Translations under genes and position numbers: made by a program
NCBI GenBank assembly: GCA_964384205.1
Contig: CAYLKS010000004.1
Location: 13,301-77,300, forward strand
DNA length: 64,000 nucleotides
Direction of reading: 5' to 3'
Source: an uncultured bacterium
Lineage (GTDB): Bacteria; JAGOEH01; CAYLKS01
Part shown: piece after piece, positions 1 to 64,000 of the stretch
How positions within the stretch are numbered: position 1 is the first letter of the stretch
How the letters are laid out: every line of letters starts with the position of its first letter
The notes under the pieces: generated by a model
Database searches by the model: none
What the model was told of the DNA's origin: nothing
The model's input: only the letters and a program-made list of their open reading frames with translations

Positions 1-168
1 AATAAAAGCGGGATTTATATATACTGATTCTGAAGATTTTGTAATAATAGCACCATTCCCTGATCTTATAGATGCCGCACCTATTGGAAGATTTAAAATA
101 TTTAAAGTTTTCGGAACAGCATATATTATATTTAATAAAATTATAAGTAGTAAAAAGACTTTTTTCAT
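1..168 (-). CDS. Start of a secreted protein that continues past the left window edge; only the signal-peptide-like N-terminus is visible.
   Basis: The reverse complement has an ATG at 166-168 followed by MKKVFLLLIILLNIIYAVPKTLNILNLPIGAASIRSGNG..., a hydrophobic signal-peptide-like N-terminus. It lies directly downstream of the 171..1634 gene on the same strand. Confidence 0.35.
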   Translation of the reverse strand, partial: MKKVFLLLIILLNIIYAVPKTLNILNLPIGAASIRSGNGAIITKSSESVYINPAFI

Positions 169-170
169 AA

Positions 171-1634
171 CTAATTTAGTATTGTAATTTTATTTGATAT
201 TTTTTCTTTATTCTTTACATCGATTATGTAAAGATAGGTTCCATTAGGGACGTAATCGCCATTATCATCGCGTCCATCCCATTTTACGATAATTTTGTCC
301 GAAGAATCGAAAAATTTATTTTCGAATAAAGTTCGAATTAAATTCATAGACATATCATAAATTTTTAATGTGACATAATTTGAGTTTTTCAATGCAAAAA
401 CAATTTGAGCTTGTTGATTATCCCTTGTGCTAATGGGATTAGGAAATGAGTAAGTTTTTACTAAATCGGAATATGTTACAGGGTATGATTTTTTAAAATA
501 ATCAAAAGATTTTCCATTATTTACAGTATAAGCAAGGCCGTTATATGTTCCAATCCATAGATAAAAATCTATTGCGCATAAAGATGCTATATAATCATCT
601 GGCAATCCGTTTTGTGTGGTAAATTTTTCCAGATTTTTATTATTAAGGTTGAATGAATATAGTGCTCCGTCGGTGCCAAACCATAGTAATGAATCTTTGC
701 CGGTAATTGCTAAAGGTGCTATATCTTGTAATCCATCTATAGAATGCCATGTTTCTCCATTATTGTCTGAATAAATTGCGCCATTAGATTCTCCTGGATT
801 CCCCGAACTTGTACATGAAGCTACGATATATTTTTTATCATTGAAATAATGAATATATAATTCCCATATTTGGTTGCCGAGAAAATTTGGGGTATAACCT
901 GCTCCATACTGCGTAAATGTTTTTCCATTATCTTCTGATTTTTTGATACCAGCAGCTGTGCCGAGCCATATTATCCCTTCTTTATCAATTTTTAAAGAAA
1001 GAGCAATATTATTGAAATTGTTTACATATGTAAAAGACGGTGGATATAAGGTAGTTTCTAATGTATCATTTGTTGAATCTTCATCGGGAATAATTATAGT
1101 CCATATTGAATCTTTTATATTTTTTCTAATAAGATTGCCTCTTAAATAAGCGATAAATATAGAAGAATCTTTAAAAGCAATTTCAAACCCAACTTTTTGT
1201 GGAAATTCATCTGCAAATTTTATTTGTTCGAACTGCCATTCTGAACTATCTTTATGTCTATAGTAAATGCCGGTACCAACAGGTACAGGTTGGGACATAC
1301 TTGCATAATCTCTCATATAGCCAGCAGTAGCATAGTAATAATTATTGTTATATCCTAAAGAAAAGATATACTGATTTATATCGTTATATTTTAATTGATA
1401 GGTCCATGAATTTCCCCAATCTTCTGAAAATGCCGCACCTTCACCTGTCAAAATCCATAGCTGATTATTTAAATAATAAACTTCATATATATCATTGGAT
1501 ATTATTTCCCCCTCAGATTGCACTTTATTCAGTTTTATATTAGGTTTAATGTTATATTTTTTAGGTATTATCAATTCATTTGCATTTATTGAAATTATTA
1601 TGGCAAGAGATAATAAAATGCTTTTTTTTATCAA
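171..1634 (-). CDS. Secreted BNR/Asp-box repeat (beta-propeller) protein with a T9SS C-terminal sorting domain
   Basis: It has an N-terminal signal peptide (MIKKSILLSLAIIISINA). There are four to five Asp-box motifs of the form S-x-D-x-G-x-[ST]-[WF] (SEDWGNSW, SDNNGETW, SEDNGKTF, VNNGKSF). The C-terminal ~80 aa (NPISTRDNQQAQIVFALKNSNYVTLKIYDMSMNLIRTLFENKFF...KWDGRDDNGDYVPNGTYLYIIDV) has the pattern of a Por/T9SS CTD (FlgD Ig-like fold). Confidence 0.6.
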   Translation of the reverse strand: MIKKSILLSLAIIISINANELIIPKKYNIKPNIKLNKVQSEGEIISNDIYEVYYLNNQLWILTGEGAAFSEDWGNSWTYQLKYNDINQYIFSLGYNNNYYYATAGYMRDYASMSQPVPVGTGIYYRHKDSSEWQFEQIKFADEFPQKVGFEIAFKDSSIFIAYLRGNLIRKNIKDSIWTIIIPDEDSTNDTLETTLYPPSFTYVNNFNNIALSLKIDKEGIIWLGTAAGIKKSEDNGKTFTQYGAGYTPNFLGNQIWELYIHYFNDKKYIVASCTSSGNPGESNGAIYSDNNGETWHSIDGLQDIAPLAITGKDSLLWFGTDGALYSFNLNNKNLEKFTTQNGLPDDYIASLCAIDFYLWIGTYNGLAYTVNNGKSFDYFKKSYPVTYSDLVKTYSFPNPISTRDNQQAQIVFALKNSNYVTLKIYDMSMNLIRTLFENKFFDSSDKIIVKWDGRDDNGDYVPNGTYLYIIDVKNKEKISNKITILN

Positions 1635-1639
1635 TTTGT

Positions 1640-3166
1640 TTATTCCTTAATGAGATTTTGTATTTTCTCCTCTATGCCTTTTGACATCTCATTTATATAG
1701 TTAATAAGATTATTAGCTTCTTTAATTAATTCCTGCTCATTATGTTCTTTATCAAACTTAGTATTTACCCATATATTGTATAATGAAGCATTAGCAATAG
1801 ATTTAATCATGTTTATGGCAATTCCCAGATCAGAAATAGCAGCTTTACTGCAATTTTCTACAAGGCTTGCTGTAATTTCCAGTATTGTGCTGCTTAGTTT
1901 GATCAGTTCTAAAGGGGTAAGGCAGGCATTGTGAATAATTTCCATTGCCTTTTCTTTATCTTCATAATTTTTTACAATAGAAAAGTTGTTTAAAAGATAG
2001 GAAAGATTTTGGGCATCTATATCTATACTTTCAAGGAATAAATTTCTAATGTTTTGTAATTTTTCAGTATAAGAAAATAATGACTCTTTCAAGTGGTTAA
2101 ATTTTTTCTTATTTATTGTGGTATCTATAACCAGAAGTATTAAAGATGCTGCCATAGCTCCATTATAAGCCATAGCAGAACCTCCACCAATATGAAATTC
2201 TTTATCAGCTAATAAGTCGCAAAATGTTTCCAGCTGATTAGTTGTATAAGATTCAATATATTGTTCTATAAAGGAATCATAAAAATATTTATCATCAAAA
2301 TTGTTGAGTCTTATATTTATTTTACCAAAATTTATAAATTCTTTATATGCCAAGATTTTTTTAGGATTTTCTATTTTTTGGTAAAAATATAATCCTATAT
2401 TATAAAGAAATTCTTTCTTTATCAAGCTAATAAATTCTGTTTTGTATATTTTTATTGAATGCTTTATAGCTTCATTTTCTAAATATTCAAAAAGCAGAAA
2501 AAATGGTATATTCATAGTATGCGTTTCAATTAGAATAGATGAAAGATTATGTTCTGTTCTATAAAGTTCTGTAGAATAAATATTTAATTTATCATTTGAT
2601 TCAGATAAGAATTTTTTATTTGTTATTGCTTCAGATAGGGCTTTTAGTGATTGTTTATCATGAGTAATAAAAATTATTTCACCAATAAAATGGCTAAACC
2701 CGTAATCTAATATTATATTGTTTTTAGAATTAGAATAATTTTTTTCTTCTAATAGTTCATAATTAATTTTTTCCAGAAGAGTTTGGTATAGGGATATACT
2801 TTTTTTTGTAGTATATAAATTACAATTGATTTTATTTTCTAAGAAAGCATTTTGTAAAATGCTACGATAGACATCAATTTCCTGGAGCAATATTCCTGAA
2901 ACTGAGAATAGATTTATAATTGCTGTATTTTCATTTTCTAATTCAGATATGTATGCATAAAAGTTAAGAATAGAATTCAAAACATTATTTGGGTAACCAG
3001 CGATAGTAAAGAATGAAGTATTTAAATCAAATTGAATATTTGTATCCAATAAAAATACATTGTCTTCAGATTTTAGAATATTAATAACAATATCATAATA
3101 TTTAATATCAAAATAAGATTTAAGCGCAATTTGAGCGCCTAAAATAGGCTTTTTATAAGGAAACAT
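1640..3166 (-). CDS. Formimidoyltransferase-cyclodeaminase (FTCD)-like protein: a confident C-terminal cyclodeaminase/cyclohydrolase (FTCD_C) domain, plus a divergent N-terminal region with possible formiminotransferase-like traces
   Basis: The C-terminal ~190 aa (EFHIGGGSAMAYNGAMAASLILLVIDTTINKKKF ... ISDLGIAINMIKSIANASLYNIWVN) match the FTCD_C consensus (GGGS-A-GA-AA-L--MV--LT-GKK ... GN-NA-SD---A). The N-terminal segment (LLDTNIQFDLNTSFFTIAGYPNNVLNSIL) weakly resembles the formiminotransferase N-subdomain (LLD---------T--T--G-P--V) but lacks the NFSEG motif. The start codon overlaps the rpsT stop (TAATG at 3164-3168, minus strand). Confidence 0.5.
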   Translation of the reverse strand: MFPYKKPILGAQIALKSYFDIKYYDIVINILKSEDNVFLLDTNIQFDLNTSFFTIAGYPNNVLNSILNFYAYISELENENTAIINLFSVSGILLQEIDVYRSILQNAFLENKINCNLYTTKKSISLYQTLLEKINYELLEEKNYSNSKNNIILDYGFSHFIGEIIFITHDKQSLKALSEAITNKKFLSESNDKLNIYSTELYRTEHNLSSILIETHTMNIPFFLLFEYLENEAIKHSIKIYKTEFISLIKKEFLYNIGLYFYQKIENPKKILAYKEFINFGKINIRLNNFDDKYFYDSFIEQYIESYTTNQLETFCDLLADKEFHIGGGSAMAYNGAMAASLILLVIDTTINKKKFNHLKESLFSYTEKLQNIRNLFLESIDIDAQNLSYLLNNFSIVKNYEDKEKAMEIIHNACLTPLELIKLSSTILEITASLVENCSKAAISDLGIAINMIKSIANASLYNIWVNTKFDKEHNEQELIKEANNLINYINEMSKGIEEKIQNLIKE

Positions 3167-3423
3167 TAAGCACTAAGGTTATTTAAATAACGAGCAACTT
3201 TTGATTTTTTTCTATCTACTGTATTTCTATGTAAAACGCCTTTTTTCTTTGCAGTATCAAGCATTCCATATAATTTTTTAACTAACATAGTAGCTTCTTC
3301 TTTATTGGAAGTTTTTATTAATTTTTTGGTAACAGTTCTGATACTTTTTTTAATAATTCTATTTCTTAAACGAGCTTTTTCATTAGTTTTAATTCTTTTT
3401 TTAGCTGATTTATGATGTGCCAA
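3166..3423 (-). CDS. rpsT: 30S ribosomal protein S20
   Basis: This 85-aa basic protein starts MAHHKSAKKRIKTNEKARLRNRIIKKS... and ends ...VARYLNNLSA. That is the typical S20 N-terminal signature and size. Confidence 0.9.
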   Translation of the reverse strand: MAHHKSAKKRIKTNEKARLRNRIIKKSIRTVTKKLIKTSNKEEATMLVKKLYGMLDTAKKKGVLHRNTVDRKKSKVARYLNNLSA

Positions 3424-3624
3424 TTTTTCCTCCTTGGGTTTGTGTGTTTACAGCTTTAAAAACGTGGACTGTTAATATATAATTTTTTAAATCTTTTGTC
3501 AAGAGCTTTCTTATGTAAGTCTAAAAAAATCATATATTTTTCTCTTGTTTTTTGTTAATAAAATTAATATTTTAAATATCATTGTCAAGTAGAAAAAATG
3601 AATTTTTATAGAAGGAGTTTATAA

Positions 3625-4488
3625 ATGAAAGTTGGATTTGTTGGAATTATTGGTAAACCAAATGCAGGTAAATCTACCTTACTAAATGCGATTTTAGGAG
3701 AAGATTTATCTATTGTTACCCCAAAAGCTCAGACTACAAGAAAACAAATTATTGGTATTTATAATGATGATGAATCTCAGATTATTTTTGTAGATACCCC
3801 TGGTATTACAGAGCCAAGGGATAGATTAAATAAATTATTAGTTGAAAATGCAGAGCGGGCTATAAATGATGTTGATATTATTGTTATGATTATTGATGCC
3901 ACAAGATATATGAAGGAATTTTCTGATGATATTAAAAATTTTTTGGAAAATAATAGAAAGCCAATTTTTTTGCTTATTAATAAGATTGATAAAATCAGGA
4001 AAGCTTATATATTACCAATTATAGAATATTATAGACATTTGTATAGTTTTAATGAGATATTGCCTATATCTGCCAAATATAGGGACGGAGTTGATAAATT
4101 AATAGAATTATTAAAAGAATATTTACCGGAGGGAGAGCCTTTTTACGATCAGGATATTATTTCCACGCAAAATGAGAGAACATTTGTGGAGGAATATATT
4201 AGAGAAGGTATTTTTTATTTATTAAAACAGGAGTTGCCGTATTCTATTTATGTAAAAATTAATGAATATAAGGAAAGTGATGAAGAAGCAGAGATTTTTG
4301 CCGATATTTATGTTGAGAAAGACTCTCAGAAGAAAATAGTTGTTGGAAGAAATGGAAGTATGATAAAACAAATTAGAGAATATGCAACAGACAAAATAGC
4401 AAAATTTATTAATAAAAAAGTTAAGTTACATCTTTGGGTTAAAGTAAATAAACATTGGAAGAAAAATATTACTGAAAAACAATTATGA
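3625..4488 (+). CDS. era: GTPase Era
   Basis: G1 motif GKPNAGKST, G3 DTPGI and G4 NKID are present. The C-terminal KH domain and the 287-aa length fit Era. An RBS (GAAGGAG) lies 7 nt upstream of the ATG. Confidence 0.9.
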   Translation: MKVGFVGIIGKPNAGKSTLLNAILGEDLSIVTPKAQTTRKQIIGIYNDDESQIIFVDTPGITEPRDRLNKLLVENAERAINDVDIIVMIIDATRYMKEFSDDIKNFLENNRKPIFLLINKIDKIRKAYILPIIEYYRHLYSFNEILPISAKYRDGVDKLIELLKEYLPEGEPFYDQDIISTQNERTFVEEYIREGIFYLLKQELPYSIYVKINEYKESDEEAEIFADIYVEKDSQKKIVVGRNGSMIKQIREYATDKIAKFINKKVKLHLWVKVNKHWKKNITEKQL

Positions 4489-6164
4489 TTCGTTTTATTA
4501 AAAGAATACCTAAAACATTAGATGACTATAATGTTATTTTTAATGGAAAAGATGAGATAAGGAATCATATAGGACAACTTTGTGAAGAAAGTGTTCCTTT
4601 TGATACAATTATACTACGACGAGATAATAGTAAATTTCAAAAAGAAAGAGCATTTTCTTTTTTTGTGCTTTCCGATAAAAATTATTTTTTGACAGATATA
4701 TTGAATCCTTTGGATACAGGGGCAGAAGTACTGAATTATATTAAGAATTTAGAATTTAAATCAGATTTTGATAAAGAAATATCAAAGAAGCTTGGATTTT
4801 TACAATTTATTTACTCTTTTATGGATATTCAATATACTTTTTTTGCTCTATTAATTGGTTATAAGAATTTGGTTATAGATAATCAGAAAATACAGGCTTT
4901 AAAATTTGCTTATCCAGATTTTATTAAAAAGTTTGAAAAAAGAGATAATTTTCGAGTGAATCTAACTTTAGAATATCCAGTAGAAGTTATTATTGAAGGG
5001 TATAAAACAAGAGCTTTAAATATATCTGCAGGGGGGATAGCAATAAATACGAAGATTCCACGAATTATACATATTGGGGAAATTTTGCCTATGACATTAA
5101 CTTTTCCAAATGGGGGCTCTTGTTTTATAAAAGGAATGGTGAAGTATTTGAGTTCATATCGAGCGGGGATACAATTTATTCCTTCATCAAGAAATAAGAT
5201 TGATATTATAGAATTTAAGCACAATTTAGACATAATAAGGAAATTTGTAATAGCGGAGCAGCTGCGTCAGAAGAAAAAAGAGAAAGATTTTGAAGATTAT
5301 TTACTGGATAAGAAGAAAGTTTATGAAAAAGTAAAAAAATCTGTAAAACAAAAATTGAATATTATAAAAAATCAGGAAGAACGCAAAGCTTTTTATGAAA
5401 TTCATAGGCCTACTATTTTGGTTATTGATAATATACCAGGGACAAATTATGATTTTTTGAAGGCACATTTTAATGTTTATAATACCCACTATATAAAAGC
5501 AGAAGTGAATTTTAAAATAAATAGTATTGAAGCATTAATTTTCAATCCTGATTATTCAAATTATAAAAATATTATTGATTTTTTGGTTAAATACCATATT
5601 GCAAAGATAACACCTAAGATAATAGTTTCCAACCAATTATCTAGAGATTTTATTTTATTTTTAAATAAGAAGATTACATTTGATAATATGTTAAAATTTC
5701 CTCCTAATCCAAGGTTATTAATAAATAGCTTAAAGAAAATTTTTCACTATGATTTAGATGAGAAAACTTTTAAGATAGATCAAAAAATAAAAGATTTAAA
5801 ATTTGCAGTTGTATCTAATGTTCCATTTTTGTTATACCACATAACACATTTGTTATATTCTGCAGGTATTGAGAAAGTTGTTAGGATAGATTCTTCTGGT
5901 AAGATTGCAAATGTCTTATCTAATTTTTCGCCAGAAATTTTAATAATAGATAATATTATAGATACTGTGGATGCTTTGAGGATGGGGTATATTTTAAAGA
6001 AAAATCCAGCTTTTAAAAATATTAAAATTTTCCTTGTTATAACGGAAAAGTTTGATAATTATTTAGAGTTAATTGGGAAATATAATATTGATAGGTTTAT
6101 ATTTTTTCCTTTTAATGAAGAAGAGTTTATTGAGATTCTGGAATCTTTTGCAGTGGAATTTTAG
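4485..6164 (+). CDS. PilZ-domain (c-di-GMP-binding type) protein, 559 aa, translationally coupled to era
   Basis: Its start overlaps the era stop (ATGA at 4485-4488). The central segment has both canonical PilZ motifs: RxxxR (RDNFR, nt 4941-4955) and [DN]xSxGG (NISAGGIAI). The flanking ~150-aa N-terminal and ~300-aa C-terminal regions resemble no family I recognise. Confidence 0.55.
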   Translation: MIRFIKRIPKTLDDYNVIFNGKDEIRNHIGQLCEESVPFDTIILRRDNSKFQKERAFSFFVLSDKNYFLTDILNPLDTGAEVLNYIKNLEFKSDFDKEISKKLGFLQFIYSFMDIQYTFFALLIGYKNLVIDNQKIQALKFAYPDFIKKFEKRDNFRVNLTLEYPVEVIIEGYKTRALNISAGGIAINTKIPRIIHIGEILPMTLTFPNGGSCFIKGMVKYLSSYRAGIQFIPSSRNKIDIIEFKHNLDIIRKFVIAEQLRQKKKEKDFEDYLLDKKKVYEKVKKSVKQKLNIIKNQEERKAFYEIHRPTILVIDNIPGTNYDFLKAHFNVYNTHYIKAEVNFKINSIEALIFNPDYSNYKNIIDFLVKYHIAKITPKIIVSNQLSRDFILFLNKKITFDNMLKFPPNPRLLINSLKKIFHYDLDEKTFKIDQKIKDLKFAVVSNVPFLLYHITHLLYSAGIEKVVRIDSSGKIANVLSNFSPEILIIDNIIDTVDALRMGYILKKNPAFKNIKIFLVITEKFDNYLELIGKYNIDRFIFFPFNEEEFIEILESFAVEF

Positions 6165-6470
6165 CTTTTTTAAAGTATGCCATATCTTTTATTATTATAT
6201 AAAACGGATTAAGTATTTAGATTTATTACCTTATGTTAGCGAGAATTTCTATGCAAAATCAGATACATTTTATTATTATACAAATCAATATTGAAATTCT
6301 AAAGTAAATAAATTTGTTACTTCACTAATATTAAATCAAAAATAATAAATAATTAAAAAATGAAATGTTATAATTTTTTAGTTTAATTTTTTTCAAATTA
6401 TAAATACAATTTTTTTAATTCAAGGGTGATACTATGTTTTATTTTTTTTCAAGTGAAACCTAAAAAAAGC

Positions 6471-6499
6471 TTGACAAAAAATTTTTTGTATCTATATTT
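6471..6499 (+). promoter_or_regulatory. Candidate promoter of the thr operon (TTGACA-N16/17-TATATT)
   Basis: TTGACA at 6471-6476 is followed 16-17 nt later by TATATT/ATATTT at 6493-6499, about 36 nt upstream of the thrA ATG. In an FCB-type sigA organism the real -7 element may instead be the overlapping TAtaTTTa. Confidence 0.3.
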
Positions 6500-6534
6500 A
6501 CTCTTTATATTTTTTCAAAAAAAAGGAATCTGAC

Positions 6535-9003
6535 ATGAAGGGTAAATTTATATTAAAATTTGGTGGTACCTCTGTAGGAACACCTGACAGTATTAAAAAA
6601 GTTAAGAATATTGTCTTTGATTATATTAACAACGGAAATAAAATTGCAGTTGTAGTTTCTGCTTTTGCAAAGGTCACAGATGGTCTTCTTGGACTTGCAG
6701 AACTTGCGGAAAAGGGCAATATTGAGTACAAAAATATGGTAACTATGCTTGAAAATAGGCATTTGGAGGCTATCAATAGTCTAATTGAAGATGCTAATTT
6801 GAAATCGGAGTGTATTAACAAAGTTACTGAAATATTGTTGGAATTAAAAGAAATAGCAGATGGTGTTTTTTTGTTAAAAGAACTATCCAAAAGAACTTTG
6901 GATTTATTTGCTAGTTTTGGAGAAAGGCTTTCAGCCGTAATAATATCATATTATTTTAGACAATTTTTTCCAGATACTGAATATATTGATGCAAGAAATA
7001 TTATAGTTACTAATGATAATTTTACAAATGCAGTTGTGAATTTTTCATTATCTAAACAAAGAATAAAAGAAAAATTAGATGATTTTGATAAATTATATGT
7101 GATAACAGGTTTTATTGCATCTACGCCAGATGGTAAAACCACTACCTTAGGGCGGGGTGGTTCAGATTATACAGCATCTATTATAGGAAATATTGTAGAT
7201 GTTGATGAAATTCATATTTGGACAGATGTAGATGGAATAATGACTTCTGATCCTAAAAAAGTAGATAGGGCTTTTCCAATTGTTGAATTATCTTATGAAG
7301 AAGCAATGGAATTGTCCAATTTTGGGGCAAAAGTTTTGTACCCACCAACGATTCAGCCGGCATTGGATAAAAAAATCCCAATAATTGTAAAAAATGTCTT
7401 TAATCCACATTTTCCAGGCACTAAGGTTTGTATGAATCCTAAACCAACATCTTATATTATAAAAGGGATTTCTTCTATAGATGATATTTGTATTTTACGC
7501 GTTAAAGGTAGTGGTATGGTTGGTATTCCAGGTATTTCGTATAGATTATTTAGAGCATTGAAAGCCGGGAATGTAAATGCCATATTAGTAACACAAACAT
7601 CATCCGAGCATTCCATTTGTGTTGCGATTAAGCCAGAACAAAGTATTATTGCAAAGGATTTGGTTGAAAGAGAGTTTATAGAGGAAATTACTAATCATCA
7701 GATTGATGAGATAAAAATAGAAAATAACCTATCTATTGTAGCTATTGTTGGCAATAATATGAGGATGATTCCCGGTATATCTGGTAAAGTATTTACCGCA
7801 TTGGGCAGGAATGGTATTAATGTTATTGCAATATCACAGGGTTCGTCGGAACTTAATATTTCTATTGTTATTAATAAGAAGAATTTGATTAAAGCATTAA
7901 ATGCAATTCATGATTCATTCTTTTTATCTGATAAAAAAGTCATTCATTTATTTCTTATTGGTACCGGTTTAATTGGTACTACTTTAATGAATATTATAAA
8001 AAATCAATGTGAATATATTCGAAATAAATGCTTCCTTGATTTGCGGGTAGTTGGAATTGCAAATAGTAGAAAAATGTTATTTGATATAAAGGGAATAGAT
8101 TTTGATACATGGAAAAATGATCTGGAAAAATCAGGGTTAAGTATGGAATTGGACAGCTTTGTAGATAAAATGATTGATTTAAATTTATCGAATAGTATTT
8201 TTATTGATTGTACAGCAAGTTATGATGTTCCTAATTATTATGAAAAAATACTTTATCATAGTATTCCAGTTGTTACACCGAATAAAGTTGCTAATATTTT
8301 GAAATATGATTTATATTCAAAATTGAGACATGTTTCGAATAAATATAATGCAGGATTATTTTATGAAACAAATGTTGGCGCTGGTCTTCCTGTAATAAAT
8401 ACTCTTAAGGATTTGATTTTAAGTGGAGATGAGATTTTAAAAATAGAAGGTATTTTTTCTGGAACATTGAGTTATATTTTTAATAATTTTAATTCTAATG
8501 TGAAGTTTAGTGCTCTTGTGAAAGAAGCAATGCAAAAAGGATATACAGAGCCGGATCCTCGGATTGATTTAAAAGGGGAGGATGTTGCAAGAAAATTATT
8601 AATTTTGATAAGGGAGCTTGAAATACCATTGGAATTGGAAGATATACAGATTGAACCATTTTTGCCAAAAGATGTTTTTCAGGCAGAAAGTATTGATGAT
8701 TTTCTTACTATTCTGGAGAAGTATGATGATTATTTTAAAAATCTTGCTTTAGATGCAGAAAAGAAGAGTCATAAGTTAAAATATATTGCGAGTTTTGATG
8801 GTAATATTGCTAAAATTCAGTTGCAAGAGATCCCTGTTATTCATCCATTTTATTTTTTAACAGGAACGGATAATATAATTCTTTTTAGGACTAAAAGATA
8901 TAATAAAACGCCTCTTGTGATAAAAGGTCCTGGCGCTGGGGCAGAGGTTACAGGTGCAGGCGTTTTTGCTGATATTATAAAAGCGGCTAATACTAATTTT
9001 TAA
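6535..9003 (+). CDS. thrA: Bifunctional aspartokinase / homoserine dehydrogenase
   Basis: The N-terminus ILKFGGTSVG is the aspartokinase motif. The central region has ACT domains. The C-terminal half is a homoserine dehydrogenase (LIGTGLIGTTL NAD-binding motif, GAGLPVI, EPDPRIDL). At 822 aa it matches ThrA-type fusions. Confidence 0.85.
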   Translation: MKGKFILKFGGTSVGTPDSIKKVKNIVFDYINNGNKIAVVVSAFAKVTDGLLGLAELAEKGNIEYKNMVTMLENRHLEAINSLIEDANLKSECINKVTEILLELKEIADGVFLLKELSKRTLDLFASFGERLSAVIISYYFRQFFPDTEYIDARNIIVTNDNFTNAVVNFSLSKQRIKEKLDDFDKLYVITGFIASTPDGKTTTLGRGGSDYTASIIGNIVDVDEIHIWTDVDGIMTSDPKKVDRAFPIVELSYEEAMELSNFGAKVLYPPTIQPALDKKIPIIVKNVFNPHFPGTKVCMNPKPTSYIIKGISSIDDICILRVKGSGMVGIPGISYRLFRALKAGNVNAILVTQTSSEHSICVAIKPEQSIIAKDLVEREFIEEITNHQIDEIKIENNLSIVAIVGNNMRMIPGISGKVFTALGRNGINVIAISQGSSELNISIVINKKNLIKALNAIHDSFFLSDKKVIHLFLIGTGLIGTTLMNIIKNQCEYIRNKCFLDLRVVGIANSRKMLFDIKGIDFDTWKNDLEKSGLSMELDSFVDKMIDLNLSNSIFIDCTASYDVPNYYEKILYHSIPVVTPNKVANILKYDLYSKLRHVSNKYNAGLFYETNVGAGLPVINTLKDLILSGDEILKIEGIFSGTLSYIFNNFNSNVKFSALVKEAMQKGYTEPDPRIDLKGEDVARKLLILIRELEIPLELEDIQIEPFLPKDVFQAESIDDFLTILEKYDDYFKNLALDAEKKSHKLKYIASFDGNIAKIQLQEIPVIHPFYFLTGTDNIILFRTKRYNKTPLVIKGPGAGAEVTGAGVFADIIKAANTNF

Positions 9004-9021
9004 ACTGAAAGGGAATGTGCT

Positions 9022-10062
9022 ATGAATAAAATTAAAGTAGGTGTTTTAGGTGCTACCGGTAGTGTAGGGCAAAAATTTATCCAACTTTTGGAAAATCATC
9101 CATGGTTCGAAGTTACAGAAGTAGCAGCGTCTTCACGATCTGCAGGTAAAAAATATAAAGAAGCTGTTAATTGGTTTTTAAATACTCCCATTCCTGAAAA
9201 AATAAAAGATATAATTGTTAAAGAAGCAAAGCCTGATCTTGATTGTAAAATAGTATTTTCTGGTTTAGATGCATCCGTTGCAGGACCTATTGAAGAAGAA
9301 TTTGCAAAAAATGGATATATTGTGGTTTCAAATTCTCGAAATCATAGATTTGATGAAGATGTTCCATTGCTTGTTCCCGAAATAAATGCTGAACATTTGG
9401 AGTTGATAAAAACTCAGAAATATGGAGATGGTTTTATTGTTACTAATCCGAATTGTTCAACAATTGGCATGGTAATGGCTTTGAAACCATTGTATGATAA
9501 TTTTGGAATAGAGTCTGTATCTGTTGTTACAATGCAAGCTTTATCAGGGGCAGGGTATCCGGGGGTTTCTTCTTTAGATATTATTGATAATGTAGTTCCT
9601 TTTATTAAAAGTGAAGAAGAGAAGATGCAAAGTGAACCATTAAAAATACTTGGTGAATATAAAAATGGCAAAATAGAATTTGCTGATATTAAAATTAGCG
9701 CATCCTGTAATAGAGTACCTGTGGTTGATGGACATCTGGAAAGCGTTTCTGTGAAATTAAAAAAGCAAGCAACAGAAGAAGAAATTATTAAAGCATGGCA
9801 AAATTTTAAAGGCATACCGCAGGAATTGGATTTGCCATCAGCTCCTAAACAGCCGGTGCATTATTTTTTTGAAAATAATTTTCCGCAACCAAGGATTCAC
9901 AGAAATTTAGAAAATGGTATGGCAGTTAGTGTCGGTAGGTTGAGGAAATGCCCGGTATTAGATTATAAATTTATGGTATTATCTCATAATACTGTACGTG
10001 GTGCTGCTGGTATTGCAATTTTAAATGCAGAACTCCTGTATAAAAAAGGTTATATAAAATAG
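9022..10062 (+). CDS. asd: Aspartate-semialdehyde dehydrogenase
   Basis: VGVLGATGSVGQ is the Rossmann motif. The active-site region is NPNCSTIGMVMAL, and SGAGYPG and the C-terminal HNTVRGAAG are also present. Length 346 aa. Confidence 0.85.
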   Translation: MNKIKVGVLGATGSVGQKFIQLLENHPWFEVTEVAASSRSAGKKYKEAVNWFLNTPIPEKIKDIIVKEAKPDLDCKIVFSGLDASVAGPIEEEFAKNGYIVVSNSRNHRFDEDVPLLVPEINAEHLELIKTQKYGDGFIVTNPNCSTIGMVMALKPLYDNFGIESVSVVTMQALSGAGYPGVSSLDIIDNVVPFIKSEEEKMQSEPLKILGEYKNGKIEFADIKISASCNRVPVVDGHLESVSVKLKKQATEEEIIKAWQNFKGIPQELDLPSAPKQPVHYFFENNFPQPRIHRNLENGMAVSVGRLRKCPVLDYKFMVLSHNTVRGAAGIAILNAELLYKKGYIK

Positions 10063-10998
10063 ATGAAGAAAAGTGTAAAAGTTTTTGCTCCTGCAACTGT
10101 TGCAAATTTTATTGTTGGTTATGATATAATTGGTTTTGCATTAGAAGAGCCAGGAGATATTGTAGAAGTATCACTTAATAATAAGGATAAGATAGAAATA
10201 ATTGATATTAAAAGTGATTATTCTTTACCATTTGATATTGAAAAAAATACAGCAACTATTCCAATACTTGAGTTGTTAAATGAGCATAATATAAATATTG
10301 GACTTGATATAAAGATTGAAAAAGGCTTGCCAATTGGTAGCGGCTTGGGTTCTTCTGCTGCAAGTGCAGTCGCTGCCATTTATGCTTTAAATCTGTTATT
10401 AGATGAGAGATTTTCAAAAATACAATTGTTGAAATATTTACAGCTATCTGAAAAAATGGTTAGTGGTTCTCCTCATGCTGATAATGTTGCGCCTTCTTTA
10501 TTGGGAGGCATTGTTATAATTCAAAATTATAATCCTCTTAGTGTTAAAAAATTAAATTTAGATTTTGATTATTATGTTTCCATTATTACCCCAGATATAG
10601 CAATAAAAACAAAAGCAGCAAGGAATATGTTGCCTGAAAATGTGAAATTGAAAGATGCGGTTACTCAATGGGCTAATATAGCCGCAATGATTTCTGCTTT
10701 GTATGAACAAGATGATGATTTACTGGGCTTATCTTTGAAAGATATTATAATTGAGCCTGTGAGAGCAAACTTGATACCATATTTTTATGATATGAGAGAT
10801 ATAGCTTTAAAAAAGAGAGCAATATGTTTTGGCATATCTGGTTCAGGCCCATCAGTTTTTTTTCTTAATAGAAACAAAGCAGAAGCAGAAGTGATTATTC
10901 GGGAAATTTCAGAATTTTTATATAAAAAAAATATTAGTCATAAGAAATTTGTTACTAAAATCAATAATATTGGTCCTAAGGTTCTGGATATAAAATAA
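10063..10998 (+). CDS. thrB: Homoserine kinase (GHMP kinase family)
   Basis: The GHMP ATP-binding motif PIGSGLGSSAASAVAA is present. Length is 311 aa. The ATG directly follows the asd stop (TAGATG), and the gene sits between asd and thrC. Confidence 0.8.
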   Translation: MKKSVKVFAPATVANFIVGYDIIGFALEEPGDIVEVSLNNKDKIEIIDIKSDYSLPFDIEKNTATIPILELLNEHNINIGLDIKIEKGLPIGSGLGSSAASAVAAIYALNLLLDERFSKIQLLKYLQLSEKMVSGSPHADNVAPSLLGGIVIIQNYNPLSVKKLNLDFDYYVSIITPDIAIKTKAARNMLPENVKLKDAVTQWANIAAMISALYEQDDDLLGLSLKDIIIEPVRANLIPYFYDMRDIALKKRAICFGISGSGPSVFFLNRNKAEAEVIIREISEFLYKKNISHKKFVTKINNIGPKVLDIK

Positions 10999-11030
10999 TA
11001 AAATTTTTGGATAAAAAAGGATAAAATTAT

Positions 11031-12335
11031 ATGAAATATTATTCAACAAAAAATCCTGCAGTAAAAGTTTCTGAGGAAATAGCTGTTTTAAAAGGCTTAC
11101 CAGAAGATAATGGTTTATTTGTACCGGAGGAGATACCTTTATTAGATGATAATTTTTTTAAAAATATTGAGAAATGGTCTTTTCAAGAGATTTCTTTTGA
11201 AGTGGCAAAAATATTTTTTGATAGTATTGACGAGAAAGAGTTAAAAAATATAATTTATGATGCTATAAATTTTGATGCTCCAGTTGTAAATATAGATAAT
11301 AATATTTTTACATTGGAATTATTTCATGGTCCGACTCTTGCTTTTAAAGATTTTGGTGCGCGCTTTATGTCCAGAGTGATGTCTTATTTTATAAATAAGT
11401 ACAATAAAAAATTGGTTATTTTGGTGGCTACTTCTGGAGATACTGGCAGTGCTGTTGCTAATGGATTTTATGGTATTGACAATATAGATGTTGTAATTCT
11501 TTATCCTTCGAAGAAAATTAGTAATATTCAAGAAAAACAGATAGCTACTCTTGATAAGAATATTATAGCTTTAGAAATTGATGGGACTTTTGACGATTGT
11601 CAGTATCTTGTTAAAACAGCATTTTTAGATAGTCATTTAAACACAAAAATTATGTTATCTTCTGCTAATTCTATAAATGTTGCTCGTTTGATTCCGCAAT
11701 CTTTTTATTATTTTTACGCCTATTCACAATTGCAGAATAAAGATAATGTATATATTTCTGTTCCAAGTGGTAATTTTGGCAATCTTACTGCTGGGCTTTT
11801 TGCTAAAAGAATGGGACTTCCTGTAAAAAAATTTGTTGCTTCTACTAATGCAAATTCTGTGTTTACGGAATATTTAAATACAGGAGAATATAGACCCCGC
11901 CCTTCTATAAAGACTATATCTAATGCTATGGATGTCGGTAATCCAAGCAATTTTGAAAGAATAAAATGGCTATATAAAGATAATATTAATGCAGTTCGTG
12001 AAGATATTGTAAGTTATAGCTTTTCTGATGATGAAACTAAAATTGCAATAAAAGAAGTTTTTGGAAAATCTGGTTATATATTAGATCCTCATGGAGCTGT
12101 TGGTTATTTAGGTCTGATAAATTTTTTCGAAGAAGTTGTACAGGATAATAAAACTGGTATTTTTTTGGAAACTGCCCATCCTGCAAAATTTTTGGATATT
12201 GTAGAACCTGTTATTAATAGCAAAGTGGATGTTCCTAAACGGCTTGGAAAATTTTTAAATAAGGAAAAAAGAGCTTTGAAATTATCTAATAAGTTTGATG
12301 ATTTAAAAAATTATTTATTAAATGTTTATGGATAA
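11031..12335 (+). CDS. thrC: Threonine synthase
   Basis: The PLP lysine motif FHGPTLAFKDFGARF and ATSGDTGSA are present. Length is 434 aa and the gene lies in the thr operon. Confidence 0.85.
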   Translation: MKYYSTKNPAVKVSEEIAVLKGLPEDNGLFVPEEIPLLDDNFFKNIEKWSFQEISFEVAKIFFDSIDEKELKNIIYDAINFDAPVVNIDNNIFTLELFHGPTLAFKDFGARFMSRVMSYFINKYNKKLVILVATSGDTGSAVANGFYGIDNIDVVILYPSKKISNIQEKQIATLDKNIIALEIDGTFDDCQYLVKTAFLDSHLNTKIMLSSANSINVARLIPQSFYYFYAYSQLQNKDNVYISVPSGNFGNLTAGLFAKRMGLPVKKFVASTNANSVFTEYLNTGEYRPRPSIKTISNAMDVGNPSNFERIKWLYKDNINAVREDIVSYSFSDDETKIAIKEVFGKSGYILDPHGAVGYLGLINFFEEVVQDNKTGIFLETAHPAKFLDIVEPVINSKVDVPKRLGKFLNKEKRALKLSNKFDDLKNYLLNVYG

Positions 12336-12798
12336 TTTGAAGATAATTTTTGAAAAAGATTTTAATCCAGCGGAAATTAAAATTTCTCCACGGCCTGTGT
12401 GGAAGTGTAGGAACTGCGTAGAATACAATTTAAATCCATCATGCCCGCCTTATGCACCTGATTGGAGAGAAGCTGAAAAATTTATTAAGTCATATAAAAA
12501 AGCGCGAATTTATAAGTTTGGAGTGGATATAAAATACTATAAAGAGAGTAAAAAGAAAATAGAAAGATATTTAATAGAAGTAGAAAAACAAAATTTTAGA
12601 AAATATAATTATGTTTACGCTATATACCCTGGTTCATGTAATTATTGTGATAAATGTACTTTTGATATGGCAATAGGACGGTGTAAGAATTTTCAATATG
12701 TTCGTCCTTCTATTAATGCTATAGGGATTGAAATATCTTCTATTGTTGATATTGATTTTAATGAGCAAGTTTTATATGGGATTATTTTATTTGAGTAA
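12322..12798 (+). CDS. Small Cys-rich putative metal-binding protein (DUF2284-like?)
   Basis: This 158-aa ORF overlaps the thrC stop by 14 nt. It has spaced Cys clusters (CRNCVEYNLNPSCPPYAP ... CNYCDKC ... C). No closer family assignment is possible by eye. Confidence 0.3.
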   Translation: MFMDNLKIIFEKDFNPAEIKISPRPVWKCRNCVEYNLNPSCPPYAPDWREAEKFIKSYKKARIYKFGVDIKYYKESKKKIERYLIEVEKQNFRKYNYVYAIYPGSCNYCDKCTFDMAIGRCKNFQYVRPSINAIGIEISSIVDIDFNEQVLYGIILFE

Positions 12799-12851
12799 AG
12801 AATTTTTAATTGGTACAATTTTTATGTGAAATTTTTCTGTGGAATAATTTA

Positions 12852-13691
12852 TTAAAATAAAAAGGACTTGTTCTGTAGCTTGAGAAAGTTTTCTAATCCT
12901 TTTATAACAAGGTTTTCTTCAGTTTTAATTATTTTTATTTTGCAAGATTTATACAATTCATCTATGCTAAATTGTTGAGCAGATTTTAAAGCACTTTCAA
13001 TATAATATTTATAATTAGATGTGCCACCACTAATTACGATTAGATTCGGGTTATATAAATTTATTACATTTGCAAGGCCTATGCCGAAATAAAATCCAGT
13101 TTTTTTTATTATTTCAATAGCTGATTGATCATTTATATCCAATAATTTTTTTATTTCTTCAGGTGATTTGTTATTCATAAGTTTAATAATTGCAGCGCCA
13201 CTTGCTACTTGATCCAGAGTTTGTACATTATTAGAGTCAATTATTATGTTTGTAGAACCTAATTCACCGGCCCATCCATTTGCTCCTGTTATTATTTTGT
13301 TATTAGAGAATATCCCCATGCCTATACCAGTTCCTACCATAATTACAATAATTGTATTTAATTTATCGAATTTATCGAATTGTGAAAATAAAGCAGCTGT
13401 TACATCATTTATAAAATGAATTTCTTGATTAGAATCAATAAAATCTGTAGTTAAATCTTTCAAATCTGGAATTACATAAGATAAAATAACATGATTGAAA
13501 TTTTTTACTAAGCCGGGAATTGCTATTCCTATTTTATAATGTTTTGCAGGTATTTCATGCAAAAAATCTTTTATTTGTTTCTTTATAAAATTTTTAGTAC
13601 ATTTTATACCTGTTGGTATTATTTTTTTTATATTTTTATGGGATATTAGCATTTTTGTTCCGCCAATATCGATAAATATATTATTATTCAT
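12852..13691 (-). CDS. ROK-family sugar kinase (glucokinase / N-acetylglucosamine kinase-like)
   Basis: The N-terminus FIDIGGTK is an ATPase motif. The ROK signature region is MVGTGIGMGIFSNNKIITGANGWAGELGST. Length 279 aa. Confidence 0.7.
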   Translation of the reverse strand: MNNNIFIDIGGTKMLISHKNIKKIIPTGIKCTKNFIKKQIKDFLHEIPAKHYKIGIAIPGLVKNFNHVILSYVIPDLKDLTTDFIDSNQEIHFINDVTAALFSQFDKFDKLNTIIVIMVGTGIGMGIFSNNKIITGANGWAGELGSTNIIIDSNNVQTLDQVASGAAIIKLMNNKSPEEIKKLLDINDQSAIEIIKKTGFYFGIGLANVINLYNPNLIVISGGTSNYKYYIESALKSAQQFSIDELYKSCKIKIIKTEENLVIKGLENFLKLQNKSFLF

Positions 13692-13731
13692 AGTTAGTTA
13701 ATATACGAAAAAAAATTTAAATTTCAAATTT

Positions 13732-14523
13732 TTAAATTTTGTTATGAAATATCTTTTTTAGATTATTCTTTATAATTTGACACAATTCCAATTCACTTAT
13801 ATTCAAAATATTTGCAGCTGCTTTATAAACATATTTTATGTTTGTTGGAATATTGTAGTTTTGATTTTTCCCAAAGAGTGGTATATAGGGAGCATCTGTT
13901 TCAAGGAGTAGTTTAGATATAGGTACTTTCAGCAGTTTTTCTCTTAATTTATTTGCTCTTGGAGCAATAATTGCACCATTGAAACTAAAATAAATATTGA
14001 ATTTAAGAAATTCATCGATTATAGCCAGTGGTCCTGAAAAAGAATGAATGATATATGTAATTTCTTTTAAAAAGGGTTTTCTTTTTAATAATTGTAAAAA
14101 TTCGTAATAGGATTTACGAAGGTGTAAAATCATTGGTAAATTATTTTTGTATGCTTCTTGAGCCAATATAAGAAAAAGGTTACTTTGTTCTTTTCTATAT
14201 TTTTGTCCATCTGTGAAATCGAGACCAGTTTCTCCTATAGCAATACAATTTTTATTATTGAGATTTGCGATAGCTGAATCTAAGAATTTTTCATAGCGTA
14301 AGACATCATAAGGATGAATGCCGATTGAATATTTTATATTTTGATATTTTTGTGTTAGAGCTTTATGAAATTCAATTGACGGCGGATCTAATGCAGAAGA
14401 TATCCATAGCTTGATATTTTCAGATTTTGATTGAGTTATAAAATTTTTTATTTTATTATGAAATCTTACATCATCGAAATGGCAGTGTACATCATAGTAT
14501 TCAATTTTCATATAATTGGTCAA
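13732..14523 (-). CDS. TatD-family metal-dependent hydrolase/DNase
   Basis: YYDVHCHFDD is the N-terminal His motif, and GETGLDF and ILHLR are also present. The true start may be the internal Met at 14511 (MKIEYYDVHCH). Confidence 0.75.
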   Translation of the reverse strand: MTNYMKIEYYDVHCHFDDVRFHNKIKNFITQSKSENIKLWISSALDPPSIEFHKALTQKYQNIKYSIGIHPYDVLRYEKFLDSAIANLNNKNCIAIGETGLDFTDGQKYRKEQSNLFLILAQEAYKNNLPMILHLRKSYYEFLQLLKRKPFLKEITYIIHSFSGPLAIIDEFLKFNIYFSFNGAIIAPRANKLREKLLKVPISKLLLETDAPYIPLFGKNQNYNIPTNIKYVYKAAANILNISELELCQIIKNNLKKIFHNKI

Positions 14524-15142
14524 TTATTTTAGTTATTTCATGGATATTGTTTATATGAAAATGGGGTGTGCCATTTTTTTGTTTGTTTACCAGTACTGTT
14601 TTAATATTTAGTTCTTTGGCTTCTTTAAGATATTTCCATATATCATCAAACATAACAAATTCATGAAAATAAGCTTTTTTGTCAATATATTTTGTGACTT
14701 TTATATAAGAGTCCCGATGAATTTTATTTTTGAATTCCATAAACTGTATATCAAAAATTTTTTCTATATATTTTTCAATGCCAAGTGCTTTTACAACTTT
14801 TTGTGCATATTTATAATATGAATTTGTTAAAATAAAGATTGGACATTGTATGGATTCCATGATGAGCTGTAGTTTTTTGTCTTCTTTTGGAAGATATTTA
14901 TCATCGACATCATGGACAAACTCTAAAAAATCATAAGGATTTATTTTAAAATTCACGATTAAACCTTCCATCGTTGTTCCATATTGTTGATAATATTGTT
15001 TTCTTAAATTTTGTGCATCCTCAAAAGAGTAGTTATAATTTTGCACGATATATTCTGTCATTAATCTATCGACTTCTTTAAGAGGCCCTTCATTTGGAGA
15101 ATATAAAGTATTATCAAGGTCAAAAAGAAAGTATTTTATCAT
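14501..15142 (-). CDS. HAD-superfamily hydrolase (pyrimidine 5'-nucleotidase/SSM1-like)
   Basis: Motif I at the N-terminus is FLFDLDNTLY (DxDxT). The C-terminus has FDDI(W). Length 213 aa. Confidence 0.6.
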   Translation of the reverse strand: MIKYFLFDLDNTLYSPNEGPLKEVDRLMTEYIVQNYNYSFEDAQNLRKQYYQQYGTTMEGLIVNFKINPYDFLEFVHDVDDKYLPKEDKKLQLIMESIQCPIFILTNSYYKYAQKVVKALGIEKYIEKIFDIQFMEFKNKIHRDSYIKVTKYIDKKAYFHEFVMFDDIWKYLKEAKELNIKTVLVNKQKNGTPHFHINNIHEITKIIDQLYEN

Positions 15143-16641
15143 GAATATAATTTATATGAAATCTTTTTTAAGTCAAGACTAATCTCTGAATTATTATTGT
15201 ATAAAAGAAAAGGTTTAAAATTTTTTATATAATTACTGATAGATGGATTTTCTCGTACAATCCCTGCAAATTCAATATTTAAATTTAGATAATTTTTGGA
15301 GTATTCTATTACTGCATTTGCAAATTTGATGTCAGAAGCAGTTTTTACTCTGTTAAGTACTAATTTGATTTTGAATTTTTTTATTGTATCGATTACTATT
15401 TGTGAAAATATAGGGTTGATTTTTTGTAATGTTATAATAAATTCTGGAATATTTTTTATTTCATTATTATCAGGATCAATTAATATTTCAATTTTTTTCC
15501 TTATTTCAATATATTTATTTAGGTTATTATTTTTTGTGATTTCTCTAAAAAGTGTTTTTTTTATAAAAGTGCTGACATTCTCAATAGATGTTGGCTCTGG
15601 ATTTATTATCATTAAACCATTTTTTGCAAATCTGAAAAAGTCTATAACATTATATGAAGAACCAGAGCCTAAGTCGAGCAAGATATAATCAGCGTCTAAT
15701 TTTTTTATATTATTGATTAATTTTATTTTTGTGCGATATGGTAAATTTGCTAATTGCAGAATATCTTTTGCGCCTGATATAAATTTTAAGTTTGGGATTT
15801 CTGTATCAATTAGAATTTCATTGATATTTTTTTTGTTTTTATAAAGAAAATCAGATAGAGTTACAGGTGGATATTTTATTCCAAGAAATGTATGTAAGTT
15901 TGCAGCTCCCAGATCGACATCGATGATTATTACCTTTTTGCCTTGATTTGCCAGCAGTATTCCCATACTTGAACATATAAAGCTTTTACCAGTTCCTCCT
16001 TTTGAACCGCCCACTGCAATAAAGTTTTTATTTTCAATATTTAATTCTTCAAAAGGATTTCCATAAGTAATTTCTTTTGTTTCTTCTTGAATATTTGAGG
16101 TAGTTAGTTCTTCAAATTTTTTTATTAAAATTTCTACATTTTCATTTATTTTGAGTGTTTCATTATCATTATAATATTTTTCAACTAAAGCTTTTTCTTG
16201 ATAATATGTTTTTAGATAATCTATAATATTTGCAAAATGTTCTTTTATTTCGAAAAGTAAATCTTTTAACTGATTATTGTTCTCAAAAATAGCACTCAGA
16301 AGTATAAAGTAATTTTTTAAAGAAGTAACATCTTTTTCCATAGAATATAATATTTTAAATATAATTTTTTTTATTCTTTCATCTACAGTTTTATTATTTA
16401 ATGAAAATTTTATGATTTTTAGTAGATTATCTATATTTGAATTGATAGTATTAAATTTTTTTAAAATAATTGAATTTTGTTTTGATAGTTCTGATATGTT
16501 GATTATTTCTTTATTATCGATTCTAAAGTCGTTTGTATTAATATCATTGATTTTTTGATTTAATATATCTGCAATTTTTATTATATATTTGAGTATATCT
16601 TCATAGGATTTTATCTCATAAATTTCTATTTCATTTTTCAT
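15139..16641 (-). CDS. ParA/MinD-family (SIMIBI) P-loop ATPase with a ~200-aa N-terminal coiled-coil extension
   Basis: The deviant Walker A is GGSKGGTGKS, followed by IIIDVDLGAANLHTFLG, which resembles the MinD/FlhG/BY-kinase switch region. There is no C-terminal tyrosine cluster. Its start overlaps the HAD gene by 4 nt. Confidence 0.55.
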   Translation of the reverse strand: MKNEIEIYEIKSYEDILKYIIKIADILNQKINDINTNDFRIDNKEIINISELSKQNSIILKKFNTINSNIDNLLKIIKFSLNNKTVDERIKKIIFKILYSMEKDVTSLKNYFILLSAIFENNNQLKDLLFEIKEHFANIIDYLKTYYQEKALVEKYYNDNETLKINENVEILIKKFEELTTSNIQEETKEITYGNPFEELNIENKNFIAVGGSKGGTGKSFICSSMGILLANQGKKVIIIDVDLGAANLHTFLGIKYPPVTLSDFLYKNKKNINEILIDTEIPNLKFISGAKDILQLANLPYRTKIKLINNIKKLDADYILLDLGSGSSYNVIDFFRFAKNGLMIINPEPTSIENVSTFIKKTLFREITKNNNLNKYIEIRKKIEILIDPDNNEIKNIPEFIITLQKINPIFSQIVIDTIKKFKIKLVLNRVKTASDIKFANAVIEYSKNYLNLNIEFAGIVRENPSISNYIKNFKPFLLYNNNSEISLDLKKISYKLYS

Positions 16642-16673
16642 AATTTAGTTTTTATGCAAAAATTATTCCATAA

Positions 16674-17366
16674 TTAGAGTAAAGATATAAAAATTATATA
16701 GAAAAATCTGATTAAATCGAGCAAGATATTGAAATGTGTACTGTATTCATTGTAAATTGTAGGGATATCAACATAGGAAATATTAAAATTATTTTTTACA
16801 AATTTTATCAAAATCTCAGTTTCTAATTCATATCGTATGCTTTTATAGGTAAATTTTTCCATTTTTTGTATGTTTATTAATCGAAAACCAGATTGGGTAT
16901 CAGGTATATATTTTTGTAATACTAAAGAAACAATAAGATTGCCTAAAAAGTTGCTTAATTTTCTCTGAAATGGCATGTGGTTATCTATTTTACGTTTGCC
17001 TATTATTAAATCAGAATTTGTTTTTTGTAATTTTTTTATAAAGTTTTTGATATATTTTGGCGGGTGCTGAAGGTCAGCATCTATAAATATAGCATATTTA
17101 AAATTATTTTTTCCAGCCCATGATGTGGCTTTAATTAAAGAAAAAGATTTACCTTGATTTTTAGAATTAGTTATAATTGTAATATCAAATTTTTTTATAA
17201 TATTTTCAGTATTATCTGAGCTTCCGTCATTTATAACTATTATTTGTTTTTTATGAAAATTATAGAGAGTAGAGATTTGCTCAAGAAGTTGTTTTATTGT
17301 AAATTGAGCATTATATGCTGGAATTATTATACATATATCATTTGGAATTGGAAACTTTCCAGACAT
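16674..17366 (-). CDS. Family 2 glycosyltransferase (polyprenol-phosphate glycosyltransferase-like)
   Basis: IIIPAYNAQ ... VINDGSSDNT ... IFIDADLQHPP are the GT2 DXD-type motifs. Length 230 aa. Confidence 0.7.
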   Translation of the reverse strand: MSGKFPIPNDICIIIPAYNAQFTIKQLLEQISTLYNFHKKQIIVINDGSSDNTENIIKKFDITIITNSKNQGKSFSLIKATSWAGKNNFKYAIFIDADLQHPPKYIKNFIKKLQKTNSDLIIGKRKIDNHMPFQRKLSNFLGNLIVSLVLQKYIPDTQSGFRLINIQKMEKFTYKSIRYELETEILIKFVKNNFNISYVDIPTIYNEYSTHFNILLDLIRFFYIIFISLL

Positions 17367-17934
17367 GTAATATTCTTTGAATAACTGTAAAATTTGTTGA
17401 GAGTGCGAGGAAGTATAATATATATTGCATACTGCCTGTTGGTAAGAAACAACCTAAGGCAAGTAAGACAACTCTTTCAGGTCTTTGAATAAGTCCCACT
17501 TTGCAGTCTAATCCGAGTCCTTCAGCTCTTGCTCTAACGTAACTTATTAGAAGAGAACCGGATATAGTAAAAAATATTGCAAGTAACACCATAGGATTTT
17601 GTAATTTATAGTAATATATTCCTAACCCTAAAAAAATTATTAGTTCTGAATATCTATCTAAGGTTGAATCTAATAAAGCTCCGAATTTTGTAACTTTATT
17701 TTGGTTTCTGGCAATATATCCATCTAACATATCAAAGAGGCCAGCAAAAAGAATTACAAATCCCGCAATAAAAATTTGTGATTTAGCCAAAAGGTATAAA
17801 ACCGCAAAGTTAATTAGAAAACCAGTTATTGATATAAAATTGGGAGAGGCATTAAAATATTCTAAAATTTTTATAAATGGTTTGAAAATAAAAATTATAA
17901 TATTTCTTAAAAAATCATGTACATTTTTTATCAT
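17338..17934 (-). CDS. CDP-alcohol phosphatidyltransferase (PgsA- or phosphatidylinositol-phosphate-synthase-like)
   Basis: The family signature D-G-x2-A-R-x8-G-x3-D-x3-D is present as DGYIARNQNKVTKFGALLDSTLDR. The 198-aa protein has multiple TM segments. Confidence 0.65.
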   Translation of the reverse strand: MIKNVHDFLRNIIIFIFKPFIKILEYFNASPNFISITGFLINFAVLYLLAKSQIFIAGFVILFAGLFDMLDGYIARNQNKVTKFGALLDSTLDRYSELIIFLGLGIYYYKLQNPMVLLAIFFTISGSLLISYVRARAEGLGLDCKVGLIQRPERVVLLALGCFLPTGSMQYILYFLALSTNFTVIQRILHVWKVSNSK

Positions 17935-18098
17935 TATAAAATAAGTCCTTTTTAGATTGTAAAACTCTCATTATAAAATGATAAATTATTTTTTGCTAAA
18001 AGTCAATAATAAAAAAGAATAATTTGAAGTTTAATATTTTTAATTAATCTTATTGTTATTGTTTAAAATTATTGATTATCAATAGATTAAAGTTATAA

Positions 18099-19553
<1,455 letters not shown>

Positions 19554-19574
19554 TTATAAAATAAATATTTTAAG

Positions 19575-19609
19575 AGGCAGATAGTAATTACGCTATCTGC
19601 CTTTTTTTA
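19575..19609 (+). terminator. Rho-independent terminator after gdhA
   Basis: A perfect 10-bp stem AGGCAGATAG/CTATCTGCCT with an 8-nt loop is followed by TTTTTTT. Confidence 0.7.
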
Positions 19610-19767
19610 TTTATTTAATAATTAAAAATTTTTCTTGATTTTTTTAGTTATCTTTGTAAAATAGAATTATGGACGTTTTTTTTATAATTAACATAAATTA
19701 TGGAAAATCTTAATTTTATATTCACAAAGGTGGTGTAATATTTATCCAAAAAATGGAAGGAGTGAGT

Positions 19768-22545
19768 ATGCGTAAGTTTTTTTCTGTAGTTTTGTTTTTA
19801 TTTTTTTTAGCAAGTAGTATTTGGGCACAACAAGGTAAGGTTCAGGGTAAAGTTGTTGATGTTAATTCCGGAGAACCATTAGTTTCAGCTAATGTTATGA
19901 TTGTTGGTACTAATTTGGGTACTATAACAGATGAAAATGGAAAATTTGTTTTGGAAAACGTTCCTGTAGGTAAGCAAAAAGTTAAGGTAAGCTATATCGG
20001 GTATAAAGAAAAAATTATTGAAATTGATGTGAAAGCAGGAGATGTTGTTACTGTAAATTTTGAACTTGAGGAGAGTGCTATTAAAGGTCAGGAAGTTGTA
20101 ATTGAGGTAAACAGAGCGGTAGAAAGAGAAACCCCGATTGCTTTTAGTAATATTGATCAAGAGAAATTGAAAGAAAAGTATACGGCAGAAGATGTTCCTA
20201 TGTTGATTAGAGAAGTACCAGGTGTTTTTGCAACAACATCAGGTCTTGGCGAATCTGAGGTTTATGTCCGCGGATTTAATGGTGAAAGAGTGCAAATTTT
20301 GATTAATGGCATTCCTGTTAATGATCCTGAAAGTCAGATTGTATATTGGTCAAACTGGACTGGATTATCAAGTAATGCTAAGTCTATACAGGTTCAAAGA
20401 GGTGTTGGTTCTTCTTTATATGGCTCTGGTGCTTTTGGTGGTTCTATTAATATAAGTACAATGGGGCTTTCTCCTAATAAACAAATTATTTTTAGATCTT
20501 CTGTTGGTTATTATACTACAAAAGGTGTTGATGGTGGAGAAAATGACGGTAAAGTTGCTGATGGTAAAGGTGGATTTGAAGATTATAATCCAATCACTTA
20601 TATGACAAGTGTTAGATACAATTCTGGTTTATTATATAATGGTAAACTTAATTTTAGTGTTTCTTTGGAAAGAAAAGGTGGAGAGTACTATATTAATGGT
20701 ACAAAATATGATGGTTGGTCTTTTGGTTTCGAAGCTCAAAGTATTTTAGGAGCGCATACATTATATCTAAGCTTTATTGGTGCACCTCAGCATCATAATC
20801 AAGCAAGAACGGTTCAGGACCCAGATTTATTTAAAACATTAGGTAGAGAATATAATAGAAATAATCATTCATATCAGGAAAATTATTATTTTAAACCTCA
20901 ATTATCTTTGAGAGATGAATGGACTATTAATGAGAATACTTATTTATTAACAAATGTATTTGCAACTATGGGTAGAGGAGGTGGAAAATATTTAAGAAAT
21001 GATTATTTTGATGTTGAAACAGGGGAAAATACTTTTAAAACTGTTAAAGAATATTATGATGATAAATATTTTGGAAGACATGCAAGGTTTGCTTATGAAG
21101 TAACAGGTGGCAAGGCTGTATTAAAGGGTTATGATCCTGATAATCACACTTTTAAAGGCCAGAATGTTTCTTATGGCACAAATTTAATTACAAATACTTA
21201 TAGTCATAGCTGGAGAAATGATAGCCATAATAACCATAAACAAATAGGTTTTAATACTGCTTTTCAACAAAAACTCAATAAACAATTGAAATATGTTGTA
21301 GGTGGTGAGGCAAGATATTGGGTTGCAGATCATTTTGCAGAATCTGAAAATTTTAGATGTTCCGATCCAGACGGAAATGTTATAACTTATAAAGAAGTTC
21401 AGAGAAGATATGATTATACTGGTAAAGTTCTAAATATGTCTGTTTTTGGTAGGGTAAACTATTCTCCAATTGAAAAAGTCAATATTATGGCAGACGTTCA
21501 ATATGCGAGATATTCTTCAAAAATAGAAGAAAATCGTATTAGAATTTTTGATTTTGAAGCCGGTAAATTTACAGATTGGTACTATTATCCAACGAAAGAT
21601 TTAGTTGATGATAATGGCAATAGAAAATATAAAGATAGTGATTATGAAAGAACTTTTAATTTTGTAAGTCCTAAATTTGGTATTAACTATAATCTTTCAA
21701 AATCTGTAAATTTTCTTGCAAATTATTCTATTTCTTATAAAGAACCAAGAGCGGCTGATTGGTATGATAGAACAAGAGGTCCTGGTGCTAACCAACCAGA
21801 TGGAAAGGATTTAGACCCTGAAAAACTTGAAAATATAGAATTCGGTTTTGGTTTTAATAAAAAACAGTTTGGGCAATTTAAAAATGTAAAATTATCTGCT
21901 AATTATTATATTATGAATTTTTCAGATAAGATCGAACGTGTAACTGACATGAGAGATGAAAGAATTACTATAAATGCCGGTAAAGCAAAACATCAGGGGT
22001 TAGAATTGTATGCAACAGCTGATATTTCAAAGTTTTATTTTAGTACCTCTTTAACATTGGCAAAAAATAGATGGCAGAAAATGGATGTAAAAGAAATTTT
22101 TTATGAACCGGCAGATTCTGTTGTTGATAAAGTAGTTCCTTTCTCTCCTGAAAAAATGTTTCATGCTAATGTAGGATATAATATTAGTAAAAAATTAAAG
22201 ATTGGTTTTGCCACAAGATGGTGGGATAATTATTATGCAACATATAGTAATACATATCAAACTTATAAACGAGGTGATGATGGGAAATGGCAAAAAGATA
22301 AAGTTGTTTCCTCAAAAATTGATTCTTATTTCTCTTTAGATGCTTCAATTTCTTATAAAATTAAATTAAAGGGAACAGATGTTAATTTTAGATTGAATTT
22401 GAACAATTTAACAAATCATGAAAATATTGTAAAAGCTGCGTATTCTAAAGATTATAATAGAAATGATTATTATCCGGATTATAAGGTTTATGTTGTTCCA
22501 GGTCCTTTATTTAATGTATTCTTTACCATGGAAGTAGTTTTTTAG
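19768..22545 (+). CDS. TonB-dependent outer-membrane receptor with an N-terminal carboxypeptidase-regulatory-like domain
   Basis: It has a signal peptide. The CarbopepD_reg-like N-terminus is QGKVVDVNSGEPLVSANVMIVGTNLGTITDENGKFVL, followed by a plug region (FVRGFNGERVQILINGIPVND). The large Tyr/Gly-rich barrel ends in an aromatic residue (F). The ATG at 19768 follows the RBS GGAGG. Confidence 0.75.
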   Translation: MRKFFSVVLFLFFLASSIWAQQGKVQGKVVDVNSGEPLVSANVMIVGTNLGTITDENGKFVLENVPVGKQKVKVSYIGYKEKIIEIDVKAGDVVTVNFELEESAIKGQEVVIEVNRAVERETPIAFSNIDQEKLKEKYTAEDVPMLIREVPGVFATTSGLGESEVYVRGFNGERVQILINGIPVNDPESQIVYWSNWTGLSSNAKSIQVQRGVGSSLYGSGAFGGSINISTMGLSPNKQIIFRSSVGYYTTKGVDGGENDGKVADGKGGFEDYNPITYMTSVRYNSGLLYNGKLNFSVSLERKGGEYYINGTKYDGWSFGFEAQSILGAHTLYLSFIGAPQHHNQARTVQDPDLFKTLGREYNRNNHSYQENYYFKPQLSLRDEWTINENTYLLTNVFATMGRGGGKYLRNDYFDVETGENTFKTVKEYYDDKYFGRHARFAYEVTGGKAVLKGYDPDNHTFKGQNVSYGTNLITNTYSHSWRNDSHNNHKQIGFNTAFQQKLNKQLKYVVGGEARYWVADHFAESENFRCSDPDGNVITYKEVQRRYDYTGKVLNMSVFGRVNYSPIEKVNIMADVQYARYSSKIEENRIRIFDFEAGKFTDWYYYPTKDLVDDNGNRKYKDSDYERTFNFVSPKFGINYNLSKSVNFLANYSISYKEPRAADWYDRTRGPGANQPDGKDLDPEKLENIEFGFGFNKKQFGQFKNVKLSANYYIMNFSDKIERVTDMRDERITINAGKAKHQGLELYATADISKFYFSTSLTLAKNRWQKMDVKEIFYEPADSVVDKVVPFSPEKMFHANVGYNISKKLKIGFATRWWDNYYATYSNTYQTYKRGDDGKWQKDKVVSSKIDSYFSLDASISYKIKLKGTDVNFRLNLNNLTNHENIVKAAYSKDYNRNDYYPDYKVYVVPGPLFNVFFTMEVVF

Positions 22546-22563
22546 TTTAGATATTTTTTGTAA

Positions 22564-22598
22564 AAGCCTGCTATTTGAAAAATAGCAGGCTTTTTTTA
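22564..22598 (+). terminator. Rho-independent terminator after the TonB-dependent receptor
   Basis: An 11-bp stem GCCTGCTATTT/AAATAGCAGGC with a 3-nt loop is followed by TTTTTTT. Confidence 0.7.
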
Positions 22599-22634
22599 TT
22601 TGCCATTTTGATAAAAAATTAATATCATCATTTT

Positions 22635-23594
22635 ATGAAACGCATTTTTGTAGATAATACAAAATTAATTTTTTCATTGATAACAAATAACTTTTCTAAA
22701 GTATGTAAAACAGCTATAGTTTTATATAAAATATTAATCCCTGTTTCTATTATTATTGAAATTTTAAAATATTTTCATATAGTTGAATTTATTGGAAAGA
22801 TCCTTAGTCCAATAATGCAATTTATTGGCTTGCCAGGTGAGGCAGGTATCGTATGGGCTACATCTATGCTTACAAATTTATATGGAGGAATTTTATCATA
22901 TATATCAATTTTTGGAAATAATCCATTATCTGTTGGGCAGATTACAATATTAACTTTTATGATGTTGATTGCCCATTCTTTTTTTGTTGAGATTACTATA
23001 GCTAAAAAATCAGGTGTAAAGATTTATCAAACATTTTTAGTTAGGTTCTTAGGTGCTTATTTAGCCGGAATTCTTTTAAGTTTTTTATTTAGTAAATTAC
23101 ATTTTGGATATAAGCCATCAAAACTTATATGGAAAAGTTCAAATGCAGGGGGCGGGGATTCTTTTGTTTTATTGAATTGGTTAATCGTTCAATTAAAAAA
23201 TTATTTATTGATTTTTATTGTTATTTATATTCTGGTTTTAATTATGGAATTTTTGAAAAAAAAGGGAATTTTAGATTTTTTGAATAGAAATTTGTATGTT
23301 TTTTTCAAATATATAGGAATTAGTCAGAGAGGAATCCCTTTACTAATTACAGGATTAATTATGGGAATATCTTATGGAGGAGCCTTTATTATTTCGGAAG
23401 TAGAGAGTGATACTATTACAAAAGAAGAGGCTTTTTTTGTAATAATTTTTTTGAGCTTATGCCATAGTTTGTTTGAAGATTCTTTATTGATGATTTCTTT
23501 GGGAGCTGATTTTTTTATACTTTTATTTGGAAGATTTTTATATTCAACTCTTATTACTTATATTATATTGAAAATATCTAAATACTATCTTTAA
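22635..23594 (+). CDS. Polytopic membrane protein with nucleoside-recognition (Gate)-like domains (SpmA/B or FeoB-gate-like)
   Basis: It has ~8 predicted TM segments. GLPGEAGIVWATSMLTNLYGGI resembles the Gate/nucleoside-recognition motif. Confidence 0.4.
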   Translation: MKRIFVDNTKLIFSLITNNFSKVCKTAIVLYKILIPVSIIIEILKYFHIVEFIGKILSPIMQFIGLPGEAGIVWATSMLTNLYGGILSYISIFGNNPLSVGQITILTFMMLIAHSFFVEITIAKKSGVKIYQTFLVRFLGAYLAGILLSFLFSKLHFGYKPSKLIWKSSNAGGGDSFVLLNWLIVQLKNYLLIFIVIYILVLIMEFLKKKGILDFLNRNLYVFFKYIGISQRGIPLLITGLIMGISYGGAFIISEVESDTITKEEAFFVIIFLSLCHSLFEDSLLMISLGADFFILLFGRFLYSTLITYIILKISKYYL

Positions 23595-23598
23595 TATC

Positions 23599-24771
23599 TT
23601 ATTTAATTTTTATTACAATTAAGGTTATATCATCATCAGGTTTCCGTGTCCCTAAAAAAAGCCCAAGTTCTTTTAATATATTTTCTATAATAGCTTTGGG
23701 GCTTTTATCTTTATTGTTTGATATTGTAGCTTGTAGTCTTTTTTTCCCAAATTGCTCTTTATTATAGTTTTGAGCTTCAATTATTCCGTCAGTGTAAAAC
23801 AATATAATATCTCCTGAATCTATATTAATATCATAATTTTTATATTTACTAGTTGGAAGAAGCCCTAAGAAGAAACTGGGAGCATCAATTTTTAATATTG
23901 TATTTTTTTTTGCACTATAAATTATAGGAGGGTGATGTCCGGCATTGGAAAATAGAAGTTTTTTTTCATTTATGTTTATATCACAATATAATGCGGTTAC
24001 GAAAAAATCGGTACCACCTACTAATTTATATACGTTAGAATTTAGTTTATCTAATAAATTATTTGGGGACATCCCCCCCATATCTAATATACTATTATAG
24101 AATGATTTTATTGCGGCGGTAATTAATGCAGATGGAGTACCATGTCCTGAAACATCTGCTATAAGTAATTGCAATGAATTCTGAAATATATTAAAATCAT
24201 AAAAATCCCCGCCAAGTTGGGTAGATGGTTGATAATAGAATGATATTTCAAAGCCATTATATTCCTGGGGGATATTACTGGGCAAAAGAGTTCTTTGTAA
24301 TTCAGCAGCTAATTCTAATTCTCGTTCTAAAAGTTTTTTTTGTTCTAATATTTTGTTTCTATTTTCTATAGTTGTTTTTAATAAGTTATAATAATTAATA
24401 GCATTTTTTACTTTTAGAGGTAATTGAATATTTAAAATATTATTCGAAAGAGGCTTTTCTAAATAATCAAAGCACCCAAAATTTAATGCCTTTTTTATGG
24501 ATTCTATATCTGATAAGGCTGAACTTACAATAATAGGGATATTTTTATATTCTTTTGTATTTTTTATCCAATTTAAGAACTCAAATCCATCCATAATAGG
24601 CATTGTTAAATCTAATATTATTAGATCAATTGCTTGGTCTTCTGTAATTTTTTTTGCAACCAGACCGTTTTCTGCTTCTAATATATTATAGTTATATTTT
24701 TTTAATGTAAAAAATAAAATTTTTCTATTGAGTTTTTCATCATCTACGATAAGTACACTTTTTTTATTCAT
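23599..24771 (-). CDS. Response-regulator receiver fused to a PP2C-type Ser phosphatase (RsbU/SpoIIE-like)
   Basis: The receiver has the acidic pocket VLIVDDEK, the phospho-Asp context LIILDLTMPIMDG, and the conserved Lys. The C-terminal PP2C motifs are GGDFYDF ... ADVSGHG ... DGIIEA. Confidence 0.75.
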   Translation of the reverse strand: MNKKSVLIVDDEKLNRKILFFTLKKYNYNILEAENGLVAKKITEDQAIDLIILDLTMPIMDGFEFLNWIKNTKEYKNIPIIVSSALSDIESIKKALNFGCFDYLEKPLSNNILNIQLPLKVKNAINYYNLLKTTIENRNKILEQKKLLERELELAAELQRTLLPSNIPQEYNGFEISFYYQPSTQLGGDFYDFNIFQNSLQLLIADVSGHGTPSALITAAIKSFYNSILDMGGMSPNNLLDKLNSNVYKLVGGTDFFVTALYCDININEKKLLFSNAGHHPPIIYSAKKNTILKIDAPSFFLGLLPTSKYKNYDINIDSGDIILFYTDGIIEAQNYNKEQFGKKRLQATISNNKDKSPKAIIENILKELGLFLGTRKPDDDITLIVIKIK

Positions 24772-24783
24772 ACAATATCCTTA

Positions 24784-25662
24784 TTAGAGGTCTTTATATT
24801 TTATTAATGTAATTTGGTTACCTTTATCATTATATTCAAATTTATCAAAAAAAGTTTTTATCATCAGAATGCCTCGTCCATGCTCATTTAATATATTTAT
24901 ATCGTCATTTATTGTTTTTTTCCAGTTAAATCCTTTCCCCTCATCTTTGATAACAAATTTTACATAATTTTCTGTTAAATGGTAATCTATAACAACCTTT
25001 CGTTTTGAGAAAACTGGATGTTTTTTTCTTTCAGATAATAAATCATAATATTTATTATCTTGAATAGCGTGCTTTTTAGTATTCCCATCAATTTCAAAAT
25101 TCCCATGTTCTATAGCATTAATAATTACTTCATAAAGAGCAAGTTCAATTTTTTTTATATTTCGGGTTATTTTTTTTGCATTGAAGGTTAATTGATTGAT
25201 TACACTGGGGATTTTGGATAGATCATTTTCTAAAATTATTCTTTTTTTTTCTTCTATTAATGTTTCAGTATCGTAGAGATTTATTATATTGCGATAGAGA
25301 AAAATAGCTTTATTTATTAAAGTGTTCCATTCTTCTTGTTTATCAGGGATTTCAAAACAATAGAATAATTTTTTAGAATATAGTGTATATAATATATCCT
25401 TTTTGATTTTTTTTACAAGAGCTATAGGGAGTACATCTAATAAAAGATTTCCAGAATGAATCATTTCAAGTAGTTTGGATATATTGGGGAGTGATTCGTT
25501 TTCATAATAATATAATAAGATATTTACTTTTTCTTTAAGAATTATATCAAAAGCTTCTTCTATGTTATTATTTACAATACTTTCTATTTCATATTTATGA
25601 GCATTTTTTTTTATTGTAGTTACTATTGGATGATTTTCTTGAGTGAACAGCAAAACCTTCAT
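24784..25662 (-). CDS. Pseudo-receiver fused to an RsbW-like GHKL Ser-kinase/anti-sigma-factor-type ATPase domain
   Basis: The N-terminal ~120 aa have a receiver-like fold but lack the acidic pocket and phospho-Asp (Y in that position). The C-terminus (LYEVIINAIEHGNFEID ... KDEGKGFNW ... EHGRGILMIK) has the N, G1 and G2 boxes of RsbW/SpoIIAB-type kinases. Confidence 0.55.
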   Translation of the reverse strand: MKVLLFTQENHPIVTTIKKNAHKYEIESIVNNNIEEAFDIILKEKVNILLYYYENESLPNISKLLEMIHSGNLLLDVLPIALVKKIKKDILYTLYSKKLFYCFEIPDKQEEWNTLINKAIFLYRNIINLYDTETLIEEKKRIILENDLSKIPSVINQLTFNAKKITRNIKKIELALYEVIINAIEHGNFEIDGNTKKHAIQDNKYYDLLSERKKHPVFSKRKVVIDYHLTENYVKFVIKDEGKGFNWKKTINDDINILNEHGRGILMIKTFFDKFEYNDKGNQITLIKYKDL

Positions 25663-25682
25663 TTTTTTAACTCACTATTAGT

Positions 25683-26741
25683 TTAGATTTCATTTAATAT
25701 AAAAGGGATTTTAAGTAATGGTACTATTTTTTTGACAGCGTTTAATTTAATTGCTTCTTTAGGCATTCCAAAGACCACACAGCTTTCTTCATCTTGAGCA
25801 ATAGTAAAAGCTCCCTTTTCTTTTAATGCAAGCATTCCTTTAGCTCCATCATCCCCCATACCTGTTAAAATAACTGCAATAGCATTACTACCTGCGGAAT
25901 TAGCTGCAGATTTAAATAAAACATCCACACTCGGTTTATGTCTATTTATAGGTGGTCCATCTTTTACTTCCACATAATAAGTAGTACCTGAGCGTTGCAA
26001 TAACATATGCTTGCCACCGGGAGCAATTAGAGCAAGGCCTTGTTCTAATTTATCACCATTTTCTGCTTCTTTTACTCTAATAGGACAGGTGCTATTTAAT
26101 CTTTCTGCAAAAGCTTTAGTAAATCCAACTGGCATATGTTGTGTAACTACTATTGGTTTGACACCTGTTTTTAATCTTTTGAAAATAGTTTCTATAGCGA
26201 CAGTTCCGCCAGTAGATGCTCCTATAACGATTACAGGATCGGTTTTTATTATTTTAGTTTTATAATCTTTTATATATTCATCTACATCTATTTTTTCTTT
26301 TAACCCGGTTTTAAACTTGCTATCTAATGTTTTTTGTGGAAGTATTTTTGCTTTGACTGCCATTTTCAATTTTTCTATAATTTCATTTTTTAGAGAATGT
26401 AGCTCTATAGGAGCAGAAGGTTTTTTTATGAAGTCTATAGCACCCAGCTCTAAAGCTTTCATTGTTATTTTTGAATGTTTATCTGTTAGAGAACTAACCA
26501 TTATAACCGGGGTTGGATATTTGTCCATAAGTTTTTCCAGAAAAGTAATGCCGTCCATTTTGGGCATCTCTACATCTAAAGTAATAACGTCAGGTTTTCC
26601 TTCTTTTACATATTTTCGAGCTTCATAAGGATTTGACGCTTCTCCAATAACAATAAAATCAGGATCGCTTAAAATAATATTTTTTAAAACAGTTCTTGTT
26701 AAAACTGAATCATCGATAATTAATACTTTTATTTTACTCAT
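25683..26741 (-). CDS. cheB: Chemotaxis response-regulator protein-glutamate methylesterase
   Basis: The receiver is KVLIIDDS ... DVEMPKMDG. The CheB methylesterase domain is GASTGG ... TQHMPVGFTKAFAERLN ... catalytic region. Length 352 aa. Confidence 0.85.
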   Translation of the reverse strand: MSKIKVLIIDDSVLTRTVLKNIILSDPDFIVIGEASNPYEARKYVKEGKPDVITLDVEMPKMDGITFLEKLMDKYPTPVIMVSSLTDKHSKITMKALELGAIDFIKKPSAPIELHSLKNEIIEKLKMAVKAKILPQKTLDSKFKTGLKEKIDVDEYIKDYKTKIIKTDPVIVIGASTGGTVAIETIFKRLKTGVKPIVVTQHMPVGFTKAFAERLNSTCPIRVKEAENGDKLEQGLALIAPGGKHMLLQRSGTTYYVEVKDGPPINRHKPSVDVLFKSAANSAGSNAIAVILTGMGDDGAKGMLALKEKGAFTIAQDEESCVVFGMPKEAIKLNAVKKIVPLLKIPFILNEI

Positions 26742-26744
26742 CTT

Positions 26745-28217
26745 TTATATCCTTTTAGGGTTAACTATTTCAAATATAAAAGTTATTCCATTTTTTTGTT
26801 CATAATAAAATTTTATTTTTAAAATATCTAATAAAAATTTAATTATATATATTCGTAAAGTCTTCAAATCAACCCTTTCTTCTTCTATATTAATATTGTC
26901 CAGTATAGTAAAATCATTAATAAGTTTATTATAAGAGTCTTCATTTATTCCATCTAAATTAAATTTAATATAAATTGCATTTGAGCTTTCGTCAATATTA
27001 ATTTTTATTTTTTTGAAAAAATTTCTGTGAATAATTATTATTTCCATAAAATAAGTTATCAAATAATAAAATAAGTCAAAATCGAATAAAATTTTATTAT
27101 TTGCAATATTTTGTTCTATCGATATTGGAAATTTAGTAATTCTTTCCTTTTCAAGAAAGTTATATATACAATCTTCAACAATTCTTATAACATCTATTTC
27201 TTGAGATTTAGCTTTCGACCTGAAAGAACTTATATTTAGCAGATATAATAGATCTTCTATAAATGAAATCATTTGATTATAAGAAGACATGCTTTGTGTG
27301 AGTGAAATTGTAATATCAGTATGCTCTAAAGTTTTTAAATAATCGAATATATTTGCAATATTTATTAGAGGAATCTTGATATTTTGAGACAAAATAGATA
27401 TAAGCTTTTTTTGAATTAGTAGTAAATTTTCTAATGTCTTATTTGTATTTTTTAGTTCTTTTTCATATAAAAATCTTTTTAAGTGAACATTTATTCTGGA
27501 AATAAATTCCTCATATAAAAATGGTTTTACAATATAGTCATTAATCCCGGCATTGAAAGCATCTAACATATTTTTTTTATCATTGTTGCTTGCTGTCATT
27601 ATAATAGGTGTATTGGTGTACTCTGATTTATTTCGTATTTTTTTGGTTAGTTCAATACCATTAATTTCTGGTAAAAATAAATCTATAATAAAAAGGTCAA
27701 TTTTGTTTTGATTCATAATTTTTATAGCTTCTAAAGGATTATCTGTGGAAAGAGTTTTATATCCATGCCGATCTAATATATATTTTATCATAGAATTTAT
27801 TAAAGGAGAGTTAATGACGACTAATATATTTATATCTTTAGAATTATTTTTAGCATAGAAGAAGTCCCTGACAAAATTATATAAATTATCTTTTATTTCA
27901 TTTTTATTAAAAAAATGAATTGCTCCTACATTAAAGCCTCTTATTCTTGAAAAAAAATTATCTTTACCTGTTATCAATATAACAGGGGTATTGAGCATTT
28001 TTTTATTTTGTTTGATTTTTCTGCACAATTCAAAACCATCCATTCCTTTCATTATAATATTTATAGTTATAAAATCTAAATTTGTTTTGTTGATAATATC
28101 TAAAGCATCAAATCCATTACTTGCCTCTATTATATTTGTGTCTTCCAGTTTTTCTAATTCTTCTTTTATTAGAAAACGAGCTATTTTACTATCATCAACA
28201 ATTAGTACATTTTTCAT
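26745..28217 (-). CDS. Tandem-receiver protein with a degenerate (His-less) histidine-kinase-like C-terminal region
   Basis: REC1 has the Asp pocket (LIVDDSK) but Asn at the phospho-acceptor site (DFITINIIMKGMDG). REC2 keeps the acceptor Asp (LFIIDLFLPEINGIEL) but lacks the DD pocket. The HisKA-like helix reads ILSQNIKIPLINI (Gln where the His of SHELRTPL would be). A poorly conserved ATPase-like tail follows. Confidence 0.55.
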   Translation of the reverse strand: MKNVLIVDDSKIARFLIKEELEKLEDTNIIEASNGFDALDIINKTNLDFITINIIMKGMDGFELCRKIKQNKKMLNTPVILITGKDNFFSRIRGFNVGAIHFFNKNEIKDNLYNFVRDFFYAKNNSKDINILVVINSPLINSMIKYILDRHGYKTLSTDNPLEAIKIMNQNKIDLFIIDLFLPEINGIELTKKIRNKSEYTNTPIIMTASNNDKKNMLDAFNAGINDYIVKPFLYEEFISRINVHLKRFLYEKELKNTNKTLENLLLIQKKLISILSQNIKIPLINIANIFDYLKTLEHTDITISLTQSMSSYNQMISFIEDLLYLLNISSFRSKAKSQEIDVIRIVEDCIYNFLEKERITKFPISIEQNIANNKILFDFDLFYYLITYFMEIIIIHRNFFKKIKINIDESSNAIYIKFNLDGINEDSYNKLINDFTILDNINIEEERVDLKTLRIYIIKFLLDILKIKFYYEQKNGITFIFEIVNPKRI

Positions 28218-28219
28218 TT

Positions 28220-28825
28220 TTATTCAAAAAAGTTTATTCTTTCATTATCTTTATGTGCTGTTTGTTCTTGTTGTAATCGTTTTACATAAGCCTGTTCTTG
28301 TTTTATTTCTTGTTGAATCTCTTTTGATACAGTGCTTCTTAATTTTTTTACAAGAACTTTATAAGTATCTGTGAAAAATAGAATTTTTCTTCCCTGATAA
28401 CCACCAACATCTTGGTTTACAATAGGAATCTTTTCTAATTTTAAAAAGGTTACAGCAAATCTAATATTATTATCTACAACATTCCCTTCTCTTGTTTTGT
28501 AATTTAAAACATGTCCACCACCAAATACTTTTGCTTTTAGATTTTCTTTTTTTCCACCCTTTTTTATAATGTCATTTATTAAAACTTCCATAGCGAAAAT
28601 ACCATAACGTGCTGATGGTTCCATAAATATACGTTCATCTCTGAGATCTCCCACCAGCATAAAATGATTCATTCCTGCAATATTATTCACTTCATCATAT
28701 AAACATACAGCAATGCAAGAGCCAAGTACTGTGGATATTATTTCATTATCCGTAGAAGTATAATATTCACCTGGATTAATGACAACCATTGTTTTGTTAA
28801 ATCTTTTTTCAAACTTTTTATACAT
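28220..28825 (-). CDS. cheD: Chemoreceptor glutamine deamidase CheD, with a ~40-aa charged coiled-coil C-terminal extension
   Basis: The CheD motif GSCIAVCLYD with its catalytic Cys, plus NHFMLVG, is present. The 201-aa length is ~40 aa longer than typical CheD; the tail is KKLRSTVSKEIQQEIKQEQAYVKRLQQEQ. Confidence 0.8.
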   Translation of the reverse strand: MYKKFEKRFNKTMVVINPGEYYTSTDNEIISTVLGSCIAVCLYDEVNNIAGMNHFMLVGDLRDERIFMEPSARYGIFAMEVLINDIIKKGGKKENLKAKVFGGGHVLNYKTREGNVVDNNIRFAVTFLKLEKIPIVNQDVGGYQGRKILFFTDTYKVLVKKLRSTVSKEIQQEIKQEQAYVKRLQQEQTAHKDNERINFFE

Positions 28826-28827
28826 CT

Positions 28828-29658
28828 TTAAACCTTCGTGTATATTGTGCTTTTTATATATTTAAAATTTTTAAAATTTAATAATGATTCACTATGCCCA
28901 ATAAAGATTAATCCATCATCTTTTAGATATTGATAAAATTTGTTTAATACATGTCTTTTCAGGTCATTATCAAAATAAATCATTACATTTCGGAAGAATA
29001 TAAAATCAAATTTTACTTTTATTCTATAGTCTTCTAGTTTAAAATTTAGTTTTCTAAAAGAGATTTTTCCCCTTAATAATGGTTTTACTTTATAATGAAC
29101 TTGCCCATTTAATTCAATTTTTTCAAAATATTTTTGTTTAAATGATTGGGGGACAGGATATAATAGCTGTTCTCTATAAATTCCTTGAGATGCTTTTGTT
29201 AGTATTTCTGTATCTATATCAGTTGCCAATATTTTAAAATCCCAGCCAGAATGCTTTGATAAAAAATTGTCCAGTACCATTGCAATTGTATATGGTTCTT
29301 CTCCAGAAGAACATCCTGCACTCCATACAAGTATTGTATAAGGATTATTGTTGGCAATTATTTTGGGGAGATGCTCTTTTTCTAAAAATTCGAAATGGTG
29401 TTTTTCGCGAAAGAAATCAGTTTTGTTAGTAGTTATTCTATTTATAAAATTGATCATTTCTTCAGAATTGTGCCCCTGATTTTTGATATAGTTTAAATAT
29501 TCAGTAAATGAGTTAATATTTAATTCTTTAAGTCTTCGAGTTAATCTTGCAATTATTAAACTTTTTTTTGCATCGCTTATTTTTATTCCAATATTATCAT
29601 AGATAATTTTTTTAAATTCTTTAAAATCTTTATCAGATATAGTATCTGGAATTAACAT
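28828..29658 (-). CDS. cheR: Chemotaxis protein methyltransferase
   Basis: The N-terminal all-helical domain is followed by the SAM motif WSAGCSSGEEPYTIAMVL. Length 276 aa. Confidence 0.85.
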   Translation of the reverse strand: MLIPDTISDKDFKEFKKIIYDNIGIKISDAKKSLIIARLTRRLKELNINSFTEYLNYIKNQGHNSEEMINFINRITTNKTDFFREKHHFEFLEKEHLPKIIANNNPYTILVWSAGCSSGEEPYTIAMVLDNFLSKHSGWDFKILATDIDTEILTKASQGIYREQLLYPVPQSFKQKYFEKIELNGQVHYKVKPLLRGKISFRKLNFKLEDYRIKVKFDFIFFRNVMIYFDNDLKRHVLNKFYQYLKDDGLIFIGHSESLLNFKNFKYIKSTIYTKV

Positions 29659-29661
29659 GTA

Positions 29662-31017
29662 TTAGGCACCTATTTTTTCACTTATTTCTTCAAAAATGAT
29701 TTCAAATAGTTTCTCAAGATTAATTAATATAATCATTCTTTTATCTTTTTTCCCAACACCGTATAAAAATTCTGTATTAATCTTTGTATGAGCAACTATC
29801 GGCTCCTGTACTTCTTTCATGTCAAATTCAACAATATCTGAGACAGAATCCACAACAATCCCTATAATTTTGTCTAAAACTTCTATTACTATAATTACAG
29901 AATACTTAGTAATTTTTATATTATTCATATTAAATTTTTTTCTTAAATCGAAAATAGGGATAACATTTCCTCTTAAATTTAACATTCCTAATATATAATC
30001 TGGTGTATTAGGTATAATATTAGGTTGATGGAAGCCAATAATTTCTTGTATTTTTAGTATTTCAATACCATATTCTTCATTATCCATAATAACAGTTATG
30101 TATTCTCTTATATCGTTTAATGGTTGCTCTTCTTCAATGTTTTGTACCTCATATTCTTCTGGTATTTTTTCTATTGTTTGTTTTTGAGATTCTTCTAAAT
30201 TTTCTTTTTTAAATTTTAATTCTTTTTTGTCTTGATTTGTTTTTAATATATCTTCTTCTTTTAGTTGTATAATATTATCTTCTTTTATCTTTAGTGTATA
30301 GGCGACCATGTCTTTTTCCATTGGTGAAAAATATAATATAGATATTGGTAAGTGTTCTTCAGTATCTTCAGATAAATCCTGGATTAGATTTATATTTATT
30401 TTATTATCTAAAATTTCACCGAAGTTTGTAGCTTCTTTTACAAAGCTCAAGGGATTAATGCCCTTTTTTTCTAAATCATTAATTAAATCTATATTGATAA
30501 CAAAAACATATCCTGTTTTAAATTTTGTTTTCAAAATAGCAATATTTACATCAAAATTATAAGAACAGTTATCTCTTTCAAATTTGGTGGTTGTATTCAA
30601 TTCTTGAATTAATTCCTTGTCTCCACTTTCCTTCAAAGAATTATCAAGTAATTGAAGGTATTCTGTTATATCCATATTATTGGATTCTTCTACATTATCA
30701 AGTAATTCTTTAAGCCGATCAATAGATTTTAATAAAGCATTCGATATAGAAGATGTCATATTTATTTTTCTATTTCTAATTAAATCAAGAATATCTTCCA
30801 TTTTATGTGATAGTTTTTCTATATTATGAAGTTCAATGAAAGACGCTCCACCTTTTATTGAATGTATTGCTCTGAATATATTATTAATTAAATCAGAATC
30901 AAATTCTCCTGCTTTTAACTGTTGTTCAAATGATAATATATCATTTTCAATATTATTTAAATGTTCAGAAGATTCTGCAACAAAGTCTGGTATTAAATAG
31001 GAAAAATCTTCAGCCAT
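29662..31017 (-). CDS. Hpt(P1)-linker-CheW(P5-like) protein lacking the CheA dimerisation and ATPase domains
   Basis: The N-terminal Hpt helix has the phosphorylatable His in FRAIHSIKGGASF (canonical HTLKG). An acidic/coiled linker of ~170 aa follows. The C-terminal CheW-like domain is GIEILKIQEIIGFHQPNIIPNTPDYILGMLNLRGNVIPIFDLRKKF. No H-box-independent ATPase motifs are present. Confidence 0.65.
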   Translation of the reverse strand: MAEDFSYLIPDFVAESSEHLNNIENDILSFEQQLKAGEFDSDLINNIFRAIHSIKGGASFIELHNIEKLSHKMEDILDLIRNRKINMTSSISNALLKSIDRLKELLDNVEESNNMDITEYLQLLDNSLKESGDKELIQELNTTTKFERDNCSYNFDVNIAILKTKFKTGYVFVINIDLINDLEKKGINPLSFVKEATNFGEILDNKININLIQDLSEDTEEHLPISILYFSPMEKDMVAYTLKIKEDNIIQLKEEDILKTNQDKKELKFKKENLEESQKQTIEKIPEEYEVQNIEEEQPLNDIREYITVIMDNEEYGIEILKIQEIIGFHQPNIIPNTPDYILGMLNLRGNVIPIFDLRKKFNMNNIKITKYSVIIVIEVLDKIIGIVVDSVSDIVEFDMKEVQEPIVAHTKINTEFLYGVGKKDKRMIILINLEKLFEIIFEEISEKIGA

Positions 31018-31030
31018 AATATCCCCCTGT

Positions 31031-31498
31031 CTATAATAAGTCTAATTCTTCTTGAAATAAAATTTTGTCAATATTAACAATTAGTACAAAATAATTCTCT
31101 TTTTTTATTACGCCAGCAATATATTCTCTATCTATATTGGAATTTGTAATTAGGCTAGGTGTTGGTTGAATATCTTCCTTACTAAAATTGATTATATCGG
31201 AAACAGAATCAACAATTATACCTATTAATTTATTTTTAATACTTAAAATTAAAATAACAGTGAATTTATCATATTCTTTTTCAGGGAGATTAAATCTACT
31301 CCTGATATCTATAATCGGTACTGCTTCTCCACGTAAATCTATAATTCCTTTCACAAATGGAGGCGAATTTGGAATTCTTGTTATAGGTTTATATCCGATA
31401 ACTTCTCTTATTTTTAATACTTCAACAGCATAATATTCATTATCTAAAGTAAAAATAATATACTGTGATGTTTCTTTTATAACATCATTGGATTGCAT
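31031..31498 (-). CDS. cheW: Chemotaxis coupling protein CheW
   Basis: At 155 aa it is a single CheW domain: YAVEVLKIREVIGYKPITRIPNSPPFVKGIIDLRGEAVPIIDIRSRF. Confidence 0.8.
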   Translation of the reverse strand: MQSNDVIKETSQYIIFTLDNEYYAVEVLKIREVIGYKPITRIPNSPPFVKGIIDLRGEAVPIIDIRSRFNLPEKEYDKFTVILILSIKNKLIGIIVDSVSDIINFSKEDIQPTPSLITNSNIDREYIAGVIKKENYFVLIVNIDKILFQEELDLL

Positions 31499-33605
31499 AG
31501 TTCCCCCTATTTATATTTACAAAGGCTAAATTTTCCAGACCGTAGATATCAAGGATTAGTGAAAGATTGCCATCTCCTAAAATGGTAACACCAGCAGTGC
31601 CTGGTAGCTGCATAAAATTTTTATCCAGAGATTTTATAACAGCTTGTTGTTCTCCAATTATATCATCAACCATTAATCCAAACTTTTTATTTCTGCTTCC
31701 TTCTATAATAATGATCAATGCTTTTGCAGGATCTGTTTTTTCTGTTTCTAAATTGAATAATTTATGTAATCTTACTAATGGTAAATATTCTCCTCTTACT
31801 TCTATCAATTCGCCTTCTTTTTCTATTGATTTTATATTTTCTTGCTGAGGTTTTATGCTTTCTATAATAGACATTAGGGGGATCGTAATATATTCTTTAC
31901 CAACTTTTACGATCATACCATCGATAATTGCTAATGTTAGAGGAAGTTTTATTTTAAATGTAGTTCCTATATCTTTTTGAGATTCTACTATAATTGAACC
32001 TTTTAAATCTTCAATATTCTTTCTTACTACATCTAATCCAACGCCTCTACCACTAATTTCTGTGACTTTTTCAGCTGTAGAAAATCCAGGCATAAATAGA
32101 AAACTATAAATATCTTCATCGGAAAATTTTTGATTAGGAGAAATGAGCCCTTTTGATATCGCTTTTTGATATACTTTTTCTTTATCTATACCTCTGCCGT
32201 CATCTTTTATTTCTATAAATATACTGCCCTCTTGTTGATATGCTTTTAATTGAATTAATCCTTCTTCTGGTTTTCCTTTTTTTCTTCTTTCTTCAGGGGA
32301 TTCTATGCCATGATCTACAGAATTCCTAATTAAATGTTTTAGAGGATCTCCCAGTTGTTCAATAACATTTTTATCTAATTCTGTTTCTGTTCCATACATT
32401 TCTAATCTAATTTTTTTATTTAATTCTTTTGACATATCTCTTACTATTCTATAAAATCTGTTGAATGTCCCCTCCACAGGAATCATTCTGACTTTCATTA
32501 CCTGTTCTTGAATTTCTCTTGAAAATCTAATAAGATCCTCTAATGCATTTGCCATATCATGATTTTTAATAAAATGATTATCTTTGGAAATCTGGTTTAG
32601 CCTTGCCATAGCTATAACCATTTCGCTAACTAAATTAACTAATTTGTCAAGTTTTTGTGTATCTACTCTGATAGTAGAAGCCTTTTTTATTTTTTGTCCA
32701 GTTTTTTTTATGACTTTATTACTCATAGGCTTCTCCTTTATAGGAATTTGTTTTGTTTTGTTCTGGTTATTATCATTTATATTAGTTTGTGGCTGAACTT
32801 GGACTGTTACAGACTCTTGAGTTTTCGCAGGAATATCTTGAGTTTTTGTAATATCTTCTTTTTTTTCTATATTTTTAAGATATTCATTTGTTATATCTGA
32901 TATTTTAATTTTATTATTATCATCCATTACAAAAATAAATATATTTTCAATTTGACTTATCGGTTCTTCAGATTTTAGAATTATTTCCCACGATATATAA
33001 TGTTTATATATATCAATTTGATCAAAAGCTGGCAGATTATCAATATTTGTTATTGTTTGGACAATTTCTCCCACTTCTTCAAGTTCATAGAAAAACATAA
33101 TAGGATTTGTACCTGTTTCATATATATGATTATTTAAAGAAATATTTATTTTATAGAACTTTAAACCCTTATCAGTTTTTTTGTCGATTTTAATATTTGT
33201 TTTCTCTTCTTTTTGTTCATTTGTTCCCAGAAAATTATTTGCTTGTTTTATTAATTCATTAAATGTTGGTTCTAATTTTGTAAAATCTTCGTTGAAATTC
33301 TTATCTGTTACAAATTTTAAGACATCTTCCACCTGAAATAGAAGATTGATTATTTCTTCATTTAAAGGAAGTTCGCCATTTCTTATAACATCTAATAAAT
33401 TTTCTATATGGTGGCAAAAATCTGACAATTTTGTATAACCAACCAATGCCGTACTGCTTTTGAAAGTGTGAATCGCTCGGAATAATGCATTTATGTTTTC
33501 GTTAAAATCTATATTTTGTTCTAAATTAAGGATTGCTTCCTCATACTGATTTAGTAAATCTTCTGCTTCCTGAAAAAAAATTTCTTTAATTTGATCCTGG
33601 TTCAT
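31485..33605 (-). CDS. cheA: Chemotaxis histidine kinase CheA (P1-P5 complete)
   Basis: The P1 Hpt has His in FRAIHTFKSS. There is a P3 dimerisation helix and a P4 GHKL domain (IRNSVDHGIE ... IKDDGRGID ... SGRGVGLDVV). The C-terminus is a P5 CheW-like domain. Length 706 aa. Confidence 0.9.
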   Translation of the reverse strand: MNQDQIKEIFFQEAEDLLNQYEEAILNLEQNIDFNENINALFRAIHTFKSSTALVGYTKLSDFCHHIENLLDVIRNGELPLNEEIINLLFQVEDVLKFVTDKNFNEDFTKLEPTFNELIKQANNFLGTNEQKEEKTNIKIDKKTDKGLKFYKINISLNNHIYETGTNPIMFFYELEEVGEIVQTITNIDNLPAFDQIDIYKHYISWEIILKSEEPISQIENIFIFVMDDNNKIKISDITNEYLKNIEKKEDITKTQDIPAKTQESVTVQVQPQTNINDNNQNKTKQIPIKEKPMSNKVIKKTGQKIKKASTIRVDTQKLDKLVNLVSEMVIAMARLNQISKDNHFIKNHDMANALEDLIRFSREIQEQVMKVRMIPVEGTFNRFYRIVRDMSKELNKKIRLEMYGTETELDKNVIEQLGDPLKHLIRNSVDHGIESPEERRKKGKPEEGLIQLKAYQQEGSIFIEIKDDGRGIDKEKVYQKAISKGLISPNQKFSDEDIYSFLFMPGFSTAEKVTEISGRGVGLDVVRKNIEDLKGSIIVESQKDIGTTFKIKLPLTLAIIDGMIVKVGKEYITIPLMSIIESIKPQQENIKSIEKEGELIEVRGEYLPLVRLHKLFNLETEKTDPAKALIIIIEGSRNKKFGLMVDDIIGEQQAVIKSLDKNFMQLPGTAGVTILGDGNLSLILDIYGLENLAFVNINRGNYAIQ

Positions 33606-33617
33606 AACTGCTACCTT

Positions 33618-34001
33618 TTATGTTCTGATAAATTTTTTTGCTACTTTTATTAACATTTCAGGAGAAAAGGGTTTTAAAAGCCATCCCGCTGCTCCAGCTT
33701 CTTTTCCTTTCATTTTCATTTCGTTTTGGGATTCTGTTGTTAGTACTATAATCGGAATGAATTTAAATTCACTTTGTTTTACAGTTTTGATAAATTCAAT
33801 TCCATCCATTACAGGCATATAAATATCACTGAAAATTAGTGATACCTTTTCATTATTTGCATATATTTCTTTTAATTTCTCGATTCCTTTTTGACCATTT
33901 TCTGCCTCATATACTTTATAACCAGAGGATTCTAATATAGCTCTAACACTGGCTCTTAAAGTAACCGAATCATCAACAATTAAAATTATAGGTTTATCCA
34001 T
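33618..34001 (-). CDS. cheY: Single-domain response regulator CheY
   Basis: The 127-aa protein has ILIVDDS, the acceptor region FSDIYMPVMDG, T in VLTTES and K in LLKPF. It lies directly downstream of cheA. Confidence 0.85.
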   Translation of the reverse strand: MDKPIILIVDDSVTLRASVRAILESSGYKVYEAENGQKGIEKLKEIYANNEKVSLIFSDIYMPVMDGIEFIKTVKQSEFKFIPIIVLTTESQNEMKMKGKEAGAAGWLLKPFSPEMLIKVAKKFIRT

Positions 34002-34014
34002 ATAAATATCCTTT

Positions 34015-34278
34015 TTAAATAAAAAACTTCAACAACCCCATTTTTTTTAATAATTCTTGAAAATTATTATCTTTAATATCAAATTTAGTTTTTGGATACG
34101 TCTTTTTAAAAGACATCAAGATCTGTAAATTTGCCATATGTATTTCTTTTATTTTATCAATTATTATTAAACAGGCATCTTTGTTCTTTATTTCAGCTAA
34201 ATTTTTATAAAGTGTATCGACATCTTCTATTGCTAAAGAATCATGCAGTCGAATATTATTAGCCTCTATTTCTATCAT
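34015..34278 (-). CDS. Small STAS-like (anti-sigma-antagonist-like) protein lacking the phosphorylatable Ser
   Basis: This 87-aa protein (MIEIEANNIRLHDSLAIEDVDTLYKNLAEIKNKDACLIIIDKIKEIHMANLQILM) has the hydrophobic periodicity of a STAS/SpoIIAA fold but no DSSG motif. Its stop overlaps the upstream gene by 4 nt. Confidence 0.3.
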   Translation of the reverse strand: MIEIEANNIRLHDSLAIEDVDTLYKNLAEIKNKDACLIIIDKIKEIHMANLQILMSFKKTYPKTKFDIKDNNFQELLKKMGLLKFFI

Positions 34279-35489
34279 TGTTTCTTCCTTAGGGTAAATA
34301 ATTTATCAAGTCTAAACGAAGAAAATAACATATAAATATCATCATTGAGATTTACAATTTCTATTTTGATCCCTTTTGAATCCAGAGTTTTATAAAGAGA
34401 TAATATTTTGCCAATACCAGAGCTTCCAATAAAAGGAACTCCTCCGAAGTCTAAAACTAAAGTAGATTCAACCTCATCAACTATCTCAGTAAGATATTTT
34501 TTTAGAGTTTCTGATTGAGAATTATCAATTTCTCCTTTGATTTTTACTATTAACTGATCTCCTATTTTTTCTTTGTTAATTACCATATTATAACTCCTTT
34601 TTGGATTAATTTTTTTTATTAATTTTACTTCATTTCCTTTGTTATTATAAACAATTTCATCAAAGGCGTATCTCATTATTCTTATACCACGCCCATTAAA
34701 CTGATCGGAATCAATATCCGATTCATATAAATATTTTTGCCAGTCAAAGCCTTCCCCTTGATCCTTTATACTAAAGATAAGAGTACTATCTTTTTTATTG
34801 AACTCCATTGTAATTGTAATTTGTTTATTTATAGTATCGTCATTTAACAAACGCGATATTATTAACTCGTCAAAATTTCCATTTTGTAAAGCTTTTCGTT
34901 TTGTTTCATAATCTATTTCTAAGTTGCCATGTTCAATAGCATTCATCAATGCTTCAAATAGTCCCACTCGTATTTTTTCTGCTTCATCTTTTAATATATG
35001 TTTAAATAGGAAAAGAAGTTGGTTTATTGTAGGATGTATTAGATTAATATCATTGTTTATACTAACAATTCTTTTTTCATATTCTATTGATTGGGTATCA
35101 ATGGTAGACATATCTATATACTGCCTTTGCAATATTATCTTGCTAAATAAGTCTTTTAGTTCACTAAAATTAAATGGTTTTGATAAAAAGAATGTTGCTC
35201 CACATTCCATTGCTTTTATTATATTTTCTTTATTTGAATATCCACTTAATCCTACAATTGTGATGTAATTATCTATTATTTTTGTTTCTTCAATAATTTC
35301 AAAGCCAATTTTATTATTATTTAAAATCAAATCAATTATTACTGTTTCTGGAGAGAATTGTTTAACTTTTTTAAAAAAATCTTTAGGCTCATTAGATAAT
35401 ATTGGATTGAAACCTAATTTAATTAAATATTTTTTCATAATATTTAGAATGTTTATATCATCATCTAATACTATCACATTTTTTTTCAT
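34275..35489 (-). CDS. Three-domain fusion: receiver + RsbW-like GHKL Ser kinase + STAS (anti-sigma-factor antagonist) with a phospho-Ser motif
   Basis: The receiver is canonical (VIVLDDDI, VIIDLIL, LSKPF). The GHKL region is LFEALMNAIEHGNLEID ... KDQGEGFDW ... GRGIRIMR. The C-terminal STAS carries FGGVPFIGSSGIGKIL, matching the SpoIIAA/RsbV DSSGLG phospho-Ser site. The start was chosen at the Met preceding KKNVIVLDDD; the listed ORF begins 16 codons upstream. Confidence 0.65.
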   Translation of the reverse strand: MKKNVIVLDDDINILNIMKKYLIKLGFNPILSNEPKDFFKKVKQFSPETVIIDLILNNNKIGFEIIEETKIIDNYITIVGLSGYSNKENIIKAMECGATFFLSKPFNFSELKDLFSKIILQRQYIDMSTIDTQSIEYEKRIVSINNDINLIHPTINQLLFLFKHILKDEAEKIRVGLFEALMNAIEHGNLEIDYETKRKALQNGNFDELIISRLLNDDTINKQITITMEFNKKDSTLIFSIKDQGEGFDWQKYLYESDIDSDQFNGRGIRIMRYAFDEIVYNNKGNEVKLIKKINPKRSYNMVINKEKIGDQLIVKIKGEIDNSQSETLKKYLTEIVDEVESTLVLDFGGVPFIGSSGIGKILSLYKTLDSKGIKIEIVNLNDDIYMLFSSFRLDKLFTLRKKQ

Positions 35490-35729
35490 ATATTTTCTCT
35501 CCATTAATATAATAAGTATATAAATAAATATTGTCAAGTTTTTTTGTAGAAATTATTTTTCTTTAGAGATTAATGTTTTAAAAGAATTGTATGGTACTTG
35601 ACTTATTTATATTTAGTAGCTATATTAAAATTATGTTGATAGTTAAAGTAGTATGTATATGGAACAATTACTTAGTGTATATCAAAAAATAGTAATGGTA
35701 AAAATTGTTTAAATTGGAGTGTATGGAAT

Positions 35730-36086
35730 ATGCGTTTTTTTAAAAAAAAAGATGATAGAAATTTAATGGACTTTATACCTGAGAAACTTGTTCAATCTCA
35801 AACAAATGAAGAAAATTTAGAAGTGTTAATTGTGCCTAAATTTAGAGATTTCTTTTTTGGCAAATTGTTACAACCTAAATTGCCTGAAAAAAAAGCTTAT
35901 TTTAGAATTAGTCTTGATGAATTTGGCACTTTCGTATGGAACTTGATTGATGGTAAGAGAACAGTTTTTGATATTTATAAAGAGTTTGAGAAAAAATATC
36001 CAGAAGAAGAGCAAAGTTTGCAAAGATTATCAAGATTTATTCAACTTTTGAAAGAAAGTAAATTTATAAAATATAACAATGTATAG
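35730..36086 (+). CDS. PqqD-like RiPP-recognition-element (RRE) family small protein
   Basis: This 118-aa ORF has a core (RISLDEFGTFVWNLIDGKRTVFDIYKEFEKKYPEEEQSLQRLSRFIQLLKESKFI) that aligns well with the PqqD consensus (LNETAAxIWELxDGxRTVxEIxxxLxxxYP ... VxxFLxxLxxxGLI). Its stop overlaps the rlmI start by 8 nt. Confidence 0.5.
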   Translation: MRFFKKKDDRNLMDFIPEKLVQSQTNEENLEVLIVPKFRDFFFGKLLQPKLPEKKAYFRISLDEFGTFVWNLIDGKRTVFDIYKEFEKKYPEEEQSLQRLSRFIQLLKESKFIKYNNV

Positions 36087-37257
36087 AGTAATAGTCAATT
36101 CTAATGGTAAAAGAAGGATTTTATCAGGATATTTATGGGTTTTTAGTAATGAACTTCATCATGATAAATCTATACCCCCAGGAGAGATTGTAGATGTTTA
36201 TGATAGCAATAGTAATTTTTTAGCCATTGCTTTTTATAATTATCAAAGTTTAATATCATTAAAAATTTTATCATTTAATAAAATTTTTGAATTAGATTCA
36301 TATATTAAAAAACGGATCATAGAAGCATATAAATACAGACTTCAATTTTTTGATAAAAATGAAAGTTTTAGACTTGTTTATTCAGAAGGGGATTTTTTGC
36401 CTGGCCTTATTATTGATAAATTTAATAACACTTTTCTTATTCAGGTAAATTCTATAGGAATTTATAAAATTTTGGATATTGTAAAAAATGTTTTAATAAA
36501 GCAGTTTAATCCTGATTCCATTTTTTTGAAAATCCATAAAAATATCAATCAAAATGAGTCTTTAAGTTCAGAATTTAAGCTTTTGTATGGTAAAGATAAT
36601 TCGAAATTAGTTATTTTAGAAAATGGAATAAAATATAATGTTGATTTAGCTATAGGCCAGAAAACAGGCTTTTTTTTTGATCAGCGGGAAAATAGAAGAT
36701 TGCTTAATAGATTAAGCCTGCAAAATAAAATAGGAATAGATGCTTTTTCTTATATCGGTGCATGGGGATTAAATGCTTTGAAAAATGGTGCTCAAAATGT
36801 TATTTTTATTGATTCTTCAAAGGATGCCTGTAATTTTATAGAAGAAAATATAAAGATTAATAATTTTTCCTTGTCTAATACAGAGATTATTAATGAAGAA
36901 GTGGTAAAAGTATTAAAAAAGTTTAAAGATTCAGGGGAAAAGTTCGATTTTATAATATTAGATCCTCCTGCATTGATAAAACGGAAAAGGGATATATCGC
37001 AAGGACAGAAAGGATATTATAATTTGAACAAACTGGCTTTGGATGTTCTTAAAGATAATGGATATTTGATTACATGCAGTTGTTCGTATCACCTTTCAGA
37101 AGCAAAGTTTCGAGAAATTGTTTTTACAATTTCCAGAAAGAAAAAAATAAAATTGTATCATCTTTTTCATGGAATTCAATCTTATGATCATCCTTTTTAT
37201 ATTCTTCATCCGGAAACAAAATATTTAAAATGTGATTTTTATATAAAAAGAGGTTAA
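36079..37257 (+). CDS. rlmI: 23S rRNA m5C methyltransferase RlmI-like (PUA + class I SAM methyltransferase)
   Basis: The N-terminal PUA-like segment is GKRRILSGYLWVFSNEL ... IVDVYDSNSNFLAIAFYN. The central motif is GQKTGFFFDQRENRRLL. The SAM fold has FDFIILDPPAL and LITCSCS. The architecture and 392-aa length match RlmI/YccW. Confidence 0.75.
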   Translation: MYRVIVNSNGKRRILSGYLWVFSNELHHDKSIPPGEIVDVYDSNSNFLAIAFYNYQSLISLKILSFNKIFELDSYIKKRIIEAYKYRLQFFDKNESFRLVYSEGDFLPGLIIDKFNNTFLIQVNSIGIYKILDIVKNVLIKQFNPDSIFLKIHKNINQNESLSSEFKLLYGKDNSKLVILENGIKYNVDLAIGQKTGFFFDQRENRRLLNRLSLQNKIGIDAFSYIGAWGLNALKNGAQNVIFIDSSKDACNFIEENIKINNFSLSNTEIINEEVVKVLKKFKDSGEKFDFIILDPPALIKRKRDISQGQKGYYNLNKLALDVLKDNGYLITCSCSYHLSEAKFREIVFTISRKKKIKLYHLFHGIQSYDHPFYILHPETKYLKCDFYIKRG

Positions 37258-37261
37258 TTTT

Positions 37262-37633
37262 ATGTTATTTAATAAAAAGAAAACTTATGATAAATTGAAA
37301 AAAAGTACTAAAAAAATAGATCAAACTACTTTATATTTGAAATTTCAAAAATATTTGAAATTAGTGCGGGCTAATGATAAGGAGCAAATTAATAAGCTAT
37401 TTTCCAAAAAAGAACAGGAATATTTTAAGCAATTGTTGAGGAAAAAGAAATACAATACAGAGTATAAATCTTTAAAGGAAATAAATAAATTAATAGATAA
37501 ATTTCAGCCTTATTTTGAGAAATCTCGACAATTAAATGATAATATAAAATTTTTAATAAAATATTCTGAAAAAAATCCTAAAAAAACAGCTCAGCTTTTG
37601 AAATCGGTAATGAAATTTCCAGCTAAAAAATAA
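37262..37633 (+). CDS. Lys-rich hypothetical protein
   Basis: This 123-aa ORF has an RBS, is ~30% Lys and is predicted helical. I recognise no motif. Confidence 0.3.
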   Translation: MLFNKKKTYDKLKKSTKKIDQTTLYLKFQKYLKLVRANDKEQINKLFSKKEQEYFKQLLRKKKYNTEYKSLKEINKLIDKFQPYFEKSRQLNDNIKFLIKYSEKNPKKTAQLLKSVMKFPAKK

Positions 37634-37649
37634 ATTTGGGAGGCATGTA

Positions 37650-38291
37650 TTGACTATTCGGGGAAAAGTAAAGAAAATTATAGAAATATTAGAAAAAAAA
37701 TATCCGGATGCAAAAACAGCTTTGCATTATGAGACTCCATTTGAATTGCTTGTGGCTACAATTTTATCAGCCCAATGTACCGACAAAAGAGTTAATATGG
37801 TAACAAAAGAATTGTTTAAGAATTATAGAACACCAAAAGATTTTGCAGAAATAGAAATAGAAAAATTAGAGGAATTAATAAGGCCTACAGGTTTTTTTAG
37901 AAATAAAGCTAAAAATATCAAAAAGTTATCTATTGAGTTGATAGAAAAATATGAAGGAGAAGTTCCTCTTGAGATGGACAAGATGGTTAGATTGCCGGGT
38001 ATTGGTAGAAAAACGGCTAATGTTGTTTTAACAAATGTGAAAAAAGAGCCAGGAATTGTTGTTGATACCCATGTAAAGCGAATTTCCAATAGATTGGGGT
38101 TAACAAAAGAGCAGGATCCTGTTAAAATAGAATTTGATTTACAGAAGAAAATTCCTAAAGATAAATGGATTGTGTTTTCTCATGTTATAATTTTTCATGG
38201 TCGTAATACTTGCAAAGCGAGAAAACCAAAATGTGAAAGTTGTGAAATAAAGGAATATTGTGATTTTTATAAAGGAAATGGAGTCTTTTAA
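37650..38291 (+). CDS. nth: Endonuclease III (DNA glycosylase/AP lyase)
   Basis: The HhH-GPD fold has LVATILSAQCTDKRVN and the HhH loop LPGIGRKTANVVL with the catalytic Lys context. The C-terminal 4Fe-4S cluster is C-x6-C-x2-C-x5-C (CKARKPKCESCEIKEYC). Confidence 0.85.
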   Translation: MTIRGKVKKIIEILEKKYPDAKTALHYETPFELLVATILSAQCTDKRVNMVTKELFKNYRTPKDFAEIEIEKLEELIRPTGFFRNKAKNIKKLSIELIEKYEGEVPLEMDKMVRLPGIGRKTANVVLTNVKKEPGIVVDTHVKRISNRLGLTKEQDPVKIEFDLQKKIPKDKWIVFSHVIIFHGRNTCKARKPKCESCEIKEYCDFYKGNGVF

Positions 38292-39100
38292 TGGATGCTA
38301 TTAAAGGATATAATCCAATTTTATTAGCATTGCTGGGGACAATATTTACATGGTTAATGACAGCAGCAGGAGCAGCTGTTGTTTTATTGAAAAAAGATAT
38401 TAGCAAGAAATTTTTAGATTTAATGCTGGGGTTTGCAAGCGGCGTGATGATTGCGGCGAGTTATTGGTCTTTGCTTGCTCCGGCTATTGAAATTTCTGAG
38501 GAACTTGGTTTTGTAAAATGGTTTCCGCCGCTTGTTGGTTTTTTAGCCGGTGGCTTTTTTTTAAGATTAGTTGATAAAATTTTGCCACATCTTCATCCTA
38601 ATCTTAATACAGATGAACCAGAAGGTATTAAAACAAGTTTAAAAAAGACAACTCTTTTAATATTGGCAATAACATTGCATAATTTTCCCGAAGGATTGGC
38701 AGTTGGAGTTGCTTTTGGTTCAATTGCTTATGGATTGCCGGGGGCAACATTCGCAGGGGCTATTGCACTTACAATAGGAATCGGTATTCAAAATTTACCG
38801 GAGGGTTCCGCTGTTTCTTTCCCTTTGAGAAGAGAAGGTTTTTCACCATGGAAAAGTTTTTTTTATGGACAATTATCCGGGATTGTTGAACCTATTGCTG
38901 GTGTTATTGGGGCATTGTTTGTTATATTGGCAAGGCCTCTGCTGCCATTTGCATTGAGCTTTGCAGCAGGAGCAATGATTTTTGTTGTTATAGAAGATAC
39001 AATTCCTGAATCTCAATCTTCTGGTAATACAGATTTGGCAACAATGGGAAGTATTGTTGGATTCGCTATTATGATGCTTCTGGATGTAGCTTTAGGATAA
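38291..39100 (+). CDS. zupT: ZIP-family zinc/iron permease (ZupT-like)
   Basis: It has 8 TM segments. HNFPEGLAVG and the IQNLPEG metal-binding motifs are present. Length 269 aa. Confidence 0.8.
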   Translation: MDAIKGYNPILLALLGTIFTWLMTAAGAAVVLLKKDISKKFLDLMLGFASGVMIAASYWSLLAPAIEISEELGFVKWFPPLVGFLAGGFFLRLVDKILPHLHPNLNTDEPEGIKTSLKKTTLLILAITLHNFPEGLAVGVAFGSIAYGLPGATFAGAIALTIGIGIQNLPEGSAVSFPLRREGFSPWKSFFYGQLSGIVEPIAGVIGALFVILARPLLPFALSFAAGAMIFVVIEDTIPESQSSGNTDLATMGSIVGFAIMMLLDVALG

Positions 39101-39521
39101 CTGTTGTATATTTGTTTAAAAATTCTGAAAGTCATTAAATAGAATTTGATTTTCTATATTAATCATTGGCCTTTGTTTTTGTGTTTTTTTATCTTAATAT
39201 TTTATATTTTTGTTAATCTATGGAGTTGCAATTAACATAAAATTATAAATTTTAATAGGTTGAGCTATTTTGTTTATAATTTTAATATAAGTATTCACTA
39301 AGTGTTTATGAAGAAATATATTTATGAAATATAAATTATTCCTTTTGTTGTTTTATATTTTAAATAGCTAAATTTTGTTTTAAACATCTTATCATATATA
39401 TAATGGAGTATTTTATATAGCAAAATTTTGTTGTTTTATTAAATTATTTTATATGGTACTATTAAAAATTATTTTTTTATTTCATCTGAGGTTTGGCTTA
39501 AGTGTATAATTAATTGTGGTG

Positions 39522-39580
39522 CCTCCTTGAAGGAAGAGATGCTTTTGTGTAGCTTCTCTTTAAGGATTCCTTCAAGGAGG
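39522..39580 (+). other. Long imperfect hairpin (14-bp perfect stem + 7-bp distal stem) whose 3' arm contains the RBS of a 30-codon ORF (39588..39680)
   Basis: CCTCCTTGAAGGAA (39522-39535) pairs perfectly with TTCCTTCAAGGAGG (39567-39580). Inside it, GAGATGC/GCTTCTC forms a 6/7 stem with a 9-nt loop. The GGAGG at 39576-39580 sits 7 nt before the ATG at 39588, which opens MNKLIIEQFNDCTFSNFVNPLLYFFINKKC*. A TATAAT-like element lies at 39505-39510. Confidence 0.4.
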
Positions 39581-39704
39581 TGAACCAATGAATAAATTAA
39601 TTATTGAGCAATTTAATGATTGCACATTTTCAAATTTTGTCAACCCATTGTTATATTTTTTTATAAATAAAAAATGTTAAATTATATTTTTTTTATAAAA
39701 TTAC

Positions 39705-39733
39705 TTGACAATAAGTTTTGTTATTTATATAAT
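39705..39733 (+). promoter_or_regulatory. Candidate promoter of the arg operon (TTGACA-N17-TATAAT, perfect sigma70-type consensus)
   Basis: TTGACA is at 39705-39710, then a 17-nt spacer, then TATAAT at 39728-39733, about 30 nt upstream of the argF' ATG. An FCB-type TAnnTTTG-like element (TAAGTTTT, 39736-39743) overlaps just downstream, so the sigma recognition mode is ambiguous. Confidence 0.4.
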
Positions 39734-39765
39734 AATAAGTTTTTTCCTTAAAAAGGAGAGGAATT

Positions 39766-40770
39766 ATGAGACATTTTTTGGCAATAGAGGATTTTTCGTT
39801 TCAAGAAATTGAAGAGCTAATAAGTATAGCAAATGAATTAAAAAAAGATAGATATGCTTATTCTAATAGTTTAAAAAATAAAACACTGGTTTCTATGTTT
39901 TTGAATCCGTCAACACGTACCAGAATATCATTTGATCTTGCAATAACAGAACTCGGGGGACATTGCATTACAATTGAACCTGGAAAAGGTTCATGGGGCA
40001 TAGAGATAAAAGAAGGCACTATAATGGATAAAGATGCAGAGGAACATTTAAAAGATGCTGTTAATGTTTTATCTCGTTATGCTGATTTTATTGCGTTGAG
40101 AGCTTTCCCTGCTTTTCAAAATTGGGAAGAAGAGAAAAAAGATTTGATTTTAAATAATATGGCAAAATGGTCAAAAGTTCCAGTAATAAATATGGAGACC
40201 ATTACACATCCATGTCAGGCGCTTGCTATGATGCAAACTATAAAGTCTAAATTTGATAATTTAAAAAAGAAAAAATTTGTTTTAACATGGGCATATCATC
40301 CTAAGCCTTTAAATACAGCTGTTGCAAATTCTGCAGGTGTGATCGCAAGTATGAGTGGCATGGATGTTGTTGTAGCACATCCTGAAGGGTATGATTTAGA
40401 TCCATATTTTATAGATATTATGAAAAAAAATTGTGATGCGAATGGTTCTTCTTTTGAAATTGTTAATGATATGGACCGAGCTTTTGAAGATGCTGATTTT
40501 GTATATGCAAAAAGTTGGGGGGCTTTAAATCAATACAGCAATTTTCAACCAGAAATACATAATCGATATAGAAATTGGATTGTAAATTTAGAAAAAATGA
40601 AAAAAACAAATAATGCATATTTTAGCCATTGTTTACCTATTAGAAGAAATATGATAGCAACAGATGAAGTATTGGATAGTCCTAATTCATTAATTTATGA
40701 TGAAGCAGAAAATAGGTTGCATGTGCAAAAGGCTGTGCTTTTAAAATTAGATAAAGAGAGGGAGTTATGA
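39766..40770 (+). CDS. argF': N-acyl-L-ornithine carbamoyltransferase (N-acetyl- or N-succinyl-ornithine transcarbamylase, ArgF'-type), transcarbamylase fold
   Basis: STRTR carbamoyl-phosphate motif, HPCQ and HCLP motifs are present. The context supports the N-acyl type: an ArgE-like deacylase and an ArgB-GNAT fusion sit in the same operon, and no argJ is present. Confidence 0.65.
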   Translation: MRHFLAIEDFSFQEIEELISIANELKKDRYAYSNSLKNKTLVSMFLNPSTRTRISFDLAITELGGHCITIEPGKGSWGIEIKEGTIMDKDAEEHLKDAVNVLSRYADFIALRAFPAFQNWEEEKKDLILNNMAKWSKVPVINMETITHPCQALAMMQTIKSKFDNLKKKKFVLTWAYHPKPLNTAVANSAGVIASMSGMDVVVAHPEGYDLDPYFIDIMKKNCDANGSSFEIVNDMDRAFEDADFVYAKSWGALNQYSNFQPEIHNRYRNWIVNLEKMKKTNNAYFSHCLPIRRNMIATDEVLDSPNSLIYDEAENRLHVQKAVLLKLDKEREL

Positions 40771-41960
40771 ATAAAGTTATTTTGGCATTTTCAGGAGGAC
40801 TTGATACATCTTTTGCAACATTGTATCTGAGAGAAAATAACTACGATGTAATAACTGTATGCGTTAATACTGGCGGTTTTAGTGAGAAAAAATTAAAGCA
40901 GATAGAAGAAAGGGCTTATCAATTAGGAAGTAAAAAACATTATAATATTGATGCTCAGGAGAAAATATTTTCTACAATTATTCAATATGTTATAAAATTT
41001 AATGCTTTATATCAGGATGATTATCCTCTTATGTGTGCAGATAGATATGTTATTGCAGAAGAAATTTTGAATATTGCAAAGAAAGAAAATGCAAAAGCAG
41101 TTGCGCATGGCAGTACTTCTATTGGTAATGATCAGGTTAGGTTTAATTCAGCTTTTTTAAGTCTTGATCCTAATATCACTATCTTAGAACCTATAAAGGA
41201 ATTAGGTATTACAAGAGATAAAGAAATTGAATATCTGGAACAACGAGGTTTTGAAGTTCCTGTATCTACCAGTAAATATTCTATTAATGAAAATATTTTT
41301 GGTAGAACAGTTTCCGGAAGTGAGGTTGATGAAAATAAAGAACCTGATAATATTGCTTATGAGCTTTCTAAGATTTCAAATGATATTTCTATAAATGATA
41401 AAGAATATGTTAGTATAGAATTTGATAAAGGGATTCCCGTTAAAATAGATGGAATTGAATATTCTGGCATAGAAATGATTCAATTATTGAATAAAAAAGC
41501 CGGTAAATTTGGCATTGGTTCAAGAATTTATACAGGTGATTGTATCATTGGTATAAAAGGCAGAATAATGTTTGAAGCCCCTGGACTTTTTACATTGATT
41601 GAAGCCCATAGGAAATTACAACAATTGACGTTGACTAAAAAACAGCAGGAATTTTTAAAGTTTGCTTCTTCTTATTGGACTGATCTTGTGTATAGTGGTT
41701 TATACTTTGAGCCACTTACTAAAAATTTAGAAATTTTCGTTGATTCTATGGAGTCTATGGTTTCTGGTATTGTAAAAGTTAAATTACAACCTAATAAAGT
41801 AGAAGTTGTGGAATATGAAAGTGAAAACTCTTTAATAGATTTTGATATTGCAACCTATGCTCAAAAATCGAGTTGGGATGCTCAGCAGGTGAATGGCTTT
41901 ATTAAGTTATATACCTTGGGAGAAGTTATTGCTAATAAAAGGATGAAAAAAAATGATTGA
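40767..41960 (+). CDS. argG: Argininosuccinate synthase
   Basis: The N-terminal PP-loop is AFSGGLDTS, followed by AHGSTSIGNDQVRF. Length 397 aa. Confidence 0.9.
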   Translation: MNKVILAFSGGLDTSFATLYLRENNYDVITVCVNTGGFSEKKLKQIEERAYQLGSKKHYNIDAQEKIFSTIIQYVIKFNALYQDDYPLMCADRYVIAEEILNIAKKENAKAVAHGSTSIGNDQVRFNSAFLSLDPNITILEPIKELGITRDKEIEYLEQRGFEVPVSTSKYSINENIFGRTVSGSEVDENKEPDNIAYELSKISNDISINDKEYVSIEFDKGIPVKIDGIEYSGIEMIQLLNKKAGKFGIGSRIYTGDCIIGIKGRIMFEAPGLFTLIEAHRKLQQLTLTKKQQEFLKFASSYWTDLVYSGLYFEPLTKNLEIFVDSMESMVSGIVKVKLQPNKVEVVEYESENSLIDFDIATYAQKSSWDAQQVNGFIKLYTLGEVIANKRMKKND

Positions 41961-42966
41961 TTTTGAACTGTTTAAGCTCCTTTTAGTTGACTCTTCTATG
42001 GGTGATTATAGAAATATAGTTGACAATATAAAATTATACATTGATAAAAATATAAGTGCAGATGTAATTATTGATGAGTATGAAAAAAATAAATTTAATA
42101 TGATAATTAAACGGGGCGAGCCTAAATTTTTAGTCAATTGTCATTTAGATACAGTATTACCTCTTGATGGATGGGAAACCAATCCTTTTGAACCGATTAT
42201 TGTTGAGAATAAAATTTATGGGCTTGGCACATCAGATACGAAAGGTAATATTTATTCAGTTTTAAAAGCCTTTGAATCTATTTTACCAGATAATATGATG
42301 ATTTTATTATCTTTTGATGAAGAAATTGGCACTGAAGTATCAGGAGTGAAATATTTCTTAGAATCTGATTTTGCTCGACAAATTGAATATGCTATTGTTT
42401 GTGAGCCTACTGAAAATGAATTGGTATATAAACATAAAGGATATTATTCCTTTGAAATTAAAACATTTGGAGAATCCGGGCATAGTAGTGCTTCCAATTT
42501 ATTTGATAATGCAATAGTAAAAGCAGCTGAGATTATTCCAAATCTTGCTAAAAATGGTTTTAATGTTGGCAAAATTGAAGGTGGTAAAGGGGGAAATATT
42601 ATTTCTGATGAATGTGTTGCAAGGGTTTCTATCAGAAGTTATGAAGATTTTAATTTTGTTATGAATAAATTGAAATATATTATTTCAAATAAGTTAAAAA
42701 TTAATGATTTTATAATAAATAAAAGATTTGTAGGGGATGCTTTTGTTAATCCTGAATATCAAAATTTTCCATTTTTGGGGGGGAGAGATTTCAAAGAAGT
42801 TGGGTTTTGGACTGAAGCCGCGTTATTCCAGAAAAAAGGAATAAAATCAATCGTATATGGAGCAGGTTCAATTGAACAAGCTCATAAAAAAAATGAGTTT
42901 GTCTTAATTGAACAGATAGAAAAAGCAGTTTCTTTTTTTGAAGATTTTTTCAGGAAATTCAAATGA
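41953..42966 (+). CDS. argE: M20-family deacylase (acetylornithine/acetylcitrulline deacetylase ArgE-like)
   Basis: The M20 metal-binding motifs are HLDTV ... GTSDTKG ... CEPTE ... ESGHSS. Length is 337 aa and the gene lies inside the arg operon. Confidence 0.7.
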   Translation: MIDFELFKLLLVDSSMGDYRNIVDNIKLYIDKNISADVIIDEYEKNKFNMIIKRGEPKFLVNCHLDTVLPLDGWETNPFEPIIVENKIYGLGTSDTKGNIYSVLKAFESILPDNMMILLSFDEEIGTEVSGVKYFLESDFARQIEYAIVCEPTENELVYKHKGYYSFEIKTFGESGHSSASNLFDNAIVKAAEIIPNLAKNGFNVGKIEGGKGGNIISDECVARVSIRSYEDFNFVMNKLKYIISNKLKINDFIINKRFVGDAFVNPEYQNFPFLGGRDFKEVGFWTEAALFQKKGIKSIVYGAGSIEQAHKKNEFVLIEQIEKAVSFFEDFFRKFK

Positions 42967-44228
42967 GAAATTTTGTTTTTGATTTTATAAGAAAAATTGG
43001 TAAAGAAGAAGAATTTAGATTGTTTTTAGATTCTTTTAAACAGCTACCGTCGTATAAATTTGCTGTTATTAAAATAAGTGGACAGACTATAGAAAATAAT
43101 CTTGATATTATTGCTCAGGATATTGCTTTTTTGAATAAACTTGAGATTTTTCCAATTATCATACATGGTGCCGGCAGTGCTCTTGATAAAAAATTAAAGA
43201 ATACGTATAAAGTCAATGGCTATAGATATACTAAAAGGGAAGATATACCTGTTATTAAGAAAATTTTTTCAGATATAGCTAATTCGTTATCTAATAAAAT
43301 AATTGAAATGGGAGGAAATGCCACTGTTGTAGATAATGTCTTTTATTGTAAGAGAATTGAACAATTGGGATATGTTGGAAATATTCAAAAGATTGATAAA
43401 AATAAAATTATAGAAGCAGTAGAGTCTGATAAAACAGTTATAATTAGTCCTATTGGCAGTGATGGGAAGAATTTGTTAAATATAAATGCTGATACAGCAG
43501 CAAAAGCTATTGTAAAAGAATTAGGTGTTAAAAAATTTATTCTTTTGACAGAAACAGGTGGTGTTTTAGATACAGCTGGGAATATAATATCTTTTATTAA
43601 CATCTCAGATATTGATGAAATGAGTTTTATCTCTGGAGGAATGAAATTAAAACTTTATGAAATAAGAGATTTTTTAAAGGAGAATCCTTTTTGTGAAGTT
43701 GTTATAACGTCTGCTGATAAAATACTACAGGAAATTTTTACTATTAAAGGTTCTGGTACATTTATTAAATTTTATAGAATATTCTCCACAAGACATATAA
43801 AAGAAGTTGGTGTGGATATTGCAAAACAAGTCTTAGAAAATTCCTTTAATAAAGAATTGGTGCATGATTATTTGAAATCTGATTTTAAAGAAATTTTTTA
43901 TCATGAGGAAAAAGACGGTATTGCAATTATTAAAGAGGTAGATGGAGTCCCTTATCTTGATAAAATTGCTGTTAGAAGAGAAAAACAGGGAACAGGTTTA
44001 GGAAAAAGTCTCTGGGATGCTGTTATCAAAAAATATAATACATTAACATGGAGATCTGCAATTGATAATATTTTTAATAAATTTTATTTTAAGAATTGTG
44101 ATGGAATGATAAAGAAAAACAATTGGATTGTTTATTGGAAGAACCTTCCAGATGAAAAAATTTTGGATATTGTAAATAAAATATCTTCAATAAAAAAAAC
44201 TTTGATAAAAAGAGGTAAAAATGATTAA
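42963..44228 (+). CDS. argB: Acetylglutamate kinase fused to a C-terminal GNAT (N-acetylglutamate synthase-like) domain
   Basis: The N-terminal amino-acid-kinase fold has VIKISGQ ... IIHGAGS ... NINADTAA. The C-terminal ~150 aa have an acetyl-CoA-binding-like RREKQGTGLGKSLW segment typical of GNAT. The 421-aa length exceeds the ~260-300 aa of plain ArgB. Confidence 0.75.
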   Translation: MRNFVFDFIRKIGKEEEFRLFLDSFKQLPSYKFAVIKISGQTIENNLDIIAQDIAFLNKLEIFPIIIHGAGSALDKKLKNTYKVNGYRYTKREDIPVIKKIFSDIANSLSNKIIEMGGNATVVDNVFYCKRIEQLGYVGNIQKIDKNKIIEAVESDKTVIISPIGSDGKNLLNINADTAAKAIVKELGVKKFILLTETGGVLDTAGNIISFINISDIDEMSFISGGMKLKLYEIRDFLKENPFCEVVITSADKILQEIFTIKGSGTFIKFYRIFSTRHIKEVGVDIAKQVLENSFNKELVHDYLKSDFKEIFYHEEKDGIAIIKEVDGVPYLDKIAVRREKQGTGLGKSLWDAVIKKYNTLTWRSAIDNIFNKFYFKNCDGMIKKNNWIVYWKNLPDEKILDIVNKISSIKKTLIKRGKND

Positions 44229-45135
44229 TGTCGGGATTATTGGAGCATCTGGATTTGTTGGAAGCAATATTTTAAAGCTTTTATTAAATCATAGCAAAAT
44301 TGCTAATATTGAATTATTTTCTAATACATATTGTGGTAAAAAAATATCAGATTTATACCCGGAAATAAAATCAGATTTAGTTTTAAAATCTGTTTGTTAT
44401 TCTCTTATTAATAAATTAGATGTTGTTTTTCTTGCAGTACCTCATGGTAAAGCAAAAGAGCATGTGGATAAAATTGAAACAAAGATTATAGATATGACTT
44501 CTGATCATAGGACAGAATGGGTATATGGTTTGCCAGAGATTTTTGGAAATGAAATAACAAAAGCAAGTAAAGTAGCAAATCCTGGATGCTATGCCACCTC
44601 TTGTATTTTAAATGTTTATCCTATAATAGATAATGTTGAGTTTGTTGTTTTTGATTCAATTAGTGGGTATTCTGGCGGCGGTAAAAATCATGGCTATGAT
44701 ATTGATGAAAATATTATTACCTATAAGATATTCAATCATAGGCATATTGATGAAATGAGAAAGGTTTTATCTGATAAATTTTCTTTTACTCCTCATGTTG
44801 TTAATGCTTTTCGAGGAATTATGACTACTTCTCATATAAAGTTGAAAACATCTATGGATAAGAACGAAATCATTGAAATATATAAAAAATTTTATGATAA
44901 TACTTTTACTAAAGTATTGGATAAAATTCCAGATACCAAAAGTGTGGCTAATACTCCATTCTGCTTTATTGGAGGATTTGAGTTTGACTATACTGGAACT
45001 TTGATAATTATTTCCGTGCTTGATAATTTATTAAAGGGAGCAGCTTCACAGGCAGTTGAGAATATGAATTTGATTTTTGGTTTACCACACTATTTCTCTT
45101 TAGATGATAGGGGGGAAAATGAAATTATGGGATAA
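44221..45135 (+). CDS. argC: N-acetyl-gamma-glutamyl-phosphate reductase
   Basis: VGIIGASGFVGSNILKLL is the Rossmann motif. The catalytic Cys sits in NPGCYATS. Length 304 aa. Confidence 0.85.
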   Translation: MINVGIIGASGFVGSNILKLLLNHSKIANIELFSNTYCGKKISDLYPEIKSDLVLKSVCYSLINKLDVVFLAVPHGKAKEHVDKIETKIIDMTSDHRTEWVYGLPEIFGNEITKASKVANPGCYATSCILNVYPIIDNVEFVVFDSISGYSGGGKNHGYDIDENIITYKIFNHRHIDEMRKVLSDKFSFTPHVVNAFRGIMTTSHIKLKTSMDKNEIIEIYKKFYDNTFTKVLDKIPDTKSVANTPFCFIGGFEFDYTGTLIIISVLDNLLKGAASQAVENMNLIFGLPHYFSLDDRGENEIMG

Positions 45136-46309
45136 AGGTTATAATCTTGATAAAATAGTGGAAAAATATACAGTTGGCATAGATTATATTCTGGATAAGA
45201 GGCTGTTTTATTTTGACTGTATTGCAAGTATTGCTCATGCTAAAATGCTTAATAAGGTTAGAATATTAACAGATGATGAGACTAATAAGATAATCGGTGT
45301 CTTGAAAAAACTTATTGAGTTGGACAAAAAGGGAGAAATTGAAATAAAACCAGAAGATGAGGATTGTCATACTGTTATTGAAAAATTTTTAGTAGATGAA
45401 TGTGGTGAAATTGGAAAAAAAATTCATACAGGTAGATCAAGGAACGATCAGGTTTTAGTTGCTTTAAGATTATATCAAAAACAAGAATTGATTTTAATTT
45501 TTGAGAAAATAAAAAAGATAATTGCTAAATTTGAAGAAAAAGGTAAAAAATTTCATTCTATCGAATTTGCAGGCTATACTCATACTCGTAAAGCTATGCC
45601 GATGTCTGCAGAAATATGGTTGGGAGCATTTAAAGATGCTTTTATTGATAATAGAGAATTGGTTAAAAATGTATTGCAACTTATTGATAAATCACCACTT
45701 GGAACTGCGGCAGGATTTGGAGTCCCTGTTATAGATATTGATAGAAATTTTACAGCAAAAGAATTAGGATTTTCTGAAATTTTAAAAAATCCAGTCTATG
45801 CTCAGAATTCAAGAGGTAAATATGATAGTATTATAATAGATGTTTTATCTTATATTATGTTTGATTTAAATAAATTTGCTACAGATATGATTTTATTTTC
45901 TTCTGAAGAATTTGGATATATTGTGCTGGAAGATAAAATAACTACTGGTAGTTCAATCATGCCTCAGAAAAAAAATCCTGATTTATTTGAGATATTAAGA
46001 GGAAACTATCATATTGTTTTAGGAGAATCTATTAAAGTTAAAAGCTTGATTGGCAATCTGATAAGTGGGTATCATAGAGATATTCAGCTAATTAAGGAAC
46101 CACTAATAAAAGTTTTTGATATAACAAAAGATTCTCTTGATATAACTTTCCATTCTTTGGATAATTTTTATTTTGATGAAAAAAGATGTAAACAGAGTTT
46201 AACCCACGATATTTATGCAACTCATAGAGCTTATAAACTTGTAAAAGATTATAATATTCCTTTTCGAGAAGCCTATAAAAAGATAGCGGAAGATTTAAAA
46301 TTTAGTTAG
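45119..46309 (+). CDS. argH: Argininosuccinate lyase
   Basis: TGRSRNDQV and the fumarate-lyase signature GSSIMPQKKNPD are present. The start was chosen at the ATG at 45119 (MKLWDKG), 4 nt after an AGGGGGG RBS. Confidence 0.85.
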   Translation: MKLWDKGYNLDKIVEKYTVGIDYILDKRLFYFDCIASIAHAKMLNKVRILTDDETNKIIGVLKKLIELDKKGEIEIKPEDEDCHTVIEKFLVDECGEIGKKIHTGRSRNDQVLVALRLYQKQELILIFEKIKKIIAKFEEKGKKFHSIEFAGYTHTRKAMPMSAEIWLGAFKDAFIDNRELVKNVLQLIDKSPLGTAAGFGVPVIDIDRNFTAKELGFSEILKNPVYAQNSRGKYDSIIIDVLSYIMFDLNKFATDMILFSSEEFGYIVLEDKITTGSSIMPQKKNPDLFEILRGNYHIVLGESIKVKSLIGNLISGYHRDIQLIKEPLIKVFDITKDSLDITFHSLDNFYFDEKRCKQSLTHDIYATHRAYKLVKDYNIPFREAYKKIAEDLKFS

Positions 46310-46343
46310 TGCTGGTCTTTTTTGCATAAAATTTTGAGAATAA

Positions 46344-47783
46344 TTATTGATAGTATTTCCAGAATCTAAATTTTTTAATTTCTGGTTTTGTGCGTTCTTT
46401 TTTTATTATTTCCATTATCTTATTTACAATATCAGGGTGTTGATTTGCAATATTGTTTTTCTCATAAGGATCTTGTTCAAGATCATATAGTTCTAATTTT
46501 GCATCTGGATTTTTTTTAAGGTTTTTTAATATTCCTTTATATTTTCCATATCTAACAGCAATTTGTCCTCCATATCCTGCAAAATCCCAGAATAAAAATT
46601 CATGAAATTTTTGTTTATTCTTATTCCCCGCTAAAAGAGGTAAAAAACTTAATCCATCTATATTTTGAGGTATTTTAATACCTGCTATATCTGCAATTGT
46701 AGGCATAATATCGTAGAATGCAAAAGGATTATTGATTATTCGGCCCTCTTTAATTTTTCCTTTCCATCTTACAATTAGAGGTACTTTTAATCCCCCTTCG
46801 TAAACAGAGCCTTTGAGCCCTTTAAGTCCTTTAGTGGAATTAAAGAATTCGTAATCAACTTCATCTTTTAAGTAAGTAGTGCCATTATCAGATGTAAATA
46901 TTATAATAGTATTTTCGTCTAAGTTTAATTTTTGTAAAGTTTCCATTATCCTGCCAACATTTTTGTCAAGAAATGAAATCATAGCTGCATAAGTAGCTCG
47001 AGGTGTTTTATCAGGTAAATATGCTTTTCCATTATAAGGTTTTTCCTCCCATTTGCCAAGATATTGCTTTTTTTCATCTTCGGGAACTTGTAACGGTAGA
47101 TGAGGTATTATAGTGGGATAATATAGAAAGAAAGGATTATTTCTGTTTTCTTTTATAAATTCTATAGCTTTATCGGCAATTAGTTTTGGAGCATAATGTT
47201 TTCCTGTTTTACTTCTATTGTTTCCATCTAAGAATATTTTTTCTTTATTATGAATTAAATATTTAGGATAATAATTGTGGGCATGTCTTTGACAATTATA
47301 ACCGAAAAATGTGTCAAATCCCTGATTTAAAGGATCTCCGGAAGAATTAACTCTACCTAAACCCCATTTACCGAAAGCACCTGTTTTATATCCAGCTTTT
47401 TTTAATAATTCAGCAATAGTAATTTCTTTATCAGGTAATGGAAGTTGCCCCTGGAATGATTCCCATGTACCTACCTCATAATTATCACGTACATAAGCAT
47501 GTCCGCCGTGTTTTCCTGTCATTAATACACATCTGGATGGTGCACATACAGGGGAACCTGCATAAAAATTTATAAATTTTACCCCTTCCGTAGCGAGCTT
47601 ATCTATATTTGGAGTTTTTATTTTTTGTTGTCCATAACAACCTAATTCTCCATAACCCAGATCATCAGCAACAATTAATATGATATTAGGTTTATTTTTG
47701 GTTTTTGCACATAATAAATGATTGAATAGTATAATAGAAGCAGCTGCTGTAGTAAATTTTTTAATAAATTTTCGTCTATTCAT
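46344..47783 (-). CDS. Cys-type sulfatase (arylsulfatase family) with a Tat-like signal peptide
   Basis: The signal peptide is MNRRKFIKKFTTAAASIILF. The formylglycine motif C-A-P-S-R is present (SPVCAPSRCVLMTGKHGGH). The metal ligands DDLGYGE and the 479-aa length fit the family. Confidence 0.8.
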   Translation of the reverse strand: MNRRKFIKKFTTAAASIILFNHLLCAKTKNKPNIILIVADDLGYGELGCYGQQKIKTPNIDKLATEGVKFINFYAGSPVCAPSRCVLMTGKHGGHAYVRDNYEVGTWESFQGQLPLPDKEITIAELLKKAGYKTGAFGKWGLGRVNSSGDPLNQGFDTFFGYNCQRHAHNYYPKYLIHNKEKIFLDGNNRSKTGKHYAPKLIADKAIEFIKENRNNPFFLYYPTIIPHLPLQVPEDEKKQYLGKWEEKPYNGKAYLPDKTPRATYAAMISFLDKNVGRIMETLQKLNLDENTIIIFTSDNGTTYLKDEVDYEFFNSTKGLKGLKGSVYEGGLKVPLIVRWKGKIKEGRIINNPFAFYDIMPTIADIAGIKIPQNIDGLSFLPLLAGNKNKQKFHEFLFWDFAGYGGQIAVRYGKYKGILKNLKKNPDAKLELYDLEQDPYEKNNIANQHPDIVNKIMEIIKKERTKPEIKKFRFWKYYQ

Positions 47784-48050
47784 TTGTTACTCCTGTAATG
47801 GTTGTTTTGAATATTAAATATTTTAAATACTTTCTCATTTTTTTCTTTAAAATTTTGTTAATTTTTGCAAAAAATTATTTTTTTTCATAAGTATAATCCT
47901 ATTTTTCTGATATAGCTTGTAGAATATTTGCATTTTTGCTGTTTTTTTTAAAGTTATGAAAAATTTTTTTTATATCAAGTGTTAATTATATTTTTTTTAA
48001 ATAATATAGAGGAAGTTTTTATAATGATTTTTGTATTATAATTTTTGTTC

Positions 48051-48088
48051 AAATAAAAAAAGCCGCTTTTTTTAAAAAAGCGGCTTTA
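48051..48088 (-). terminator. Hairpin terminator downstream of tRNA-Gln, palindromic and possibly bidirectional
   Basis: The stem AAAGCCGC/GCGGCTTT is flanked by A/T runs. On the minus strand the hairpin is followed by a T-run. Confidence 0.55.
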
Positions 48089-48094
48089 AAGAAG

Positions 48095-48165
48095 CTGGGG
48101 AACAGGGACTCGAACCCCGATTCTACGGTCCAGAGCCGCATGTCCTGCCATTGGACGATTCCCCA
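48095..48165 (-). tRNA. tRNA-Gln (anticodon CUG)
   Basis: The reverse complement is TGGGGAATCGTCCAATGGCAGGACATGCGGCTCTGGACCGTAGAATCGGGGTTCGAGTCCCTGTTCCCCAG. It folds as a cloverleaf with a 7-bp acceptor stem, D-arm GTCC/GGAC, anticodon loop CTCTGGA (CUG), T-loop TTCGAGT and discriminator G. The 5' TGGGG start is typical of tRNA-Gln. No CCA is encoded. Confidence 0.8.
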
Positions 48166-48193
48166 GTACATTTAAAATTATATAATAAAATTT

Positions 48194-49411
48194 TTATTTT
48201 GTCAATAAAATTTTTAAAAATTTTCTTTTCCCAACTTTAATAATATATTCATCTTTATCTGGAGTTATATCAAAATTTATATCATTTATTTTAAGATTGT
48301 TTACAGTTACAGCATTTTGTTTAATTAATCTTCTTGCTTCACTATTGGAAGCTACTATCTTGGCTTCTGATAAAATATTGGTAAGTCTGAGAGGCAACCT
48401 GGATATATTTATTTTAATTTCTGGAATATCTTCTGGAATTTCTTTATTTTTAAAAACTTTATTGAAATGCTCTTCTGCAGCTTTTGCAGCTTCTTTACCA
48501 TGATACATTTCGACAATGGTTTTACCTAATAATCTTTTAAAAATTGAAGGGTTTTCTCCTTTACTCATTTTTATTTGTATATTTTTTATATCTGACATTG
48601 GAACATCTGTTAAAAGTTCAAAGTATTTTATAATAAGAGAATCAGGTATGGACATAATTTTCCCGAACATATCTTCAGGAGCATCGTTAATTCCTATATA
48701 ATTGCCATAGCTTTTACTCATTTTTTCAATACCATCAGTTCCTTCAAGAATAGGCAATGTCATAATAACCTGTGGTTCAACTCCGTATTCCCTTTGTATA
48801 TCTCTTCCTATTAATAAATTAAATGTCTGATCGGTTCCACCTAATTCTACATCTGCTTTTAATGCTACAGAATCATAAGCCTGGGCAAGAGGATATAAAA
48901 ATTCTATTATGCTTATTGGTATACCTTTTTTAAATCTTTTTGAGAAATCATCACGTTCTAACATTCGAGCTACAGTATATTTGCTTGTTAAAATTAATAC
49001 ATCTTTAAATGACATTTTGCCCAACCATTTACTATTAAATTCAATGATAGTTTTTTCAGGATTAAGTATTTTAAAAATTTGCATTTTGTAGGTTTCTGCA
49101 TTTTGTTTTACCTCTTCTGGAGTAAGTTGTTTCCTTGTTTTGCTTCTACCAGTGGGATCTCCTATCATTCCTGTAAAATCTCCAATTAAAAAAACAACAG
49201 TATGACCTAAATCCTGAAACTGTTTTAATTTTCTTATAGAAACTGTATGGCCAAGATGAAGATCAGGAGCTGTTGGGTCGAAACCCTGTTTAATTATAAG
49301 TGGTTTATTTTCTTTATATGAACGTTCTAATTTTTTTAATAATTCTCCTTCTGATACTAAATCTACAATACCTCTTTTTAAAATTTCTAATTGTTCTTCT
49401 GGCCTTAACAT
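48194..49411 (-). CDS. tyrS: Tyrosyl-tRNA synthetase
   Basis: The class I HIGH motif is DLHLGH and KMSKS is present. There is a C-terminal S4 RNA-binding domain. Length 405 aa. Confidence 0.9.
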
Positions 49412-49427
49412 ACTTTTTCCTTTCTAT

Positions 49428-50378
49428 TTATTTTTTAATAGATTTCCATATTTTTATTTTTTTAGGAGTGTAATCGATAATTTCAATAACATTATTATAT
49501 TTTGATAATGTCACATGAACTGGCAGCAAAATAGTATCTTTTATTTCTTTATTTATAAAACATGAAATCTTGAAATCATTGCTATTAATTGAATCAATTA
49601 TTCCAGCAGGTCCTGATATATCTATGTTGCACTTCAGAATATCTGTTTCTAAATAACTACCTTTAATTTTTAATTTATTACTAATTTCGAGATTAATAGG
49701 AATGTTATAAAAAGATCTAATATCTATTTTCTCTAAAGTAACGATTAGATTTGTGTATTTAGGATTGATTTTAGTTCCTTGAGGAGCAATTAGTTTGATT
49801 TTATATTTGGTGTCATCATCTAAATTCAATATATTTAAAGTTTCAGTTTCTACATAGGTTATATTTTTTACTATATATTCTGGACCTTCAATGAATGTGT
49901 AATCTGGTGTAAAATTTATATCTTTTATTTTATAATTTTTATTTGTTTTGATATTAACATTTGATTTAATTTTTATTTTTTTGGTACTTTTTTTTGTGAG
50001 ATAAATTGGAATTGTGTCAGGACTAATTTTTAATATCCCCACATTTTGAATATCTTCAGGACCATTTAGTATATCTTTATTGAGATGAATCAAATATTTT
50101 TTATTTATAGGCGTGTTTTTAAGATCTATTGTAAAGTTCAACTTATTTGAAAAATATATTTTTATTAATTTCTTCCCAATCCCATAAAAATCAACTTTTG
50201 TTGTTTTAGGTACATTACCTATTAAGACATATTGTGTGGTATCAATGTTTATAATATCTATTGGAATTTCTAATGTTAATTTAAATTTTTTTGAAATACT
50301 TACACTTAACCATAATATTATAGCGAATAAAACAGAAATAAATTTTATATATATTTTATTTAAAAATAAATTTCCCAT
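49428..50378 (-). CDS. YbbR-like (CdaR-type) repeat protein with an N-terminal TM anchor
   Basis: An N-terminal hydrophobic segment is followed by ~4 repeated ~80-aa beta-rich modules with the YbbR pattern. Length 316 aa. Confidence 0.45.
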   Translation of the reverse strand: MGNLFLNKIYIKFISVLFAIILWLSVSISKKFKLTLEIPIDIINIDTTQYVLIGNVPKTTKVDFYGIGKKLIKIYFSNKLNFTIDLKNTPINKKYLIHLNKDILNGPEDIQNVGILKISPDTIPIYLTKKSTKKIKIKSNVNIKTNKNYKIKDINFTPDYTFIEGPEYIVKNITYVETETLNILNLDDDTKYKIKLIAPQGTKINPKYTNLIVTLEKIDIRSFYNIPINLEISNKLKIKGSYLETDILKCNIDISGPAGIIDSINSNDFKISCFINKEIKDTILLPVHVTLSKYNNVIEIIDYTPKKIKIWKSIKK

Positions 50379-50384
50379 TACTAA

Positions 50385-51242
50385 TTAGGTAAGGTAAGGG
50401 CGGAGTTTTTTGCTTCTTCTGGTGTGTCTTAATCTTTTTATTGCCTTTTCTTTTATTTGTCTTACTCTCTCCCTTGTTAAACCATAGTTTTCACCGATTT
50501 CTTCTAATGTGTAAGATCTTTCTCTATTTATACCAAAGTATAGACAAATGACATCGCGTTCTCTTTCATCCAATTCATTTAGAACTTTCTCAATTTCTTC
50601 TTTTAATGAATTTTCCATAAGATTTTCATCTGGTAAAGGTTGTGATGAATCTTCAATAACATCCATAAGACTATTGTCTTCACCATCATTAAAAGGAGCA
50701 TCTAAAGAGCAGTGTTTACTGGAAAACCTTAATGCATCACTTACTTCACCACTTTTTATGGAAAGTTGTTCTGCAATTTCATGCGCATCTGGCTCTCTTC
50801 CAAATTGCTGCTGTAAATCATTTGTAGTTTTGCTAATTTTGTGGATAACACCAACTTTATTTAGTGGAAGTCTTACGATTCTTGATTGTTCTGCTAAAGC
50901 CTGAAGAATTGCCTGTCTTATCCACCAGACTGCATAAGAAATGAATTTGAAACCGCGGGTTTCATCAAAACGTTTTGCCGCTTTGATCAAACCAAGATTT
51001 CCTTCATTAATTAAATCTGCTAAAGATAATCCCTGGTTTTGATATTGCTTTGCTACAGCAACAACAAACCTTAAATTAGCTTTTGTTAATTGTTCTAATG
51101 CTTCTTGATCGCCTTTTTTTATTCTTTTAGCTAATTCAACTTCTTCTTCCGGCGTGAGAAGACTCTCCTCGCCTATCTCTTTTAAATACAAATCTAAAGA
51201 TTTTTCTTCGAACCTAAAAAACTTTTTTGCATACTTTGCCAA
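50385..51242 (-). CDS. sigA: Primary-type sigma-70 factor, FCB/Bacteroidota-style short SigA lacking region 1.1
   Basis: Region 2 is [58 protein letters not shown]. Regions 3 and 4.2 are present ([17 protein letters not shown]). The 285-aa length and near-identity of region 2 to Bacteroidota RpoD fit a short primary sigma. Confidence 0.75.
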
Positions 51243-51445
51243 TTTAAAACCCCTTTTTAAATTGGTTTAGATTTTCAATATAAAAATAAAATTTTACTTT
51301 GTCAAGTAAAAAATATTTTTTATATTTTTTTACATATATTATATACTCATTTTTTGCTTCTATTGTTCCATTTTTTTGTTGACAAATAAAATATTTTTCT
51401 TAAATTAAATATGACTGACTGGTTAGTCATGTATTAAAAAGGAGT

Positions 51446-52033
51446 TTGATTATGATAAATATTAAATCTTCTGAACATAAAAAGAAAGTAAGAGAAAAGA
51501 TTATTGAATCTGCTTTTGAACTTTTTGCGCAATTCGGATTTCATAAAACTACAATAGATATGGTGGCATCTAAAGCCAATATTTCAAAAGGGCTTATTTA
51601 TAATTATTTTGAAAATAAAGAACATCTGCTTGAAGAAACAATTCATTTTATTTTTTTTAAGATTGAAGAAAAATTTTTTAGTAAACTTGACTTACAAAAT
51701 TCAGATAATATTTTCAAAGATATAATTGATATCTATTTTGATGAAATTATAAAAGATGAAAATTTTTGGTTTTTTTTTGCTTCAATTTTATTCCAACCCG
51801 ATATAGCTAATATCGCAAGAAAAATAGCAGCTCCTTTTATCAAAAATATAATAGATGAAATAGAAAATTTGTTTAAAATGAAAAATAGTAAAAATCCCAG
51901 AGAGGAAGCCTTTTTATTTGGAGCTTTATTAGATGGTATCTTTTTCGATTATTTTATAATGAAACCGTCATATCCTATAAAAAAAATAAAAGAATTTTTG
52001 ATAAAAAAATATTCAATAGGGGGTACGATATGA
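51446..52033 (+). CDS. TetR-family transcriptional regulator
   Basis: The N-terminal HTH is IIESAFELFAQFGFHKTTIDMVASKANISKGLIYNYFENKEHLL. Length 195 aa. Confidence 0.8.
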   Translation: MIMINIKSSEHKKKVREKIIESAFELFAQFGFHKTTIDMVASKANISKGLIYNYFENKEHLLEETIHFIFFKIEEKFFSKLDLQNSDNIFKDIIDIYFDEIIKDENFWFFFASILFQPDIANIARKIAAPFIKNIIDEIENLFKMKNSKNPREEAFLFGALLDGIFFDYFIMKPSYPIKKIKEFLIKKYSIGGTI

Positions 52034-52782
52034 AAAAAGTAGCTTTTTTTTACTTTCTTATTATTGGTTATCTTTTAGCTCAGAATTTGACAGCACTGGA
52101 TATTATGAAAAAAGTAATTGATATTTTAACTCCTAAAACTGCATATACCAAATCGAAAATGATTATAACAACTACAGGTGGAGAGAAAAGAACTTTTATC
52201 ACAGAATCTTATGCCAAAAATAATGGAGAAAAAATGTTACTGAAATATTTAGCTCCTGCTCAAGTCAAAGGACAGAAAACCCTGCTTTTAAATAATGCAG
52301 ATGATATATGGGTATATTTCCCTGTTACAAATAGAGTGAGAAAACTTGCCACACATGCTAAAAAAAGAAAAGTGCAGGGTAGTGACTTTTCTTACGAGGA
52401 TATGGGGACTGGGAAATCTTTTATATCAGATTATAATAGTAAAATTATAAAAGATACAGTTTACAATGACAAAAAATGCTATTTAATTGAACTTATTCCA
52501 AAAAAAGGCATTATTACTTCTTATAGTAAATTGAGATTTGTAATAGATAAAAAAAACTTTTATCCTTATGAAATTCAATATTTTGATGAGAAAGCACCAG
52601 ATATTATGTTGAAGAAATTAATTTCTTATAATATTAAAATTGTAGATAATATCCCCACAGCTTATAAAATGGTTATGTACAACTTGATAGATAATACAAA
52701 TACTCAAATAGAATTAATAGATGTAAAATATAATATAAAAATACCTGATGCTATGTTTTCTGAAAGGGGATTGAAAAGATGA
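52030..52782 (+). CDS. LolA-like outer-membrane lipoprotein-sorting / lipid-carrier fold protein (secreted)
   Basis: It has a signal peptide, is ~250 aa and beta-rich, with an overall LolA/DUF4367-like pattern. Its start overlaps the TetR stop by 4 nt, and it is followed by an OM barrel and an MMPL transporter. Confidence 0.45.
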   Translation: MKKVAFFYFLIIGYLLAQNLTALDIMKKVIDILTPKTAYTKSKMIITTTGGEKRTFITESYAKNNGEKMLLKYLAPAQVKGQKTLLLNNADDIWVYFPVTNRVRKLATHAKKRKVQGSDFSYEDMGTGKSFISDYNSKIIKDTVYNDKKCYLIELIPKKGIITSYSKLRFVIDKKNFYPYEIQYFDEKAPDIMLKKLISYNIKIVDNIPTAYKMVMYNLIDNTNTQIELIDVKYNIKIPDAMFSERGLKR

Positions 52783-53891
52783 TTTTGATATTATTTTTTC
52801 TTTTGTGCTCAACTTTATTTGGTCAGACCGGCTATTATGAAAATAATCTGGTATTTTATAAGCTTAAAAATAAAGATATTATAATGCAATCCAATAAATT
52901 GCGCGTGGATTTAGAAAAGAGAATAAATAGAATAGAATTTAAGGCTAATGTTAATTTTTATAATTATAATGGTACTACAGTATTCGATTTTAAAGATTAT
53001 TTGCCAGATTTTTTTGAAAGTTATCCTTATGGAGTTTTTTCTCAAACTTATAAAGATACATACAAATTGGATAATATTTATCTTAAGTTTAGTTTGTCAA
53101 ATGTTGATTTTACAATTGGTAAACAACAAATATCCCCTGGCACTGGATATTTTTTAAATCCCGTTGATATTTTTAATCAAAAAGATTATACAGACCCTGC
53201 ATATGAACAACCAGGGTACAATGCTTTTAAAATAGATTATTTTATGACATTAAATTCACAATTAATATTTATTTTTTCGCCAGATAGCACCTTTGATTTT
53301 TCTACAATATTTGTAAGATATAAACATAACTTCAGTAAATTTGATGTTAGTTTATATTTATCTCGATATTATAAACATCAATTGGATAAATTTTTTAATG
53401 ATGAATATTTTTGCAGTAAGATGCTGGGGCTTTCGTTTGCTGGAGAATTTATCGGACTTGGTGTGTGGGGTGAATTTGCCTTTTTTGATCCTGAATCTCA
53501 TAAAAATTATTTAGAATATCTTATAGGTTTTGATTATACATTTGAAAATGGATTATATATTTTAAATGAATTTTATTATAATAGTGAAAATGATAAAAAG
53601 CTTTTTTCTTTTGAATGGATTAATTATTTTTCGGGAGCCATTAAATCACCAATGAAAATGTTGGATTTTTCATATATTGATTATCCATTAACAGATTTGA
53701 TAAGTTTGGGCATATCTTCATTATATTCTATGGATGATAACAGTTTCTCTATTATTCCTCATTTTATATGGAATATTTTTGAAAATACAGAATTAACTTT
53801 TAGGTTTGTTTTTAATAGCGGCAAAAAACGTTCTTTTTTATCTTCTTCTATGGGTGAGGCTTTATTTTGTAGATTAAAGTATTATTTTTGA
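52779..53891 (+). CDS. Predicted outer-membrane beta-barrel protein (hypothetical)
   Basis: It has a signal peptide, alternating aromatic/hydrophilic beta-strand periodicity with abundant Tyr/Phe, and a C-terminal ...LKYYF ending in Phe, as in OMPs. It is operonic with the MMPL gene. Confidence 0.35.
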   Translation: MILILFFLLCSTLFGQTGYYENNLVFYKLKNKDIIMQSNKLRVDLEKRINRIEFKANVNFYNYNGTTVFDFKDYLPDFFESYPYGVFSQTYKDTYKLDNIYLKFSLSNVDFTIGKQQISPGTGYFLNPVDIFNQKDYTDPAYEQPGYNAFKIDYFMTLNSQLIFIFSPDSTFDFSTIFVRYKHNFSKFDVSLYLSRYYKHQLDKFFNDEYFCSKMLGLSFAGEFIGLGVWGEFAFFDPESHKNYLEYLIGFDYTFENGLYILNEFYYNSENDKKLFSFEWINYFSGAIKSPMKMLDFSYIDYPLTDLISLGISSLYSMDDNSFSIIPHFIWNIFENTELTFRFVFNSGKKRSFLSSSMGEALFCRLKYYF

Positions 53892-53907
53892 ATATATGGG
53901 GGGTTTT

Positions 53908-56568
53908 ATGAAAGATAGACTTTTAAAAAATATTGCAAAATTACAGGTACATCGGCCGTATCTGGTTGTTTTTTCTTTTATTATTTTATCTATAGTTGGT
54001 TTATATATGGGATCTAAATTAAAGGTTACTATGCGATGGTCCGACCTTTTACCAACAAATCGTCCATCAGTTAAAGAATTTAATAAAATCATTGAAAAAT
54101 ATAAATCAGCATCAACTGTTATTGTTGCAGTCGAGGGGGCCGATAGAGAGAATATAGAGAATTTTGTTGAAGATTATGTTAAAAAGATTAAAAGGCATAA
54201 GCTTATAAAAAGGATAGATTATATCATAGATACTACTTTTTACCTTAATCATGGATTAATGATAATGAAAACTAAAGATCTTAAAAATTCTACTGATTTA
54301 TTTAAAACTACAGATTTTGTGGACTTTGTGAAGAATTTAAATCATACTATGGAAAAGACATATATATATTCAGAGGATGAAGAGGTTTTATCTAATAAGG
54401 AAAAAACAGATAAAGCAATTATGTTAGTTGATGCTATCCGTGATTTTGTTGGTGATTTGAATAGTTTAAAAAATATGAAACAATTAGATACTAATAGAGT
54501 TTTCGAAAATATTGATAAATTTTTTATAGGGGAAAAGTATTTTTATTCTTATGATAAAAAGATGGTGTTGATAAATATTATTCCAACTTTTACAATTGTT
54601 GATTTAGAAAAATGTATAGAATTAACACATTTTTTAAGAAATACCGGGAAAATTGTAAATAAAAAATACCCCTCTGTCAAATTTGGATTAACAGGTTTTA
54701 TCGCTATGGGTAGTGATGAAATGGATTCTATTGAACCTTATATGTTGCCAATTACATTAATTACTTTTATTTTGATAATATTAATTTTTATAATTTTTTT
54801 CAAAATGTGGATTTCTCCAATTTTGGCAGGGGTTGTTCTTATAGTATCTGTTATTTTAAGTTCTGCTTTAGCATATGTTTTTTATGGTCATTTAAATATT
54901 ATGACATCAATGTTCGCTGTTATTTTATTAGGACTTGGAATTGATTTTTCTATACATATAATATCAAATATGTTGGAATCTTTATCTAATGGATATAGTG
55001 TAGAAGATTCTATTTATTCTGCATTGAATAAAGTTGGTGGAGGAATTATTACAGGAGCAATGACCACAGGTTTTGCTTTTTTGGTTTTATTAGTTTCAGA
55101 AAATAGAGGAATGAAAGAATTTGGCGCTGTTGTAGGAATAGGTGTTATTGTTGCTATGGCTGTTACAATAATGTTATTGCCAGCTTTGTTATCGATTTAT
55201 TTTAAGAAAAAAAAGGATGTGAAAAAGAAAATTTCTGATTTTAAATTATTAGGCAGAATCGGGCAATCATTCGCTGATAATAGAATTGTGATGATTGTTA
55301 TTATTGTTATATTAAGTGTTATTTTTATGAGATATACTCTTAATTTGCGGTTTGATTATAAAATGTTGAATATGGAACCTAAAGATATGGAATCTGTAAT
55401 TTATAATGATAAAATAATAGAAAAATATGAGATTAGTCCAGACTATGCATTATTTTCTTCCTCAAGTCTTGATACTTTGAAAGAAGTGGCAAGTTTTTTA
55501 AAACGTTATAAAATAATAGCTAATGTAACCTCAATAACAGATATAATAAAGGATAGTATAACATATAAAAATAATAAAGAAATTATATTGAATATTAAGA
55601 AATATTTTGAAAATAGACAAATTCCTAAACTCAACTCAAAAAGATTTAAATTATTATTGAAATATCTTGATACTTTATGGATGAATGTTTATGAGATGGG
55701 AAACCTTGCTTTTACAAATGGTCAATCTAAGCTTGAAAAAAGATGTTTTGATATTGTAAAAAAACAAGAAGATAGAGATAGTGATTTAATTAAAATGACA
55801 AAGGCATCTCTTCAATATACTTGGCAGAATAATAAGAATATTTTGGCAAAATATTCGGAGATATTTTTAAAACATTATAATAAAAGAGTATCTAATTTGT
55901 TAAATACAGAGATTGTTACGATAGAGAATTTGCCTGTTTCTATTAAACAGCAATATATTAGTGATGACGGGAAAGAATTTTTAATGACAATTTATGCAAA
56001 GGATGATGTTTGGGATTTAAAGAGATTGAAAGTATTTACTAAAATTTTAAAAAATGCAAATCCAAGAATAACAGGTACTCCGCCATTATATGTTGATCTT
56101 ATTGATATGATATCTGCAGATGGCAAAAAAGCCATAATTTTATCTATTATAATAATTTTCATTTTTCTTATGCTTGATTTTAAAAATATTTATATAGCAT
56201 TAATAACACTTATCCCTTTGGGGGTTAGTTTAGTTACCCTTGGTTTTGTAATGAATATAATGGGAATTATGATAAACGTAAATAATATTATTGCCTTTCC
56301 TTTATTATTGGGAATAGGAATTGATGATGGAGTTCATTTTGTCCATCGATATTTAAAAGAAGGAAATAATATTTATAAAGCGTATTCTTCCACAGGCAAA
56401 GCTGCTTTGCTTACTACTATAACTACTGTAATAGGATTTGGAGCTTTGATTATTTTTCCACATAGAGGAATGGCGAGCATGGGGCTTGTATTAGCTATTG
56501 GAATTTCTATTTGTTGGATTTCAACTGTTCTTATAGTTGCACCATTTATTTCTTTGATAAAAAAATGA
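53908..56568 (+). CDS. MMPL/RND-superfamily exporter (12 TM, two large periplasmic loops)
   Basis: Two 6-TM bundles are each preceded by a large soluble domain. RND/MMPL-like motifs are present (GLGIDFSIH, LGIGIDDGVHFVHRY). Length ~890 aa. An alternative start lies at 53896. Confidence 0.75.
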   Translation: MKDRLLKNIAKLQVHRPYLVVFSFIILSIVGLYMGSKLKVTMRWSDLLPTNRPSVKEFNKIIEKYKSASTVIVAVEGADRENIENFVEDYVKKIKRHKLIKRIDYIIDTTFYLNHGLMIMKTKDLKNSTDLFKTTDFVDFVKNLNHTMEKTYIYSEDEEVLSNKEKTDKAIMLVDAIRDFVGDLNSLKNMKQLDTNRVFENIDKFFIGEKYFYSYDKKMVLINIIPTFTIVDLEKCIELTHFLRNTGKIVNKKYPSVKFGLTGFIAMGSDEMDSIEPYMLPITLITFILIILIFIIFFKMWISPILAGVVLIVSVILSSALAYVFYGHLNIMTSMFAVILLGLGIDFSIHIISNMLESLSNGYSVEDSIYSALNKVGGGIITGAMTTGFAFLVLLVSENRGMKEFGAVVGIGVIVAMAVTIMLLPALLSIYFKKKKDVKKKISDFKLLGRIGQSFADNRIVMIVIIVILSVIFMRYTLNLRFDYKMLNMEPKDMESVIYNDKIIEKYEISPDYALFSSSSLDTLKEVASFLKRYKIIANVTSITDIIKDSITYKNNKEIILNIKKYFENRQIPKLNSKRFKLLLKYLDTLWMNVYEMGNLAFTNGQSKLEKRCFDIVKKQEDRDSDLIKMTKASLQYTWQNNKNILAKYSEIFLKHYNKRVSNLLNTEIVTIENLPVSIKQQYISDDGKEFLMTIYAKDDVWDLKRLKVFTKILKNANPRITGTPPLYVDLIDMISADGKKAIILSIIIIFIFLMLDFKNIYIALITLIPLGVSLVTLGFVMNIMGIMINVNNIIAFPLLLGIGIDDGVHFVHRYLKEGNNIYKAYSSTGKAALLTTITTVIGFGALIIFPHRGMASMGLVLAIGISICWISTVLIVAPFISLIKK

Positions 56569-57114
56569 TATTGAGTCAGTAGTGCTATGAAATTTTAATT
56601 GTATTTGCCGGTAATTTTATTAATAAATTTGGTTCTTTTTAATATATAAAGTGGAGAGTATTTGATTTTTTTAAATATTTATTTTTTTTGTCAAAAAAAT
56701 GTAAAATTTTATGTTATCTTTTTGACGCTTTTTTATATAATTTAATTATTTTAATATTCTTAAATGTGATCTATTTTTTTTATTTAAAAAGCTGCAAAAT
56801 TTATTCAATCTTTACTTTTTTTATAAATATTTTTAGGAATTTAGAGTTAAAATAAATATGATATTATAAGTTTTTGTTTTTTATTGAGTTAAGTTTTTAA
56901 TATTAAAATTTGTATAATTATTAAAAAAAAATCTTGACACGTTAGATTTTATTTATATATTTAAAATATGAGTAAAAATTATTTAAAATAATAAGAAAAT
57001 TACTTAAAAATATTAAACAGGAGGAGTGAATGGTATATTCTTTCAGTCCGTTAAGTTGTGTTAATGTATTAAGTTATATTATTGTTTCATGATAAGAGGA
57101 GGATGTATAATTGT

Positions 57115-60100
57115 ATGAAAAAAAGTAAGTTATTTTTAATTCTTCTTGTTTTATTTTTAATTTCTTCCCGTGTCTTTGCAGGTACAACGGGAAAAATTGC
57201 CGGTAAAATTGTTGATGCAACTACTGGAGAAGCATTGGTAGGGGCAAATGTAATTATTACTTCTATATGGATGGAAGGTATTGAAATTGATTTACCAGAT
57301 AAGATGGGAGCAGCAACAGATATTGATGGATATTTTGTTATATTAAATATTCCTCCAGGTGTTTATACAGTAAAAGTTAGTATGATAGGTTATGAAGCTA
57401 AGATTGTTAATGATGTAAGAGTGGAAATTGATAGAACTACTACATTGAATTTAAAATTACAAGAAACAGCCATTCAGGGGAAGGAAGTTATTGTTGTTGC
57501 TAAAAGAGAAATTATTAAAAAAGATGTTGGTGCTTCTCAAAGAAGTTTAAATGCTGATGAAATTAAGGATATGCCGGTTTCTGATGTGGGTGATGTTGTA
57601 GGTCTTCAGGCTGGTATTACCTCCGGTTTAAGTATTAGAGGAAGTGGTAGTGATCAAACATTATTTATGGTAGATGGCATCTCTTTAAGAGATGAGCGTA
57701 CTAATCAGCCTATTACATTAGTGCCTATGAGTGCTATTCAGGCTGTTTCTGTGCAAACTGGCGGTTTTAATGCTGAATATAATAATGTTAGATCTGGTGT
57801 TGTTAATGTGGTTACAAGAGAAGGTAGTGAAAATAGATATACTTTTAATTTAACATATAGAAATAGTCAGCCTGCTAAAAAACATTTTGGCATCTCTCCT
57901 TATGATCCAAATTCATTTTGGCTAAGACCTTATTTAGATGATGCTGTTTGTTGGACCGGTACCGATAATGGTGCCTGGGATTATTATACGAGAAGGCAGT
58001 ATCCAGAATTTAAAGGATGGAATAGTATTTCTGCTACTACTGTAAAAGATGATGACCCAAATAATGATTTAACTCCTTATGGAGCGCAGAGATTATTTAA
58101 ATGGCAAAGAAGAAAGCAGGGCGATATAAAAAGACCTGATTATACAATAGATGGTGGATTTGGAGGACCAGTTCCTTTTATAGGTAAAAAACTTGGTAAT
58201 CTCAGGTTCTTCTTATCTTTTAGAAAAGAACAAAATATGTATTTGTATCAGTTAAATACAGACGGTATAACCAAAAATGCTTTGATGTTAAAATTAGTCT
58301 CTGATTTAACTTCATCAACAAAATTAACATTAATCGGTTTGTATGGTGAATTATTTGCTACGGCTACTTATGGCGGATATACCGGATACTATGAAAGTGT
58401 TTATGGTGTTGCCACTTCTCTTAATAGAATCGGGCACACTTCTAACTGGAGACTTTTTACTAATGATTATTTTTCAAGAACTTCACAATATAGTAATACT
58501 ATCTCCGCTAAAATTACTCATGTTTTTGACCCTGGTACTTTTATGGAAGTTGTTTTAAAAAGAGATTATAGAAATTATAATACAGGCCCCGGCAGAGTAA
58601 GGGATACTACTAAAAGGTATGAAATTTTTCCAGGATATTTTGTAGATGAAGCTCCTTTTGGATTTGAAGATGATCCTGTTTTTGCTATTGATGGTATGGG
58701 TATGGGAGGCTCCTTTTCTCAAAAAAGAGATTATAGTAATTTTACAACATGGACTTTTAAAGCAGATTATACAACTCAGTACAATAAATATAATCAGATT
58801 AAAACTGGTTTCAATTTTGTAATGAATAGATTTGATTTAAGTTTCGGTTCTGTTAATAAAGCTTTGCCGGAAGGTAATTATTGGACTACTATGAAAAGAG
58901 ATCCTTACAGAACCAGTATTTATATTCAGGATAAATTAGAATTTGAAGGTATGATCGCAACTATAGGATTAGTTGGCGATTATATGGATCCTACTGGAAC
59001 ATGGTACGAAGTGGAGCCTTATGATGAGAAATTTTTCTCTACTGATTACAATCAATTAGTAGAAGATACTGTAAGTAAAAAAGATGCAGCACCAAGATTT
59101 ACATTGAGTCCAAGATTTACTATATCTCATCCTATTAGTGTTAATTCAAAAATATATTTTAACTATGGTCATTTTAGGCAACAGCCTACTTCCGAAAGAA
59201 TGTATATGGTAAGGCGTGGGGTAGGAGAAAAAGTTCAATATTTCGGTAACCCAACTTTATCTCTTGCAAGGACTATCTCTTATGAATTAGGATATGACCA
59301 TGCTTTATTTGATAATTATCTTGTGCATATTTCTGGTTATTATAAAGATATCAGCGATGAAGAAAGATGGGTTAGATATATTAGTATCGATGGAAAAGTG
59401 AATTATTATAGACTTACAAATAATAATTATGAAGATATTAGAGGGCTTGAAATTGATATTGCTAAAATTAAAGGTGATTGGTTTACAGGAGATATCAATT
59501 ATGAATATAGAGTAAATACAAATGGTTATTTTGGAACTGCATATTACTATCAAAATCCAGCAGAACAAAGAGATTATTTAAGAAGGAATGTTTATCAAGA
59601 AAAACCAAAACCTATTCCACGAGTTAAGGCTAATTTCGATTTACATACTCCTGCTAAGTTTGGGCCAAAATTTTTTGATAATCATATCCTTGGTGCATGG
59701 CATGCTAATTTTATTTTCTATTATACTGGTGGTTCATGGTTTACATGGAACCCCAATGATAAGCCAGGTATCCAATATAATGTAAAATGGAGAGATTCTT
59801 TCTCTTCTGATCTTAAAATTTCTAAAGTTTTTAGATATAAAAGTGCATCTATTAAATTTTTCGTAGATTTTTATAATTTGTTTAATAATAAAAACTTCTC
59901 AGGCATATCTTTCTATGATATTCATGATTATTATGATTATATGAAATCATTGCATTTATCTGAAAAAACAATAAAAGAATTAGGTTATAATGCAATAACT
60001 GGAGATGATAAACCTGGTGATTATAGAAAAACAGGAGTACCTTTCCAGCCTATGGAATGGACAAATTCTGTTTATGAAATTCCAAATCCTAATACTTCTG

Positions 60101-60297
60101 TTATTTATTATGATAACTCTACAAAAACTTATATGCAATATGATGGTGAAAACTGGAATCAGGTTTCAAAATCAAAAATTGATAAGATATTAAAAGATAA
60201 GGCTTATATTGACATGCCAAATTTAAGTTATTTTACTTTCCTTAATCCTCGTGATATTTTCTTTGGTATTAGTATTAGTTTTGATTTAAAAAAATAA
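57115..60297 (+). CDS. Large TonB-dependent-receptor-like outer-membrane protein with an N-terminal carboxypeptidase-regulatory-like domain; paralogue of 19768..22545
   Basis: It has a signal peptide. The CarbopepD_reg-like N-terminus is TGKIAGKIVDATTGEALVGANVII ... TDIDGYFVILNIPPGVYTVKV, followed by a plug-like segment (LFMVDGISLRDE) and a long Tyr/Gly/Asn-rich barrel. Length ~1060 aa. Confidence 0.65.
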   Translation: MKKSKLFLILLVLFLISSRVFAGTTGKIAGKIVDATTGEALVGANVIITSIWMEGIEIDLPDKMGAATDIDGYFVILNIPPGVYTVKVSMIGYEAKIVNDVRVEIDRTTTLNLKLQETAIQGKEVIVVAKREIIKKDVGASQRSLNADEIKDMPVSDVGDVVGLQAGITSGLSIRGSGSDQTLFMVDGISLRDERTNQPITLVPMSAIQAVSVQTGGFNAEYNNVRSGVVNVVTREGSENRYTFNLTYRNSQPAKKHFGISPYDPNSFWLRPYLDDAVCWTGTDNGAWDYYTRRQYPEFKGWNSISATTVKDDDPNNDLTPYGAQRLFKWQRRKQGDIKRPDYTIDGGFGGPVPFIGKKLGNLRFFLSFRKEQNMYLYQLNTDGITKNALMLKLVSDLTSSTKLTLIGLYGELFATATYGGYTGYYESVYGVATSLNRIGHTSNWRLFTNDYFSRTSQYSNTISAKITHVFDPGTFMEVVLKRDYRNYNTGPGRVRDTTKRYEIFPGYFVDEAPFGFEDDPVFAIDGMGMGGSFSQKRDYSNFTTWTFKADYTTQYNKYNQIKTGFNFVMNRFDLSFGSVNKALPEGNYWTTMKRDPYRTSIYIQDKLEFEGMIATIGLVGDYMDPTGTWYEVEPYDEKFFSTDYNQLVEDTVSKKDAAPRFTLSPRFTISHPISVNSKIYFNYGHFRQQPTSERMYMVRRGVGEKVQYFGNPTLSLARTISYELGYDHALFDNYLVHISGYYKDISDEERWVRYISIDGKVNYYRLTNNNYEDIRGLEIDIAKIKGDWFTGDINYEYRVNTNGYFGTAYYYQNPAEQRDYLRRNVYQEKPKPIPRVKANFDLHTPAKFGPKFFDNHILGAWHANFIFYYTGGSWFTWNPNDKPGIQYNVKWRDSFSSDLKISKVFRYKSASIKFFVDFYNLFNNKNFSGISFYDIHDYYDYMKSLHLSEKTIKELGYNAITGDDKPGDYRKTGVPFQPMEWTNSVYEIPNPNTSVIYYDNSTKTYMQYDGENWNQVSKSKIDKILKDKAYIDMPNLSYFTFLNPRDIFFGISISFDLKK

Positions 60298-60309
60298 AAG
60301 GGATGAGCT

Positions 60310-62346
60310 ATGAGAAAAAACTTAATAATACTTTCTTTGCTACTAATTTTTTCTATAACCTTTGCTGATAAAACAACATGGATGTCCATAGGTTCTCTTC
60401 ATGATTGGTATTCAAGTGCTGGTTGTGAAGTTGAAGTAGGTAGAAGACATGTTATTTCTGATCAGCAAGATGGTTTAAGGTGGAATGCTCAATTTAGATA
60501 TCAGGATATAAAAGCAGCAAAGGCTTTATGGATCGGTGCCAAAAATTATTACGATCCTTTGGTTGAAAAAACTTTTAATTATAAAGTAGTTCATGCAGGC
60601 CCTCGTGTTTTAGATGATCGGTCTGAGTTTATGCCTGTTGAATTTAAAATGTATGGAAAATTTGATAAACCAATGGTTATTGTTGATGGTATTCTTGCTG
60701 GAAGAATACAATATATGGATGATGTAGATGAAGTAGTTGATACATTAAAAGCAGATAGAATGTTGTATAATGTAGTAAATACTTCTATCGGTATTACAAT
60801 GACCCGTAAAATTTATGCTTTTTCCAATCCATATTATGATAATTTCTTTATTTATGATTATGTATTCAAGAATACAGGAATTATAGATAAAAATGGTACT
60901 GTTTATGAACAGACTTTAAATGATGTTTACTTTCTCTGGATGTATAGATATGCTCCTACAAGAGAAGTTTCTGTTTACGGTTATGGTTATCTACCACAAT
61001 CTGTAAGCTGGGGGCATAGTGTTATAAATGATGCTATGGGAGAAGATCCAAATGCTGGAGATCCTTTTAGATGTCAGTTTGCATGGTTAGGTAAACATTC
61101 GAAAGCTGGATTTGACAATATAGGTGGCCCATGGTATAATTTTGATGGAAGATTGGGAGCACCGCAATATGTTGGTAATGTTGTTTTGCATGCTGATAAA
61201 TCTGCTACAGATAAAACAGATGATCCTTATCAACCTATTTCAACTCAATATATCAGTTCTGACGCTCCAATAACTTCTAACAATAATCAATTTAATGAGC
61301 AACAAATGTCTGAAGAATATAACTTTATGATGTCAGGTCATCCTGATCAAACACATGCAGAACTTGTTGGTGATGATTATGCCGATATTGTTGGTGGTTC
61401 TCCCGGAGGATTTTCAGAAAGCGCAGGATTTGGACCATATCAATTAGCGCCTGGGGATAGTATTCATATTGTTATTGCTGAAGGTGTTTCTGGACTTTCA
61501 CGAAGTGAAGCTTTCCGTATTGGTGATATATGGTTAAATGGTGCAGGTCCTTTTAAATTGCCTGATGGTTCTACCACAAATGATAGAGATGAATATAAAG
61601 ATCAATGGGTCTATACTGGTCGTGATTCCATTTTACAAACTTTTGCAAGAGCAATGGAGGTTTATCAAAATGATTTTGAAGTGCCATCGCCTCCACCTCC
61701 ACCTGATCTTTTTGAGGTTAAATCTGGTGGTGATAGAATCAAATTAAAATGGTCAAATAATGCTGAAAGCTGGCCAAATTTTGCCGGATATAGAATTTAC
61801 AGAGCTATTCATGTGCCGGATACTACTTATGAATTGATTTTCGAATGCGGTAAAGGTACAGCCCATCCAGATATAGTTAATGAGTATGATGATATGACTG
61901 CTATCAGAGGTTTTAATTATTATTACTATATAACATCCTTTGATGACGGTTCTACAAACAATATCGAACCAGGTGTTCCTTTAGAAAGTAGTAAATTTTA
62001 TACTATGACCAGTGAACCTGCATATTTAAGAAGACCTCCTTCAAATGATTTAGATGGTATTAGAATAGTTCCTAATCCTTATAATATTAGAGCGCGTGAT
62101 CTTCAGTTCGGTGAAGGTGGTAAAGATAGATTAATGTTTTATAATTTACCTCCTGAGTGTACAATTAAAATTTTTACAGTTAGAGGAGATTTAATAACTA
62201 CTATTGAGCATAATGACGGTAGTGGTGATGAAGAATGGAATTCAATTACTCAATATCGTCAGGTTGTTGTAAGTGGTGTATATATTGCTCATATAGAAAC
62301 ACCAGATGGTAGATCCGTGAATAAGAAATTTATTATTATTCGTTAA
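60310..62346 (+). CDS. Secreted protein with a fibronectin-III-like module and a T9SS C-terminal sorting domain (function unknown)
   Basis: It has a signal peptide. An Fn3-like segment follows a PPPPP linker (DLFEVKSGGDRIKLKWSNNAESWPNFAGYRIYRA). The C-terminal ~90 aa (CTIKIFTVRGDLITTIEHNDGSGDEEWN ... VSGVYIAHIETPDGRSVNKKFIIIR) fit the Por/T9SS CTD pattern. Confidence 0.5.
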   Translation: MRKNLIILSLLLIFSITFADKTTWMSIGSLHDWYSSAGCEVEVGRRHVISDQQDGLRWNAQFRYQDIKAAKALWIGAKNYYDPLVEKTFNYKVVHAGPRVLDDRSEFMPVEFKMYGKFDKPMVIVDGILAGRIQYMDDVDEVVDTLKADRMLYNVVNTSIGITMTRKIYAFSNPYYDNFFIYDYVFKNTGIIDKNGTVYEQTLNDVYFLWMYRYAPTREVSVYGYGYLPQSVSWGHSVINDAMGEDPNAGDPFRCQFAWLGKHSKAGFDNIGGPWYNFDGRLGAPQYVGNVVLHADKSATDKTDDPYQPISTQYISSDAPITSNNNQFNEQQMSEEYNFMMSGHPDQTHAELVGDDYADIVGGSPGGFSESAGFGPYQLAPGDSIHIVIAEGVSGLSRSEAFRIGDIWLNGAGPFKLPDGSTTNDRDEYKDQWVYTGRDSILQTFARAMEVYQNDFEVPSPPPPPDLFEVKSGGDRIKLKWSNNAESWPNFAGYRIYRAIHVPDTTYELIFECGKGTAHPDIVNEYDDMTAIRGFNYYYYITSFDDGSTNNIEPGVPLESSKFYTMTSEPAYLRRPPSNDLDGIRIVPNPYNIRARDLQFGEGGKDRLMFYNLPPECTIKIFTVRGDLITTIEHNDGSGDEEWNSITQYRQVVVSGVYIAHIETPDGRSVNKKFIIIR

Positions 62347-62368
62347 CTATAATATACAGGAGTATTCG

Positions 62369-63088
62369 ATGAAACGACAATTTAATTTTTTAGGCTTATT
62401 TTTTGCTCTCTTTGCAATACTAAGCTTTGCTTTTATGTATTGCTCTGATTACAAAGATGAGACTTATACTATCTCAAAAAATGACGGCACAGCTTGTGAA
62501 AACTTTACCTCAGCTTTTAGAATAGATACTATAGTGGATACTACAGAAGCAACTACTACATATGATACCGTTTATTTAGTTGATACTTTGGTTTCTTTTA
62601 CATTGAATGAATTAGATGACGCCTGGAAAGAAGATACTGTATCTTCTGATTCTGCTATTATCACAAATGAATTTGATAAATTAATTAGCAAATTAACAGA
62701 AAAAGATACAGCATTTGTTCAGGATTCCGCTTCAGATTATAAAAGCCATTCTTCTTTTCAAATTGAAATGGGGAACGCATTATTGAAACTTTCTGAATCT
62801 GAAGATGATACTTCTTATATTATTTTTGATAATAGCAGTAATTCCAATGAAAGTGATGTTATGTTATATTTTGCTGATTATATTGAAGTGAATCTTTGGT
62901 CTTCTTCTGGTAAAGTTATGCCTTATGAAAAAGATAGATTAGACCCTGAAACTGTTGCTTATTGTGATTTTATAAAAACTAAACTTTCTTTCCATGTGGA
63001 AGCTACACAATATATCATTCAGATTATCAGACATGATAAGACATTGAGTAATATCTTTTTAATGGTGTGTTTAAATAAAAATAATTAG
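62369..63088 (+). CDS. Hypothetical secreted/lipoprotein-like protein
   Basis: This 239-aa protein has an N-terminal hydrophobic signal with a Cys (LSFAFMYC), is acidic and Thr/Ser-rich, and has no recognisable motif. Confidence 0.3.
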   Translation: MKRQFNFLGLFFALFAILSFAFMYCSDYKDETYTISKNDGTACENFTSAFRIDTIVDTTEATTTYDTVYLVDTLVSFTLNELDDAWKEDTVSSDSAIITNEFDKLISKLTEKDTAFVQDSASDYKSHSSFQIEMGNALLKLSESEDDTSYIIFDNSSNSNESDVMLYFADYIEVNLWSSSGKVMPYEKDRLDPETVAYCDFIKTKLSFHVEATQYIIQIIRHDKTLSNIFLMVCLNKNN

Positions 63089-63106
63089 CTTTACAGGAGA
63101 TAAATG

Positions 63107-64000
63107 ATGAAAAAGGTTGTTTTATTAATTCTTATATTTTCTATAGCTTTAAGTCTTACTACTGAAGCTAAGGAAAAGCTTGCACAGACTGGTATGCAGT
63201 TTTTAAGTGTTTCTACTGATTCTCGTGCTGCCGGTATGGGAGAAGCTGTTTCTACATTAAATCTTAAATCTACCTCTTTGTTTTTTAATCCTGCTGCAAT
63301 GGCAAATTTAGGTGCTTTGTTTGACGTTACTTTTTCTCAGGTAGGATGGATAGCTGATATAAAAATAAATTCTTTTTCTGCTGCTTTTAGTCCTGCTAAC
63401 GGTATGTATGGCGTTTTCGGCATTACTGTTACAAGTATTGATTACGGCGAAATTGAAGGTACAATGGTATGGTCTAACCCGCAAGGTTATATTGATACAG
63501 AAATTCTAAAACCTTCTGCTTTAGCTGTGGGACTTGGCTATGCTCGAGCTTTATCTGATAAATTCTCTATTGGCGGCCAGGTTAGAATGGTTAAAGAATA
63601 TTTGGGCAAAAGTGTTGTTCCTATTGGTGAAACCGGTGATTATAAAGTAAAGAAAAATTTAGCAAATGCTGTTGCTTTTGATTTCGGTACATTATATAAG
63701 ACAGGTTTCAAAAGTTTAACCATTGGTATGAATATCAGAAATTTTTCAAATGAAATTACCTACGAAGATGAAGGTTTTCAGTTGCCTTTGACTTTCAAAA
63801 TCGGTATATCAATGAATCTTGTAGATCTTATGGATCAGGAAAAATATAAAGCTCATGAACTATATTTATCCATTGATGCAATACACCCGCGCTCTCATTC
63901 AGAACAATTAAATGTTGGTATGGAATACGGATTTTTAAAAACCTTCTATGCAAGATTTGGATATATGTATAATTATGACGAATATGGCATAACTTACGGT
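63107..64000 (+). CDS. FadL/OMPP1-family outer-membrane beta-barrel protein (PorV-like?), with the 3' end outside the window
   Basis: An RBS (CAGGAG) precedes it and it has a signal peptide. The N-terminal GMQFLSVSTDSRAAGMGEAVS ... FFNPAAMANL matches the FadL/TodX/PorV family hallmark (G-x-Q-x ... SARAxGMGGA ... NPAAL). The ORF runs to the window end without a stop. Confidence 0.45.
   Translation, partial: MKKVVLLILIFSIALSLTTEAKEKLAQTGMQFLSVSTDSRAAGMGEAVSTLNLKSTSLFFNPAAMANLGALFDVTFSQVGWIADIKINSFSAAFSPANGMYGVFGITVTSIDYGEIEGTMVWSNPQGYIDTEILKPSALAVGLGYARALSDKFSIGGQVRMVKEYLGKSVVPIGETGDYKVKKNLANAVAFDFGTLYKTGFKSLTIGMNIRNFSNEITYEDEGFQLPLTFKIGISMNLVDLMDQEKYKAHELYLSIDAIHPRSHSEQLNVGMEYGFLKTFYARFGYMYNYDEYGITYG

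Follow-up and report, generated by a model that had tools for sequence, protein, structure and literature searches.

How does a response regulator work when the serine kinase domain of a partner switch and the STAS domain that is its putative substrate are carried on the same chain as the receiver, and how does such a protein arise? In SpoIIAB/SpoIIAA and RsbW/RsbV of Bacillus, the archetypal partner switches of a GHKL kinase and a STAS protein, the two components are separate proteins, there is no receiver, the sigma-factor target is defined, and the GHKL domain lacks an insertion. In contrast, the first gene (34275..35489) of a chemotaxis-like operon in the window, by which we mean the whole 64,000-nucleotide stretch of uncultured bacterial DNA analyzed here, encodes a receiver (REC), a GHKL domain of the LvrC/RsbW type, and a STAS domain in one open reading frame (ORF). 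The fusion gene, the other genes of the operon, and all sites described in or before them lie on the reverse (−) strand. The reading that we favor, with a probability of roughly 0.6, is that the protein is an LvrC/TciR-type response regulator joined to the STAS protein of the next gene and that it heads the partner-switching output of a chemotaxis-like Che pathway of the non-motility type. The domains and the switching logic are already known, and the exact REC-GHKL-STAS order is a variant particular to this lineage.

Domain architecture of the fusion protein

The unbroken mechanical ORF extends over 34275..35537, with a TTG start and a length of 420 aa. The best supported start is at 35489 (Met17 of the longer ORF, reading MKKNVIVLDDD), and because it is preceded at 7 nt by GGAGAG, and the TTG at 35537 falls within the −35 hexamer of a promoter-like site, we take the product to be 404 aa, followed by the stop codon. 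That site, TTGACA-17-TATTAT (35509..35537; 11/12 matches), is the top promoter-like match in 23300..35800, a region with 114 matches against approximately 91 expected, so it is weak evidence.

Each of the three domains exceeds its Pfam gathering score. The receiver (35115..35489, residues 1–125) matches Response_reg (PF00072) over residues 5–113 (E 2e-13; 50.9 bits against a cut-off of 30.2) and possesses D9-D11, the phospho-acceptor D53 (codon 35331..35333), S82, and K104. An AF2 model of the whole protein (pLDDT 90.2, pTM 0.69) shows a (βα)5 receiver, a Bergerat domain, and a STAS domain of ββαβαβαβ topology. The five strand/helix pairs of the modeled receiver run from strand 4–8 through helix 108–128, and its pocket is formed by D53 on strand 49–53, S82 on strand 77–83, and K104 on strand 100–104.

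The GHKL/Bergerat domain (34608..35087, approximately residues 135–294) matches HATPase_c_2 (PF13581) over residues 166–292 (E 1e-11; 45.1 bits against a cut-off of 27.4). Its N box (E179xxxN183), G1 box (D243xG245xG247), and G2 box (G266xG268) are intact, and the E/N/G1/G2 residues are nearly invariant among 79 relatives. By sequence alone, the match to RsbW in the PDB reaches an E-value of 0.1 only; the nearest solved relative is LvrC (PDB 9qih), detected with an E-value of 1e-18, or 5e-52 with a family profile, and it is also the top Foldseek match. After the N box, the domain contains an insertion of ~27 residues that is typical of LvrC/HsbR-type domains. The molecule name in PDB 9qih is SenB, which is LvrC.

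The STAS domain (34278..34586, residues 302–404) matches Pfam STAS (PF01740) over residues 304–401 (E 2e-19; 69.7 bits against a cut-off of 22.6) and the NCBIfam anti-sigma factor antagonist model TIGR00377 (62.9 bits against a cut-off of 53.45), and its predicted fold matches 1tid_D with a TM score of 0.77. The predicted acceptor is Ser356 (codon 34422..34424), which lies in the sequence FIGSSGIG as part of the motif G355-S356-S357-G. HMMER aligned FIGSSGIG with FMDSSGLG of SpoIIAA (1th8_B) and with FMDASGLG of the 1tid_B chain, which has Ala in place of the first Ser, and these alignments make S356 equivalent to the acceptor Ser58 of SpoIIAA. In the AF2 model, S356 opens helix 356–370, at the N terminus of STAS helix 2. 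The acceptor column is invariant across every fused and free STAS domain aligned, and GSSGIG is retained in the narrow range of true orthologues, namely two further copies of the fusion locus (L001 and L090), the fused protein P0099, and a 52%-identical free orthologue (P0126). The original prediction of a single polypeptide that combines a canonical receiver, a GHKL domain of the RsbW/SpoIIAB type with its N/G1/G2 boxes, and a STAS domain with GSSGIG, its Ser conserved in orthologues, at the phospho-Ser position of SpoIIAA/RsbV is borne out in all of these parts.

The operon and its conserved partners

The remainder of the operon is made up largely of chemotaxis-type genes. Downstream of an 87-aa ORF are genes for a CheY-like single-domain receiver (33618..34001); CheA, with Hpt, dimerization, HATPase_c, and CheW-like domains (31485..33605); CheW (31031..31498); and an Hpt-CheW protein that resembles CheA without its dimerization and kinase domains (29662..31017), all assigned with Pfam and the last also with NCBIfam. 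These are followed by the CheR methyltransferase (28828..29658; Pfam on the identical gene in L001), CheD (28220..28825; as in L001), a protein with two Pfam receiver domains that lie outside its C-terminal half (26745..28217), and a CheB methylesterase with a receiver domain (25683..26741; as in L001). The scanned ORFs included no gene for a methyl-accepting chemotaxis protein (MCP). As judged from operon context only, CheA would be the phosphodonor of the fusion's receiver.

Two further genes encode a 292-aa GHKL protein (24784..25662) and a REC-PP2C phosphatase of the SpoIIE family (23599..24771; SpoIIE E 9e-48, Response_reg E 2e-25), the latter being the putative opposing phosphatase for the phosphorylated STAS domain. 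The genome has a GC content of 28%, and an orthologous cluster (L002) is carried by a related Candidatus Delongbacteria metagenome-assembled genome (MAG), in which the free STAS protein P0126 (52% identity), CheY (64%), CheD (58%), a 296-aa GHKL protein (38%), and REC-PP2C (49%) correspond to proteins of the window. The 296-aa protein is the only GHKL protein of the Delongbacteria cluster, and its full-length orthologue is the 292-aa protein.

The 292-aa protein (HATPase_c_2 E 3e-16; N/G1/G2 boxes intact) is a paralogue of the fusion GHKL domain, with 34% identity over 208 aa. It had been described as a second GHKL copy with a dead receiver that served as a decoy or partner component. Its GHKL domain is real; the intact boxes and the orthology with the Delongbacteria protein argue against a decoy, and the protein is the predicted conserved orthologous partner of the STAS/PP2C module. 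For its N-terminal 130 aa, there was no Pfam match at E ≤ 10, and hhalign gave a receiver probability of 0.2%. Residues 87–144 are colinear with α4-β5-α5 of the fusion receiver in BLASTP, inside the 208-aa high-scoring pair, and a MAFFT alignment places Q/E, N/E, and I at the positions of fusion D10, D53, and K104.

Split and fused relatives of the module

The exact REC-GHKL-STAS order was found only in its own lineage, in a cluster of carriers that are all at least 98% identical in nucleotide sequence. The same fused frame is present in two independent assemblies of other samples, from ENA (L001; 99.8% nucleotide identity) and JGI (L090; 98.0%), which both align to the window without gaps, and the 409-aa fused JGI protein P0099 is a member of the same 90% cluster. 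Elsewhere, the components are mostly encoded separately. In L007, a STAS gene overlaps a REC-GHKL gene whose product (P0002) is 30% identical to the fusion; and L009, L022, and L025 each bring together PP2C, REC-GHKL, STAS, CheA, and CheW. From such neighborhoods, the GHKL subfamily of the LvrC/TciR/HsbR type appears to pair with genes for STAS, PP2C, and Che proteins, most often without being fused to them. Only 12 of 80 genome loci with this type of GHKL domain, however, have a STAS ORF in the fetched flanks, a count that weighs against the favored reading.

Two further families resemble the fusion in having GHKL and STAS domains on one chain, whereas their linkers are much longer. In the first, of ~245 aa (e.g., P0153), the acceptor Ser is conserved and both the receiver and the GHKL insertion are missing; P0153 is encoded between REC-PP2C and CheA/MCP/CheW/CheB genes, the context seen in L089, where a REC-PP2C gene adjoins a 244-aa GHKL-STAS fusion. 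The second is a family of ~690-aa REC-PP2C-GHKL-STAS proteins (P0110, L091, and L092) with a conserved acceptor Ser and the phosphatase on the same chain. The original prediction held that kinase and antagonist are normally separate proteins, which overstates the novelty of the fusion, given these two families and Rv1364c of Mycobacterium tuberculosis. Two other candidates were set aside: L071, taken for a GHKL-STAS fusion from a match over residues 116–347, encodes a GHKL-cNMP-binding protein, and in L099 the frame that was read has stop codons separating the GHKL part from the STAS part.

Rv1364c, a PAS-PP2C-GHKL-STAS protein whose own kinase domain phosphorylates Ser600 of the STAS domain and whose PP2C domain dephosphorylates it, shares with the fusion an RsbW-type kinase and a STAS substrate on a single polypeptide. 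It differs in having a PAS input instead of a receiver, in carrying the PP2C domain on the same chain rather than as a separate REC-PP2C gene, and in lacking a Che context. Rv1364c was absent among the matches listed in homologue searches with the fusion.

Two other known systems are HsbR/HsbA of Pseudomonas aeruginosa, in which the GHKL domain of HsbR phosphorylates the STAS protein HsbA on Ser56, and CrsR/CrsA of Shewanella oneidensis, encoded in the che1 locus with CheA, CheY, CheW, CheR, CheD, and CheB. Both have a receiver-controlled GHKL Ser-kinase/anti-sigma domain and a PP2C domain that acts on the STAS protein. In HsbR and CrsR, however, the kinase is on the same chain as the phosphatase, with STAS as a separate protein, whereas in the window the kinase is joined to STAS, and the phosphatase, which has its own receiver, is separate. 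The 568-aa Pseudomonadales protein P0090 has the REC-PP2C-GHKL order of HsbR and the same insertion-bearing type of GHKL domain, and it is likened to HsbR on domain order and GHKL type, not on orthology. Taken together, gene fusion, gene neighborhood, and the HsbR/HsbA literature suggest that GHKL domains of this type phosphorylate the conserved Ser of a STAS partner.

LvrC, which controls virulence genes in Leptospira, is a Rec-Bergerat homodimer with bound ADP:Mg that is phosphorylated by its kinase and whose Bergerat fold is similar to RsbW/SpoIIAB. LvrC and TciR (Vogesella), described in two 2025–2026 papers, share with the fusion the Rec-Bergerat core, the insertion after the N box, and phosphorylation by a cognate kinase; they have no STAS domain, which the fusion adds. 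Those papers leave open the binding partner or substrate of the RsbW-like domain, and the kinase activity of such two-domain proteins is an open question (PMC12826045). The fusion and its split and fused relatives bear on this point and offer a testable gene-fusion answer, in which the domain would pair with a STAS-domain protein and the module would work as a partner switch based on phospho-Ser. The locus would also add to the chemotaxis-like pathways whose output is a partner switch and not a flagellum. The fusion, a compact protein with its substrate built in, could further be used to measure how a receiver controls a Ser kinase; its logic is otherwise conventional.

Origin of the fusion at the GHKL–STAS junction

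The junction between the GHKL and STAS domains retains features expected of two adjoining genes. A run of eight adenines (A8; 34610..34617) spans codons 291–294 and is read in the present frame as A_AAA_AAA. Simulated insertion of one A yields a protein that ends ...NEVKLIKKN-stop at 294 aa, a length typical of the family, and simulated deletion of one A creates a stop codon that overlaps the ATG of Met302. The linker contains a Shine-Dalgarno-like AAGGAG hexamer (34594..34599) 7 nt upstream of that ATG (34584..34586), and in an alignment with the free STAS orthologue P0126, Met302 falls on Met1. Among 329 internal in-frame ATGs from 51 genes of the window, just 3 have an AGGAG at −5 to −16, and the full AGGAG precedes only 4 of the 51 annotated starts. 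Because the A8 run, the surviving AAGGAG-7 nt-ATG, and the alignment of Met302 with the free STAS Met1 coincide, the fusion is probably young and due to a frame change of 1 nt in the poly-A tract that lay between adjoining genes. Since the ribosome-binding site and ATG of the STAS gene survive in the linker, free STAS protein may still be made alongside the fused chain.

The same features allow another reading, in which the frameshift is recent and near neutral, the working parts are a 294-aa REC-GHKL protein produced by slippage (transcriptional, or −1 ribosomal at A_AAA_AAA) and a 103-aa free STAS protein, and the full-length chain is a by-product. It would account for the position of A8 exactly at the junction and for the stop after NEVKLIKKN with one added A, for a ribosome-binding site that is rare before internal ATGs, for the alignment of Met302 with the free orthologue's Met1, and for the confinement of the exact architecture to a cluster of at least 98% nucleotide identity. 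Substitutions between variants also pile up in the fusion gene, and many are nonsynonymous. However, pN/pS among fusion-gene relatives at 99.8% and 98.0% nucleotide identity is ~0.4, which indicates that constraint on the gene persists, and the fused frame has been kept in three DNA variants (the window, L001, and L090) despite the mutable A8. Fused GHKL-STAS proteins are, moreover, viable and recurrent elsewhere, and runs of at least eight A are common in the genome (59 kb of coding sequence contain 38), so that slippage need not be programmed; for the latter reason, we do not claim programmed frameshifting at A8. We keep the near-neutral reading as a real, if minority, possibility. Every known carrier of the exact fusion is at least 98% identical in nucleotide sequence, so that lasting selection to keep the domains fused is unproven.

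Proposed phosphorylation and output of the STAS domain

In the favored reading, of a response regulator joined to the STAS protein of the next gene, CheA or the Hpt-CheW protein would phosphorylate the receivers of the fusion and of REC-PP2C. Ser356 would be phosphorylated by the fused GHKL domain, by the stand-alone 292-aa paralogue, or by both, most likely through reactions inside a dimer or between dimers that are not confined to a single chain, and REC-PP2C would take the phosphate off. The phosphorylation state of the STAS domain would then select its binding partner, a GHKL domain or another target, and thereby the downstream output, with free STAS protein, translated from the start site that survives in the linker, probably still present alongside the fused form.

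In its strict form, the original prediction makes the protein a self-contained intramolecular toggle: phosphorylation of the receiver would cause the GHKL domain to act on the STAS acceptor Ser in its own chain, and the switch would consist in the tethered STAS domain docking and undocking. Kinase and substrate do share a chain and every motif is intact, Rv1364c reportedly phosphorylates the STAS domain that it carries, and the multi-domain AF2 model is fairly confident, although its pTM of 0.69 is only suggestive. The linker, however, is ~9 residues long (294–302) compared with ~20–45 in the ~245-aa and four-domain GHKL-STAS fusions, and LvrC and other RsbW-type domains are dimeric, which permits reactions in trans; because LvrC is a homodimer, trans phosphorylation in a dimer is at least as likely as an intramolecular reaction. 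Together with the second intact GHKL protein of the operon, which is the conserved partner, and the internal Shine-Dalgarno sequence and ATG, which suggest that free STAS is also present, these points make a strict toggle unlikely.

Alternatively, the GHKL domain may act mainly as a receiver-controlled sequestering domain of the anti-sigma type, as proposed for LvrC, with the tethered STAS domain as a built-in antagonist in competition with the sequestered target and Ser phosphorylation either secondary or performed by the other GHKL protein. The GHKL domains of CrsR and HsbR bind RpoS besides phosphorylating their STAS partners, and L071 joins a GHKL domain of this subfamily to a sensor domain that binds cNMP and is not a substrate. 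This reading nevertheless meets the difficulty that nothing in the operon encodes a sigma factor, an anti-sigma factor, or any other evident target, the sole sigma-70-family gene found in the window (50385..51242) being RpoD-like and 15 kb away. The acceptor Ser and the E/N/G1/G2 residues of the catalytic site are all retained, and a dedicated PP2C in the operon implies a phospho-Ser cycle; these points further weigh against sequestration as the main function, which we regard as rather improbable. Finally, a sequencing or assembly error that merged two real genes, suggested by an A8 homopolymer at which a change of ±1 nt splits the ORF cleanly, is ruled out by the agreement of independent assemblies, aligned without gaps, in both the A8 length and the frame (L001 from ENA and L090 from JGI) and by the fused state of P0099, and we give it almost no weight.

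A more speculative extension, which we hold to be doubtful, is that the one gene yields three species: full-length REC-GHKL-STAS, the 294-aa REC-GHKL protein through slippage at A8, and the 103-aa free STAS protein from the internal AAGGAG-ATG. If so, CheA would drive a push-pull phospho-Ser switch, in which a receiver-gated kinase opposes a receiver-gated PP2C and whose gain or memory would be set by how much of the antagonist is tethered relative to how much is free, and the fusion would serve as a Rosetta stone indicating that LvrC/TciR response regulators act through STAS proteins.

The small ORF downstream of the fusion

The 87-aa ORF (34015..34278) had been put forward as a Ser-less mini-STAS, a description that found no support: the ORF has no Pfam match, no NCBIfam STAS match, and no PDB match at E ≤ 10, its hhalign probability against a STAS alignment is 9%, and its single-sequence AF2 model is mostly helical but of low confidence (pLDDT 59). 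These results amount to an absence of support, not to disproof. The ORF is nevertheless probably a real gene. Its ATG overlaps the TGA of the fusion (ATGA), and an AAGGAAG site lies upstream; a homologue search returned only an identical copy, and in L090 the protein is identical, with one synonymous change in its gene.

Domain architecture of the fusion gene

The fusion gene lies in a single uninterrupted open reading frame (ORF) at 34275..35537 on the minus strand. Its mechanically called TTG start (35537) forms the −35 hexamer of the region's top promoter-like match, TTGACA-17-TATTAT (35537..35509), which is weak evidence because AT-rich DNA gives many matches in such a scan. GGAGAG precedes the ATG at 35489 by 7 nt, and the originally predicted gene (34275..35489, minus strand; 404 aa) is the best start call. 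Three Pfam domains scored above curated thresholds: Response_reg (receiver, REC; residues 5-113, E 2e-13), HATPase_c_2 (the RsbW/SpoIIAB-type GHKL kinase domain; residues 166-292, E 1e-11), and STAS (residues 304-401, E 2e-19). The protein also matched NCBIfam TIGR00377 (anti-sigma factor antagonist) with 62.9 bits against a cut-off of 53.45. Receiver residues D9-D11, D53, S82, and K104, GHKL motifs E179xxxN183, D243xGxG247, and G266xG268, and STAS motif G355-S356-S357-G358 are present. FIGSSGIG was aligned by HMMER to FMDSSGLG of SpoIIAA (1th8_B) and also to 1tid_B, in which the first Ser is Ala, and both alignments place S356 as the counterpart of the acceptor Ser. The AF2 model, with an alignment of 79 sequences as input (pLDDT 90.2, pTM 0.69), contains a (beta-alpha)5 receiver, a Bergerat domain, and a canonical STAS in which helix 356-370 begins at S356; the GHKL-STAS linker spans ~9 residues (294-302). 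The Pfam domains, intact motifs, and predicted folds together bear out the proposed presence of all three domains in a single polypeptide.

The GHKL domain belongs to an LvrC-like subfamily

The closest solved relative of the GHKL domain is Leptospira LvrC (9qih; E 1e-18, family-profile E 5e-52), which was also the leading Foldseek match. LvrC is a Rec-Bergerat homodimer crystallized with ADP:Mg, and TciR from Vogesella shares its architecture; according to the TciR authors, the kinase activity and partners of that protein are unknown. The subfamily hallmark, a ~27-residue insertion C-terminal to the N box, is likewise found in P0090, a 568-aa Pseudomonadales protein with receiver, SpoIIE-family phosphatase (PP2C), and GHKL domains that we liken to HsbR by domain order; HsbR uses its GHKL domain to phosphorylate Ser56 of the STAS protein HsbA. 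A search of 5.8 billion proteins returned ~90 relatives that were either REC-GHKL (~300 aa) or REC-PP2C-GHKL (~570 aa), and among these STAS occurred in the query's own cluster only. The insertion-bearing GHKL subfamily is highly modular across loci L071, L091, and L092 and proteins P0007 and P0110: L071 (9557-10909) encodes one with a C-terminal cNMP-binding domain, P0007 has the order REC-GHKL-PP2C, and P0110, L091, and L092 combine all four domains in a single REC-PP2C-GHKL-STAS chain.

Gene context and the Che operon

The fusion gene heads a minus-strand operon (23599-35489) encoding, in order, the fusion, an 87-aa ORF, CheY, CheA, CheW, Hpt-CheW, CheR, CheD, REC-REC-unknown, CheB, a 292-aa GHKL protein, and REC-PP2C. 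Elsewhere, 12 of the 80 genome loci encoding this type of GHKL had a STAS ORF in their fetched flanks. At L007, a 95-aa STAS gene overlaps the REC-GHKL gene (P0002, 30% identical), with REC-PP2C 3 kb upstream; a PilZ gene lies 1 kb upstream of the REC-GHKL/STAS pair. PP2C, REC-GHKL, STAS, CheA, and CheW are encoded together in a Rickettsiales metagenome-assembled genome (MAG; L009) and in two Nitrospirales MAGs (L022, L025), and locus L089 has the order REC-PP2C, 244-aa GHKL-STAS fusion, CheA-REC, MCP, CheW, CheB. CrsR/CrsA are encoded in the Shewanella che1 locus. This gene context supports both a kinase/partner-STAS pairing and Che input.

An orthologous cluster in a Candidatus Delongbacteria MAG (L002) has the order STAS, CheY, CheD, 296-aa GHKL, REC-PP2C. 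Its STAS is 52% identical to the STAS part of the fusion, and its CheY, CheD, and REC-PP2C are 64, 58, and 49% identical to those of the window. The 296-aa GHKL is 38% identical over its full length to the 292-aa GHKL (24784..25662, minus strand) and 32% identical to the fusion's GHKL. These identities define a conserved triad of STAS, 292-aa GHKL, and REC-PP2C (23599..24771, minus strand). The second GHKL had been suggested to be a decoy or partner component; its L002 orthologue and intact N/G1/G2 boxes identify it as the ancestral STAS partner and not a decoy, and the lineage-specific addition is the receiver-bearing GHKL joined to STAS. Pfam and hhalign gave no receiver signal for residues 1-130 of the 292-aa protein, and in this part of the chain the alignment to the fusion was limited to residues 87-144. 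A dead receiver there is plausible but unproven.

The 87-aa ORF (34015..34278, minus strand) is probably a real gene, given its ATGA start/stop overlap with the fusion gene, an upstream AAGGAAG, and an identical protein, with one synonymous change, in L090, a contig from a near-identical relative. Its assignment as a Ser-less mini-STAS found no support: there was no Pfam, NCBIfam, or PDB match, the hhalign probability was 9%, and the AF2 pLDDT was 59. No counterpart was found in L002.

Kinase-STAS fusions recur, with or without a receiver

Fusion residues 125-404 were searched against 1.84 billion cluster representatives, giving 7390 matches, of which the query's own cluster alone fell below E 1e-30. 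The best 150 of these included P0110 (REC-PP2C-GHKL-STAS, 685 aa), eight GHKL-STAS proteins of ~245 aa each with domains assigned by Pfam, and P0126, a free 102-aa STAS that is 51% identical and shares FIGSSGIGK. A metagenome scan added two complete REC-PP2C-GHKL-STAS proteins (L091, L092) and a fragment (L094). As P0110, the ~245-aa proteins, and these three loci demonstrate, kinase-STAS fusions recur, with the receiver present or absent. A cis kinase-antagonist arrangement was already known, since Ser600 in the STAS domain of Mycobacterium tuberculosis Rv1364c (PAS-PP2C-GHKL-STAS) is both phosphorylated and dephosphorylated by the protein itself. In these searches the exact REC-GHKL-STAS order was confined to the window lineage (members ≥98% identical in nucleotide sequence). 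That order is new and rare, and each element has precedent: receiver-gated RsbW-like domains in LvrC, TciR, HsbR, CrsR, and SypE, a Che-linked partner switch in CrsR/CrsA, and cis kinase-STAS fusion in Rv1364c and the fused families found here. The fusion is chiefly of value as a Rosetta stone, hinting that LvrC/TciR-type regulators have a STAS protein as their partner.

Origin of the fusion and candidate mechanisms

The linker DNA reads ...GTA AAA TTA ATA AAA AAA ATT AAT CCA AAA AGG AGT TAT AAT ATG. Met302, encoded by the final ATG, aligns with Met1 of the free STAS orthologue P0126 and has AAGGAG 7 nt upstream. AGGAG at −5 to −16 precedes 3 of the 329 internal in-frame ATGs in the 51 window genes, one of the three probably being a mis-called start, and a full AGGAG is found at 4 of the 51 annotated starts. 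Codons 291-294 are spanned by an A8 run. In simulation, one additional A yielded NEVKLIKKN-stop and a 294-aa product, the family's normal length, and loss of one A yielded a stop overlapping the Met302 ATG, a short start/stop overlap as in L007; of the A8 and ±1 frames, A8 alone fuses both genes. The simplest reading of this sequence is that a 1-nt homopolymer change joined an LvrC-like gene to a downstream STAS gene and that the 9-aa linker is the former intergenic spacer. Met302 may still serve as the start of a free STAS, and slippage at A_AAA_AAA could produce a STAS-less REC-GHKL. Runs of at least eight A are common in the window (38 in 59 kb of coding sequence), and for this reason we do not claim programmed slippage.

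We favor, with a probability of about 0.6, a Che-driven partner-switch module whose fused protein was recently tethered. The GHKL domains would phosphorylate STAS Ser356, REC-PP2C would reverse this, and receivers would link the two enzymes to CheA or Hpt. The fused protein would be a recently tethered form of a pair that normally consists of two proteins. It is possible, if doubtful, that the fusion is near-neutral and the working products are still separate. Somewhat less probable is the strictly intramolecular phospho-Ser toggle first proposed for the fused kinase and STAS, against which stand the short GHKL-STAS linker, the dimeric state of relatives, the second kinase in the operon, and the internal start before STAS. 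That the fusion GHKL acts mainly by sequestration, in the manner of LvrC, is unlikely. Assembly error is highly improbable, the identical fused frame being carried by ENA contig L001 (99.8% nucleotide identity over 11.5 kb, gapless), JGI contig L090 (98.0%, gapless, over its first 855 nt, which match the fusion gene and 87-aa ORF), and P0099, a 409-aa protein from JGI that falls in the same 90% cluster.

Across the last 192 codons, the window and L090 differ by 6 synonymous and 10 nonsynonymous changes (pN/pS ~0.40), indicating a fusion gene that is constrained yet fast-evolving. L090 has 16 of 17 mismatches in the last 576 nt of the fusion gene and 1 in the next 732 nt; for L001, the fusion gene holds 6 of the 24 mismatches found across 11.5 kb, and 5 of these are nonsynonymous. 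This clustering within 34275-35489 points to relaxed or diversifying selection.

Other features of the operon and window

The operon encodes CheA, two CheW-type proteins, CheR, CheD, and CheB, yet lacks an MCP gene; nor did one turn up elsewhere in the window among the ORFs scanned, a set comprising all but those at 39766-46309 and a small number of short ones. This set likewise yielded no alternative sigma factor, the sole sigma-70-family gene detected (50385..51242) being RpoD-like. Codon 294 of CheA (31485-33605, minus strand) is an in-frame internal ATG that follows an AAGGAG and lies just ahead of the dimerization domain (310-372). A short Hpt-less CheA could be made from this ATG; with Hpt-CheW (29662-31017, minus strand), it would resemble a split P1-P5/P3-P4-P5 CheA pair. 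The 490-aa protein at 26745-28217 (minus strand) combines two receiver domains with a C-terminal half of ~250 aa, which matched no Pfam family and by eye resembles a degenerate His-kinase core lacking the conserved His.

Directly upstream of the operon's promoter region is a divergent gene for a 118-aa PqqD-family protein (35730-36086, plus strand), which has no adjoining radical-SAM partner; the next gene encodes an RlmI-like methyltransferase. PilZ, a c-di-GMP receptor-type domain, is the sole recognizable domain of a 559-aa protein at 4485-6164 (plus strand). The GTG start of a glutamate-dehydrogenase-like ORF (18120-19553, plus strand) is probably placed too far upstream; its codon-31 ATG is preceded by AAGGAGG.
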